Origin: Alkalilimnicola ehrlichii MLHE-1
GTDB taxonomy: Bacteria; Pseudomonadota; Gammaproteobacteria; Nitrococcales; Halorhodospiraceae
DNA: 32,000 bases
Direction: 5' to 3'
Assembly: GCF_000014785.1 (NCBI RefSeq)
Contig: NC_008340.1
Location: 120,001 to 152,000 of the forward strand
Within the stretch, counting starts at the first letter, position 1, and the number at the start of each line of letters is the position of its first letter. A program made the position numbers and the translations under genes. The notes under the pieces are model-generated. The model was not told where the DNA came from, searched no databases, and was given only the letters and a program-made list of their open reading frames with translations. Positions 1 to 32,000 of the stretch are shown here, piece after piece.

Positions 1-92
1 CACAACGATAAGTCGGAAATGTTTACAGTTCGGTATCCAATACCATGGGGCAAGTCGGGCATAAGCTTGATTGTGCCCGTTTTTCAGGGTGT

Positions 93-107
93 CGGAACGC
101 ATCTTGC
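93..107 (+). promoter_or_regulatory. candidate sigma-54 (-24/-12) promoter for the PEP-CTERM protein gene
   Basis: cGGaaCG-catc-TTGCc. GG (94-95) and GC (106-107) are separated by exactly 10 nt, as in consensus TGGCACG-N4-TTGCW. Lies 52 nt upstream of ATG 159. Confidence 0.35.
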
Positions 108-158
108 CCCCTCAGTTGTCGAATCGAATCGGTTTGTTGCAGTACGGGGGAAGCAAGC

Positions 159-977
159 ATGCGTTTCACAACCACCTGCGCCGCGGTAGCCCTGGTCAGC
201 GGTTCGTTGATGGGCTTGCCCGCCCACGCTACGGTGATCACCTACGAGTGGTCGGCGGCGGACATGATAAGCAACGTCTTTGTCGACGGAGAGGATGGCA
301 CCAAGGCCGCTGAGAACGGGCTGTTCGCCGGGGCCACCCGCCTGCGGGACGGGAGCAGTACCGGTGAGGGCGCAGCCCGGACCTACGTGGAGAGTCAGCA
401 CGGTCAGTTCATAGAGCGTTACAACTTTCTGGCGCGAGAGGGCGAGACCCTGACCAGCTTCAATCTCTGGGGACTGGATGGGCGCGGCGTACAGTGGGGT
501 GAGGACTACAAGCCCCTGGCTTGGGTCGATGTGACAGCACCCGATGGCTGGAGCACCGGCTTCTTTGATGCGGGGCCCGATGGCCTGGGCTGGTTCCAGA
601 ATACCAATCCGGATCTGGGCAACTACCTGGCTTACAACACCCCGCTGTTCCCCTGGTTTTCGGCCCCCGAGGATGGAGGGCTTCCCCTGGTCGATGACGG
701 GACCTTTGACTCCCTGATGTTCTCGGCCACCATCGAGTTTGATCCTGACGACGCCTTTTGGGGCGAGGACACGTTTGGGGCGCCGAACGATATCAACTCC
801 GTGCTGACCGCCTATTTCGGCGGCAATCTCTCCAGCGGGGATATGCTGGAGGGGAACATGGCGCTACGTACGGCCGTGCCCGAGCCCGGGACCTGGCTGC
901 TGATGGGCATGGGGCTGTTGGCCATGGGTTGGATGGTCCGGCGACGCCGGCCATCGGCGGGCGCTCAGGGCGCTTGA
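159..977 (+). CDS. secreted PEP-CTERM sorting-domain protein (putative exosortase substrate)
   Basis: Within ORF 45-977. ATG 159 is preceded by GGGGGAAG. Signal-peptide-like N-terminus MRFTTTCAAVALVSGSLMGLPAHA. C-terminus VPEPGTWLLMGMGLLAMGWMVRRRRP (nt 876-953) = PEP motif + TM helix + Arg cluster. Confidence 0.85.
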   Translation: MRFTTTCAAVALVSGSLMGLPAHATVITYEWSAADMISNVFVDGEDGTKAAENGLFAGATRLRDGSSTGEGAARTYVESQHGQFIERYNFLAREGETLTSFNLWGLDGRGVQWGEDYKPLAWVDVTAPDGWSTGFFDAGPDGLGWFQNTNPDLGNYLAYNTPLFPWFSAPEDGGLPLVDDGTFDSLMFSATIEFDPDDAFWGEDTFGAPNDINSVLTAYFGGNLSSGDMLEGNMALRTAVPEPGTWLLMGMGLLAMGWMVRRRRPSAGAQGA

Positions 978-1010
978 TTCCGCCCATTGCCAGGGCCGGT
1001 GCACAGTGAC

Positions 1011-1071
1011 GTATAGCCTGGTCGGATGCAGCGGACAGATTCCCGACACATACTAGGGGGCCAGGCTATAC
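1011..1071 (+). repeat. perfect 11-bp inverted repeat forming a long stem-loop between the PEP-CTERM gene and wecB
   Basis: GTATAGCCTGG (1011-1021) and CCAGGCTATAC (1061-1071), with a nested GTCGG (1021-1025) / CCGAC (1043-1047) stem. No T-tract follows. Confidence 0.4.
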
Positions 1072-1113
1072 CGATCACGTCCGCTTTAGGACGGAAACGA
1101 CACGAGGCCCTGA

Positions 1114-2268
1114 ATGCCCAGTAAGCGACAGTGTGACATCCTCTGCATCGTGGGCGCCCGCCCGAACTTCATGAAGATCGCCCCGGTCATGCGGGCGTTG
1201 CAGGCGCAGGGCATCCCGGCGCGGCTGGTGCACACCGGACAGCACTACGATGCGGAGATGAACGAGCGCTTCTTCGCCGACCTGGGCATCCCCCACCCGG
1301 ACATCAACCTGGAGGTGGGCTCCGCCAGCCACGCCGTGCAGACGGCGGAGGTCATGCGTCGCTTCGAGCCGGTGGTGGACGAGCTGCAGCCGCGGGCGGT
1401 GCTGGTGGTGGGGGATGTCAACTCCACCATCGCCTGTGCCCTGGTCGCGGCCAAGAAAGGGGTCGGTGTCATCCACGTGGAGGCGGGCCTGCGCAGCTAC
1501 GACCGCGCCATGCCCGAGGAGATCAACCGGGTGCTCACCGACCAGATCTCCGACCTGCTCTTCACCACCGAGCGCCACGCCGAGGCCAACCTGGCCCGCG
1601 AGGGGATCGATACCGGGCGGGTGCACTTTGTGGGCAACGTGATGATCGATACCTTGCGCCACAACCTGGAACGGGCCGTGCCGTGGCAGGAGGCCCTTGC
1701 CGCCGCGGGTGTGGACCTGACCCCCTTCCAGCGCGCCGGGGGCTACGGCGCGGTTACCCTGCACCGGCCGTCGAACGTGGATGAGCCCGCGGTGTTGCGC
1801 CGGGTGACCGAGACCCTGATCGGGGTCTCGCGGGACCTGCCGCTGGTGTTTCCGGTGCATCCGCGCACCCGAGCCCGGCTTGAGGCCTTCGGCCTGCTGC
1901 CGGCCCTGGCGTCCGAGCCCCGCATCGCCCTCCTGCCGCCGGCGGGCTACCTGGAGATGCTCGGGCTGATGCGCGACGCCCGGGTGGTGCTCACCGACTC
2001 CGGCGGTATGCAGGAGGAGACCACCGCCCTGGGCGTGCCCTGCATCACCCTGCGCGAGAACACCGAGCGCCCGATCACCCTGGACGAGGGCACCAACGTC
2101 CTGGTGGGCAACGACCCCGGGCGCATCCTGGCTGCGTTTAACGAGGTCCTGGGCGGCGGGGGCAAGCAGGGCCGGGTACCGGACTACTGGGACGGCCGGG
2201 CCGCCGAGCGCATCGTCGAGGTGCTGGCGGACTGGCTGGCGCGGGAACAGCCCGCGGCCGCCGGCTAG
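1114..2268 (+). CDS. wecB: UDP-N-acetylglucosamine 2-epimerase (non-hydrolysing)
   Basis: 384 aa. Motifs ILCIVGARPNFMKIAPV, HVEAGLRSYD, LTDSGGMQEE are typical of the WecB/MnaA epimerase family. Confidence 0.9.
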   Translation: MPSKRQCDILCIVGARPNFMKIAPVMRALQAQGIPARLVHTGQHYDAEMNERFFADLGIPHPDINLEVGSASHAVQTAEVMRRFEPVVDELQPRAVLVVGDVNSTIACALVAAKKGVGVIHVEAGLRSYDRAMPEEINRVLTDQISDLLFTTERHAEANLAREGIDTGRVHFVGNVMIDTLRHNLERAVPWQEALAAAGVDLTPFQRAGGYGAVTLHRPSNVDEPAVLRRVTETLIGVSRDLPLVFPVHPRTRARLEAFGLLPALASEPRIALLPPAGYLEMLGLMRDARVVLTDSGGMQEETTALGVPCITLRENTERPITLDEGTNVLVGNDPGRILAAFNEVLGGGGKQGRVPDYWDGRAAERIVEVLADWLAREQPAAAG

Positions 2269-2274
2269 ACCAGG

Positions 2275-3231
2275 GTGGCCATGGTGCTGCGGTCGCTGCT
2301 GTCACTGCTGTCCCCGGGAGGCGCCCGCGGGCGGCTGTCGATCCTGATCTATCATCGGGTGCTGCCGGCGCCGGACCCGCTGCTGCCGGGCGAGCCGGAC
2401 GCGGCACGCTTTCAGTGGCAGATGCAGCTGCTGGCACGCCACTTCAATCCCCTGCCGCTGGCCGAGGCGGTGCGGCGGCTGCGCGACGGCACCCTGCCCC
2501 CCCGGGCCGCTTGCGTGACCTTCGATGACGGCTACGCCGACAACGCCGAGGTGGCCCTGCCCCTCCTGCGCTCGGTGGGCGTGCCCGCCACCTTCTTCAT
2601 CGCCGTCGGGTACCTCAATGGCGGTCGTATGTTCAATGACACCCTGATCGAGACCGTGCGCCGGCTGCCCGAGGGCGAGGTCGACCTGACGCCGGAGGGG
2701 CTGGGGCGGCGGCGCGTCGCCTCCGACAGCGACCGGATCGCGCTCTGCAAGGCATTGATCGGGCAGTTCAAGTACCAGCCGCCGGCGGTGCGGAACCGCG
2801 GGGTGGAGGCCCTGCCCGAGCGTTTGGGCATCACGGTCCCGGACGACCTGATGATGACCAGCGGCCAGTTGCGCGGCCTGGCCGACGCCGGCATGGAGAT
2901 CGGCGGGCATACCCTCACCCACCCCATCCTGGCCCGGCAGTCCGCCCCGGAAGCGCGGCAGGAGATCGAGGCGGGGCGGGAGGCGCTGGAGGGTATGCTG
3001 GGCCAGCGCGTCCGGCTGTTCGCCTACCCCAACGGCCGGCCGGGAACCGACTATGCCCCCGAGCACGTGGACATGGTGCGCGACTGCGGCTTCGAGGCGG
3101 CCGTCTCCACCGCGGCCGGCGCCGCCGGCCCCGCCTCCGATCCCTACCAGCTACCGCGCTTCACCCCCTGGGACCGCACCCCCGGCCGTTTCGCCCTGCG
3201 CCTGGCCCGCAACCTCGCCGGGCGCGCCTGA
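2275..3231 (+). CDS. polysaccharide deacetylase (NodB homology domain)
   Basis: 318 aa. Motifs VTFDDGYADN, PATFFI, GGHTLTHP, LFAYPNG. Start is GTG 2275 or ATG 2281. Confidence 0.85.
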   Translation: MAMVLRSLLSLLSPGGARGRLSILIYHRVLPAPDPLLPGEPDAARFQWQMQLLARHFNPLPLAEAVRRLRDGTLPPRAACVTFDDGYADNAEVALPLLRSVGVPATFFIAVGYLNGGRMFNDTLIETVRRLPEGEVDLTPEGLGRRRVASDSDRIALCKALIGQFKYQPPAVRNRGVEALPERLGITVPDDLMMTSGQLRGLADAGMEIGGHTLTHPILARQSAPEARQEIEAGREALEGMLGQRVRLFAYPNGRPGTDYAPEHVDMVRDCGFEAAVSTAAGAAGPASDPYQLPRFTPWDRTPGRFALRLARNLAGRA

Positions 3232-3254
3232 ACGGGCCCGTGACGGCAGACTGC

Positions 3255-3758
3255 TCAGAAGGGCACCTGCGGCGGCGTCCACTCCGGCCCCCGCGGCTGG
3301 GCCCTCGCGATGGCAGCGGCGGCATCGTCCCAGCCGTCAAAGGCGTTCCGGCCCGGACGGCCGCGGTAGCGGTTCAGCAGCGCCTTGCAGTGGGCGTAGA
3401 AGCGGAAAAAGCGCTCCACACGCCGCAACTCCGCTGCGGTGGGTGGATGGTGGCCGCAGACCAGCTTGTCGTCGGTCATGCCCCGGTCTGTCAGGGCGAT
3501 CGAGGCGTAGGCGCGCACCGAGACCCGGCGGCCCAGCGGCAGCCGGGGCCCGAGCACCAGGGCATCCAGCAGATCGCCCTCGCGCCCGATAAACGCCGGG
3601 ACCGCGCCGTAGTTGAACGGGCAGGGCAGCGGGGAGACGAAGTCGATCTCCCCGGTGGAGCCGCGTTTGAGGAAGCTCCAGCGGGGGACTTCGATGAGTA
3701 CGGTCACCGTGGGTGTCGTCTCATCCGCGGTGGCGCTGGGCCGGGCCGGGTTGCGCAT
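3255..3758 (-). CDS. divergent family-I inorganic pyrophosphatase-like protein
   Basis: Internal ATG at 3758 of ORF 3255-3887. VLIEVPRWS, PFNYGAVP, EGDLLDALVL, LTDRGMTDDKLV and RFFRFY align by eye to PPase blocks (IEIP, NYG, DGDPxDxLV, DExxxDxK, HFFxxYK). Confidence 0.65.
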   Translation of the reverse strand: MRNPARPSATADETTPTVTVLIEVPRWSFLKRGSTGEIDFVSPLPCPFNYGAVPAFIGREGDLLDALVLGPRLPLGRRVSVRAYASIALTDRGMTDDKLVCGHHPPTAAELRRVERFFRFYAHCKALLNRYRGRPGRNAFDGWDDAAAAIARAQPRGPEWTPPQVPF

Positions 3759-3843
3759 AAGCCGCCATAGGGTTACGGGAAATGTGCGGGGTGATGGACT
3801 ACCCTGCTTGAGTTGAACCGCCTCCAGCCGAGGAGAGTTGCAG

Positions 3844-4848
3844 ATGCCCACCCGGGTGCACATCACCGTCGACACCGAGTTCAACATCGCCGGCGCGTTT
3901 CGGGACCCGCAGGCTCACCAGCCCGTGGGCCCGCCGTCGGTGTACTGCAACATCGATGGACGGTCCGAGGGCCTGGGCCACCTGCTGGACACCCTGGAGG
4001 CGCACGGCCTACGCGGGACATTCTACGTCGAAACCTTGAACACCTGCTTCTTCGGCGACGAACCCATGGGGGCCATCGCCCGCGAGATCGCCGGACGGGG
4101 GCACGATGTGCAACTGCACCTGCACCCCTGCTGGACCTATTTCGAGCATGAGGACTGGCCGGAGCGGCTGGCCCACGACCCGCCCAGCGACGATGTAACC
4201 CGGCGCAGCGTGGAGGAGCTGGTGGCGTTGATCGAGCGGGGCCGGGCGACCTTCCGCCGCTGGGGCCTGCCGGCACCCACGGTGCTGCGCACCGGCGGGC
4301 TGAAGGTGGGCCTGAACGTCTACCAGGCCATGCGCCGGGCGGGCATGCGGGTGGCCTCGAACATCGGCCTGGCCATCTACCGCCCGGCGGAGCCGGAGCT
4401 GCAACTACTGGCCGGGTGCCACGATATCGACGGGGTGCTGGAGTTTCCGGTGACCACCTACACGGACTTCCGCCTCGGCCAGCGCAGCCACTACAAGACG
4501 CTGACCATCACCGGCAGCTCCTGGCCGGAGATGCGTCGCCTCCTGACCCAGGCGCGGGATCGGGGGTTGAGCGACGTGGTGGTGCTGACCCACCCGTTTG
4601 AATTCATCAAGCATCGGGATACCCGCTACCGGGCGTTGTGTGTTGATCGGGTCAATAGGCAGCGGCTAGAACGCCTCTGCAGCTTTGTTTCGGCTGAACC
4701 GGGCCTGGAGTCGGTTTGCACCGGTGGGGTAACAGGTGCTGGCGGGTCTTCTGGTGATGAGCGGACATTAGTGCCCCTGGCAGTGCCTCTGCGATATGTG
4801 TTGCCCCGCATGGTGGTCAACAGGATCAACCAAGTTGCGTGTTGGTAA
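3844..4848 (+). CDS. putative polysaccharide deacetylase / CE4-like hydrolase
   Basis: ORF 3838-4848. ATG 3844 lies 6 nt after SD AGGAGAG (3831-3837). Motifs HITVDTEF, HDVQLHLHP, LTHPFEF suggest a metal-dependent deacetylase-like fold. Family call is tentative. Confidence 0.55.
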   Translation: MPTRVHITVDTEFNIAGAFRDPQAHQPVGPPSVYCNIDGRSEGLGHLLDTLEAHGLRGTFYVETLNTCFFGDEPMGAIAREIAGRGHDVQLHLHPCWTYFEHEDWPERLAHDPPSDDVTRRSVEELVALIERGRATFRRWGLPAPTVLRTGGLKVGLNVYQAMRRAGMRVASNIGLAIYRPAEPELQLLAGCHDIDGVLEFPVTTYTDFRLGQRSHYKTLTITGSSWPEMRRLLTQARDRGLSDVVVLTHPFEFIKHRDTRYRALCVDRVNRQRLERLCSFVSAEPGLESVCTGGVTGAGGSSGDERTLVPLAVPLRYVLPRMVVNRINQVACW

Positions 4849-6005
4849 TGAGATTGAGCGTGATGACAACGTTGGCACAGAAAACACCGCCCTCGGGCCA
4901 ATGGCGCCTCATCCCTCATTCGGAGGCCGCGTCACAAACCGTAAAGGGAGCACCTTTGGGCCAAATGTTGGACCACGACTTGGACTGGCTGACGGCAACG
5001 GCTCATCCCTCGCACGGCGAGGTGGGGCAGTTCGTCTCCGGCGATCATTATCTGCCGTTCTATGCTCACGATGGTGGTTTGGGTTTCTTACTGGCCGGCT
5101 TCGCTTTAGGGCGCATTCCGATCCGACGATACGTCATCAGCGGCAATTTGCCGTATTTGTCGAAGCCAGAGGCGGCAGAGGTGCTTTGCCTCCTGCGGCG
5201 GGAGCTTGGTAGCCGAGGCGTGCTATTCCTAATAGGCGTCGTTGAAGGTGAGCCCCTCTGGCAGGCGTTGCGAGAGCCAATAGTGCGAAGGCACTACCGC
5301 GTGTTGCAAAGTGGTGGGTTGGAAACGCGTCGGCTGGCGTGCTTTCCAGAGGGTTTTGATGCCTACCTGGCAAGTCTGCCCAGAAGAAGGCGTCAGGATT
5401 TGCGACGGAGCGAGCGGCGTTTTTTACGGCGATTTCCCGGCTGGTCTCTTGGGGTGTATACCGAGCCCGAGCTGTTGGGCCGTTTCCTAGGTCAGGTTGA
5501 GCCGGTTTCTTTGAGGACGTACCAAAGCCGATTACACGGTCTGGGGATAACTGAAACCGGTTGGATTGCCAGGAAAGTGCGGGCCGGTGCCCGCCTGGGC
5601 AAGGCTCGTTGTTACGCCCTCTTCGTCGATGGCCAGCCAGTTGCCTGGCGTATCGGGTTTGTTCATGGTGGCATCTACTACAGCCACCACATCGGCTATG
5701 ACCCGAGGCTGGCACAGTGGCACCCCGGCATTGTACTCCAGTTGAAAGTGATCGAGGATCTTTGTCAGCTCACGCCGGCCGTCAGCGAACTCGACATGTT
5801 GTATGGGGATAACCCCGTCAAAGAAAAGCTCAGCAACGCTTGCCGTCGGGAGGGGAAATTTTACCTGTTCCCGAATAACCTCAAGGGGAACCTAAGCTTT
5901 GCGGCATTGAGAGGCTTCAATGCCTTTTCGGACGGCGTTTCAGGCCTTGCAGACTGGCTCCGTATCAAGGAGCGTCTGCGGCGTCGCCTGCGCCGCGCGG
6001 TTTGA
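4848..6005 (+). CDS. GNAT-fold acyltransferase, CelD/BcsL- or FemAB-like (PEP-CTERM-locus type)
   Basis: ORF 4839-6005. ATG 4848 overlaps the preceding stop (TAATG). C-terminal half (GQPVAWRIGFVHGGIYYSHHIGYDP...HPGIVLQLKVIEDL...DMLYGDNPVKEK) has the same architecture as the 6691-7692 product. Confidence 0.65.
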   Translation: MRLSVMTTLAQKTPPSGQWRLIPHSEAASQTVKGAPLGQMLDHDLDWLTATAHPSHGEVGQFVSGDHYLPFYAHDGGLGFLLAGFALGRIPIRRYVISGNLPYLSKPEAAEVLCLLRRELGSRGVLFLIGVVEGEPLWQALREPIVRRHYRVLQSGGLETRRLACFPEGFDAYLASLPRRRRQDLRRSERRFLRRFPGWSLGVYTEPELLGRFLGQVEPVSLRTYQSRLHGLGITETGWIARKVRAGARLGKARCYALFVDGQPVAWRIGFVHGGIYYSHHIGYDPRLAQWHPGIVLQLKVIEDLCQLTPAVSELDMLYGDNPVKEKLSNACRREGKFYLFPNNLKGNLSFAALRGFNAFSDGVSGLADWLRIKERLRRRLRRAV

Positions 6006-6657
6006 TGGACGGCGAGACCTTTAAGCCGACACGACGCACTCCCGGTGTCGCCAGTAACCGCCCGCTCCGTGTCGCCAGAATCATGGCCTCGCACCGCCAT
6101 CCCGCGCAGCGAAATGAGGCACGGGACGCCATATTCGTTGATCGGATGTGGCACAATCCTCGTGCGAATCCCTCGTCAACCAAAACTGAAAAAGTAGAAT
6201 TCATAAGCTTGCGAGCATACCCCCTATCACGGTGTTCGGGCGCAGTGTAAAGGAAGCTGATAAAGAATGCGTCAGGCGCCAGCTCGAACTCTAACGGTAC
6301 GGGAGTGGATACGGGGAACGTGCCAAAATTTACGTTCAGTTGCGCTAAGATCCCATCGGGACCTTTCAGAGCATAAATGCGCCCGCCATTTGAGATTATT
6401 CTTGCTGGCGCGCGACCGCTATGCCGTGCTAGATAGTCTATTTTTTCTTTAGGTAATGCATCCAGATCACTTTCTTTGGTTAGAGTAACAAGCCTACTGG
6501 AAAATGCGGCCTTGTCGTCTTCCCTAGAGCTTGTCACGGTTTCCAGGGGGTTGTTTGAAGCGTATACGTAGTGGACCAAAATCCGGGCTGCGTGCTTCAG
6601 TAACCAGGTTCCGACCGCATCTAAAAATAAACCAGCTCTCCGCAACCGGTGACGCAT
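5965..6657 (-). CDS. small GNAT-family N-acetyltransferase
   Basis: 230 aa. FLYTAPEHRDRGYARKLM (acyl-CoA-binding-type motif) followed by CHIRSTNMASRASFRCAGW. Its 3' end overlaps the convergent 4848-6005 gene by 41 nt. Confidence 0.65.
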   Translation of the reverse strand: MRHRLRRAGLFLDAVGTWLLKHAARILVHYVYASNNPLETVTSSREDDKAAFSSRLVTLTKESDLDALPKEKIDYLARHSGRAPARIISNGGRIYALKGPDGILAQLNVNFGTFPVSTPVPLEFELAPDAFFISFLYTAPEHRDRGYARKLMNSTFSVLVDEGFARGLCHIRSTNMASRASFRCAGWRCEAMILATRSGRLLATPGVRRVGLKVSPSIKPRGAGDAADAP

Positions 6658-6690
6658 TGGCGCCCTCCTGAAGTCTTGTAAGTGTTTTGT

Positions 6691-7692
6691 TTACCGGCCT
6701 CGCAATGATCGTCTTATTCGGTCCTTTAATCCGGCTTGATCAAGAAACCAGGAGAGGCCTTCGGAAAGTGTCAGGCTGGATAAGTTTAGCACTACGGCCG
6801 CAATGGTTTTGGGAGTTAGCTTAAGCCAATATATATCGCCACAGACTCTGCAATGGCTTCCGAAGAATGCTTTGTGAGGGGCGTCTCCCTCGCAGAAATC
6901 GAAGTATTGAAAGCGTCCCTCTTTAAACAAATTATCTAGTGCTAGCCATTGTAATATCGTTCCTGGAGAGAGAGTTGCGGCGTTGGGTTTGTACCCCAAG
7001 AAACGGTATCGTAAAACGCCATCCTGAGCTGGGCAGTATAGGTAAGCAACAGGATCGCCAGAATGAAAAAGGAGAAAACCCCTTACTTGGTCATTCTGGG
7101 CTAAAGAAATGGCGGCATCGTAGAATTCCTGGCTATCAGGCAAAGCAGCACCTAGCAGTCGCTTTTGGTAACTGACGTCCGCCACTCCTCTCGCCAACTC
7201 AAGGAATCTTCTTATTTCATTCTCCGTCTTGTAGCACCGCCATTCCAACTCTCCCTCAGATGCCTTTTCGAACTTACGAATCTTTCGGCGAATGCTTTGT
7301 CGCGACTTTCCGGAAAAGGTGTGCAGGTAGGTTTCCCAGCCTTGAGATAAGTCAATGTAGTGTCGCCGATAAACTCGTGGGACGTACCGGATAAAACCTT
7401 TGTCAAGACTAAGGCGTGGGAACTCAGGTGCTTCCGGACTGGACCGTGCCAAAAATCCATGCGGACCCATTCTCTCCGGGTTTCTTCTTCCTTTTTTGTC
7501 GTGAATAAAAAGCGACTTATCTACGGATAATCGTAGCGTGATGCCGCCGAGGGTAAATCCGGCGAAGTGAACCGGTAGTCGAATTCTCTCTACAGGCGGG
7601 CTATTTCTCATTGCGGGGAACCGTTGCGTTGTTTTGTTCGAAATTGTTGAGTGATTGGGGTGAATTATAGCAGGTGGTTGCGATGTTTTCAT
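6691..7692 (-). CDS. GNAT-fold acyltransferase, CelD/BcsL- or FemAB-like (paralogue type of 4848-6005)
   Basis: ORF 6691-7722 (TTG). First ATG at 7692. SRQSIRRKIRKFEK, GDPVAYLYCPAQDGVLRYRFLGYKP, SPGTILQWLALDNLFKEGRFQYFDFCEGDAPHK. Confidence 0.65.
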   Translation of the reverse strand: MKTSQPPAIIHPNHSTISNKTTQRFPAMRNSPPVERIRLPVHFAGFTLGGITLRLSVDKSLFIHDKKGRRNPERMGPHGFLARSSPEAPEFPRLSLDKGFIRYVPRVYRRHYIDLSQGWETYLHTFSGKSRQSIRRKIRKFEKASEGELEWRCYKTENEIRRFLELARGVADVSYQKRLLGAALPDSQEFYDAAISLAQNDQVRGFLLFHSGDPVAYLYCPAQDGVLRYRFLGYKPNAATLSPGTILQWLALDNLFKEGRFQYFDFCEGDAPHKAFFGSHCRVCGDIYWLKLTPKTIAAVVLNLSSLTLSEGLSWFLDQAGLKDRIRRSLRGR

Positions 7693-7749
7693 TGCATGCC
7701 CGCATCCATTTCGGCGAAGCAATTGTGATCCTGGTGCGTTACAAAAAAG

Positions 7750-8769
7750 CTAGGTATTTTTTGCTCCAATGGCTTTCTTTCCCAAGATACGAATAACATT
7801 GGGTAGAATAAATGCGGCCCCGTAGGGGTCATGCCGTAGAGTGGATCTCACGCAGCCCCAATTCAATGGCTTTCGATGGCGAATATTATGCAATATTGTG
7901 GCCACAAACGCTCTACGAAACTCAGAAAGCTCACGGCACACATGACCTCTTTGTCGTGACGTTAAGTCGATTTCGTTCAGGATCATCGTGGACATTTTTA
8001 TGTAGCTAGAAGTAAGTCGTAGGTGTCCTTCTGTCTGCCATCCGGACTTGTCCAGCACATTTACTCCCTCTCCTTCTTCAGCGTAAACCTTTGGAGAGAA
8101 CGCTATGCTTTTTAGCCTTTTGCTTAGCCGCAATTTAAACAGCCGATCTTCTCCCTGAAATAGATGTTCCGGGAAGCGTAACGAGGGAAATTTGTCTATT
8201 CTATACGCCATGGCCGTCGCGCTTACTAAGTTGCTCCGGAAGACCATCAGGTCAAAAAAGTCGCCCCGAAAATTATAAATATCTCGCTTCTGGTTTATTA
8301 GGGTGTGCTTGTGTGGCTCGATGTTTCGAGAAGAGTCCTTGCTCCAGGAAAAACGGGGTTTACTACCTTTTCTTCTTGTGTTACCAATAAAGAGTTCGCA
8401 TTCTCTTTGCAGCGCCCAGACGGCGTCTGGAAGAAATTGCTCGACCCAACAATCATCCGAGTCTAGGAAAGTCGCGAATCGTGTGCCGCCGGAAACATGG
8501 TCCAGTCCTGTGTTTCGTGCAGCGGCAGGCCCTGAGTTTTTTTGACGTATAATGGTCAAACTGATGCCGTCATGGAGGTCGCCGACCTCGTCCTGAGCCG
8601 GTATCGGAGAACCATCATCTACGATGATGATTAACGGGTCGACATCACCTTTGGTATCCAGCACTGAGCGCACACACTGCCGCAACAGGCCTGGCTGCCG
8701 CTGGAAATAAGGTATGATGACAGCAATTTTCCGGTCGGTCGTAGCCAATTCGGTTCTCCGGGATAGCAT
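7750..8769 (-). CDS. family-2 (GT-A) glycosyltransferase
   Basis: 339 aa. IAVIIPYFQR, IIIVDDGSP, AARNTGLDH, FLDSDD (DxD). Confidence 0.85.
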   Translation of the reverse strand: MLSRRTELATTDRKIAVIIPYFQRQPGLLRQCVRSVLDTKGDVDPLIIIVDDGSPIPAQDEVGDLHDGISLTIIRQKNSGPAAARNTGLDHVSGGTRFATFLDSDDCWVEQFLPDAVWALQRECELFIGNTRRKGSKPRFSWSKDSSRNIEPHKHTLINQKRDIYNFRGDFFDLMVFRSNLVSATAMAYRIDKFPSLRFPEHLFQGEDRLFKLRLSKRLKSIAFSPKVYAEEGEGVNVLDKSGWQTEGHLRLTSSYIKMSTMILNEIDLTSRQRGHVCRELSEFRRAFVATILHNIRHRKPLNWGCVRSTLRHDPYGAAFILPNVIRILGKKAIGAKNT

Positions 8770-8915
8770 CGGTTCTGAGTTATAGTGTTTTGGGTAAACG
8801 AGCTCCTGAGGTGGAGTCCTTCTCAGGAATTATGATGCAGCATCGGATGTATCTCCACCGGTATCGTGGCTGCCGCAACTTTTCGCGATGAGTGAGCGGC
8901 AACCGGAGCGTGCTC

Positions 8916-8930
8916 CCCAAGTTGGACAGT
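8916..8930. repeat. 15-nt exact copy of the IS1634-element terminal-IR core
   Basis: CCCAAGTTGGACAGT at 8916-8930 equals the reverse complement of 28107-28121 (right IR of the IS1634 element). Confidence 0.6.
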
Positions 8931-9008
8931 CGCTCACCGCGTAAGGTCGGGGGAGTCTAGATGTCGGGTCCCGAGGGATGCCGCACCTGCCGCAGGAATA
9001 AATGAGGA

Positions 9009-9016
9009 TGGCTTTG
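9009..9016. repeat. target-site duplication of ISL3 (left copy)
   Basis: TGGCTTTG directly abuts the left IR. An identical octamer lies at 10432-10439. Confidence 0.85.
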
Positions 9017-10431
9017 GGCACCTTCTCGGATTGTGTGGGTTAGCCCTGATTACGGTCATGCCGCCGCCACCCTGGATGTTGTGGTGTAGGGGGAGCTTGG
9101 CAGTTGGGTGAGTTTGCCGCCGATCAGGTAGGTCATGGTGATCAGGTTGCGCACGGTGCGGTAGCCGCGGGTGCGAGCCTTGGCGGCCTGAATCCGTCCG
9201 TTGAGGGCCTCGACGCCGCCGTTGTTCAGCCGCGAGTCGAAGGCGTTGAGGATGCCATCCCAGTGGGCCTTGATCGTGAGCGCCAGGCGTTTGAACGGCG
9301 CGAGCCGGCAGCGCCGTGCCCAGCTATACCAGCGCTGGAGTTCTGCCTCGGCGATCTCGCGTGGCGGCGCCTGGGCGTAGAGCTCGCGCAGGGCATCCTT
9401 GAGCCGCCAGGCGCGGGCGGTCTTGAGTTGCGTGCGCGAGAGCGTGTGGAAGTCCTGGAGTTGGCGGGCGGTCCAGCGCCAGCCGTCTTTCAGCCACACC
9501 CAGCGGGTGTGTTTGAGGATCGGCCGCTCCCGGACCTCGGCGCGGCGTACCTGGTCAACGGCGGCGTTGGCGAGCTGGATGACGTGAAAGCCATCGAACG
9601 TGACCGCAGCCGCCGGCAGGTAGCGGCTCACCCCGGCGATGTAGGCTTTCGACATATCGATACAGGCGGCGGTAACGGCCTCGGGCTCACCGCCGTGGGC
9701 CCGCAGGTCCTCGGCAAAGCGCGCCACGGTATGCTGATCGCGCCCCGGGCAGGCGTAGAGCACGCGCCGGCGCTCAAGGTCGTGGAAGATGCTGATGTAG
9801 TGGTGACCACGCCGGGCGGCGGTCTCGTCGACCCCCACCGTCGTGACCTCGCTGAAGTCCTCCTGCGCCCGGGCGGCATCGACGTAGTGATGCAGGATGC
9901 GCCAGAGCGCGTCATCACCCACGCCGAGATGGCGGGCCACCACCTGGACCGGCATCTGCGCGCACAGTGTCACCACCATCGCCTCAAAGAGTTCGGTGAA
10001 GCCGCTGCCCGGGCGGGCCCAAGGCACCGCCACTTGCGTTGTCTTCCCGCAGCTACCGCAGCGCACCCGTGGCACTGGGGCATGGATATAGGCGCGGTGC
10101 TCGAAAAAGTGCAGGTGCTGCCAGCTACGCCGGCGGCTGTCGTGGACCGGCTGATCCGCCGCCCCGCAGGCCGGGCAGGCAAAGCGCGCCCCGCGGGCAA
10201 AGCCCACCTCCAGGTCGATCTGTTTGGCGTCCGGGTCAAAGTCCACCGAAACCACCTCCCAAGGCGGCGCCAGACCCAGGGCGGCGGAAAACAGACTGAA
10301 CTCAGACGCGTTTGGGGCCATGGTGTCGGTACTCCGGTGGCAGTGATCCTGAGTGCACAACATATCGGTTACCGCCGCCTACCGGCTACCCGCCGGCACC
10401 CCCTGGCACCCACACAGATCGCGAAGGGACC
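9017..10431 (-). mobile_element. ISL3-family insertion sequence, apparently intact (1415 bp)
   Basis: 24-bp IRs GGCACCTTCTCGGATTGTGTGGGT (9017-9040) and the reverse complement of 10408-10431, GGTCCCTTCGCGATCTGTGTGGGT (18/24 identical). Flanked by the 8-bp direct repeat TGGCTTTG. Single transposase ORF. Confidence 0.9.
9056..10321 (-). CDS. ISL3-family transposase
   Basis: ORF 9056-10363, ATG at 10321. N-terminal zinc-finger region FACPACGA...RVRCGSCGKT, then a DDE region (GVDETAARRGHHYISIF...). Typical ISL3 layout. Confidence 0.9.
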   Translation of the reverse strand: MAPNASEFSLFSAALGLAPPWEVVSVDFDPDAKQIDLEVGFARGARFACPACGAADQPVHDSRRRSWQHLHFFEHRAYIHAPVPRVRCGSCGKTTQVAVPWARPGSGFTELFEAMVVTLCAQMPVQVVARHLGVGDDALWRILHHYVDAARAQEDFSEVTTVGVDETAARRGHHYISIFHDLERRRVLYACPGRDQHTVARFAEDLRAHGGEPEAVTAACIDMSKAYIAGVSRYLPAAAVTFDGFHVIQLANAAVDQVRRAEVRERPILKHTRWVWLKDGWRWTARQLQDFHTLSRTQLKTARAWRLKDALRELYAQAPPREIAEAELQRWYSWARRCRLAPFKRLALTIKAHWDGILNAFDSRLNNGGVEALNGRIQAAKARTRGYRTVRNLITMTYLIGGKLTQLPSSPYTTTSRVAAA

Positions 10432-10439
10432 TGGCTTTG
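10432..10439. repeat. target-site duplication of ISL3 (right copy)
   Basis: TGGCTTTG directly abuts the right IR. Confidence 0.85.
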
Positions 10440-11645
10440 CTGCCAATCCTTGAGCGCCTGGATGGGCGTTCGCTGGCGCAACGCCTTCTGTGGAATGTAA
10501 TGATTATACAGGTGGTAGTAGCGTTTGAGCGTAGTTTCGAGGTCCGCGCGGGAGTCGAACTGGTGCGTGGCCAGGACTTCGCTGATCCGCCCGTTGAACC
10601 GCTCGACCATGCCGTTGGTCTGAGGGCGGCGCACCGGTGAGAGCCGATGCTCGATACCGGTCTCGGCACAGAACCGGTCGAAGGTATGCTCGCCACTGGG
10701 CTGACGGTGCTTGTGCTGGAGCCGGTCGGTGAACGCCTTGTCGTTATCGGTGAGCAGCTTGCGGATGCGAAACGGCGCCTTGGCGCGGACGCTTTTGAGA
10801 AAGGCCGTGGCAGTACGGGCAGACTTATGGGCCTTGAACTCGACGTAGACCCAGCGCGTGGCCCGATCAATGGCCACAAACAGATACCGGCGCCGATCCT
10901 CGTCCGGCATCTGTGGAAGGTACTTGATGTCGATATGAACCTAGCCCGGCTCGTAGGCCTTGAACGGCTTGGCTTTGACCTCTTCCGAGGGCTCGGTGGG
11001 GGTCAGATCGGCCAACCGCGAGACACCGTTACGGCGCAGGCACCGATCCAGTGCCGAGCGCGAGAGCCGCGGGTGGATGAACTCTCGGACGACCGCCAGC
11101 AGGTCATCCAGTGGCAGCCGCAGCGTCCGGCGCAGCTCCACGACGAACGCTTCCTGGGCCGGGGAGAGCGTAGCCAGCAGGTTCTTGCGCGTATGGGGAC
11201 GGTCGTAGACATCCTCGCGCTTGCGCCAGTGGCGTACCGTGCTCACCGAGATGCCCAGCTCCTCTCGCGCTAGCCAGTAATGATAACTCCTTGGCGCGAT
11301 GGGATTATCCGAGATCCTACACGTACCCATGGACCACGGGCCGTGGAGCGCCACCTTGCGCAAAGTCCCAAGCATGGCTCGTGATCCCAGTATCGATAGA
11401 GATGCGCATGGTCGCCGACCGATGCCTGTCATGGGGGCGATGGCTTGATGCCGATCTGCATTTTGACTACGTATGCTAGCATGCTCGAGGGTTGCGCTAA
11501 GCCATTGAAACATGTGGTGGCACCATGTTCCTTGCATCCCAGAGGCTGGCGGCAGAAATCTCACGCAGTCCAGTCCAACCCGCGCTATCCTTGAGATAGG
11601 CTTCCCTAGGCCCAAACTTTCTACCGATGCGATGGTCCACCTCAG

Positions 11646-13046
11646 ATGCGTGACATCCTCCTTGCACTTATATTCGCTGGCTTAGTGCCTGTAATCCTGC
11701 GTCATGCCTGGGTGGGGATACCCACGCTGTTCTGGGTGAGCTTATTTACGCCGCAGCTCCAGACCTGGACCTTTATGCACGGTTTTCCGGCGGCGATGCT
11801 GTTCACAGTAGTCACCCTGGCTGCCATCGCGTTTTCTAAGGATCGAAAACCGTTTCCTTGGACGAGGGAAACGGTCATGTTGCTGATTCTCGCAGCATAC
11901 TTCGCAATGACCAGCCACTTCGCCGTGAACTCCAGTGGCGCGTGGGATTTCTGGGTGCACTTTATGAAGATCCTGTTGGTGACCTTCCTCACGCCGATAC
12001 TGATCCACGGTGAGCGACGTATCCTGATCACGCTCTTGGTGATCACCGGGGCGCTGGCGTTCTTTGGCCTGAAGGGAGGGATCTTCGCGGTTAACACCGG
12101 AGGGGCCCACATGGTCCTTGGCCCATCGGGCTCCTACCTCTCCGGGAATACCTATATCGGGCTGGCGATGCTCATGGTATTGCCGCTTATTCTAACCAGC
12201 GCGCGACTGTTCCATCGACAATGGGTGGATTTTAGCATTCCACTTATCAATCGGTTTGCTGTCCCCATCGGTTGGGCCGGGTACGCTGTGTTTTGGTTCA
12301 CCTGTGCAGCCATACTGGCGACCCACTCCCGGGGGGCCTTCGTCGGAATGGTGGTGATCACGCCATTTTTATTCTTGCACATGAGAAAAAAGTGGCTTTT
12401 GGTGCTGGTAGCCTTTATCGGAGTTGGCGTGATTGGAGTGACGGCGCCGGAGCCGTTGGTCGAGCGCTGGCAAACGATAAAGACGTACGAAGAAGACCAA
12501 TCGGCTATGCAGCGAATCCAGAGTTGGGGTGTGGCGTGGAATATGGCCATGGAGCGACCCCTGACGGGTATGGGGTTCAGAAATACCGCTTTGGGTTACG
12601 ATTGGTGGATTACCTATGCGGAGTTTGAAGGCGGCTGGCGGCATGTTCTGTCACCGCACAGCATTTATTTCGGGTTGCTGGGACAGCACGGATTTGGCGG
12701 GCTGGCCGTGTATCTTTTTCTCGGAGCGTTTACATTTTTGACGTTGAATCGGGTGCGGCGGACCGCGAAGCGAAGAACTGGGAAGATCTGGTTGTCGGAG
12801 TATGCATGGGCCTTGCAGGTTGGCTTGGCCGGATATTTCATTGCAGGGATATTTTTGGACGTGGCCTACTTTAACCTCTATTATGCGTTCATAGCCATGT
12901 CAGTGATTATGCGGCGTGAGCTCGAGGAGGCGCCCAAACCGGCGGAAGCGACCGTGCCGACGCCAGCTCAGCCCTTGCCCCAGGATACTCGACCAAGCCT
13001 CTCCAATCCTTCCCTGGGGGCCAGATCGGGGGTGGAGCGCAGGTGA
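11646..13046 (+). CDS. Wzy / O-antigen-ligase-like polytopic membrane protein (exosortase-A-associated putative O-glycosylation ligase type)
   Basis: 466 aa with many hydrophobic helices. N-terminus MRDILLALIFAGLVPVILRHAWVGI and the central ATHSRGAFVG loop region resemble the Wzy_C/O-antigen ligase family. Pro-rich C-terminal tail. Confidence 0.8.
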   Translation: MRDILLALIFAGLVPVILRHAWVGIPTLFWVSLFTPQLQTWTFMHGFPAAMLFTVVTLAAIAFSKDRKPFPWTRETVMLLILAAYFAMTSHFAVNSSGAWDFWVHFMKILLVTFLTPILIHGERRILITLLVITGALAFFGLKGGIFAVNTGGAHMVLGPSGSYLSGNTYIGLAMLMVLPLILTSARLFHRQWVDFSIPLINRFAVPIGWAGYAVFWFTCAAILATHSRGAFVGMVVITPFLFLHMRKKWLLVLVAFIGVGVIGVTAPEPLVERWQTIKTYEEDQSAMQRIQSWGVAWNMAMERPLTGMGFRNTALGYDWWITYAEFEGGWRHVLSPHSIYFGLLGQHGFGGLAVYLFLGAFTFLTLNRVRRTAKRRTGKIWLSEYAWALQVGLAGYFIAGIFLDVAYFNLYYAFIAMSVIMRRELEEAPKPAEATVPTPAQPLPQDTRPSLSNPSLGARSGVERR

Positions 13047-14959
13047 ATCCGATGGGTGATGCGCCGGTACTGGCCGCAAGCACCGACCGGGCGGGGCATT
13101 CTGCGTCGCTCGAAGGCCGTTTGCAGCGTCGGCTGGATACCCTGGTGGGGGCGGCGCGTCGCTGCGGCGATCCCCCGGGTCGGCTTTGGGACCCCGTGTT
13201 GCGTGCTGAAACGCCGGCCGAGCACTACGGTCACAACAGTGCTGCGTTGGCCCTGCTGATGCGTGACGGGCCGGAGGGCGCGCAATGGCGTCCCATGGTG
13301 CGTACCTGGATGGCGCTTGAGCGCCGCCAGGTGGGCCACGAGCCGTTCAACCGCTTCCTGCTGTTACTGATGCGGGAGCACTTGTTGGCGACCGGCGCCC
13401 CGGCGGGGGACGGGCTGCCTTGGGAGGAGGCGCTGAACCGCTGCCCGGTAGCCCGCCGCTATCCTTCCAATAACTGGACGTTGCTCGGTGCGCTTTGTCA
13501 CCTGATCGAAGCGCCCGATCACCGCCGAGGCAGGGCGCTGGCCCGCCTTTTGAGCCTGCTCGAGCGTTGGACAACGCCTGCCGGCGGGTTCATCGACTTC
13601 CCCTACCGTCCGGCCCTGCCCCGGTCCGGTGCCACGCCGGTCGCCTATCACCACAAGGCGCTCTTCGTGGCTACCGTGGCCGGCTGCTACGTAACCTCCC
13701 CCGCCCTGGACCGGCATGTGCAACGGATGCTGGGCTGGGTCCGGTTGACTTGGGACGGTGACGGCCATGTTGGGGGCTTCGGGCGCAGTACCCATTCATT
13801 GTTCGGCGACGCCTGCCTGATGGCCAGCCTAGTATTGCTGGGTGTCCTGTCCAGGGAGAACCAGGACGGGGCGTTCGGTGCCATGGCCTCCGGTATCCTG
13901 GAGCGCTGGGCCGGCCAGCAACGCCCCGATGGGCTGTTGATGCTGAACCCGGCGGGACCGACGGCCGGTGGAGCCCCCGCTGGCTGGGACGATTACATGT
14001 ACCTGTCCGTCTACAACGCCTGGACCGCGGCCGTGTTGTCGTGGGCGCTGCACCGTGCCTGGACCGATGCCCGCCCGGACCAGGGGGCGCTTCGCCAGGC
14101 AGCGACGTTTGAGGTGGGCGGCAGGGTTGAAGCCGACGAGGCGGCGGGGCTGATGCGGTGCGCGCCAGAGGACGGTACGGTTGCCCTCATGTCCACCTCT
14201 GGGCAACCGCCTCAAGCGTTCGGGCGGGATTGGGCCGAGCTGCGTTATGCCGGTGCACTGCCGTACCACATGATTCGGGGCGGGACTGTCCTCTGTCCGC
14301 CCCCGGTGCGGGTGCATGCCGATGCGCTGCGGCGGGAACCGTCGCTGGCGGGCTGGACGCCGGTATTCCTTATCGGGGATGAACTCTTTGGGTTGGTGGA
14401 TTTTCAGGACGTCGCCCTGTCCCAAGACGGTGACGACATCACTATTCGCCTCAGCGGACAACCCGTCAGCCTCCTGCGGCCCGAGCCCCGCTCCCTGGGT
14501 CAACGATTGTTCGCCGCAGCCGATTGGCGCCTGGGTGGCCGGATGGGTCGAAATCGGGCGCTGCGGCGGCCGCGCGCCACTGGCGTGAGTGGCTCGGTGT
14601 GCTTCACGTTCCATCGGTCTCGCTGCGCCGTTTCCCAGGAACTCGTCATCCGGCACCGCTGTGATGCGGAAGTGCACTATCTCAATCCGGGCGGCCACGC
14701 GCTGATGACGGATGCCCTGCCTCTCAAGCGGGCGCTGGTCCAGAGTCCGTCGGAGAGTGACCCATCGGCGTCCGAAGTATCGCTCGATGTCTCCACCCTG
14801 CTGTCCGCGCGACCGGATGCGTCTATCCCCCATGCCATGGGTTTCAGTGCGCCGCCGACCCTGCTTCGGAAAGGGGGCTACAGACACCGGCTGTACCTGG
14901 ATTGGGGGGATCATGGACTACCCTGCAAGGGTGCCGCCGGCTTGGATAAGGGAGAGTGA
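13043..14959 (+). CDS. hypothetical 638-aa cytoplasmic protein (possibly alpha/alpha-toroid, heparinase II/III-like; unassigned)
   Basis: The GTG start overlaps the upstream stop (GTGA). Alternative ATG 13052 follows AGGTG. Coding-like composition versus the R/P/G-rich antisense ORF 13829-14914. No signal peptide or TM segment seen. Confidence 0.7.
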   Translation: MNPMGDAPVLAASTDRAGHSASLEGRLQRRLDTLVGAARRCGDPPGRLWDPVLRAETPAEHYGHNSAALALLMRDGPEGAQWRPMVRTWMALERRQVGHEPFNRFLLLLMREHLLATGAPAGDGLPWEEALNRCPVARRYPSNNWTLLGALCHLIEAPDHRRGRALARLLSLLERWTTPAGGFIDFPYRPALPRSGATPVAYHHKALFVATVAGCYVTSPALDRHVQRMLGWVRLTWDGDGHVGGFGRSTHSLFGDACLMASLVLLGVLSRENQDGAFGAMASGILERWAGQQRPDGLLMLNPAGPTAGGAPAGWDDYMYLSVYNAWTAAVLSWALHRAWTDARPDQGALRQAATFEVGGRVEADEAAGLMRCAPEDGTVALMSTSGQPPQAFGRDWAELRYAGALPYHMIRGGTVLCPPPVRVHADALRREPSLAGWTPVFLIGDELFGLVDFQDVALSQDGDDITIRLSGQPVSLLRPEPRSLGQRLFAAADWRLGGRMGRNRALRRPRATGVSGSVCFTFHRSRCAVSQELVIRHRCDAEVHYLNPGGHALMTDALPLKRALVQSPSESDPSASEVSLDVSTLLSARPDASIPHAMGFSAPPTLLRKGGYRHRLYLDWGDHGLPCKGAAGLDKGE

Positions 14960-15907
14960 ATGGCACAAGTACGGGATCATGACAGGGCCTCCGTGGCTGA
15001 GGGGGACGAACGCACTTACGGTGGTGAGCTGCGCCGTCGCTACGCCACCGGCAAGGGCAGTTGGGAGTGGATCAACGCCGAGGAACTGGCGTTGGCCCGC
15101 AATCAGGCGCGCGGTCCGTGGGCGGAGGCGCTGAGCGGGGTGGACTACCCCTGGCTGTGCTGGAATGTGGATGACCAATGGTGCCTAGTGCAGCAGCGCA
15201 TGGTCCGTTCCGTGGGCTGGACGCCCGTGGTGGGGTTCGATCCGCGGGTGGGGCCGCCGCCATTGGTGGAAGGTGCGATATTGATCGACTTCAATGAAGG
15301 GCTGGATCTGCCCACCATGTCCATGATGTTCCCGCTGGAATTCATCTTTCTCTTTGCCCCGCGGCTGGCCTTCTGGCATTCCGACCTGTTGGTGCGGGAA
15401 CCGGTGTTTCGGCAGCTTGCTGACGACTTCCGTGGCCTTGCCGATGGTGAAACGGCCGCGACCGATATCCGGCGTGGGTGGTGGCGACGCCTGATCGGGC
15501 ACCGCGGGCGATATTGGGAACTCATAGGCTGCAATACCCGGGGGGCGAGCCGTGCCCAGTACGAATCGGGATGCGGCTGGTGGCGCCGGCCGACACGTCA
15601 CCCCAACTGCCCGGACGAGGCCGAGCGCGCCGCGCGAAGGCGGTACATGCACGACCATGGGGTGGGCATCCTTATCTGGGAGGAGCGTGCCGGTGGCACG
15701 GTCCATCCCATTCCCTTGCGGTGGGTCGAGGAGGGCCACTGCAGCCGGGTGGGTAACAAGCGCTATCAATCCCGCTCGCCCCGGGATCACCGGAGGGATT
15801 TGAGCAAGGATCTATCCTTTAACTATGACCTGAACGAGGTGGCCTCTCAGTTGGGTTTGTCCCGTTTCCTCACCGGCCCGGGTGTCAACGAGCGGACCGA
15901 GACGTAA
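14960..15907 (+). CDS. hypothetical 315-aa protein, no recognisable family
   Basis: The ATG immediately follows the upstream TGA (0-nt spacer) and is preceded by AAGGGAGAG. Trp/Cys/His/Arg-rich (DYPWLCWNVDDQWC, GCGWWRRPTRHPNCPDE, EEGHCSRVG). Confidence 0.7.
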   Translation: MAQVRDHDRASVAEGDERTYGGELRRRYATGKGSWEWINAEELALARNQARGPWAEALSGVDYPWLCWNVDDQWCLVQQRMVRSVGWTPVVGFDPRVGPPPLVEGAILIDFNEGLDLPTMSMMFPLEFIFLFAPRLAFWHSDLLVREPVFRQLADDFRGLADGETAATDIRRGWWRRLIGHRGRYWELIGCNTRGASRAQYESGCGWWRRPTRHPNCPDEAERAARRRYMHDHGVGILIWEERAGGTVHPIPLRWVEEGHCSRVGNKRYQSRSPRDHRRDLSKDLSFNYDLNEVASQLGLSRFLTGPGVNERTET

Positions 15908-17793
15908 TGGTAGATAATATTCGCGCGATAGTGCGACTGGTTGATCGCCGCGATACCTTTAAGGTGATCGCCCTGTTGATCCTCATGACGGGGACGGCTT
16001 TTCTCAACATGTTTGGGGTGGCCAGCGTCATGCCCTTCCTGTCGGTCCTCGCGGATCCGCAGATGGTCCACGACAACGCCTGGCTATCCGCGGCGTTCGC
16101 CTGGCTGGGCTTTCAGAGCACGGAGGCCTTTCTCTTTTTCCTTGGTGCCAGCGCCTTCACGGTCTTCCTGCTGGGCACAATGACCCAGGCCTTGTCCCAG
16201 TGGGCGATGATCCGCTTTTCCCACGGGCAGCAGTACTGGCTGTCCAAGCGGTTGATGACGGACTACCTGCGGCGCCCCTACAGCTTTTACCTCAACCGAA
16301 ACTCCTCCGACCTGGCGAAGAGTGTCCTCGAGGAGACCCAACAGGCGGTGAACGGGGCTCTGCTGCCAGCGCTTCGCCTGGTGATCCACGGCACCACGGC
16401 TGTGGCCATTATCGTGCTGCTGCTCCTTATCCGACCCTGGCTGGCCCTGGTGACCGCGTCGGTCCTGGGGGTGGTGTATGGCGCCATCTACCTGCTGGCC
16501 CGCCGTTGGCTGGAACGCATTGGCAAGATCCGGCTGCAGGCGAACCGGGCGCGTTTCGCCGCTGCGGGGGAGGCCTTTGCGGGCGCCAAGGAGATTCGCC
16601 TGTTGGGTCGGGAGCGGGCCTACCTGGACCGCTATCAGCGCCCGGCCAGGCAGTTCGCCCACCAACAGGCCAATGTCGCCGTTCTGTCCAACCTGCCCCA
16701 GTATGCGATTGAAGCCGTGGCCTTCGGCGGGGTCATGATTCTGGTCCTCTACCTGATGTCCGGGCCGGGTGGGCTGGCGACGGCCCTGCCGATTATCGGG
16801 GTGTACGCCTTGGCGGCCAAGAAGCTGATCCCCGCCTTCCAGCAGATCTTCGCCTCCATAGCACGCCTGCGCTTCACCATGCCGGCGGTGCACAACCTGC
16901 TGGCCGACCTGGGGGATGGCCAAGGGGTTGTCCCGCTGCCCCTACGCAGCCAAATGGACCGGCCCTTGGTCTGCAATGCCAATATCCGGTTTGAGGGCGT
17001 CACGTTCACCTACCCCGGCGCGCCCCGACCCGCGTTGACGGACCTGAACCTGACGGTGCCGGCGTTCTCCAGCATTGGCCTTGTGGGGTCGTCCGGTGCG
17101 GGGAAAAGCACGCTGGTTGATTTGCTTCTGGGCTTGTTGGAGCCCGCCGCGGGCGCGATCTACGTTGATGGCCAGCGCCTCACTGAAGACAACCTCCGCC
17201 GGTGGCAGGCGACCCTGGGCTATGTGCCGCAGCATATCTTCCTCGCCGACGATTCCGTGGCCGCGAATATCGCCCTCGGCGTGCCGGAAAAGTCGATCGA
17301 CATGGCTGCGGTGGAGCGCGCGGCGAAGATGGCAAACCTCCACGACTTCGTCCTAAGCGAACTACCGCAGGGCTACCAGACCGAGATCGGCGACCGCGGC
17401 CTGCGACTTTCCGGCGGGCAACGCCAGCGGATCGGCATTGCGCGGGCGCTTTACAGGGATCCGTCGGTACTGGTCTTTGATGAGGCAACCAGTGCGCTGG
17501 ACAACGCCACGGAACGGGCTGTGATGGAGGCAGTGCACAACCTCTCGAAGGCGAAGACGGTCATCCTGGTTGCCCATCGGTTGTCCACGGTCGAGCCCTG
17601 TGACCAGATCGCGGTCCTGCATGACGGTCGCCTGGTGGATCAGGGTGCCTGGGATGTGCTTATGCAGGAAAGTGATCACTTCCGGCGCCTGGCGGAGGGA
17701 TTAAAGACGACGGGAGCGTCCGACGATCAACGGAGCGTTAAGCAGGCAATGGCGCAACCGTCCGGACTCCGCTCGGCAGAGCGCGCCAAATAA
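15907..17793 (+). CDS. fused TMD-NBD ABC exporter (MsbA-like half transporter)
   Basis: The start overlaps the upstream stop (TAATG). N-terminal six-helix-type membrane domain. Walker A GSSGAGKST, signature LSGGQRQRIGIARAL, Walker B VLVFDEATSALD. Confidence 0.9.
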   Translation: MVDNIRAIVRLVDRRDTFKVIALLILMTGTAFLNMFGVASVMPFLSVLADPQMVHDNAWLSAAFAWLGFQSTEAFLFFLGASAFTVFLLGTMTQALSQWAMIRFSHGQQYWLSKRLMTDYLRRPYSFYLNRNSSDLAKSVLEETQQAVNGALLPALRLVIHGTTAVAIIVLLLLIRPWLALVTASVLGVVYGAIYLLARRWLERIGKIRLQANRARFAAAGEAFAGAKEIRLLGRERAYLDRYQRPARQFAHQQANVAVLSNLPQYAIEAVAFGGVMILVLYLMSGPGGLATALPIIGVYALAAKKLIPAFQQIFASIARLRFTMPAVHNLLADLGDGQGVVPLPLRSQMDRPLVCNANIRFEGVTFTYPGAPRPALTDLNLTVPAFSSIGLVGSSGAGKSTLVDLLLGLLEPAAGAIYVDGQRLTEDNLRRWQATLGYVPQHIFLADDSVAANIALGVPEKSIDMAAVERAAKMANLHDFVLSELPQGYQTEIGDRGLRLSGGQRQRIGIARALYRDPSVLVFDEATSALDNATERAVMEAVHNLSKAKTVILVAHRLSTVEPCDQIAVLHDGRLVDQGAWDVLMQESDHFRRLAEGLKTTGASDDQRSVKQAMAQPSGLRSAERAK

Positions 17794-17817
17794 GCGCATG
17801 ACGACCATGGCTATCTC

Positions 17818-18822
17818 ATGATCTACCATTTCATCGCCAACCCGGAGATCGTCGACTTCTTCCGCGATACTGCGGGCCACGAGGCTGGCGCCTGCATTGA
17901 CTCGGAGCATCAGCGGTTTACCAACAGTGCGTGGGCATGGATCGCCCAAACGGCGGTGTTGCTGCGGGATGCCGGCCTGCCGGTCTCCATGGGGCCGGAA
18001 CTGCGCCCCGATGCCGTGAACCTGGGTCTGGCGGCCGACCTACGCCGTCTACCCCGGACCGCCGACTGCTTCCGGGTCAGCATCGATGCCGACCAACTGC
18101 GGGCGAGGTGGTCGAATGCCTTCATTGTTCAGAATAAGGCCCAAGCCGGAAGGCGGGCGTACTGGGTGCCCCACTGGCCTCAGCCTGGTCTGCTGAAGCG
18201 GGACCCTGACCGGCAGGGCTTTAAGAACGTGGTGTTTTTCGGGCTGGCAAGGAATCTGGAGCATGAGGAAGCATGGTGGCGGGAGGTTTGCGGCCAATTT
18301 GGCATGCAGTTCTCCGTGCGCCCACCCGCGCAATGGCATGATTATAGGGACGTGGATGTGGCGATCGGCGTAAGGCGATTCGGGAGAAAGAAGTTTAATA
18401 ATAAGCCGCCAACAAAGCTCTTTAACGCCTGGATCGCTGGCTGCGTTTTTATTGGTGGGGCAGACTCTGCCTACTATCAGGTGGGGTCGGCAGGGAAGGA
18501 CTATTTGATTGCTGCAAACGAACGAGCGTTCACGTATCACCTCAAGGCCCTTTCGCAAAGTCCTCAATTGGGTGATCAAATGATATTGGAGGGTGGCAGG
18601 AAAGTGAATCGGTTAGGACTCAGGGAAAGGACGTGCCATCACTGGATGGAGTTGCTTACTAGAGAGATTGGGCCTGAGTTCGAAAGGTGGTCTGAAACCT
18701 CCGAGCCATTTCGTCATCTTCAATTGAGAGCTGGCTTGGTGATGGATGGAGGGGTTCGGTTCCGTAATCGCTGTTGGCGGCGGGCGAAGGACTTTTGCAA
18801 TAGGGCTGCTTTTTGGTCATAA
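17818..18822 (+). CDS. hypothetical protein, possibly glycosyltransferase-like
   Basis: 334 aa. C-terminal block DVDVAIGVRRFG...KPPTKLFNAWIAGCVFIGGADSAY is reminiscent of a nucleotide-sugar-binding half of GT-B enzymes. GC falls along the gene. Weak call. Confidence 0.55.
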   Translation: MIYHFIANPEIVDFFRDTAGHEAGACIDSEHQRFTNSAWAWIAQTAVLLRDAGLPVSMGPELRPDAVNLGLAADLRRLPRTADCFRVSIDADQLRARWSNAFIVQNKAQAGRRAYWVPHWPQPGLLKRDPDRQGFKNVVFFGLARNLEHEEAWWREVCGQFGMQFSVRPPAQWHDYRDVDVAIGVRRFGRKKFNNKPPTKLFNAWIAGCVFIGGADSAYYQVGSAGKDYLIAANERAFTYHLKALSQSPQLGDQMILEGGRKVNRLGLRERTCHHWMELLTREIGPEFERWSETSEPFRHLQLRAGLVMDGGVRFRNRCWRRAKDFCNRAAFWS

Positions 18823-18878
18823 AACATATGAATAGCCCTAGGGCCTGGGGCTCGAGAATGATAATTCGGGGGCAGTGA

Positions 18879-19748
18879 ATGACTATCTACTACGACCATT
18901 GTAGAAGTTTCGAAGGTAATAACGCGCCTTTACTGGCATGTGTGACTCCGCTTATACACCCCGATGTGGCCCGGAGTTGGCCATCTGTTTGTGCCCGCCT
19001 CCGTGAGACTGCCGCTTCCGTCCTCTCATCTGATAGCCCAGCCACCCCCATTCGAATGTTTGTCGGTTGTAACTACGAAGCGGAGGTGTCAGACCTTCCA
19101 TCAGGTGTAAAACTTATGCGTTTGCCTCTGCCAGCACCGGACGCGTCAGTTTATGCTAGCACAGGTGATCAGGAGGCAGTGCGACTAGAGTCGGTGAGGT
19201 TGGATAAGGGGGAAAAAGTACTGGCAGCAGCCCGCGAAGCCCGTGATGAAGGCGCTGAATACATTATGTTTCTTGATGCTGATGACCTTTTAAGTAATAG
19301 AATTATAGGGTGGGTTGCCGCGCATCGTGGGGCCCCGGGTTGGGTGATCGACAAGGGTTGGTTGCACCGGCCTAATAGTCCATTTATATATCAACAAGAT
19401 AGGTTTAATAGAGTTTGTGGGAGCTGCCACATTGTGAGAACAGATCTGATACCAGGGCTATCTTCTAAAGCGGAGATGACGGAGGATGAGATAAAGAAGT
19501 ATTTCGGAAGCCACCTACATCTAGCAGACAGGCTATCTTTTGAGGGCCACCATCTAGAAAAGCTTCCTTTCCGTGGTGCTGTCTACCGAGTAGGCCATGG
19601 AAATAATATTTCACGCCGTAAACGCGCCATAGAGTTTTGGGCCCTTCGACGGCATCCTAGCCTTTTTCTCAAGAGAGTAGTAGGGTTTCGACGCCTCTCG
19701 GCTAAATTAATAGAAGAGTTTTCGGTTCCCCCTATAAGTCGGCATTAG
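18879..19748 (+). CDS. putative GT-A-fold glycosyltransferase
   Basis: 289 aa, low GC. YIMFLDADDLLS (DxD-type motif) after an N-terminal Rossmann-like region. Confidence 0.55.
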   Translation: MTIYYDHCRSFEGNNAPLLACVTPLIHPDVARSWPSVCARLRETAASVLSSDSPATPIRMFVGCNYEAEVSDLPSGVKLMRLPLPAPDASVYASTGDQEAVRLESVRLDKGEKVLAAAREARDEGAEYIMFLDADDLLSNRIIGWVAAHRGAPGWVIDKGWLHRPNSPFIYQQDRFNRVCGSCHIVRTDLIPGLSSKAEMTEDEIKKYFGSHLHLADRLSFEGHHLEKLPFRGAVYRVGHGNNISRRKRAIEFWALRRHPSLFLKRVVGFRRLSAKLIEEFSVPPISRH

Positions 19749-19752
19749 GTTT

Positions 19753-20505
19753 CTAATTGACATTATATCCATATCGCTGTGCCAGCTTTATTACTTCATC
19801 CGGGGGCGGTGTGTATGATGGCGCTCTGTGCGCATAGCCCAGTTTTTTATTAGATTTTGGCCCGGGCTCTATTAAGGTATCCGAGATGCCTAGGTGCTCG
19901 ATGACTGTTGGCCAGCAAGTGTCCAAGTCTTCTAGGCGAACTCTAAGATACGGAAGTCTGGCAGCGTTTGCATTAACTTCAATAAGCTTGTTCCACTCGG
20001 CCCAATACCACCAGAGCCTTTCGGCTTCATGCCGATAGGTCCAACAATTGGTATGGGTTTTTAAGAATGCACGATGTTGAAATACATATCTACAACGCCG
20101 GTAAAGCCTCCGAGGGCTAAATCCTAAGTCCTTGATGTAAGTGTATAGGTTTTTCCCATGGGTGGCGTGGACGAGGGGGTTACCACAAAATAATCCAATA
20201 CGACCAAAAGAAGCCACCACGTCTGCGGGATAACGAACCACATGCAAAACAGGTGTGTTGGCCGGGAGCCGGTTTAGAAAGGGGGCTGCATACCATGAAG
20301 ATTCTCCGAAGTCCCCTCGCTCTTTTGGTTTAGGGCCAAAAACAGTAAACTGCTCTTCGTGCTTGCACGCGATCCCAGCTGCGTTTAAGCGATCTGAAAT
20401 GTATTGCGTTCCGGACCGGCCGCAGCCCGTGATCAAGTATCGAATATGAATCAAACCATTGTCCTTTCTTGTCGTGGGCATAGTTGTTGTTTCTGAGCTC
20501 GGCAT
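19753..20505 (-). CDS. sulfotransferase-family protein
   Basis: 250 aa, low GC. YLITGCGRSGTQY resembles the 5'-phosphosulfate-binding loop and VVRYPADVVAS the 3'-phosphate-binding motif of PAPS sulfotransferases. Confidence 0.65.
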   Translation of the reverse strand: MPSSETTTMPTTRKDNGLIHIRYLITGCGRSGTQYISDRLNAAGIACKHEEQFTVFGPKPKERGDFGESSWYAAPFLNRLPANTPVLHVVRYPADVVASFGRIGLFCGNPLVHATHGKNLYTYIKDLGFSPRRLYRRCRYVFQHRAFLKTHTNCWTYRHEAERLWWYWAEWNKLIEVNANAARLPYLRVRLEDLDTCWPTVIEHLGISDTLIEPGPKSNKKLGYAHRAPSYTPPPDEVIKLAQRYGYNVN

Positions 20506-20579
20506 AAGGGTTGTATATTGGGTGGTGCGGTGGCTTTAGGTCTTCCCATGGCTTCCAGTGGCGATGAGCCTGTCTTCCT

Positions 20580-20618
20580 GTTGCAACTAGCGGAACAAGT
20601 AGTGTTGCTGCCAGCAAC
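20580..20618. promoter_or_regulatory. paired GTTGC/GCAAC palindromes in the divergent intergenic region (possible operator)
   Basis: GTTGCAAC (20580-20587) and GTTGCTG-c-CAGCAAC (20604-20618), inside the 325-bp AT-rich spacer between the sulfotransferase and acyl-CoA ligase genes. Confidence 0.3.
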
Positions 20619-20830
20619 CAAGTGACGGGTTCACATGGGGTTATCTCATAGAGCGTGCGTGAAATGCTGGGTTTTAAAGAAGTAAGGGTAGCTGTTCGGC
20701 CGAAGTTTGCATGTCTGGTCGGATGCCTTTGCGAAGTCTGAACTATGATTCTGTAAGTTAAGGTCCACGCTAGCCAGACTAGACGCAAACCAACCGCTAT
20801 GAGGGCGAGAAGGAGAGAGTCGGGCCACCT

Positions 20831-22432
20831 ATGGCTATACCAATTTTGCTTCACGAGACCCTGCTGAGCAGCGCGGGGCGGGCCCCTTCATCACCGGCGG
20901 TCAGCTACCGGGATTCTTCACACGACTATGACACCCTTGCCACTGCCTGCCAAAGCGTGGCCGCAGCGCTGCGCGAATGCGGCCTGCTGCGTCAGGAGCG
21001 GGTGGCCGTCTACCTCGACAAGCGACCCGAGACGGTGCAGGCCTTGTTCGGTGCGGCAATGGCCGGAGGGGTCTTCGTCCCCGTCAATCCGCTGCTGAAG
21101 GCTGACCAGGTCGCCTACATCCTGCGCGACTGCAATGTCCGTATCCTGGTGACCACCGCTGACCGGCTCAAGGCGATCCGCCAGGCGCTGGTCCAGTGCC
21201 CCGACCTGCACACCGTCCTGGTCGTGGGCCGTTCGGACACCCTCGGCGAAGAGGAGCCTCCCTACCGGGTCCACGACTGGTACGACGTGGTCTCTACAGC
21301 AGGGCCGGCTCGGCCGCATCGCGTGATCGACAGCGACATGGCCGCCATCCTCTATACCTCCGGCAGTACCGGTCAGCCCAAGGGGGTGGTGCTCTCCCAC
21401 CGCAATATGGTTGCCGGTGCCCAGAGCGTGGCCAGCTACCTGGACAACCGGCCCGAGGACCACCTGCTGGCCGCACTGCCTTTCAGCTTCGATTACGGCC
21501 TCAGCCAGCTCACGACGGCCTTCTTGACCGGTGCGCAGGTGTCGCTGCTGAACTACCTGCTGCCGCGGGATGTGATCAGAGCGGTGGAAAAGCAGGGAAT
21601 CACCGGCCTGGCGGCGGTCCCCCCATTGTGGATCCAGTTAGCACAGCTGGAGTGGCCGGACGCGGCGCGCAAGACCCTGCGCTACGTGACCAATTCCGGC
21701 GGTGCCATGCCCCTGAAGACCTTGGAGGCGCTCCGGGCGCAACTGCCCGCTACCCGCTTCTACCTGATGTACGGGCTCACCGAGGCCTTCCGCTCGACGT
21801 ACCTGCCGCCGGAGGAGGTGGACCGACGGCCCGATTCCATGGGCAAGGCCATCCCCAATGCAGAGATCAGGGTGGTGCGTGAGGACGGCTCCCCGTGCGC
21901 CCCCGGCGAGCCGGGCGAGCTGGTGCACCGGGGGGCGTTGGTGGCCATGGGCTACTGGAACGACCCGGAACGGACCGCGCAGCGCTTCCGTCCGGCGCCG
22001 GGCCAGCCGGGCGGCTTGCCGCAAAAGGAATTGGCGGTCTGGTCGGGCGATACCGTACGCATGGACGAGGAGGGGTTTCTCTACTTCATCGGTCGACGCG
22101 ATGAGATGATCAAGACCTCGGGTTATCGGGTGAGCCCGAACGAGGTGGAGGAAGCCGTCTATGGCACCGGGCTTGTCGCCGAGGCCGCCGCGCTCGGGGT
22201 GCCGCACCCGGTGCTGGGGCACGGCATCGTTTTGGTCGTGTTGCCGCGCTCCACCGGCGTGACCGCGGAGGAGCTTTTGAATGCCCTGCGGCCCCGGGTA
22301 CCGGCATTCATGTTGCCCGCTCACGTGGAGCTTCGGCAACAACCCCTGCCGCGTAACGCCAATGGCAAGATCGACCGCAAGGGGCTATCCACCGACTTCA
22401 CCGACCTGTTTCAGGAGAACGCTGCACCGTGA
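20831..22432 (+). CDS. acyl-CoA ligase (AMP-forming), exosortase-A-system-associated type
   Basis: 533 aa. ILYTSGSTGQPKGVVLSHRN, YGLTE, SGDTVRMDEEGFLYFIGRRDEMIKTSGYRVSPNEVE, NGKIDRK. Confidence 0.9.
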   Translation: MAIPILLHETLLSSAGRAPSSPAVSYRDSSHDYDTLATACQSVAAALRECGLLRQERVAVYLDKRPETVQALFGAAMAGGVFVPVNPLLKADQVAYILRDCNVRILVTTADRLKAIRQALVQCPDLHTVLVVGRSDTLGEEEPPYRVHDWYDVVSTAGPARPHRVIDSDMAAILYTSGSTGQPKGVVLSHRNMVAGAQSVASYLDNRPEDHLLAALPFSFDYGLSQLTTAFLTGAQVSLLNYLLPRDVIRAVEKQGITGLAAVPPLWIQLAQLEWPDAARKTLRYVTNSGGAMPLKTLEALRAQLPATRFYLMYGLTEAFRSTYLPPEEVDRRPDSMGKAIPNAEIRVVREDGSPCAPGEPGELVHRGALVAMGYWNDPERTAQRFRPAPGQPGGLPQKELAVWSGDTVRMDEEGFLYFIGRRDEMIKTSGYRVSPNEVEEAVYGTGLVAEAAALGVPHPVLGHGIVLVVLPRSTGVTAEELLNALRPRVPAFMLPAHVELRQQPLPRNANGKIDRKGLSTDFTDLFQENAAP

Positions 22433-23664
22433 ATGGACAACGCCCTTGCCATGCGCCCATGGACCAGTTCGAGGTTGCCGACGGCATGCTGCAGGTGGGT
22501 GGCCGCCCGCTCTCCGATCTGGTGCAGCAGGCCGGCGGTACGCCCTTCTACGCCTACGACCGTCGCCTGATGACCCGGCGTGTCGCGGCGTTGCGCCAGA
22601 CCCTGCCAGAGGGGATTGCGCTTCACTACGCGATCAAGGCCAACCCCATGCCTGCCGTGGTCCAGCATATGGCCGGCCAGGTTGACGGTCTCGATGTGGC
22701 CTCGGCGGGGGAGTTGCGGGTGGCGTTGGATGCCGGGGTGTCCGCGGCGGATATCAGCTTCGCCGGCCCCGGTAAGACGGACGATGAACTGGCCGCGGCC
22801 GTAGCCGCGGGTATCACCATCAACCTGGAGTCGGCCACCGAGCTGGAGCGGCTGGCCGCCATCGCGGAGAAGATCGGTCACCGACCCCATGTGGCGGTGC
22901 GGGTGAATCCCGACTTCGAGCTCAAGACCTCCGGGATGAAGATGAGCGGCGGGGCCAAGCCGTTCGGCGTGGATGCGGAGGCGGTGCCGGCGTTGCTCAA
23001 ACGCATTGCGGCGCTGGATGTGCATTTTCGCGGTTTTCACATCTTTTCCGGGTCACAGAATCTGCGGGCCGAGGCCCTGGTGGAGGCCCAGGGCCTGACC
23101 CTGGACCTGGCGCTCCGGCTGGCGGACGATGCGCCCGGCCCGGTGGAGATGCTGAATATCGGCGGTGGCTTTGGCATCCCCTATTTCCCGGGCGACCGCC
23201 GGCTGGATCTGGCGCCGGTCAGTGAGCAGCTTGAAGCGCGGCTCCCGGCGGTGCGGGAGCGCCTCCCGGGGGTGGAGATCATCCTGGAGCTGGGGCGTTA
23301 CCTGGTCGGCGAGGCCGGCATCTACGTGGCGAAGGTAGTGGACCGCAAGGTCTCCCGCGGCCGCACATTCCTGGTCACCAACGGGGGGTTGCATCACCAT
23401 CTGGCGGCATCCGGCAACTTCGGCCAGGTCATCCGCAAGAACTACCCGGTCGCCGTCGGCAATCGCATGGATGCCAGCGCCAGCGAGACAGTGGATGTGG
23501 TGGGGCCGTTGTGCACGCCGTTGGATATCCTCGCCCAGCAGGTGGACCTGCCGCCGGCGCAGCCCGGTGACTGGATCGTGGTGTACCAGTCCGGTGCCTA
23601 CGGTTACACCGCGAGCCCGACGCGGTTCCTGGGGCATCCGGAACCGCTGGAGTTGCTCGTTTGA
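22429..23664 (+). CDS. PLP-dependent decarboxylase (Orn/DAP/Arg decarboxylase fold), exosortase-A-system-associated type
   Basis: 411 aa. GTG overlaps the ligase stop (GTGA); alternative ATG at 22459. TPFYAYD, HYAIKANP (PLP lysine), GGGFGIPY, EPGRY-like ELGRYLVGEAG, GAYGYTAS. Confidence 0.9.
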   Translation: MNGQRPCHAPMDQFEVADGMLQVGGRPLSDLVQQAGGTPFYAYDRRLMTRRVAALRQTLPEGIALHYAIKANPMPAVVQHMAGQVDGLDVASAGELRVALDAGVSAADISFAGPGKTDDELAAAVAAGITINLESATELERLAAIAEKIGHRPHVAVRVNPDFELKTSGMKMSGGAKPFGVDAEAVPALLKRIAALDVHFRGFHIFSGSQNLRAEALVEAQGLTLDLALRLADDAPGPVEMLNIGGGFGIPYFPGDRRLDLAPVSEQLEARLPAVRERLPGVEIILELGRYLVGEAGIYVAKVVDRKVSRGRTFLVTNGGLHHHLAASGNFGQVIRKNYPVAVGNRMDASASETVDVVGPLCTPLDILAQQVDLPPAQPGDWIVVYQSGAYGYTASPTRFLGHPEPLELLV

Positions 23665-23684
23665 GTAAGGGGGCAAGCCGTCTT

Positions 23685-23694
23685 GGGGGGGGGG
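23685..23694. repeat. homopolymeric G10 tract (followed by A-G4) at the high-GC / low-GC junction
   Basis: tcttGGGGGGGGGGaGGGGc, 21 nt after the decarboxylase stop. Confidence 0.9.
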
Positions 23695-23841
23695 AGGGGC
23701 GTGTAATTAAAATAGTAATAGAGTGGATGTGGAGTACTGCCGCCTATCGAATGCCGAAGCATTCGCAGTATGCGGAGAAGTAGGCTATTTAATTTAAAGA
23801 TACGGGTTTCGTCCGTCGGCTAGCCGGCGATGCACAAAGGG

Positions 23842-23853
23842 TCTCTCGAGAGA
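23842..23853. promoter_or_regulatory. perfect 12-bp palindrome upstream of the ATP-grasp gene (possible operator)
   Basis: TCTCTCGAGAGA, about 30-50 nt upstream of the candidate starts. A second palindrome CGGCTAGCCG is nearby, and a hairpin CGAATGC-cgaa-GCATTCG lies at 23748-23765. Confidence 0.3.
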
Positions 23854-23902
23854 TCCAAAGGGCCGGTTATATGATTAATGCTTGGGTCATGAGGGTGTGT
23901 TG

Positions 23903-25096
23903 GTGAGGGATAAGACAGTCTTGATACTTGGTTGCTTTCCTAGGATTTCTGTTCCTATAGCGCAGTGCCTAAAAAATCATGGGTTTGATGTCTATGTCGG
24001 TGATATTGGCAGCAATCCACGCAATCTATACTCAAATTATATTGATGGATTATTTAAGTTTTCTTCTCCAGAAAGAAGTGGCGACTGTTTTCTTAGTGAG
24101 ATTGTTCGTTTTATTGATGAGTTTCAAGTTGATTTTGTTGTTCCTGTTAGTGATGGTGAGTTGAGTGCGCTTGCTAAATATGAAGATCAACTTCGGAGCA
24201 GAGCTGTGTTGCTGCTCCCAGAGGCCAGAAAAGTGCGCGCAGTTTTGGATAAGGCTGAAACTTTGAGGTTGGCGAAAAACCTTAGCATCCCTGCGCCCGA
24301 GACATTCTATGTGAGTGGAGAGGACGACCTTGACGTGGTCTGTGAAAATGCGTCGTTTCCAGTCGTTGTGAAGCCATCTGACAGGAGTGTGGCGACGCCA
24401 TTGAGGGCTCGCCATGCAAAAAATGAAGCAGATCTCAGGGCGATTTTATTGCCTCATATCGGGTCAAAAATAATGTGGCTTGTTCAAGAGTACTTGCCCG
24501 GTCAGGGGGTTGGTGTCGAAGTCCTTTTTTGGAATGGAGAGGCGCGCGTTATCTTTCAACATAGACGGTTAAAAGAGCTTCCTGTGACAGGAGGGGTAGC
24601 TGTGCGCTGTATCAGTGAGAAGCCTGATCAAAAAATGGTAGCATATGCACTATCTTTGCTTTCAGAAATTGGCTGGGAAGGACTTGCAATGGTTGAGTTT
24701 AGGCAGGACCCAGTGACTGGTAGGGTTGGGCTAATGGAGATAAATGGTAGGTGTTGGGGGTCAATTTCTCTTCCTATAAAATGCGGTATAGAATTTCCAT
24801 ACTATGCTGTAATTCTTGCCTCTGGCGAAGAAATAGAATTTCCAGAACGCTATCCTTTGGGTCAAAAAATGAGGTGGCTTTCTGGGGATTTGGAAAGGTC
24901 GCTACAGCTGCTTGCCCAAGTGCGCCATGGAGAAGCGACGCTAGGTTGTTTTTTTAGGGATGCGTCCATTTCCTTTTCTGACTTTTTTGGGGACACCAAA
25001 GATGCCCTGTGGTCGTGGAGAGACCCCTGCCCAGCCATGGAAGATTTGAGATTTTTTCTTAGGGGGTTGATTCGCAGGGTGGTAAAAAAGTTTTGA
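23903..25096 (+). CDS. ATP-grasp carboxylate-amine/thiol ligase-like protein
   Basis: ORF 23882-25096 (TTG). GTG 23903 lies about 8 nt after GAGGG. Very low GC. FPVVVKPSDRS, WLVQEYLPG, GLAMVEFRQD...GLMEINGRCWGS match ATP-grasp ATP/Mg-binding blocks. Confidence 0.8.
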   Translation: MRDKTVLILGCFPRISVPIAQCLKNHGFDVYVGDIGSNPRNLYSNYIDGLFKFSSPERSGDCFLSEIVRFIDEFQVDFVVPVSDGELSALAKYEDQLRSRAVLLLPEARKVRAVLDKAETLRLAKNLSIPAPETFYVSGEDDLDVVCENASFPVVVKPSDRSVATPLRARHAKNEADLRAILLPHIGSKIMWLVQEYLPGQGVGVEVLFWNGEARVIFQHRRLKELPVTGGVAVRCISEKPDQKMVAYALSLLSEIGWEGLAMVEFRQDPVTGRVGLMEINGRCWGSISLPIKCGIEFPYYAVILASGEEIEFPERYPLGQKMRWLSGDLERSLQLLAQVRHGEATLGCFFRDASISFSDFFGDTKDALWSWRDPCPAMEDLRFFLRGLIRRVVKKF

Positions 25097-25226
25097 TTAA
25101 TGTTAGGTTTTTGGTTAGTGAGTATGTCGTATATTAGTTCCTTCCTCTGCATTCGTATAGGCTTGAAAATGGCGTGGGCGCGGTGATGCGAATGTTGGCT
25201 AAAAAATATTTTGGCAGCACTGTGGA

Positions 25227-26141
25227 ATGTCAATGAGATATATTGAAAAAGGCGTAGTATTTTTATGTGATCTTGAGTCATTGGTTGGGGTTGTTAGCCA
25301 ACCTGACCAGCCTGCGGAGCTGGGTGTGATTATATTAGTAGGTGGGCCTCAGTATCGTGTAGGCGCACATAGGCAGTTTGTCCGTTTGGCCCGCTGTCTC
25401 GCCGCGAACGGTATCTCCTGCATGCGTTTCGACTACCGGGGCATGGGAGACGCCTCGGGTGCGGAGCGTGGCTATGGTCGGGTGCTGCCGGATATTGGGG
25501 CCGCGCTGGCGGCCTTTCAGGCCCAGGTGCCTCAGGTGCGGCGGGTTGTGCTCTGGGGGCTGTGTGGTGGTGCCAGCGCGGCCTGCCTGTACCGGGTGAC
25601 CGACGACCGGGTGGCAGGCCTTATCCTGGTGAACCCCTGGCTGGATGTGGAGGAGGCCCGGGCGAAGGTCCGGCTGAAGCACTACTACGCCCGCCGACTG
25701 CTCGCGGGGGATTTCTGGAAGAAGGCCCTGAGAGGCGGCCTGAGCGTCGGGGCTTCGGCAAAGGGCCTGCTGGGTACCGCCCGCGTGGCCCGTAAGGGCC
25801 ATGGCCAGCCCGCGGACGCTGTTGCGCAGACGGACGATATATACCCCGGGGACATGCTACGAGCCCTGCAGGCCGGGGGCGGGCGCAGCGCGGTATTCCT
25901 GAGTGGCCGCGACTATGTGGCCAGGACCTTCGAAGAGGCCATGGCCGGCCACCCGGCGTTTGCCGAGTTGGAACAGGCCGGGGCCGTGGAGGTGTGCCGT
26001 TTCCCATCCGCTGACCACACCTTTTCCAGCGCGGCGGCTATGCACCAGGTGGAGGAGGCGAGCCTGGAGTGGATCCAGGCTTTTCAGGGTCTGGAGCCGG
26101 AGCCGGCAACGCCGCCTGCCGCCGGCGAACAGGCCCGATGA
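25227..26141 (+). CDS. alpha/beta hydrolase, exosortase-A-system-associated hydrolase 1 type
   Basis: 304 aa. VIILVGGPQYRVGAHRQFVRLARCLAANGISCMRFDYRGMGDASG and nucleophile-elbow-like LWGLCGGA. The first ~100 nt are low GC, the rest high GC. Confidence 0.8.
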   Translation: MSMRYIEKGVVFLCDLESLVGVVSQPDQPAELGVIILVGGPQYRVGAHRQFVRLARCLAANGISCMRFDYRGMGDASGAERGYGRVLPDIGAALAAFQAQVPQVRRVVLWGLCGGASAACLYRVTDDRVAGLILVNPWLDVEEARAKVRLKHYYARRLLAGDFWKKALRGGLSVGASAKGLLGTARVARKGHGQPADAVAQTDDIYPGDMLRALQAGGGRSAVFLSGRDYVARTFEEAMAGHPAFAELEQAGAVEVCRFPSADHTFSSAAAMHQVEEASLEWIQAFQGLEPEPATPPAAGEQAR

Positions 26142-26193
26142 ACGGCCAACCTCTGCGCAGTAGACGAGCGGCCTGCCGTAATGGGTTCATCGT

Positions 26194-28124
26194 GGTCACC
26201 CAAGTTCGACACTTCAAGCCCATTTTTCACCCCGGGGCGAGGCGTAACCTGCTGAATTTAGATGATTGAGCATGCTTTACACCGCTAGGCGTTGTTGTGT
26301 CACGTGATATTGCTTATCGGTATTGAGGGCGGGGCGTGCAGCGGCTATAGTCGTGATATGTACACGCGCATCACCAAGTCGGGTCCACGCCGCTACCTGC
26401 AGTTGGTGCAGGGGTACCGGGACGACAATGGCAAGGTAAAGCAGCGGGTCGTTGCTAATCTCGGCCGCCTTGATCAGTTGGAAGCGTCAGATCTCGACGC
26501 CCTCATCAAAGGGCTTCAGCGGGCGGTGGGGCGCCCCGAGTCACTGCCCGAGGCCCCGCGCTTCGACACGGCCAAGGCCTTTGGTGATGTCTGGGCACTG
26601 CACCAGCTCTGGCAGGAGTTGGGGCTGGGTGAGGCCCTGAAACGCGCGCTGCGCTCTTCGCGCCGCCAGTTCGATGCCGAGGCCCTTATCCGAGCGATGG
26701 TCTTCAATCGTCTAGCTGCCCCGTGCAGCAAACTCGGCGTACTGGAATGGCTCCGTGAGGAAGCCAGTGTCCCTGGGCTTGATAGCGAAGCCATCCATCA
26801 TAAACAGCTCCTGCGCGCCATGGATGCGTTGGAAGAGCACAAGGAAGCCGTCGAACGGTCGGTGGCGGCCCAGTTGCGCCCGCTTCTGGACCAAGAGCTC
26901 AGCGTCATTTTCTATGACCTAACCACGGTGCGCATTCACGGCACCACCAGGGTGGCCGATGACATCCGCGACTACGGCCTGAGCAAGGAGACCGGCGGTA
27001 TTGGCCGCCAATTCGCCCTCGGCGTTGTCCAGACCGCCGAGGGCCTGCCCATCGCCCATGAGGTCTTCGAGGGTAACGTCGCCGAGACGCGTACTTTGGC
27101 GCCAATGATTGAGCGCCTGCTGGAGCGCTTTGCCCTCACGCGGGTAGTGGTCGTCGCCGACCGGGGCCTGCTGTCGTTCGACAACATCGACACCCTGGAT
27201 GCCTTGGGCGCCGAGCAAGGGCTGGCGGTGGATTACATCCTGGCCGTCCCCGGTCGCCGCTACCGCGATTTCGCCAAGTTGATGAGCACGCTGCATCCAC
27301 AACTGGCGGCGGCGGTCACCGAGCCGAGTGCCGACGTGGTGACCGAGACCACGTGGGAGGGTCGACGGCTGGTGGTAGCACACAATGCCGAGCGGGCGGC
27401 AGAGCAGACCGTCCAGCGCCGCGAAACCATCGAGGAACTGGATGCACTGGGGGCACAACTCGCGGAACGCCTCGACAACCAGGATGCTGGCCAGCCGGGT
27501 CGGGGTAGACGTTCCACTGATCGCAGCGCCTACCAGCGCTTCCACAAGGCAGTACTGGACAAGCGCATGGGCGCCATTGTTAAAACGGACCTCGGGGCGC
27601 CCCGGTTCAGTTACAGCATCGACACCGAGGCGTGGGCTCGGGCCGAGCAGCTTGATGGCAAACTGCTGCTGGTCACCAGCCTCAGCGACATGGAGGCCGA
27701 GGCTGTGGTGGAGCGTTACCGCTCCCTGGCCGACATCGAACGCGGCTTCCGGGTGCTCAAAAGCGAGATTGAAATTGCCCCGGTTTACCACCGCCTGCCA
27801 GAACGTATCCGGGCACACGCGATGATTTGTTTCCTGGCCCTGGTGCTCTACCGCGTCCTGCGTGGGCGGCTGAAGGCTGCCGGAAGCCCCCACTCACCGG
27901 AGAGGCTGCTGCGCGGTCTGAGGCAGATCCAACGCCACACCGTCCATGTGGGCAGCCAATCCTACGAGGGCCTGACACGGCCCAGCCAGGAGCAACTGGA
28001 CCTATTCGAGGTCGCCGGCGTGGAGGTGCCGAAGGAGCCCTGCTGAGCCTGTTGTGGCATTTTTCGAAATCTCAGTGCCGAGGAATCAATCAGTTACGTC
28101 CCTAACTGTCCAACTTGGGTGGTC
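26194..28124 (+). mobile_element. IS1634-family (IS4-like) insertion sequence, apparently intact (~1.93 kb)
   Basis: Imperfect terminal IRs GGTCACCCAAGTTCGACACTTCAAG (26194-26218) versus the reverse complement of 28100-28124, GACCACCCAAGTTGGACAGTTAGGG (18/25; core 17/19). Single transposase ORF. No convincing target duplication seen. Confidence 0.8.
26358..28046 (+). CDS. IS1634-family transposase
   Basis: ATG 26358 within ORF 26292-28046. N-terminus MYTRITKSGPRRYLQLVQGYRDDNGKVKQRVVANLGRLDQL is characteristic. DDE region (VVVADRGL..., YRSLADIERGFRVLKSEI). Confidence 0.9.
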   Translation: MYTRITKSGPRRYLQLVQGYRDDNGKVKQRVVANLGRLDQLEASDLDALIKGLQRAVGRPESLPEAPRFDTAKAFGDVWALHQLWQELGLGEALKRALRSSRRQFDAEALIRAMVFNRLAAPCSKLGVLEWLREEASVPGLDSEAIHHKQLLRAMDALEEHKEAVERSVAAQLRPLLDQELSVIFYDLTTVRIHGTTRVADDIRDYGLSKETGGIGRQFALGVVQTAEGLPIAHEVFEGNVAETRTLAPMIERLLERFALTRVVVVADRGLLSFDNIDTLDALGAEQGLAVDYILAVPGRRYRDFAKLMSTLHPQLAAAVTEPSADVVTETTWEGRRLVVAHNAERAAEQTVQRRETIEELDALGAQLAERLDNQDAGQPGRGRRSTDRSAYQRFHKAVLDKRMGAIVKTDLGAPRFSYSIDTEAWARAEQLDGKLLLVTSLSDMEAEAVVERYRSLADIERGFRVLKSEIEIAPVYHRLPERIRAHAMICFLALVLYRVLRGRLKAAGSPHSPERLLRGLRQIQRHTVHVGSQSYEGLTRPSQEQLDLFEVAGVEVPKEPC

Positions 28125-28929
28125 AGGCACCGTTATCGCGGAGTTCCAATGTCAGGCACTTCATGCCGCCCCCTGACTTCTGGAACTCGGAGATGGGCAT
28201 GGGATGCACTTGCAGCCCCATTTCCCGGTAGGTGGCGGCCAGGCCCCGGGCCCGATCGCTCAGTACGATGTGTCGGCCATCGCTCACCGCGTTCAGGCCG
28301 TACCCAACGGCATCGGCCTCCGCCGCCTCGATGACGCGCGGCACCCGGCGGTGGACGGCCTCCAGGCCTTCAGCCGTGAAGGCATCTGGATACAGGGCCA
28401 CGGTCTGTTCATCCACGATGGTCAGGGCCGTGTCCAGGTGGTAGAAGCGGGCGTCGGTCAGTTGCAGGCTGACCACCTCCAGGCCGAAGAACTCGGCCAG
28501 CTCCCGGTGGGCGGGCTTGTCGCTGCGCCACGGGTACCCGGCGAACAGGGTGTCGTTCCACAGCAGGGCATCCCCCTCGCCCTCGAAATCGTGGCGGGGC
28601 AGGCACAGCGTGCGATAGCCGCGGCGGCGGAACCATTGCTCGAAGAACTCTGTCTCGCCCTGCCTCTCCGGTTGCCGGAAGCGGGGCAGGGCCACCCGGT
28701 CGCGAATCACCAGGCCGCCGTTGGCCGTGAAGACCATGTCCGGCAGGTGCTCGATGGGGTCGATCAGGTGGACATCCCAGCCCAGCGTCTGGGTGTAAAG
28801 CTGGTACAGGCCCTGCCACTGGGAACGGGCCAGCTCTCTGCAGACCGGGTCATCCACGTGCATCCACGGATTGATCTCGTACTCGATATCGAAGTGCTCC
28901 GGCGGACACATGAGGACGGCTTTGCTCAT
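28123..28929 (-). CDS. amidinotransferase / DDAH-fold guanidino-group-modifying enzyme
   Basis: 268 aa. MCPPEHFDIEYEINPWM N-terminus, FYHLDTAL, and the C-terminal catalytic-Cys block SGGGMKCLTLEL. The stop codon lies within 1-2 nt of the IS1634 right end. Confidence 0.8.
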   Translation of the reverse strand: MSKAVLMCPPEHFDIEYEINPWMHVDDPVCRELARSQWQGLYQLYTQTLGWDVHLIDPIEHLPDMVFTANGGLVIRDRVALPRFRQPERQGETEFFEQWFRRRGYRTLCLPRHDFEGEGDALLWNDTLFAGYPWRSDKPAHRELAEFFGLEVVSLQLTDARFYHLDTALTIVDEQTVALYPDAFTAEGLEAVHRRVPRVIEAAEADAVGYGLNAVSDGRHIVLSDRARGLAATYREMGLQVHPMPISEFQKSGGGMKCLTLELRDNGA

Positions 28930-30548
28930 CGACCCCCGGCCTCCGCTTCCAGCCGGGCCATCAAGGCCTTGCGGTCCACCTTGCCGTTGGGGTTGAGCGG
29001 CAGCGCCTCCAGGGCGTGGATGACCCGGGGCACCATCACGCTGGGCAGCCGGCTGCGCAGCTGATCGCGTATCGCGGCCTCGTCGGCCGTCCCGGCCACC
29101 ACGAAGCCCACAATCCCGGCCGCACCGCTGGAGGTACGTGGCCAGCCCAGGGCCACGGCCTCGTCGGTGGCGGCCGCCTCGCGCAGGGCCTGCTCCACTT
29201 CGCCCAGTTCGATGCGTACCCCGCCCACCTTGATCTGATGGTCCATGCGGCCCAGGAACATGATGGGCTTGCCGGCCGGTGGGCGGCGCACCAGGTCGCC
29301 GGTCCGGTAGTGAACCGCGCCGTCCGAGGGCAGCCGGATAAAGGCCTGTTCCGTGCGCTCCGGATCGTTCCAGTAGCCCGGGGTGACTTGTGGCCCGCCA
29401 ATTAGCAACTCGCCCTCGGCCCCCTCGGGAACCGGTTGCAGGTCGTCATCCACCACGGTCAGCTGGACCTGGTTGCCCGGGTAACCGATGGGGACCATGC
29501 CGTGTTCACACTCGCCCGGCGAGCGTTCCGGGTCCCACAGGTAATAGGCGGAATCCACGGTGCATTCCGTGGGGCCGTAGGCATTGTCCACCCGCGCATG
29601 GGGGGCTGCTGCGGCCATCGCGGTGGCCAGCTCCGCGGACAGGGCCTCACCACCGAACCGGCACAGCCTCAGGGCCTGGAAGCGGCCCGGGCGCCAGCCG
29701 TCCCGCCGGTTCATGCCGTGACCGGCGGAGGGCGTGATATCGATGACGCTCAGCCTGCCCTCCTCGATGTACTTGTTGGGGTTGAACCACTCCTTCGCCG
29801 TGGGGCAGCAAAGGCAGGCGCCGAAGGCCCAGGAGACGTACAGGTCGAACATCGAGGAGTCGAAGGTGATGTCGTAAAACTGCGAGAAGCGGTCTGCCTC
29901 GCTGATCCCGAACGGCCGGTAGCGCTCCAGGGACATGGCGACGAAGCGCAGAGCGTTGCGGTGAAGCACTCCCACGCCTTTGGGCGTTCCCGTGCTGCCG
30001 GAGGTGAAGAACAGATAGGCCAGGTCGTCGGGTTGCACCGATGCCGGGCGCCAGTCAGACGGCGCACCCAACTCCGCGCGCGTCAGGAAACGGTGCTGCG
30101 GGAAGCGCGCCTGCAGTGCCTGGGCCGATTCGGCAAGGGGCAGCACCACGACCATGGGGACATCCATTCCAGGTAGCAAGTCGCTGAGCAGGGCCTCACC
30201 CTGCCCATCCGCCACCAGGGCCTGCAGGCCGGCCTGTTCAACCATCTGTTGGGTGCGTTCCTGCGGGAAGCCAGGGTTCAGCGGCACCACCGCCTTCCCC
30301 GCCATGAGCGTGCCGAGCAGGCCGCTGTAGACGGGCAGAGAGCGATTGGCCAGTACCCCGACCAACGGCGCCGTGGTCTCCGGCATGGCGCTTTGCAGGG
30401 CAGCACCGACCGCTGCGGCTTGGTGGTAGAGGTCGCTGTAGCTGTACTGCGCCCCTTGTACCTCTAGCGCGGGGCGACCGGAGTGGCGGTCGACGGATTG
30501 CAAGAAACCCTGGTGGAGACCGTAGATGCCGTCGAACCCTGTTGCCAT
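28926..30548 (-). CDS. stand-alone NRPS-type adenylation enzyme (DltA-like), no carrier domain
   Basis: ORF 28926-30617. ATG 30548 follows AAAGGAG. A-domain cores LAYLFFTSGSTGTPKGV, NAYGPTE, YRTGDLV, GRMDHQIKVGGVRIELGEVE, NPNGKVDRKAL. The stop overlaps the downstream start (ATGA). Confidence 0.85.
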   Translation of the reverse strand: MATGFDGIYGLHQGFLQSVDRHSGRPALEVQGAQYSYSDLYHQAAAVGAALQSAMPETTAPLVGVLANRSLPVYSGLLGTLMAGKAVVPLNPGFPQERTQQMVEQAGLQALVADGQGEALLSDLLPGMDVPMVVVLPLAESAQALQARFPQHRFLTRAELGAPSDWRPASVQPDDLAYLFFTSGSTGTPKGVGVLHRNALRFVAMSLERYRPFGISEADRFSQFYDITFDSSMFDLYVSWAFGACLCCPTAKEWFNPNKYIEEGRLSVIDITPSAGHGMNRRDGWRPGRFQALRLCRFGGEALSAELATAMAAAAPHARVDNAYGPTECTVDSAYYLWDPERSPGECEHGMVPIGYPGNQVQLTVVDDDLQPVPEGAEGELLIGGPQVTPGYWNDPERTEQAFIRLPSDGAVHYRTGDLVRRPPAGKPIMFLGRMDHQIKVGGVRIELGEVEQALREAAATDEAVALGWPRTSSGAAGIVGFVVAGTADEAAIRDQLRSRLPSVMVPRVIHALEALPLNPNGKVDRKALMARLEAEAGGR

Positions 30549-30705
30549 CTTCTGTCGCGCTCCTTTGTCGGTGACACGGGCACTGTTGTCACTGTGTTGC
30601 CTGCCGCTAACGGCCAATATGGTTTGCAGGCGGATCTACTGCTCAGATTAGCAGTCAGGGGTGAGACTTCAGGGGTGGCGGCGCTCCGCCGGGCGGGCCT
30701 GGCGC

Positions 30706-31920
30706 TTAACGCCCCTTGAAGAGACCCATGGCCAGGCTCATCCCGGCGTAGCGCCAACTGCCCAGGTGGCGGGGGTGGTGGCGCAGCGCCTCCAGGAAGG
30801 ACCGGCTGGCCCTGCGGGGGTTACCGCTCCAGTAGTGGTGATAGCCAAAGTCAAAGCAGGTGCCGGCCAGGCGTCGCTCGACGGCCTTGCGGTCGGAGCG
30901 TTCACCGGTGGGTCCCTCCAGCCCCCAGCGGGCCAACGCCTTTTCCACCACCAGCTTTTCGTAGTTGATGTCCGGCCATTGGGTGATGCAGCCGCTGCCG
31001 TGCAATCGGTACAGCGCGAACACCCGGTCCAGCTGGTGGATCTCGGTGTGGCGGGAGGCCCGCAGCCAGTAGTCGTAATCCTGACCCCGTTTCAGTTCGG
31101 GATCGAACCGGCCGACCTGCTCGATCAGCTCACGGCGGGCCATGACCGTGATGGTGTGCAGTAGCGAGCCAAAGAGCAGCCGGTTGTAGAGCCAGCCGGA
31201 GCCTTCGGTCAGCAGCGGGATCTCTTCCGGAGGTACCCCGGTATCAGGTGTTGCCGGTGCCAGGGCTTCGGGTGGGGGGAAGGCCTTGGACTGCTTGTCC
31301 CGTTTCCAGGGCAGCCAGTCCGAGTAGATCATGCCCACATCCGGGTGCGCCTCCAGGTACCCCACCTGCGCCGTCAGCTTGCCCGGCAGCCACACGTCGT
31401 CGGAATCCAGAAAGGCGATGTACTCCCCCTGGGCGGCATCCAGGCCCTGGTTCCGGGCCACCGCCGAGCCCTGGTTGGCCTGGGTCAACAGCCGTACCCG
31501 GTCACCGTAGGCTTGCACCCGGGCCACCGTGTCGTCACTGGAGCCATCGTCGATGACAATTAGCTCCTTGTGCGGGTAGTCCTGGGCCAGGACGCTGTCG
31601 ATGGCCTCCTCGATGTAACTGGCGGCGTTGAACGCCGGCATGATCACCGAAACCAGGGGCTGGGCGCTTGCATCGGCCGCTTGCGCTGCTGCCGCCGGGC
31701 CGCGCTGGAGGCAACCCAGCGTCCGTTGCCACAGCGCAGGTACCGTGCGGATCTCCTGGGTGGACCAGAAGGGTTCGCCGGGCACCACTGCGGCCTGCAC
31801 CGCGATACCGGCCTCCTGCCAGTCGTCCACCAGCCGCTGACTGGCAGGAGGCAGCTGCGGGGCATCCCCCTGCATCACTTCCACCCAGTGCACCTCGACG
31901 CCATCGGGCGGTTGCTGCAA
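30706..31920 (-). CDS. family-2 glycosyltransferase with an N-terminal extension (5' end may lie beyond the window)
   Basis: VSVIMPAFNAASYIEEAIDSV, LIVIDDGSSDDT, ARNQGL, FLDSDDVW. The ORF-track start at 31920 is a TTG and the frame stays open to nt 32000. Internal ATG at 31875. Confidence 0.8.
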   Translation of the reverse strand: MQQPPDGVEVHWVEVMQGDAPQLPPASQRLVDDWQEAGIAVQAAVVPGEPFWSTQEIRTVPALWQRTLGCLQRGPAAAAQAADASAQPLVSVIMPAFNAASYIEEAIDSVLAQDYPHKELIVIDDGSSDDTVARVQAYGDRVRLLTQANQGSAVARNQGLDAAQGEYIAFLDSDDVWLPGKLTAQVGYLEAHPDVGMIYSDWLPWKRDKQSKAFPPPEALAPATPDTGVPPEEIPLLTEGSGWLYNRLLFGSLLHTITVMARRELIEQVGRFDPELKRGQDYDYWLRASRHTEIHQLDRVFALYRLHGSGCITQWPDINYEKLVVEKALARWGLEGPTGERSDRKAVERRLAGTCFDFGYHHYWSGNPRRASRSFLEALRHHPRHLGSWRYAGMSLAMGLFKGR

Positions 31921-32000
31921 ACGGGCCTGCTCCAGCGCCTGGGCCAGGGCCGGTGCCAGTGGGTAGCCGGCGATCTCCAGGGTCTCGCCGCCGGCCAGGC

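Follow-up and report, generated by a model that had tools for sequence, protein, structure and literature searches.

A putative PglK/Wzk-like ABC flippase encoded with a Wzy_C ligase-like protein in the exosortase A exopolysaccharide locus of Alkalilimnicola ehrlichii

Introduction

A Wzy_C-type ligase acts on a flipped, Und-PP-linked glycan, and the ABC protein PglK works in N-glycosylation in Campylobacter jejuni. In O-antigen synthesis by H. pylori, Wzk, an ABC flippase homologous to PglK, works with the ligase WaaL (PMC2841628). The locus studied here resembles the Wzk/WaaL pair in encoding a PglK-type fused ABC half-transporter and a Wzy_C-superfamily membrane protein, with no Wzx nearby in the window. 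It differs in that the two genes lie in one adjacent group inside an exosortase A exopolysaccharide (EPS) locus, and in that the Wzy_C protein belongs to TIGR03097 and not to WaaL.

The surroundings match the XrtA/PEP-CTERM (EpsH) loci, which include zooglan- and methanolan-type clusters (Haft et al. 2006, PMC1569441), in the families TIGR03097, TIGR03098, TIGR03099 and TIGR03100, a PEP-CTERM protein, a deacetylase and FemAB-like acyltransferases. The term "ABC" does not occur in the text of Haft et al. 2006 (PMC1569441) on these loci, and our literature search found no paper combining "exosortase" and "heparinase".

Results

Alkalilimnicola ehrlichii is a soda-lake bacterium. By its marker families, the window (the whole stretch of 32,000 nucleotides that we analysed) is an exosortase A (XrtA/PEP-CTERM) exopolysaccharide locus of this species. 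Three exosortase A markers scored above their cut-offs within 13 kb (TIGR03098, 792 bits; TIGR03099, 635 bits; TIGR03100, 298 bits). A PEP-CTERM protein is encoded at 45-977, and the window also encodes a polysaccharide deacetylase and FemAB-like acyltransferases; XrtA, an initiating phosphoglycosyl transferase, PCP and OPX were not found within the 32 kb. The features discussed below are as follows.

7750-8769, - strand: GT2 glycosyltransferase, with NCBIfam GT2-type matches
9021-10427, - strand: complete ISL3 insertion sequence (ISL3 transposase, 345.8 bits)
10941-11615, - strand: IS481-family transposase fragment (NF033577, 60 bits, profile positions 21-119 of 284)
11646-13046, + strand: gene 1, ligase-like, 466 aa, Wzy_C superfamily
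13043-14959, + strand: ORF2, 638 aa from a GTG start, predicted toroid/beta-sandwich fold
14960-15907, + strand: ORF3, 315 aa, undescribed family, predicted GT-A-like fold
15907-17793, + strand: gene 4, 628 aa, fused ABC exporter
17818-18822, + strand: 334-aa ORF, weak Glyco_trans_1_2 match (E 1e-3, below cut-off)
20831-26141, + strand: exosortase A marker genes (acyl-CoA ligase, PLP decarboxylase, low-GC ATP-grasp insert, hydrolase 1; TIGR03098/TIGR03099/TIGR03100)

The four plus-strand ORFs at 11646-17793 meet at overlapping or abutting junctions, exactly as an initial annotation had read them: GTGA at 13043-13046 (gene 1/ORF2), TGA abutting ATG at 14957-14962 (ORF2/ORF3) and TAATG at 15905-15909 (ORF3/gene 4). 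Stop/start overlaps are common in operons of compact bacterial genomes, so these ordinary junctions are evidence of an operon and of nothing unusual. The start of ORF2 is ambiguous, as gene callers in two A. ehrlichii genomes choose ATG 13052 (635 aa) or a start 75 nt past the ligase stop (612 aa), not the overlapping GTG. The gap after gene 1 is small under every called start, and a 4-nt ligase/ORF2 overlap is also called at the homologous junctions in Halochromatium and in the metagenomic contig L121.

The unit extends past 17793, where the 334-aa ORF starts 24 nt after the ABC gene. We found no terminator-like site within 17793-18966, and promoter-like and terminator-like sites were not above chance in the region. 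Homologues of the 334-aa ORF occur in four Thioalkalivibrio loci ordered ABC, ORF3, 334-aa ORF, and in L121 too; its first half lies inside a block that is 97-100% identical between A. ehrlichii strains. It is probably a fifth gene of the unit, encoding a weakly GT-B-like protein. The proposal that the genes make up an operon-like unit, and that the surrounding locus is of the exosortase A type, was supported; the TIGR03097-03100 markers all score above cut-off. That the four ORFs form one operon within the XrtA/PEP-CTERM locus, probably including the 334-aa ORF, is a reading towards which we lean slightly, a grading that it shares with the whole ABC-flippase pathway discussed below.

Upstream of the module lie a complete insertion sequence and a transposase fragment. 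The ISL3 element has 20-nt terminal inverted repeats (9021-9040 and 10408-10427), and a second A. ehrlichii strain carries IS66 in its place. The IS481 fragment is divergent from the ligase gene and 30 nt upstream of it, at a site where the genome annotation calls no gene. IS insertions separate the GT2 gene (7750-8769) from the module; its homologue is fused to ORF2 in Halochromatium and, in Thioalkalivibrio and many of the ORF2-anchored loci, is a direct or close neighbour of ORF2.

The initial annotation had called gene 1 ligase-like, and its product scored 340.8 bits with TIGR03097 (PEP_O_lig_1), whose cut-off is 188.1 (protein 2-424, profile 1-405 of 408). It also matched DUF5935 and Wzy_C in Pfam and has nine TM-like segments, and the gene has a GC content of 0.56, against 0.64-0.67 in the next three genes. 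By family, the protein is a polytopic, exosortase A system-associated "putative O-glycosylation ligase" and would be a glycan polymerase or ligase.

The product of gene 4 carries ABC_membrane (PF00664) and ABC_tran on a single polypeptide, comprising a 6-TM domain and an NBD, which agrees with its first description as a fused exporter and MsbA-like half transporter and places it in the MsbA/PglK class. Its motifs are intact (Walker A GSSGAGKS, LSGGQ, Walker B-Glu VLVFDE, H-loop AHR), and a C39 peptidase domain was not found. The best NCBIfam models were PglK (NF050066, 314.5 bits, cut-off 1000), MsbA (307 bits) and HepA (295 bits), all below their cut-offs. Over its full length, the protein scored higher against PglK (266 bits) than against MsbA (215 bits), and PglK was the sole PDB match of the TM domain alone (1e-14), including the N-terminal segment before TM2. 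We classified the protein as a fused type IV exporter, a PglK/Wzk-like half transporter. We considered a Wzm/Wzt or KpsM/KpsT-type exporter and rejected it, the protein being a single fused polypeptide with PF00664 and not an ABC-2 permease with a separate NBD.

The external helix of PglK (TM1-TM2), which binds the polyprenyl tail, aligned in sequence with several identities to the segment vmPFlsvlaDpqmvhdNawL. The protein departs from PglK in scoring 314 bits against an equivalog cut-off of 1000 and in missing most of the cavity arginines. In the PDB alignment, the arginines that we take to form the pyrophosphate-binding cavity of PglK, R86, R260, R302 and R309 (Perez et al. 2015), align with G, Q, K and Q, which leaves R302 as the only one with a conservative replacement, Lys. 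The role of the cavity arginines in PglK has been confirmed (PMC11706664).

The initial annotation had set ligase/Wzy and ABC export against each other as alternative routes. That opposition holds for the two-component Wzm/Wzt or KpsMT systems only, and the protein here is fused and matches PglK. An ABC protein and a ligase are not contradictory because H. pylori Wzk acts upstream of WaaL, which is of the Wzy_C type (PMC2841628). No Wzx or other polytopic flippase candidate was found within the 32-kb window. Among 80 ORF3-anchored loci, a MOP/Wzx flippase was present in 12 and the ABC protein in 6, and no locus had both. We infer that the ABC protein is a putative flippase of a lipid-linked oligosaccharide, replacing Wzx.

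ORF2 had no match in Pfam, NCBIfam or a PDB profile search, and it lies outside Hepar_II_III, Hepar_II_III_N, Alginate_lyase and similar Pfam sequence families. A permissive scan of 44 family members gave nothing meaningful (one Alginate_lyase match at E 0.049 and five DUF2264 matches at E >= 0.02). There are 160 homologues, some of them named "heparinase II/III-like" in UniRef. The AlphaFold2 model (pLDDT 88, pTM 0.90) has helices at 23-354 and strands at 362-620, and a Foldseek search of the PDB gave 53 matches with E <= 1e-3. DS-epimerase 1 (5e-7) led the full-length matches, followed by PL33, PL17 and PL8 lyases (probability 1.00, TM 0.40-0.48), and the remainder were mostly other (alpha/alpha)-barrel hydrolases and epimerases. 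This confident model predicts an (alpha/alpha)-toroid plus beta-sandwich fold of the polysaccharide lyase/uronate C5-epimerase type. The view that both middle proteins are orphans therefore stood in part: neither has a Pfam or NCBIfam match, but ORF2 has a lyase/epimerase fold by Foldseek.

In the model, several successive helices of the toroid start at invariant residues (H99/N103/R104, Y140/N143/N144, Y202/H203/K205, R248 and Y318/Y324/N325). Among these, N143/N144, Y202/H203, R248 and Y324/N325 may include a catalytic Tyr/His pair and a carboxylate-neutralising Asn of the toroid cleft. Judged by fold, ORF2 could be a lyase, an epimerase or an inactive binding protein. The predicted two-domain architecture, with conserved Asn/His/Tyr along the toroid, would be that of heparinase II/III, the PL8, PL15, PL17, PL21 and PL33 lyases and dermatan-sulfate epimerase 1. 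Unlike these enzymes, ORF2 falls outside their sequence profiles, has no secretion signal, belongs to a biosynthetic operon and, in one genome, is joined to GT2. Neither ORF2 nor its family consensus has a signal peptide or TM segment; in the model, the sole hydrophobic segment of ORF2 (252-270) forms a buried helix of the toroid. Because the signal peptide is absent and the Halochromatium homologue is fused to a GT2 domain, ORF2 would be cytoplasmic and biosynthetic. The UDP-glucose/GDP-mannose dehydrogenase family is a source of activated uronic acids, and a gene of this family is present in a related ORF2 locus (L084).

ORF3 had no sequence match in Pfam, NCBIfam or PDB, a permissive scan of 52 family members gave nothing meaningful, and a profile search against 1.84 billion proteins recovered no family but its own. 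That family has more than 779 homologues (identity 45-73%) in at least six phyla, including Proteobacteria, Acidobacteriota, Methylomirabilota, Gemmatimonadota and Myxococcota. By these searches, it is widespread, isolated, highly conserved and undescribed in databases. The initial annotation had allowed that both orphans might fall into characterised families and that the four genes might be conserved together nowhere else; ORF3 has no characterised match, and the gene order is kept in L121 and in the second A. ehrlichii strain.

The predicted structure of ORF3 (pLDDT 93, pTM 0.90) gave weak Foldseek matches, nearly all of the named ones being GT-A enzymes (best E 6e-3 in the PDB and 3e-4 in a viral library, TM 0.3-0.39). 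Its core alpha/beta sandwich would resemble that of GT2, GT8, LARGE1, chondroitin/heparosan synthases, ArnC and RmlA. Invariant residues are D94, H140-x-D142, E258-G259-H260 and 11 Trp, and the acidic and His residues among them are located where GT-A enzymes have the nucleotide-binding Asp and DxD. Unlike those enzymes, ORF3 has no detectable sequence relation to the group and carries H-S-D in place of D-x-D; unlike the usual EPS glycosyltransferases, it is unusually conserved across phyla, the 11 invariant Trp included. There is no canonical DxD, and strand 135-139 is followed by the invariant H140-S-D142, which may be a DxD variant. In an hhalign comparison with GT2, H140-S-D142 aligned to the DxD region at E 0.43, no better than controls. 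ORF3 has no hydrophobic segment, and the model points to a soluble alpha/beta protein whose fold is remotely of the GT-A (nucleotide-sugar transferase) type, a putative glycosyltransferase.

To place these genes in context, we compared their neighbourhoods. The four-gene order is conserved in L121, with the same overlaps as in the window, and in the second A. ehrlichii strain. In Thioalkalivibrio all four genes share a locus, but in two blocks with changed order and orientation. ORF3 and the ABC gene were absent from all 38 ORF2-anchored loci, where ORF2 is partnered by the ligase or the deacetylase, lying directly downstream of the former in about 12 and of the latter in about 10. Genes for GT4, GT2, stp1, an XrtA-type amidotransferase, the MOP flippase and TIGR03097 were the neighbours in 52 of the 80 ORF3-anchored loci. 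ORF2 was present in 3 of these 80 (absent from 77) and the ABC gene in only 6 (absent from 74). Orthologues of the ABC gene had no ORF3 nearby in three of four further contexts (Thiorhodococcus, Azoarcus and Haliea), and the one in Azoarcus lies beside ATP-grasp genes. Between A. ehrlichii strains, DNA identity was 57-77% in the ligase gene and 93-100% in the downstream genes; ORF2, ORF3 and the ABC protein were 99-100% identical in two strains and the ligase 69%, with differing flanks.

Discussion

We judge it somewhat more probable than its contrary that the four ORFs act one after another in a lipid-linked glycan pathway whose flippase is of the ABC type and takes the place of Wzx. Glycosyltransferases at the cytoplasmic face, including ORF3 and probably the 334-aa protein, would assemble an undecaprenyl-diphosphate-linked oligosaccharide. 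ORF2, together with a GT2, would alter a uronic-acid residue of this lipid-linked intermediate, C5-epimerisation being likelier than beta-elimination. The PglK/Wzk-like ABC protein would then flip the completed unit to the periplasmic side of the membrane, and the TIGR03097 Wzy_C protein would polymerise it or join it to an acceptor, either the polymer or a PEP-CTERM protein. A divergent ligase beside near-identical ORF2, ORF3 and ABC genes is the strain pattern expected if the ligase/polymerase is glycan-specific and the flippase tolerant.

The initial annotation took the four genes for a dedicated, self-contained sub-pathway, an undescribed system whose task would be to export a special substituent, lipid-linked or a small molecule, or to attach it. 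The tight junctions speak for it, as do the same order and overlaps in L121, the presence of all four genes in the same locus in Thioalkalivibrio, and an ORF2/ORF3/ABC block that is 93-100% identical in two strains with differing flanks. However, a co-inherited sub-pathway did not survive the neighbourhood counts: the families mostly occur apart in the 38 ORF2-anchored and 80 ORF3-anchored loci, most of the further ABC orthologues lack ORF3, the Thioalkalivibrio genes are rearranged, and between strains the ligase allele was replaced without a matching change in the other three genes. We therefore consider this reading very unlikely.

It is also quite improbable that the ABC protein exports another product of the locus. 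Such a product might be an acylated amine or peptide that the XrtA-associated enzymes (acyl-CoA ligase, decarboxylase, ACP and adenylation enzymes) synthesise or, as with ChvA/NdvA, a free oligosaccharide or glucan. Type IV exporters carry very diverse substrates, and this one scores comparably against many families and lacks most of the PglK arginines; the locus also encodes adenylation, decarboxylase, ATP-grasp and hydrolase enzymes, and the Azoarcus orthologue adjoins ATP-grasp genes. Against such a substrate stand the TM domain, which matches PglK only among solved structures, the absent C39 domain, the mutual exclusion of ABC and MOP flippases near ORF3, and the constant setting of the ABC gene among glycosyltransferase genes. 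Less improbable, yet still unlikely, is a role for ORF2 as a genuine polysaccharide lyase, trimming or breaking down the polymer, as AlgL does in alginate synthesis, or recycling failed intermediates. A lyase or hydrolase is common in EPS operons, the structural neighbours of ORF2 are mostly lyases (PL8, PL17, PL33), and some databases name its relatives heparinase or alginate lyase. Nevertheless, its best structural match is an epimerase, lyase-family sequence profiles do not recognise it, neither the protein nor its family consensus has a signal peptide or TM segment, and its Halochromatium homologue is fused to a cytoplasmic GT2.

Under the favoured ABC-flippase pathway, and with the same slight preference that we give to that reading as a whole, the contiguity of the four genes would be a lineage-specific layout whose parts are reshuffled independently of one another from one XrtA-type locus to the next, and neither an obligate unit nor a self-contained new system. 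What is new here lies mainly in the family of the 315-aa protein, ORF3.

Gene layout and locus context

The window is an exosortase A (XrtA/PEP-CTERM) exopolysaccharide (EPS) locus. It encodes a PEP-CTERM protein (45-977) and contains wecB, a polysaccharide deacetylase gene, genes for FemAB-like acyltransferases and GT2 genes, and its XrtA marker products, the TIGR03098 acyl-CoA ligase, the TIGR03099 decarboxylase and the TIGR03100 hydrolase, all score above the model cut-offs. The locus is mosaic, with GC content running from 45% to 72% along the window, and an Rfam scan of the window returned no RNA family match. Two of the proteins described below, ORF3 and the ABC protein, are 100% identical to proteins of Alkalilimnicola ehrlichii MLHE-1.

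Features of the four-gene region (genes as in the ORF listing)
9021-10427: complete ISL3 element, with transposase at 9056-10363 and 20-nt inverted repeats at 9021-9040 and 10408-10427
10941-11615: IS481-family fragment, directly upstream of the ligase gene, as is the ISL3 copy
11646-13046, + strand: gene 1, ligase-like (hereafter the ligase gene), 466 aa
13043-14959, + strand: ORF2, 638 aa, GTG start
14960-15907, + strand: ORF3, 315 aa
15907-17793, + strand: ABC gene, 628 aa

The linkage of the four ORFs described in the initial annotation was confirmed: the ligase gene and ORF2 share GTGA at 13043-13046, the TGA of ORF2 is followed by the ATG of ORF3 (14957-14962), and ORF3 meets the ABC gene at TAATG (15905-15909). 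Such overlapping stop and start codons are normal in operons and unremarkable by themselves. The start of ORF2 is uncertain, as two A. ehrlichii annotations use ATG at 13052 (635 aa) or a start 75 nt past the ligase stop (612 aa); a 4-nt overlap is called at the homologous ligase/ORF2 junctions of Halochromatium and of L121, a contig from a metagenomic relative. In a scan of the region, counts of promoter-like and terminator-like sites were within chance, so an operon boundary was not definable. Given this result, and because a 334-aa ORF begins 24 nt past the ABC stop, the unit probably extends past 17793. The upstream IS insertions may have displaced the native promoter of the module, and an IS1634 transposase gene lies downstream of the module. 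The other A. ehrlichii strain carries an IS66 upstream of the ligase gene, where the window has ISL3 and IS481.

Several further features of the window were recorded. Low-GC cassettes (0.45-0.52, against 0.64-0.72 elsewhere) at 6000-9000, 18900-20900 and 23900-25100 were probably acquired horizontally; they contain GT2 and FemAB-like genes, ORFs at 18879-19748 and 19753-20505 with no family match, and an ATP-grasp gene inserted between XrtA marker genes. On the − strand, the GT2 ORF at 30706-31920 has ~60 residues at its N-terminus that match positions 200-261 of the 266-position TIGR03101 profile, at the C-terminal end of hydrolase 2 from the exosortase A system. Two genes may have fused here, an upstream TTG may have been wrongly called as the start, or the match may be what is left of a truncated hydrolase gene. 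At the edge of the EPS locus (28123-30617, − strand), a gene of the dimethylargininase/arginine dihydrolase family overlaps a stand-alone amino-acid adenylation (DltA-like) gene by 4 nt. This pair, conserved in the metagenome contig L088 and, for the adenylation gene, in Thioalkalivibrio, may provide the polymer with an amino-acid substituent.

Distribution of the four genes

The four genes had been interpreted as one dedicated sub-pathway, and comparison with other genomes did not bear this out. We compared 80 genome loci anchored on ORF3 and 38 anchored on ORF2. Near ORF3, the ligase family was found in 12 of the 80 loci, the ABC gene in six, the 334-aa ORF in four and ORF2 in three. Elsewhere its neighbours included genes for GT4 (31 loci), GT2 (21), an asparagine-synthase-like amidotransferase (16), a MOP flippase (12), TIGR03097 (11) and an stp1-type glycosyltransferase (8); at least one listed EPS-type gene, or the ABC gene, lay within 8 kb in 52 of the 80 loci. 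The MOP flippase and the ABC gene never occurred together in this set. Among the 38 ORF2-anchored loci, neither ORF3 nor the ABC gene was nearby in any, and ORF2 immediately followed the ligase in about 12 and the deacetylase in about 10.

In Thioalkalivibrio, all four genes shared a locus in three out of four loci, split into two blocks: one strand carried the ABC gene, ORF3 and the 334-aa ORF, and the other, some kilobases off, the ligase followed by ORF2. The stretch examined of the fourth locus (L001) contained neither ligase nor ORF2. The order ligase, ORF2, ORF3, ABC, with the same overlaps, was identical on the ABC-anchored contig L121. Thiorhodococcus had ORF2, GT2 and the ABC gene without ORF3, and Azoarcus and Haliea carried the ABC gene in EPS loci without either orphan.

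Between the two A. ehrlichii strains, DNA identity was 57-77% across the ligase gene (69% for the ligase protein), 93-100% from ~12934 to ~18330, and then fell again. Within the highly similar block lie ORF2, ORF3 and the ABC gene, together with the 3′ tip of the ligase gene and the 5′ half of the 334-aa ORF; its flanks differ in the second strain (L081). The pattern looks like serotype-style allele replacement with breakpoints in the ligase gene and the 334-aa ORF. The cassette varies even between near relatives: in L088 (SR_TP_S13solDRAFT_1000009), the adenylation enzyme, dimethylargininase and hydrolase 1 are 96%, 97% and 90% identical to those of the window, yet the ligase is just 63% and ORF2 39% identical, and the 8 kb downstream contain neither ORF3 nor the ABC gene. 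Taking the ORF3-, ORF2- and ABC-anchored counts together with the strain comparison, the four genes are independently shuffled parts of XrtA-type loci, with ligase-ORF2 and ABC-ORF3(-334 aa) as recurrent pairs, and the contiguous four-gene order is confined to the Alkalilimnicola lineage. The supposed four-gene system dissolves into known logic.

The ligase and the ABC protein

The product of gene 1 scored 340.8 bits on TIGR03097 (cut-off 188.1), matched Pfam DUF5935 and Wzy_C, and has nine TM-like segments. It belongs to the ligase-like family associated with XrtA and is a putative polymerase or ligase.

The ABC protein is a fusion of ABC_membrane and ABC_tran (Pfam) with every ATPase motif intact. 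It scored alike on the PglK (314 bits), MsbA (307) and HepA (295) models, all far below the cut-offs. Its transmembrane domain alone had PglK as sole match among 177,635 PDB sequences (E 1e-14), and this match takes in the segment between TM1 and TM2, which we take to be the site of the PglK external helix; the full-length protein reached 266 bits with PglK and 215 bits with MsbA. At what we presume to be the positions of the PglK pyrophosphate-binding arginines, one alone is kept, as Lys. The role of these arginines in pyrophosphate binding is confirmed (PMC11706664). Because PglK is the best match but scores far below the cut-off, and the arginines are mostly lost, the ABC protein is PglK-like without being orthologous to PglK. 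Its own orthologues (54-85% identity) are frequent among Ectothiorhodospiraceae and Chromatiaceae, with others in Azoarcus, Haliea and Halorhodospira. A role as a bacteriocin or type I secretion exporter was rejected, as the protein is without a C39 peptidase domain; the lack of any membrane-fusion protein match among the window ORFs scanned also argues against it.

ORF2

ORF2 matched nothing in Pfam, NCBIfam or the PDB sequences, even via profiles; permissive scans of all aligned relatives gave nothing usable, and the family profile found zero matches among all PDB sequences at E <= 10. We collected 160 homologues (38-56% identity), mainly from Ectothiorhodospiraceae, Chromatiaceae and the Thauera/Azoarcus group, a few of them labelled ‘heparinase II/III-like’ by UniRef. 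The AlphaFold2 model is confident (pLDDT 88, pTM 0.90) and consists of a helical toroid (23-354) and a beta-sandwich (362-620). Foldseek matched it to dermatan-sulfate epimerase 1 (5e-7) and to PL33, PL17 and PL8 lyases, with probability 1.00 and TM-scores of 0.40-0.48. Invariant polar residues (H99/N103/R104, Y140/N143/N144, Y202/H203/K205, R248 and Y318/Y324/N325) are placed in the model where successive toroid helices begin, the usual place of the catalytic cleft.

The claim that ORF2 lacks a signal peptide and TM helix held, its sole hydrophobic stretch being a buried helix in the model. A Tat/Sec signal was rejected, since the N-terminal RR lies within a helix (block-mean pLDDT ~95-97) with no hydrophobic region after it. 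In Halochromatium glycolicum (L083, 8423-11221), a 932-aa protein joins an ORF2 homologue to a GT2 domain at its C-terminus, and its gene shares 4 nt with the ligase gene upstream; the fused domain is homologous to the window GT2 at 7750-8769, homologues of which often neighbour ORF2 elsewhere. We infer that ORF2 is a cytoplasmic, biosynthetic enzyme of lyase/epimerase fold that most likely acts on a uronic acid.

Sulfotransferase genes (Sulfotransfer_2 and Sulfotransfer_3) occur near ORF2 homologues in two Chromatiaceae loci (L083, 12780-14523; L122, 7454-8458). Together with the dermatan-sulfate-epimerase-like fold, they hint at sulfated, glycosaminoglycan-like exopolysaccharides. Our literature search found no paper joining exosortase loci with heparinase-like genes.

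ORF3

The real unknown of the locus is the ORF3 family, which is widespread, strongly conserved and in none of the family databases searched. ORF3 had no match in Pfam, NCBIfam or the PDB sequences, permissive scans of all aligned relatives included, and its family profile had zero matches among all PDB sequences at E <= 10. More than 779 homologues (45-73% identity) were found, with genome matches in Gamma-, Alpha- and Betaproteobacteria, Acidobacteriota, Methylomirabilota, Gemmatimonadota, Myxococcota and others. We also ran the family profile against 1.84 billion representative proteins to look for a link to any named family; just 137 matches came back, all of them family members or fragments. 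The family is isolated.

The ORF3 model is very confident (pLDDT 93, pTM 0.90) and shows an alpha/beta fold. Its top PDB neighbours and most named neighbours in the viral library are GT-A-type (LARGE1, chondroitin and heparosan synthases, ArnC, glycogenin and RmlA), the viral-library neighbours including GT8, GT17 and Fringe-like proteins; all of them match weakly, with E-values of 6e-3 (PDB) and 3e-4 (viral library) and TM-scores of 0.3-0.39. Invariant residues include D94 after strand 88-93 and H140-S-D142 after strand 135-139, presumably where GT-A enzymes carry the nucleotide-binding Asp and the DxD, as well as E258-G259-H260 and 11 tryptophans. An hhalign comparison of the family with a GT2 alignment built from neighbouring genes gave E 0.43, no better than the controls (GT4, 0.3; asparagine synthase, 0.81), so the alignment of HSD on DxD was dropped as evidence. 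The structural neighbours suggest a new family of putative GT-A-like transferases, a fold assignment that we make tentatively.

The commonest immediate neighbour of ORF3 is a Cys-rich family in Acidobacteriota loci (L019, L033, L035, L036, L041-L043, L048, L053, L055, L057, L059, L060, L062, L072 and L073), where one or two members flank the ORF3 homologue in the same orientation, 7 to ~250 nt away from it (most <100 nt). Shorter members are ~615 aa, longer paralogues exist too, and a representative with an N-terminal hydrophobic segment matched neither Pfam nor NCBIfam; the family is undescribed. An ancient ORF2-ORF3 pair was rejected: hhalign found ORF2 unrelated to the 615-aa Acidobacteriota partner of ORF3 (‘cluster 3’; E 0.66).

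Proposed pathway and significance

In the pathway that we propose, every substrate and reaction of which we infer, cytoplasmic glycosyltransferases including ORF3 would assemble an Und-PP-linked repeat unit, and ORF2, together with a GT2, would edit a uronic acid on it. The PglK-like ABC protein would then flip the unit in an ATP-driven step, replacing Wzx, and the TIGR03097 protein would polymerise or ligate it in the periplasm. The strain comparison, in which a structure-specific ligase/polymerase allele co-varies with variable glycosyltransferase flanks and the flippase and two orphans stay constant, fits this mechanism. The textbook scheme has two routes, Wzx/Wzy and Wzm/Wzt. The argument that ligase and ABC routes are normally alternatives holds for two-component ABC-2 exporters, but not for this fused, type IV flippase-like protein. 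Indeed, Wzk and WaaL of Helicobacter pylori show that an ABC flippase/ligase combination works in nature (PMC2841628). The module is of the same kind as known lipid-linked glycan pathways with an ABC flippase, here set in an XrtA locus; the founding PEP-CTERM paper (PMC1569441) does not mention ABC transporters, and our literature search found no description of an ABC-flippase glycan pathway in XrtA loci.

Taken jointly, the data allow a broader reading that we consider possible but rather doubtful: ORF3 would found a new GT-A-like family (H-x-D for DxD, 11 invariant Trp) serving one conserved EPS step in at least six phyla; ORF2 would be the first cytoplasmic lyase-fold enzyme to edit, by epimerisation or otherwise, a uronic acid on a lipid-linked unit before flipping; and with the ABC protein they would form an ‘ABC-flipped, Wzy_C-finished’ XrtA-type EPS variant in haloalkaliphilic Gammaproteobacteria.

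In many bacteria of the environment and of wastewater, XrtA/PEP-CTERM loci drive the formation of flocs and biofilms, and to our knowledge a function has yet to be assigned to most of the genes in them. Still worth testing here are a flippase substitution that had gone unrecognised and two enzyme families not described before. ORF3 is the more valuable lead: its family has hundreds of members that keep 45-73% identity from phylum to phylum, lacks any database model and has a confidently predicted structure, which makes it an easy target for biochemistry and for a new Pfam/CAZy family. The ORF2 family would carry the lyase/epimerase fold into a cytoplasmic, biosynthetic setting. If a subset of XrtA loci does use a PglK/Wzk-type ABC flippase, EPS-cluster tools requiring Wzx would miss such loci, and the textbook scheme would need a third, hybrid entry for exopolysaccharides.

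What the first reader, a model, noticed from the sequence alone, without database searches (positions are those of the whole stretch)
20831..26141. Exosortase-A-associated ligase / PLP-decarboxylase / hydrolase cassette interrupted by a foreign ATP-grasp gene
Knowledge: acyl-CoA ligase, Orn/DAP-type PLP decarboxylase and hydrolase 1 form a conserved cassette of unknown chemistry in XrtA/EpsH-type loci. This is from my memory of the TIGRFAMs exosortase A system-associated families. Seen: here the ligase and decarboxylase overlap (GTGA). A gene with about 30-45 % GC in the stretches I counted, carrying intact ATP-grasp motifs, then sits between the decarboxylase and hydrolase 1. No acyl-carrier-protein ORF or hydrolase 2 gene is visible. 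Inference: a horizontally acquired third ligase may alter the product of this uncharacterised pathway, for example by adding an amide-linked substituent.
Basis: partly seen in the sequence, partly recalled or inferred. Interest (0 to 1): 0.65.

Follow-up and report, generated by a model that had tools for sequence, protein, structure and literature searches.

The report
Imported ATP-grasp ligase in exosortase cassette
A bacterium's slime-sugar (exopolysaccharide) gene cluster recently took up a foreign-looking ATP-grasp ligase gene, which elsewhere is a regular companion of the same uncharacterised enzyme cassette; that cassette resembles known antibiotic pathways that build an amino-acid side chain on a small carrier protein.

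Summary
The ligase (TIGR03098), decarboxylase (TIGR03099) and hydrolase 1 (TIGR03100) score far above their curated cut-offs. An intact ATP-grasp gene (23903-25096; GC3 0.40 against 0.72-0.83 for its neighbours) lies between the decarboxylase and hydrolase 1. A close relative (L172) has ligase-decarboxylase-hydrolase 1 contiguous, so window 23665-25281 is a lineage-specific insert.

The gene is not foreign to the pathway. The insert also carries about 48 low-GC codons of a hydrolase-1 orthologue, so the donor had the same adjacency. All five known members of the gene's clade lie beside hydrolase 1 of this cassette.

Hydrolase 2 is at the window edge on the minus strand, fused in frame to a GT2 glycosyltransferase, and an 84-aa ACP lies just beyond the window.

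The closest solved relatives are BtrK (ACP-bound glutamate decarboxylase), VinN (the ACP loader) and, for a second adenylation enzyme at 28926-30548, VinM/IdnL7. I therefore read the cassette as a carrier-protein pathway that makes an omega-aminoacyl decoration for the exopolysaccharide, with the ATP-grasp as an optional amide-forming step. The evolutionary history is shown; the chemistry is inferred.

The parts
20831..22432 (+). AMP-forming ligase of the exosortase-A cassette (TIGR03098); proposed loader of the stand-alone ACP (VinN-like)
   Evidence: NCBIfam 792.5 bits against a cut-off of 592. Its best single-domain PDB relative is VinN, 3wvn, at 226.7 bits (code confirmed). It is 85% identical to the L172 orthologue.
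22429..23664 (+). PLP decarboxylase of the cassette (TIGR03099); proposed to decarboxylate an ACP-bound acidic amino acid (BtrK/VinO-like)
   Evidence: NCBIfam 635.3 bits against 478. Its best PDB relatives are BtrK entries 2j66/7ru7 at 269 bits, against 164 for the best DAP decarboxylase. It is 39% identical to BtrK over about 374 residues. Its start overlaps the ligase stop as GTGA.
23665..25281 (.). Low-GC insert that is absent from the close relative; donor-type codons continue to about 25375 inside hydrolase 1
   Evidence: blastn against L172 shows homology ending at 23664 and resuming at 25282. These 1617 bp replace 67 bp of L172. AT-rich synonymous codons run up to about codon 48 of hydrolase 1. 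No flanking repeats or gene remnants were found. The segment is identical in five assemblies.
23903..25096 (+). ATP-grasp carboxylate-amine ligase (397 aa, GTG start), an accessory member of the cassette
   Evidence: The protein is on record as P0001 with this start. PF15632 scores 45.6 bits. All family-invariant residues are kept. The AF2 model has pLDDT 88.8 and an ATP-grasp fold. GC3 is 0.40. Its nearest relatives, at 44-47% identity, all lie beside hydrolase 1.
25233..26141 (+). Hydrolase 1 (TIGR03100), chimeric: about the first 48 codons are donor-derived and the rest is native; Cys-Asp-His alpha/beta-fold enzyme
   Evidence: NCBIfam 298 bits against 168. Identity to L172 is 12/20 residues at the N-terminus and about 98% from residue 81 to 260. 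C111, D227 and H262 are invariant or nearly invariant and sit at canonical triad positions.
26192..28124 (+). IS1634-family insertion sequence, absent from L172
   Evidence: The transposase scores 391 bits against NF033559 (cut-off 100). Its terminal inverted repeats are GGTCACCCAAGTTCGACA and TGTCCAACTTGGGTGGTC. L172 homology resumes at 28125.
28123..28929 (-). DDAH/amidinotransferase-fold enzyme, last gene of the ACP operon on the minus strand
   Evidence: NF045659 scores 312.7 bits against a cut-off of 300. Pfam hits are ADI and DDAH_eukar. It is 96% identical in L172.
28926..30548 (-). Stand-alone amino-acid adenylation enzyme, VinM/IdnL7-like (amide-forming on aminoacyl-ACP in the model pathways)
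   Evidence: TIGR01733 scores 338 bits against 317. Its best stand-alone PDB relatives are 8k4r_A (VinM, 280 bits) and 6akd (IdnL7, 259 bits) (codes confirmed). It is 96% identical in L172 and 65% in Thioalkalivibrio L010/L011.
30706..32000 (-). 3' part of the hydrolase 2::GT2 fusion gene (597 aa in full; runs off the window edge)
   Evidence: The frame is open to the window edge. The full protein scores 292 bits against TIGR03101 (cut-off 203) on residues 4-260, followed by a GT2 domain. The same 597-aa fusion is present in L172.

Best explanation
SHOWN. A 1.6-kb low-GC DNA fragment entered this lineage's XrtA/PEP-CTERM exopolysaccharide locus between the decarboxylase and hydrolase 1. The left end sits right after the decarboxylase stop codon. 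The right crossover is by homology inside hydrolase 1, just after its conserved GGPQYRVGxHRQF motif. The fragment carries an intact ATP-grasp ligase. The gene belongs to a small clade in which every known member lies beside hydrolase 1 of this same cassette, so the donor already used it with the cassette.

INFERRED: the cassette. It is a carrier-protein pathway of the butirosin (BtrI/J/K) and vicenistatin (VinL/N/O/M) type. The TIGR03098 ligase loads an Asp/Glu-type amino acid through a carboxyl group onto the 84-aa ACP. The BtrK-like decarboxylase removes the alpha-carboxyl from the tethered residue, giving a beta-alanyl- or GABA-type aminoacyl-S-ACP. Hydrolase 1, an alpha/beta-fold enzyme with a Cys-Asp-His triad, takes the acyl group from the ACP and passes it to a sugar acceptor. 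Hydrolase 2 has Arg in place of the nucleophile and is fused here to a GT2 glycosyltransferase; it acts as a non-catalytic adaptor to the glycosyltransferase step.

INFERRED: the ATP-grasp. It is an optional amide-forming step on this intermediate, comparable to the second reaction of BtrJ or to VinM. It activates a carboxylate as an acyl phosphate and joins it to the freed amine, or joins the aminoacyl product to another carboxylate. Strains that carry it would then decorate their exopolysaccharide with a longer, dipeptide-like substituent.
For: Insertion and horizontal transfer: the empty site in L172; GC3 0.40 against 0.72-0.83; orthologues with native GC elsewhere; no ATP-grasp at this position in 80 other loci; identical sequence in five assemblies. 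Donor already had the adjacency: low-GC synonymous codons encode an authentic hydrolase-1 N-terminus up to about codon 48. Link to the cassette: the ATP-grasp start overlaps or abuts the hydrolase 1 stop in L006, L008 and L174, and the gene lies 1.2 kb from hydrolase 1 in L173, inside a full cassette. The NJ tree groups the window protein with these. Fused paralogues lie next to cassette-type ACP genes (L089-L091, L166) or ligase+decarboxylase pairs (L134, L152, L153, L167, L042, L051). Cassette logic: BtrK is by far the best solved relative of the decarboxylase; VinN of the ligase; VinM/IdnL7 of the second adenylation enzyme. The ACP has a DSM site and weakly matches VinL. The pathway logic is documented in PMC11350588, PMC11284099 and PMC7857480. 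Hydrolase residues. Sugar link: the hyd2::GT2 fusion is conserved in two genomes, and a GT2 gene follows hydrolase 1 in Thioalkalivibrio. The ATP-grasp looks functional: all invariant residues are kept and the model is confident.
Against: No biochemistry exists for any protein of this cassette, and I found no paper on it. The wider ATP-grasp family is linked mainly to an LMW-phosphatase-like domain (63 of 80 loci) and to polysaccharide loci in general. Only 8 of 23 long-flank loci hold a carrier-protein-linked gene, and none holds hydrolase 1 or 2. The family's core chemistry may therefore not need an ACP. The fold search gives only generic ATP-grasp matches, and no BtrJ sequence was available for comparison. 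The core cassette works without any second ligase in most genomes. This genome already has a VinM-like enzyme, so the ATP-grasp's step could be redundant or different. The acceptor (sugar, lipid or PEP-CTERM protein) is not established. The NJ tree has no support values.
Confidence: 0.55

Rival explanations
1. The ATP-grasp is a polysaccharide-tailoring amidoligase that does not touch the ACP. It activates a sugar carboxylate, for example a uronic acid, and amidates it with an amine or amino acid, possibly the free product of the cassette. This would resemble the ATP-grasp amidoligases of capsule pathways (a comparison from my own knowledge, not tested here).
For: Relatives lie in polysaccharide loci with glycosyltransferases, Wzx/Wzy and UDP-sugar dehydrogenases, mostly without cassette genes. 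Fusion or adjacency to a phosphatase-like domain in 63 of 80 loci suggests a phosphorylated co-substrate or product.
Against: The clade that holds the window's gene is always beside hydrolase 1, often with overlapping stop and start codons. Fused paralogues sit directly next to ACP genes. No UDP-sugar dehydrogenase was identified in the window.
Confidence: 0.25
2. The ATP-grasp is an alternative ACP loader, like the first reaction of BtrJ. It would put a different acidic amino acid on the same ACP, changing the substituent rather than extending it.
For: In butirosin biosynthesis the loader of the ACP is an ATP-grasp enzyme. ATP-grasp and ACP genes are adjacent in several loci.
Against: Every locus that has the stand-alone ATP-grasp, and enough flanking sequence to judge, also keeps the TIGR03098 ligase. 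The gene's constant neighbour is hydrolase 1, not the ACP.
Confidence: 0.12
3. The insert is a neutral passenger. The ATP-grasp is not expressed or has no role in this genome, and the event matters only through its effect on hydrolase 1, which gained a new 5' end and was separated from the decarboxylase.
For: No promoter-like signal above chance was found. The codon usage is far from that of the host. Neighbouring IS elements show a locus in flux.
Against: The ORF is intact with every family-invariant residue. There is no terminator on the + strand, so read-through from the ligase-decarboxylase genes is likely. The sequence is identical in five assemblies from different samples.
Confidence: 0.06

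Closest known systems
Exosortase A (XrtA)-associated cassette of TIGRFAMs/NCBIfam: TIGR03098 ligase, TIGR03099 decarboxylase, TIGR03100 hydrolase 1, TIGR03101 hydrolase 2, plus a small ACP
   Same: All four families score above their curated cut-offs. The ACP is present. The locus contains a PEP-CTERM protein, the TIGR03097 O-antigen-ligase-like protein, polysaccharide deacetylases and FemAB-like GNATs.
   Different: Hydrolase 1 lies after the decarboxylase instead of after hydrolase 2. Hydrolase 2 is fused to a GT2 domain. An ATP-grasp, a VinM-like adenylation enzyme and a DDAH-like enzyme are added. The family models carry no known chemistry.
Butirosin side-chain pathway BtrI (ACP), BtrJ (ATP-grasp ligase), BtrK (PLP decarboxylase)
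   Same: There is a stand-alone ACP of about 85 aa. The decarboxylase's closest solved relative is BtrK (269 bits, 39% identity). An ATP-grasp ligase is in the gene set, and the final acceptor is likely a sugar.
   Different: The ACP loader here is an AMP-forming ligase, not the ATP-grasp. No homologues of the BtrH or BtrG type were seen. The ATP-grasp could not be compared with BtrJ. The product would decorate an exopolysaccharide, not an aminoglycoside.
Macrolactam beta-amino-acid starter pathway VinN/VinL/VinO/VinM/VinK/VinJ (vicenistatin) and IdnL7 (incednine)
   Same: The ligase is closest to VinN and the second adenylation enzyme to VinM/IdnL7. The ACP weakly matches VinL. The decarboxylase is of the type that acts on ACP-bound amino acids. 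Alpha/beta-fold enzymes are present, as VinJ is in that pathway.
   Different: There is no polyketide synthase and no VinK-type acyltransferase. Hydrolase 1 has a Cys nucleophile and shows no specific sequence match to VinJ. The context is an EPS locus in a proteobacterium.
Pfam PF15632 (ATP-grasp of the Ter-operon-linked biosynthetic pathway) and PRK06849/PRK12767 'CPS-like' ATP-grasp proteins
   Same: The C-terminal half matches PF15632 above its gathering score. There are weak matches to PRK06849 and PRK12767. The fold is closest to the CPS-like protein 2pn1 and to L-amino-acid ligases.
   Different: There is no Ter-operon context. The NCBIfam scores are far below their cut-offs (67 against 406). 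The family here has its own invariant FQHRRLKE-P-TGG motif and a helical C-terminal extension.

Membership tests
Exosortase A-associated ligase/decarboxylase/hydrolase cassette | Ligase, decarboxylase and hydrolase 1 score above the curated cut-offs of TIGR03098, TIGR03099 and TIGR03100 | tested here: met
   792.5 against 592, 635.3 against 478, and 298.0 against 168 bits
Exosortase A-associated ligase/decarboxylase/hydrolase cassette | Hydrolase 2 (TIGR03101) and a small ACP are present in the locus | tested here: met
   The fusion protein scores 292 bits against a cut-off of 203 on residues 4-260. The 84-aa ACP has a DSM motif and matches the cassette ACPs of L006 and L008 at 63-66%. Only the last 94 codons of hydrolase 2 lie inside the window.
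Exosortase A-associated ligase/decarboxylase/hydrolase cassette | The genome encodes XrtA and PEP-CTERM proteins | tested here: inconclusive
   A PEP-CTERM protein (45-977) and TIGR03097 are in the window. XrtA itself is not in the 35 kb that I could read.
ATP-grasp superfamily (carboxylate-amine/thiol ligases) | ATP-grasp fold with the ATP-binding Lys and the Mg-binding E-x-N motif | tested here: met
   The AF2 model has pLDDT 88.8. Foldseek gives probability 1.00 to biotin carboxylase, CPS and L-amino-acid ligases. K157, E265, E279, N281 and R283 are invariant.
Pfam PF15632 ATPgrasp_Ter | Score above the gathering threshold | tested here: met
   45.6 bits against 29.1, on residues 199-331 only
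Pfam PF15632 ATPgrasp_Ter | Genomic association with Ter (tellurite-resistance-type) operon genes | tested here: not met
   No Ter genes appear in the window or in any of about 90 related loci. The contexts are polysaccharide loci.
BtrJ-type ATP-grasp (ligase acting on an ACP and on aminoacyl-ACP) | Sequence relationship to BtrJ; activity on ACP-bound substrates | not testable with these tools
   No BtrJ sequence or structure was reachable. Only one weak PDB sequence hit was found, to PurT.
BtrK/VinO-type decarboxylases of ACP-bound amino acids | Closer to BtrK than to DAP/Orn/Arg decarboxylases | tested here: met
   269 bits to BtrK against 164 to the best DAP decarboxylase, at 39% identity
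BtrK/VinO-type decarboxylases of ACP-bound amino acids | Substrate is an aminoacyl-S-carrier protein | not testable with these tools
   Only the gene neighbourhood (ACP and loader) supports it.
VinN-type and VinM-type stand-alone adenylation enzymes | Best solved relatives are VinN (loader) and VinM/IdnL7 (amide-forming) | tested here: met
   3wvn scores 226.7 bits for the ligase. 8k4r_A scores 280 bits and 6akd 259 bits for the second enzyme. Multi-domain LgrA scores higher only because two of its domains are summed.
IS1634 family insertion sequence | Transposase above the cut-off, terminal inverted repeats, and absence from the empty site | tested here: met
   391 bits against 100; imperfect 18-bp inverted repeats; absent in L172. 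No target-site duplication was recognised.

The most novel reading that the evidence does not exclude
The widespread exosortase-A-associated cassette, whose function has been unknown since it was defined, is a carrier-protein pathway of the BtrK/VinN type. It would attach beta-alanyl- or GABA-like aminoacyl groups to exopolysaccharide. A previously unstudied ATP-grasp family, stand-alone or fused to a phosphatase-like domain, would be its modular extender, producing dipeptide-like EPS decorations that differ between close relatives through horizontal exchange of this one gene.
Probability: 0.35. Interest if true: 0.75.

Novelty: new variant of a known kind. Interest (0 to 1): 0.55.

Why it matters
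The XrtA-linked ligase/decarboxylase/hydrolase/ACP cassette occurs in hundreds of floc- and biofilm-forming proteobacteria, including Nitrosomonas, Zoogloea, Thauera, Competibacter and Thioalkalivibrio. I found no assigned chemistry for it in the searchable literature.

Three points make the question directly testable:
- Its enzymes are closest to BtrK, VinN and VinM.
- Hydrolase 1 carries a Cys triad.
- Hydrolase 2 can be fused to a glycosyltransferase.

Together these suggest specific experiments: load the ACP, decarboxylate the tethered residue, and look for aminoacylated sugars.

The ATP-grasp insert adds a natural pair for comparison. The source genome carries the gene, and its L172-type relative does not. 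Comparing their EPS should reveal what the extra ligase adds. It also shows how EPS chemistry can diversify when a single tailoring gene is swapped by recombination inside a conserved neighbouring gene.

Tried and rejected
- Exact look-up of the 404-aa TTG-start protein found nothing. The gene on record starts at the GTG at 23903.
- A search for flanking direct or inverted repeats, or a mobile-element signature, around the insert found only chance-level short repeats.
- blastx of the two spacers (23665-23902 and 25097-25232) against all cassette proteins found no gene remnants.
- The promoter/terminator scan was at chance level, and Rfam gave no hit in 20000-28500.
- The G10 tract at the left junction was checked as a possible phase-variation site. 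It has the same length in all five assemblies.
- I looked for an ATP-grasp::phosphatase fusion paralogue in the window plus its 3-kb extension. There is none.
- Sequence search of the ATP-grasp against PDB gave only one weak PurT hit. The fold search gave generic ATP-grasp folds, so neither yields a substrate prediction.
- Hydrolase 1 against PDB by sequence and by fold gave only generic esterases and lipases, with no specific match to VinJ or to acyltransferases.
- I considered that the ATP-grasp and the VinM-like enzyme might replace each other: L006 and L008 have only the former, L010 and L011 only the latter. The sample is too small, and the window has both, so I make no claim.
- Literature searches for the cassette (family accessions, keywords and the 2006 PEP-CTERM paper) found no functional study.
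- The source organism's close relatives are not in the species-representative genome collection; the best decarboxylase match there is 75%. The empty-site comparator had to come from a metagenome contig.

Full report
**1. What is in the sequence**

The window is a mosaic XrtA/PEP-CTERM exopolysaccharide locus. It opens with a PEP-CTERM protein (45-977), UDP-GlcNAc 2-epimerase, polysaccharide deacetylases and FemAB-like GNATs. It continues with an ISL3 transposase, the TIGR03097 O-antigen-ligase-like protein and an MsbA/PglK-like ABC exporter.

The region named in the finding holds four plus-strand genes:
- Ligase, 20831-22432: TIGR03098, 792.5 bits against a cut-off of 592.
- Decarboxylase, 22429-23664: TIGR03099, 635.3 against 478. 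Its start overlaps the ligase stop as GTGA.
- ATP-grasp gene, 23903-25096.
- Hydrolase 1, 25233-26141: TIGR03100, 298 against 168.

The ATP-grasp gene has GC 0.45 and GC3 0.40. Its neighbours have GC3 0.83, 0.83 and 0.72. It is an intact member of a well-conserved family. All 60-odd invariant positions are kept, including K157, E265 and E279-x-N281-x-R283. Its AlphaFold model (pLDDT 88.8, pTM 0.88) matches ATP-grasp ligases.

The arrangement is identical in a complete 3.26-Mb genome and in four assemblies from other read sets, so it is not a chimera.

**2.

- Hydrolase 2 is present. The minus-strand frame from 30706 is open to the window edge. In the source genome it is a 597-aa protein: residues 4-260 score 292 bits against TIGR03101 (cut-off 203), and the rest is a GT2 glycosyltransferase.
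- An 84-aa ACP with a DSM phosphopantetheine site precedes that fusion gene, just outside the window.
- The same minus-strand operon continues with a stand-alone amino-acid adenylation enzyme (28926-30548) and a DDAH-like enzyme (28123-28929).
- An IS1634 element (26192-28124) lies between hydrolase 1 and that operon.

**3. Is the ATP-grasp an insertion? Yes.**

A search with hydrolase 1 found an 88%-identical protein on a 28-kb metagenome contig, L172. That relative has ligase, decarboxylase and hydrolase 1 contiguous with an 18-bp spacer. It has no ATP-grasp and no IS1634. The rest is conserved: DDAH-like enzyme, adenylation enzyme (both 96% identical), the same 597-aa hyd2::GT2 fusion, the ACP and an AsnB-like gene.

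DNA homology with L172 stops exactly at the decarboxylase stop codon (23664) and resumes at 25282. So 1617 bp replace 67 bp of the relative.

In 80 loci from other genomes anchored on the decarboxylase (61-75% identical), the ligase-decarboxylase pair is nearly universal. An ACP-hyd2-hyd1 operon is often nearby. None of the 80 has an ATP-grasp between the decarboxylase and hydrolase 1.

**4. Is it foreign to the pathway? No.**

Three lines of evidence:

1. The low-GC tract continues about 48 codons into hydrolase 1. Those codons encode an authentic hydrolase-1 N-terminus using AT-rich synonymous codons. Identity to L172 jumps to about 98% right after the conserved GGPQYRVGxHRQF motif. The donor fragment was therefore ATP-grasp plus the 5' end of hydrolase 1, and the right crossover was homologous.
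2. The closest relatives of the protein (44-47% identity) all lie beside hydrolase 1 of the same cassette. They are from Thioalkalivibrio (L006), Halorhodospira (L008) and two metagenome contigs (L173, L174). In three of them the start overlaps or abuts the hydrolase-1 stop. All four have the GC content of their host loci.
3. An NJ tree without support values places the window protein as the deepest branch of this stand-alone clade. Its sister group is a set of ATP-grasp::LMW-phosphatase fusions that also occur near cassette genes.

By protein divergence the ATP-grasp (46-47% to L006/L008) is no more of an outlier than hydrolase 1 (40-44%).

**5. The wider ATP-grasp family**

Eighty metagenome relatives (34-41% identical, mostly from soil) are fused or adjacent to an LMW-phosphatase-like domain in 63 cases, in either order.

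Annotated contexts are polysaccharide loci. They contain glycosyltransferases, Wzx/Wzy, UDP-sugar dehydrogenases, AsnB-like amidotransferases, FemAB-like GNATs and sulfotransferases.

With cassette HMMs across the 83 family loci searched:
- 4 loci have true ligase+decarboxylase pairs.
- 8 have a cassette-type ACP.
- About 7-9 have a single NRPS module.
- None has hydrolase 1 or 2.

Among loci with at least 12 kb of flank, 8 of 23 have a carrier-protein-linked gene. The link to carrier-protein chemistry is therefore real but partial. The strict link to hydrolase 1 holds only for the stand-alone clade.

**6. What the cassette most likely does (inference)**

- **Decarboxylase.** Its best solved relative, by a wide margin, is BtrK, the L-glutamyl-[BtrI ACP] decarboxylase: 269 bits and 39% identity, against 164 bits for DAP decarboxylases.
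- **Ligase.** Its best single-domain relative is VinN, which loads 3-methylaspartate or Asp onto the stand-alone ACP VinL.
- **Second adenylation enzyme.** It is closest to VinM and IdnL7, which aminoacylate the amine of the decarboxylated aminoacyl-ACP.
- **ACP.** It weakly matches VinL, and strongly matches an uncharacterised solved protein, 2lki.
- **Hydrolase 1.** It has an invariant Cys at the nucleophile elbow, plus D227 and H262, at canonical triad positions in the model. This suits thioester or acyl-transfer chemistry.
- **Hydrolase 2.** It has an invariant Arg at the nucleophile position and no conserved His, so it is probably not a hydrolase.
- **Sugar link.** Hydrolase 2 is fused to a GT2 domain in two genomes, and a GT2 gene follows hydrolase 1 in Thioalkalivibrio. 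This ties the pathway to a glycosyl-transfer step.

The published logic for butirosin, fluvirucin, closthioamide and vicenistatin has three steps: load Asp or Glu on an ACP, decarboxylate the tethered residue, then extend the amine with a second ligase. That logic fits this parts list.

In this frame the ATP-grasp is an optional amide-forming step. It would be analogous to the second reaction of BtrJ (itself an ATP-grasp enzyme) or to VinM.

I found no paper that assigns a function to the cassette.

**7. Rivals**

- The ATP-grasp may instead amidate a sugar carboxylate. This is supported by the family's general polysaccharide context and its phosphatase partner.
- It may act as an alternative ACP loader.
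- It may be a silent passenger.

None is excluded. The constant adjacency to hydrolase 1 and the intact sequence argue for a cassette-linked role.

**8. Verdict**

The claim of horizontal acquisition is now demonstrated with an empty-site comparator. The "foreign interruption" framing is replaced by a recurrent accessory gene, re-acquired by recombination within hydrolase 1.

The chemistry remains inferred. Novelty: a new variant of a known but uncharacterised cassette, with a concrete and testable mechanistic model.

Noticed in passing
window 30706-32000 (-), continuing in L001 16804-18597: Hydrolase 2 (TIGR03101) is fused in frame to a GT2 glycosyltransferase, giving a 597-aa protein. The fusion is conserved in the relative L172. 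In Thioalkalivibrio (L010/L011) the operon is ACP-hyd2-hyd1-GT2, so the fusion looks like the result of losing hydrolase 1 from between them.
   Followed up: partly
window 25233-26141 (hydrolase 1) and L001 16804-18597 (hydrolase 2 part): Hydrolase 1 has an invariant Cys (C111) at the nucleophile elbow, with D227 and H262. Hydrolase 2 has an invariant Arg (R108) at the equivalent position and no conserved His. So one is a Cys-triad enzyme and the other is probably a non-catalytic alpha/beta-fold protein.
   Followed up: partly
window 28123-30548 (-): A stand-alone adenylation enzyme, closest to VinM/IdnL7, overlaps a DDAH/amidinotransferase-fold gene in the ACP operon. Both are 96% identical in L172. 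The adenylation enzyme is also found in Thioalkalivibrio L010/L011 (65%), but the DDAH-like gene is not. The role of a guanidino-modifying enzyme here is unexplained.
   Followed up: partly
window 26142-28124: An IS1634 element (26192-28124) has imperfect 18-bp terminal inverted repeats, and its right end supplies the stop codon of the DDAH-like gene. Next to it, at 26170-26191, only about 8 codons remain of a 235-aa methyltransferase-like gene that is intact in L172.
   Followed up: partly
window 5965-8769 and 18879-20505: There are two further low-GC islands (GC3 0.43-0.54) in the same locus. They hold GNAT/FemAB-like acetyltransferases, a GT2 and two unknown genes. Their composition is similar to that of the ATP-grasp insert, which suggests repeated imports from low-GC donors.
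   Followed up: no
window 23686-23700: A G10AG4 homopolymer tract sits exactly at the left junction of the insert. Its length is the same in all five assemblies, so there is no sign of phase variation.
   Followed up: yes
window 20812-23664 compared with 28125-32000, against L172: The ligase-decarboxylase block is only 78% identical to L172 at nucleotide level (proteins 85% and 81%). The minus-strand operon is 91% identical (proteins 96%). The ligase-decarboxylase block may itself have been exchanged by recombination.
   Followed up: partly
L089-L168, L170, L171 (metagenome loci): Most relatives of the ATP-grasp are fused or adjacent to an LMW-phosphatase-like (PF01451) domain, in both domain orders. 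Several lie a few kb from a single C-A-T-TE NRPS module inside polysaccharide loci. This is an unstudied gene pair.
   Followed up: partly
L001 18611-18865 (-), just outside the window: The cassette's ACP has a close solved homologue, PDB 2lki, deposited as a 'putative uncharacterized protein' (79.6 bits). A structure therefore already exists for this ACP family.
   Followed up: no
window 9056-10363 (-) and 13043-15907 (+): An ISL3-family transposase sits upstream of the O-antigen-ligase-like gene. Two large ORFs (638 and 315 aa) have no match in Pfam or NCBIfam. The whole 13-20.8 kb stretch has no counterpart in L172.
   Followed up: no

Follow-up and report, generated by a model that had tools for sequence, protein, structure and literature searches.

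What does a stand-alone amino-acid-activating enzyme do when its gene overlaps that of a guanidino-modifying protein in a polysaccharide operon, and which carrier would it serve? This question is raised by a pair of minus-strand genes in positions 120,001-152,000 of NC_008340.1 from Alkalilimnicola ehrlichii MLHE-1, the 32,000-nt stretch that we analysed and call the window. P0001 (28926-30548) encodes an adenylation (A) enzyme of 540 aa and P0002 (28123-28929) a DDAH-fold protein of 268 aa. The stop codon of the former and the start codon of the latter share the ATGA at 28926-28929 on the minus strand, as the initial annotation had noticed, an arrangement for translational coupling. The order on this strand is an ACP gene, a 13-bp gap, an in-frame fusion gene of hydrolase 2 (TIGR03101) and a GT2 (30706-32000, continuing past the window end), a 157-bp gap, P0001, the 4-bp overlap, and P0002. 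The same order was found in a sister locus (L003), in which the counterpart of the fusion gene is called as 597 aa. This neighbouring GT2 has a 62% identical counterpart in a genome without the A enzyme. A simple scan found no promoter or terminator between the GT2 and P0001 genes or after P0002, which fits with co-transcription, although as weak evidence. Compared with the sister locus, which is 95-97% identical, dN/dS was 0.09 for P0001 and 0.05 for P0002, and there were no indels. Both genes are real and intact, and purifying selection acts on both.

P0001 passed the amino-acid adenylation domain model TIGR01733 (338.5 bits; cut-off 317.4) and carries Pfam AMP-binding and AMP-binding_C. Its translation contains the motifs A3 (FTSGSTGTPKG), A5 (NAYGPTE), A7 (YRTGD), A8 (GRMDHQIKVGGVRIELGEVE) and A10 (NPNGKVDR), and ends 17 residues past the A10 lysine with no PP-binding domain. 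The initial annotation was thus right to describe a complete A-domain core set without a PCP, and P0001 belongs with the stand-alone enzymes that adenylate amino acids for separate carriers. In the PDB, the best-ranked single-domain entries were VinM (8k4r, the VinM-VinL complex; 280 bits), IdnL7 (6akd; 259 bits), AlmE (215 bits) and DltA (about 165 bits); five two-domain LgrA entries rank above VinM, with scores that are sums over two A domains. Like P0001, VinM from the vicenistatin pathway and IdnL7 from the incednine pathway are stand-alone enzymes of about 540 aa without a carrier domain. In their reaction, one amino acid is attached through an amide bond to the amino group of another that an ACP already carries. 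In VinM-type enzymes a conserved tyrosine contacts the pantoate moiety, and aminoacyl-ACP is accepted whereas holo-ACP is not.

The initial annotation had also suggested predicting the specificity code. The 10-residue code, placed by motif anchoring in GrsA numbering, reads DSFDRG(V/A)VDK in 117 of 120 relatives of P0001 irrespective of the downstream gene, suggesting one fixed substrate. D230 and K523, which motif anchoring equates with Asp235 and Lys517 for the alpha-amino acid, are invariant in the 120 relatives. VinM and IdnL7 use Gly, Ala or Ser through type-conserved residues; the pocket of P0001 is different, and because it is invariant, charged and polar, none of these three amino acids would be its substrate. 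The residues of the code give no clear indication of an arginine-derived amino acid.

Which carrier might P0001 serve? The initial annotation reported no carrier protein, which holds inside the window only, and the genome search that it had proposed contradicted a carrier-less pair. A PP-binding match at genome positions 152537-152752 (minus strand), about 540 bases past the window end, lies in the gene (152513-152767, minus strand) for an 84-aa ACP with an invariant PELDSMAV phosphopantetheine-site motif. This gene is the first of the string that contains P0001 and P0002, about 2 kb upstream of them. A complex prediction for P0001 and the ACP, both entered as alignments, gave no verdict (score 0.17, mark 0.32) and speaks neither for nor against their association.

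The plus strand of the window encodes three members of the exosortase A system-associated (XrtA) cassette, in which the pair is embedded: an adenylate-forming ligase (20831-22432; TIGR03098, 792 bits against a cut-off of 592), a PLP decarboxylase (22429-23664; TIGR03099, 635 bits against 478) and hydrolase 1 with an S33-like alpha/beta fold (25227-26141; TIGR03100, 298 bits against 168). P0001 scored 203.6 against the TIGR03098 cut-off of 592.35, the ligase being the true member. The decarboxylase, previously labelled as Orn/DAP/Arg-type, is closest to BtrK in the PDB (269 bits, versus 164 for a DAP decarboxylase). BtrK decarboxylates glutamate bound to a carrier protein. We rejected the polyamine reading of the locus, since the decarboxylase resembles this carrier-protein-dependent enzyme and not the free Orn/Arg decarboxylases; free-polyamine chemistry is not indicated. 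Similarly, the best single-domain PDB match of the ligase, previously taken for an acyl-CoA ligase, is VinN (3wvn; 227 bits), an ACP-loading enzyme. An ATP-grasp ligase gene (23882-25096, plus strand; Pfam ATPgrasp_Ter) lies between the decarboxylase and hydrolase 1 and had been counted into the pathway. However, it is missing from this place in the sister locus, where hydrolase 1 adjoins the decarboxylase, whereas ATP-grasp genes adjoin the cassette in two other loci (L005 and L097).

These matches resemble known carrier-protein pathways. In the butirosin pathway (BtrI/BtrJ/BtrK), an amino acid is built and decarboxylated on a small carrier before its amine receives a second amino acid. The BtrK-like decarboxylase and the ATP-grasp genes that accompany the cassette recall this pathway, in which, unlike here, an ATP-grasp enzyme and not an A domain performs the extension and the acceptor is an aminoglycoside. 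The Vin pathway combines a stand-alone A enzyme with a VinN-type ligase, a PLP decarboxylase and a free-standing ACP (PMC11284099). The ACP, ligase and decarboxylase of the VinM and IdnL7 pathways all have counterparts in this locus. Those pathways supply the polyketide synthases that make actinomycete macrolactams, whereas P0001 belongs to a proteobacterial polysaccharide locus, and amide formation by P0001 is predicted from the analogy. The cassette families TIGR03098, TIGR03099, TIGR03100 and TIGR03101 are catalogued but uncharacterised, and the pair stands outside the catalogued set. We found no published account of this pathway in the literature on the pocket code or on the cassette in exosortase papers, in line with the earlier remark that none was known for PEP-CTERM loci.

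P0002 has the guanidino-modifying fold with the GGGMKC block as first annotated, matching Pfam ADI and DDAH_eukar and aligning with AgrE. It passed NF045659 (Mtb-type dimethylargininase, Rv2323c-like) with 312.7 bits against a cut-off of 300, and scored 235.5 with the arginine dihydrolase model NF052232 (ArgZ/AgrE N-domain), below the cut-off of 450. In the PDB, it matched the AgrE/ArgZ arginine dihydrolase domain over its full length (E 7e-59) and the Pseudomonas DDAH with an E of 2e-06. GGGMKC aligns with AAKC of AgrE at the sole position where 6lrf (Cys) and 6lrh (Ala) differ, and we therefore take its Cys as the putative catalytic cysteine; the FYHLDT histidine block is identical in the two proteins. 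The NCBIfam and Pfam matches of P0002 included hydrolase-type families only and no amidinotransferase model of the AGAT/StrB1 type. Of the former label "amidinotransferase/DDAH-fold", the guanidino-group hydrolase remains and the amidinotransferase must be dropped, in view of NF045659 and the AgrE/ArgZ match. Judged from its sequence, P0002 is an Rv2323c/ArgZ-type arginine hydrolase, far nearer to arginine dihydrolase than to the Pseudomonas DDAH. The ArgZ/AgrE and Rv2323c enzymes convert arginine into ornithine, and P0002 resembles them in the end-to-end alignment, the Cys and FYHLDT blocks and the NF045659 match. It differs from ArgZ/AgrE in consisting of one domain, with no ornithine cyclodeaminase part, and from both in that its gene lies in a polysaccharide operon and is coupled to that of an A enzyme. 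M. tuberculosis depends on Rv2323c to catabolise arginine (PMC4569260). P0002 shares 65-72% identity with solo copies from housekeeping contexts (L004 and L099), and no column is invariant in the locus-linked copies yet different in both solo copies. Both observations argue for P0002 acting on the same free small-molecule substrate as the solo copies.

How firmly do the two genes belong together? Each of the 11 P0001-family loci that we examined is a polysaccharide cluster; 10 of them have genes for the ACP and for hydrolases 1 and 2 within 10 kb, and the TIGR03099 decarboxylase is present in 9 of 9 checkable loci or genomes. P0002 directly follows the A gene in 7/11 loci and is absent from 4/11, while in 3/11 a methyltransferase-like gene takes its place after the A gene; the sister locus holds both. 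The two genes are neighbours in at least seven loci, which come from separate lineages (Alkalilimnicola, Thauera, two Rhodocyclaceae and Rubrivivax). For at least 14 further cluster-representative pairs, the longest contig is equally long in the P0001 and P0002 protein searches. The DDAH-fold gene is a recurrent but optional partner of the A enzyme. The 4-bp overlap is shared by three loci in all (here, L003 and L097), and in L092 the A gene overlaps a methyltransferase-like gene in the same manner. The cassette decarboxylase was found in 43/400 sampled class genomes and the P0001 family in only one other sampled genome (1/399) and in 0/60 relatives, which makes the pair look like an add-on; the P0002 family was found in 0/399, and the pair accompanies only about 1/42 sampled cassettes. 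A genome-contig search with the P0001-family alignment, which drew on generic A-domain motifs, returned almost entirely unrelated NRPS genes and one true relative (L009). A metagenome-contig search with P0001 alone returned only the sister contig.

The locus contains IS1634, ISL3 and IS481 elements. By gene order, the IS1634 element (transposase at 26292-28046, plus strand; NF033559, 391 bits) occupies the site of a 235-aa methyltransferase-like gene in the sister locus, of which tblastn found no trace within the window. Both the GNAT and the methyltransferase-like genes of related loci are absent from the A. ehrlichii genome. With these genes missing and an IS element adjoining the pair, the pathway may be incomplete in this organism.

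We propose that XrtA/PEP-CTERM exopolysaccharide loci have exchanged this pair horizontally and that it serves as an optional supplement to their carrier-protein cassette, where it would lengthen an ACP-bound side chain, the hydrolase having a helper role; we give this explanation a probability of roughly 0.4. The VinN-like ligase would load an amino diacid onto the ACP, and the BtrK/VinO-like decarboxylase would convert it into an ACP-bound omega-amino acid. P0001 would then adenylate one fixed alpha-amino acid and, as VinM and IdnL7 do, couple it to the free amino group of this carrier-bound unit, giving a dipeptidyl-ACP. Finally, enzymes encoded in the locus, of the GNAT, FemAB-like or alpha/beta-hydrolase type, would transfer the unit to one of the polymer's sugars. 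P0002 would turn free L-arginine or a close analogue into ornithine or citrulline, supplying or balancing the amino acid of P0001, and a locus could do without it wherever housekeeping metabolism meets the need. Both the substrate and the way in which the unit is transferred are what we infer here. The carrier in the operon, the VinM, VinN and BtrK rankings, the locus context, the fixed pocket, the biochemistry of P0002 and the purifying selection speak for this proposal, and the locus indeed looks like a pathway for an amino-acid-derived decoration of an XrtA/PEP-CTERM polysaccharide, as first suggested. A far more specific version would make the XrtA cassette the primary-metabolism counterpart of the macrolactam/butirosin 'amino acid on a carrier' logic; the coupled hydrolase would produce citrulline or ornithine from arginine on site, and a VinM-like enzyme would use it to cap the ACP-bound omega-amino acid. 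The resulting dipeptidyl, ureido- or amino-bearing exopolysaccharide side chain is, to our knowledge, without precedent in any bacterial polysaccharide, and we consider this version improbable.

Alternatively, P0001 could work like DltA in teichoic acid D-alanylation (with DltC) or AlmE in the addition of glycine to Vibrio lipid A (with AlmF and AlmG), in which an A enzyme and a small carrier aminoacylate a surface polymer. P0001 would then load its amino acid as a thioester on the holo-ACP or a second ACP copy, a GNAT, FemAB-like or hydrolase-fold transferase would aminoacylate a polysaccharide or lipid, and the ligase and decarboxylase would be uninvolved. We regard this explanation as possible, if doubtful. 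P0001 is a regular NRPS-type A domain by TIGR01733, and AlmE and DltA are its clear sequence relatives, although VinM and IdnL7 outscore them by 45-115 bits and P0001 remains far below the DltA cut-offs (226.8 versus 559.85 for TIGR01734; 235.4 versus 476 for NF003417), with a different pocket. Of the VinM-type small-pocket residues (C217, A285 and T318 in IdnL7), the one of three that was compared, at code position 236, is Ser and not Cys in P0001, a mismatch that, on the sequence comparison, counts against a VinM-like P0001. In L091 and L009 the A gene has a second ACP copy immediately upstream, and the sole nearby ACP of L097 adjoins the A gene on the same side. The second copies would suit a P0001 with a carrier of its own and tell against our proposal. 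FemAB-like or GNAT genes also adjoin the A gene in L098, L009 and L091. However, no DltB/MBOAT, DltD-type or AlmG-type partner was found among the genes examined, and, unlike DltA and AlmE, the P0001 family accompanies the VinN-like/BtrK-like cassette in all checkable loci.

The alternation of the methyltransferase-like gene with P0002 makes interchangeable tailoring look more likely than precursor supply, contrary to the helper role in our proposal. P0001 might attach arginine, which P0002 would turn, in its bound form, from arginyl into citrullyl or ornithyl; the methyltransferase-like protein would tailor that residue in another way. The translational coupling, the shared slot after the A gene with both genes present in the sister locus, and the acidic residues at code positions 278 and 331, which the ornithine code DVGEIGSIDK also has, agree with this idea. 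We nevertheless deem it unlikely, given the close identity of P0002 to the solo copies with no distinguishing signature and the invariant Arg at code position 299, which would be odd in an arginine-binding pocket. That P0002 is an ordinary arginine-catabolic gene hitch-hiking in a recombination-prone, IS-rich polysaccharide locus, its pairing with P0001 having no pathway meaning, would agree with the solo copies, the three IS families and its absence from four loci, but is very improbable in view of the recurrent adjacency in distinct lineages, the rarity of both families, the overlap conserved in three loci and the further pairs on equally long contigs.

The exosortase A-associated cassette of ligase, decarboxylase, ACP and hydrolase, present in about one tenth of the sampled class genomes, has been catalogued solely as hypothetical families, and the Vin/Btr-like carrier-protein reading of the cassette and the pair provides a concrete, testable model for it. 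If this model is true, floc- and biofilm-forming bacteria would put a peptide-like side chain on their matrix polysaccharide, and the variable slot for the A enzyme, hydrolase and methyltransferase would be a source of strain-level surface diversity.

The adenylation (A) enzyme that the initial annotation had described as overlap-coupled to a guanidino-fold protein was borne out by two open reading frames on the minus strand. The first (P0001, 540 aa, window 28926-30548) carries the Pfam domains AMP-binding and AMP-binding_C, exceeds the cut-off of the NCBIfam amino-acid adenylation model TIGR01733 (338.5 vs 317.4 bits) and ends 17 residues past the A10 lysine. It shares the tetranucleotide ATGA at 28926-28929 with the DDAH-like frame (P0002, 268 aa, window 28123-28929), which has the guanidino-modifying fold and scores above the cut-off of NF045659 (312.7 vs 300 bits), an NCBIfam model carrying the name of the M. 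tuberculosis 'dimethylargininase'. Both proteins are equal in length to their counterparts in L003, a metagenome sister locus 95-97 % identical, against which dN/dS is 0.09 for P0001 and 0.05 for P0002. They are therefore working genes rather than chance frames.

The pair had also been read as having no carrier protein, which holds for P0001 itself, where Pfam found no PP-binding domain, but not for the gene string to which it belongs. A whole-genome Pfam search for PP-binding gave five matches, one of which (genome 152537-152752, minus strand) lies ~540 bases beyond the window end in an 84-aa ACP (genome 152513-152767, L001:5513-5767, minus strand) with an invariant PELDSMAV motif; the genome thus contains the small carrier protein that the initial annotation had proposed to look for. 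This ACP heads a minus-strand string in which a 13-bp gap, a fusion of hydrolase 2 with GT2, a 157-bp gap, the A enzyme and, by a 4-bp overlap, the DDAH-like gene follow, and the gene order in L003 is identical. The fusion of hydrolase 2 (TIGR03101) and GT2 is a single open frame (window 30706-32000, on to genome 152499; L001:3706-5499; minus strand), called as a 597-aa gene in L003 and continuous by tblastn in L089; the two are separate genes in L090, L096, L091 and L005. Farther along, past the ACP, are the canonical XrtA genes for the stp2 and stp3 glycosyltransferases, the amidotransferase TIGR03108 and exosortase A. On the other side of the pair, an IS1634 transposase is followed by a convergent operon of the TIGR03098 ligase, the TIGR03099 decarboxylase, an ATP-grasp enzyme and the TIGR03100 hydrolase 1. 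The IS1634 region (window 26194-28124) occupies the site of a 235-aa methyltransferase-like gene of L003, and the final 16 residues of hydrolase 1 are unlike those in L003.

Solved relatives were ranked with phmmer searches of all PDB sequences. Among single-domain proteins, P0001 came closest to VinM (8k4r, the VinM-VinL complex; 280 bits over the full length) and IdnL7 (6akd, 259 bits), with ordinary modular A domains (222 bits or less), AlmE (215) and DltA (~165) all below; LgrA outscored VinM and IdnL7 as a sum over its two A domains. The nearest relative of the cassette ligase was VinN (3wvn, 227 bits), and that of the decarboxylase was BtrK, the L-glutamyl-[BtrI ACP] decarboxylase (269 bits vs 164 for DAP decarboxylase). 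For the cassette ACP, the closest solved structure was PDB 2lki, deposited as a 'putative uncharacterized protein' (81 bits, E 5e-22), and VinL matched weakly (23 bits). In the vicenistatin pathway, the ACP VinL receives 3-methylaspartate from VinN, VinO decarboxylates it there, and VinM attaches L-alanine to the freed amine, giving a dipeptidyl-ACP from which an amidohydrolase later takes off the alanine (PMC11284099). Because of these PDB relatives and the roles in the Vin pathway, counterparts of VinN, VinO/BtrK, VinL and VinM can all be assigned in the locus. The A enzyme most resembles the amide-forming VinM-type enzymes in sequence, and we prefer the reading that P0001 would make an amide on an aminoacyl-ACP, with a probability of about 0.4. 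The alternative, that it makes a thioester on holo-ACP, is possible, if somewhat more doubtful.

The ten GrsA code positions, their numbering confirmed, were placed in P0001 by motif anchoring (FDxS, TPS, GGE, NxYGPTE and A10), giving D230, S231, F234, D270, R297, G299, A323, V331, D332 and K523. Among 120 relatives the code is DSFDRGVVDK in 100 and DSFDRGAVDK in 17, and this near-invariance argues for a single fixed substrate regardless of the downstream gene. The equivalents of Asp235 and Lys517 indicate that the predicted substrate is an alpha-amino acid. Unlike the small-residue pocket described for IdnL7 and VinM, that of P0001 is charged: code positions 278 and 331 hold Asp, and position 299 holds an Arg that does not vary. 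Positions 278 and 331 are likewise acidic in the ornithine code DVGEIGSIDK, and the pocket agrees at 7/10 positions with the Glu and Gln Stachelhaus codes (DAKDLGVVDK and DAQDLGVVDK). The substrate is less likely to have a small side chain than a long one that is polar or charged (Glu, Gln, citrulline, ornithine).

Relatives of the A enzyme are many, at 54-74 % identity, in Alkalilimnicola, Thioalkalivibrio, Ectothiorhodospira, Thauera, Azoarcus, Rubrivivax and metagenomes. All 11 loci examined (the window, L003, L005, L009, L089-L092, L096, L097 and L098) are polysaccharide loci; ACP, hydrolase 2 and hydrolase 1 lie within 10 kb in ten, and the TIGR03099 decarboxylase is present in 9/9 checkable loci or genomes. 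Thauera (L091:9710-9976 and 13313-13561, 57 % identical to each other) and a Burkholderiales MAG (L009:8592-8843 and 14160-14411) have two ACP paralogues per locus, one of them immediately upstream of the A gene or a FemAB-like and A gene pair. FemAB-like (PF13480) or GNAT genes often adjoin the A gene. A ~280-aa GNAT near hydrolase 1 in L089, L097, L091, L005 and L009 was matched neither in the window nor in L001. The window does encode a 388-aa protein with a clear PF13480 domain (4839-6005, plus strand), downstream of two polysaccharide deacetylase-like genes, and a weak paralogue (6691-7722, minus strand); neither matched an NCBIfam model, and both are possible transferases acting on the carrier-bound unit.

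The guanidino enzyme appears to be an optional arginine hydrolase, its gene following the A gene in 7/11 loci (with a GNAT intervening in L091). Among solved structures, P0002 is nearest to the arginine dihydrolase domains of AgrE and ArgZ (E 7e-59 over the full length, with the Cys and His blocks conserved), two enzymes that convert arginine to ornithine, and far from Pseudomonas DDAH (E 2e-06). M. tuberculosis needs Rv2323c to catabolize arginine (PMC4569260). Close relatives also stand solo in housekeeping settings, next to rpoD in Thioalkalivibrio ALJ15 (72 % identity) and next to groES-groEL and mycothiol-type genes in L099 (65 %). Across 11 locus-linked and these two solo copies, 101 columns were invariant and none was fixed in the linked copies yet different in both solo copies. 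We therefore expect P0002 to work as the solo copies do, on a free small molecule, with L-arginine the simplest candidate. This speaks more for a role as helper or supplier than for the tailoring of a bound residue. Tailoring is still a live alternative, as the DDAH-like gene alternates directly downstream of the A gene with a methyltransferase-like gene. The latter family (231-235 aa; L003:8865-9572, L090:11658-12353, L092:11614-12318, L096:5437-6129) takes that place in 3/11 loci and has weak SAM-methyltransferase similarity, with sub-threshold Pfam methyltransferase matches and no NCBIfam model; L003 has both genes and L009 neither.

The earlier proposal of an amino-acid-derived decoration of the polymer was right in spirit, with the polyamine part giving way to carrier-protein-based chemistry like that of Vin, Btr, Dlt and Alm. 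Our literature search found no paper on the A-enzyme family or the cassette, and the decoration pathway is not yet described in the literature found so far. The module of A enzyme and DDAH-like gene is rare: of 400 evenly sampled genomes of the class, 43 had the cassette decarboxylase above its cut-off, one apart from the window's own had an A-enzyme orthologue, and none apart from the window's own had a DDAH-like relative above 43 % identity; among 60 relatives, same-genus species included, neither gene was found. Window 20831-32000 and L001 were compared with L089, from another A. ehrlichii strain (CP184336). The flanking PaaK-like, AsnB-like, decarboxylase and ligase genes are 95-99 % identical in protein sequence, whereas the central ACP, hydrolase::GT2, A-enzyme, DDAH-like and hydrolase 1 genes are just 51-85 % identical. 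This contrast suggests a mosaic allele, in which the module would have been swapped as a block within the species.
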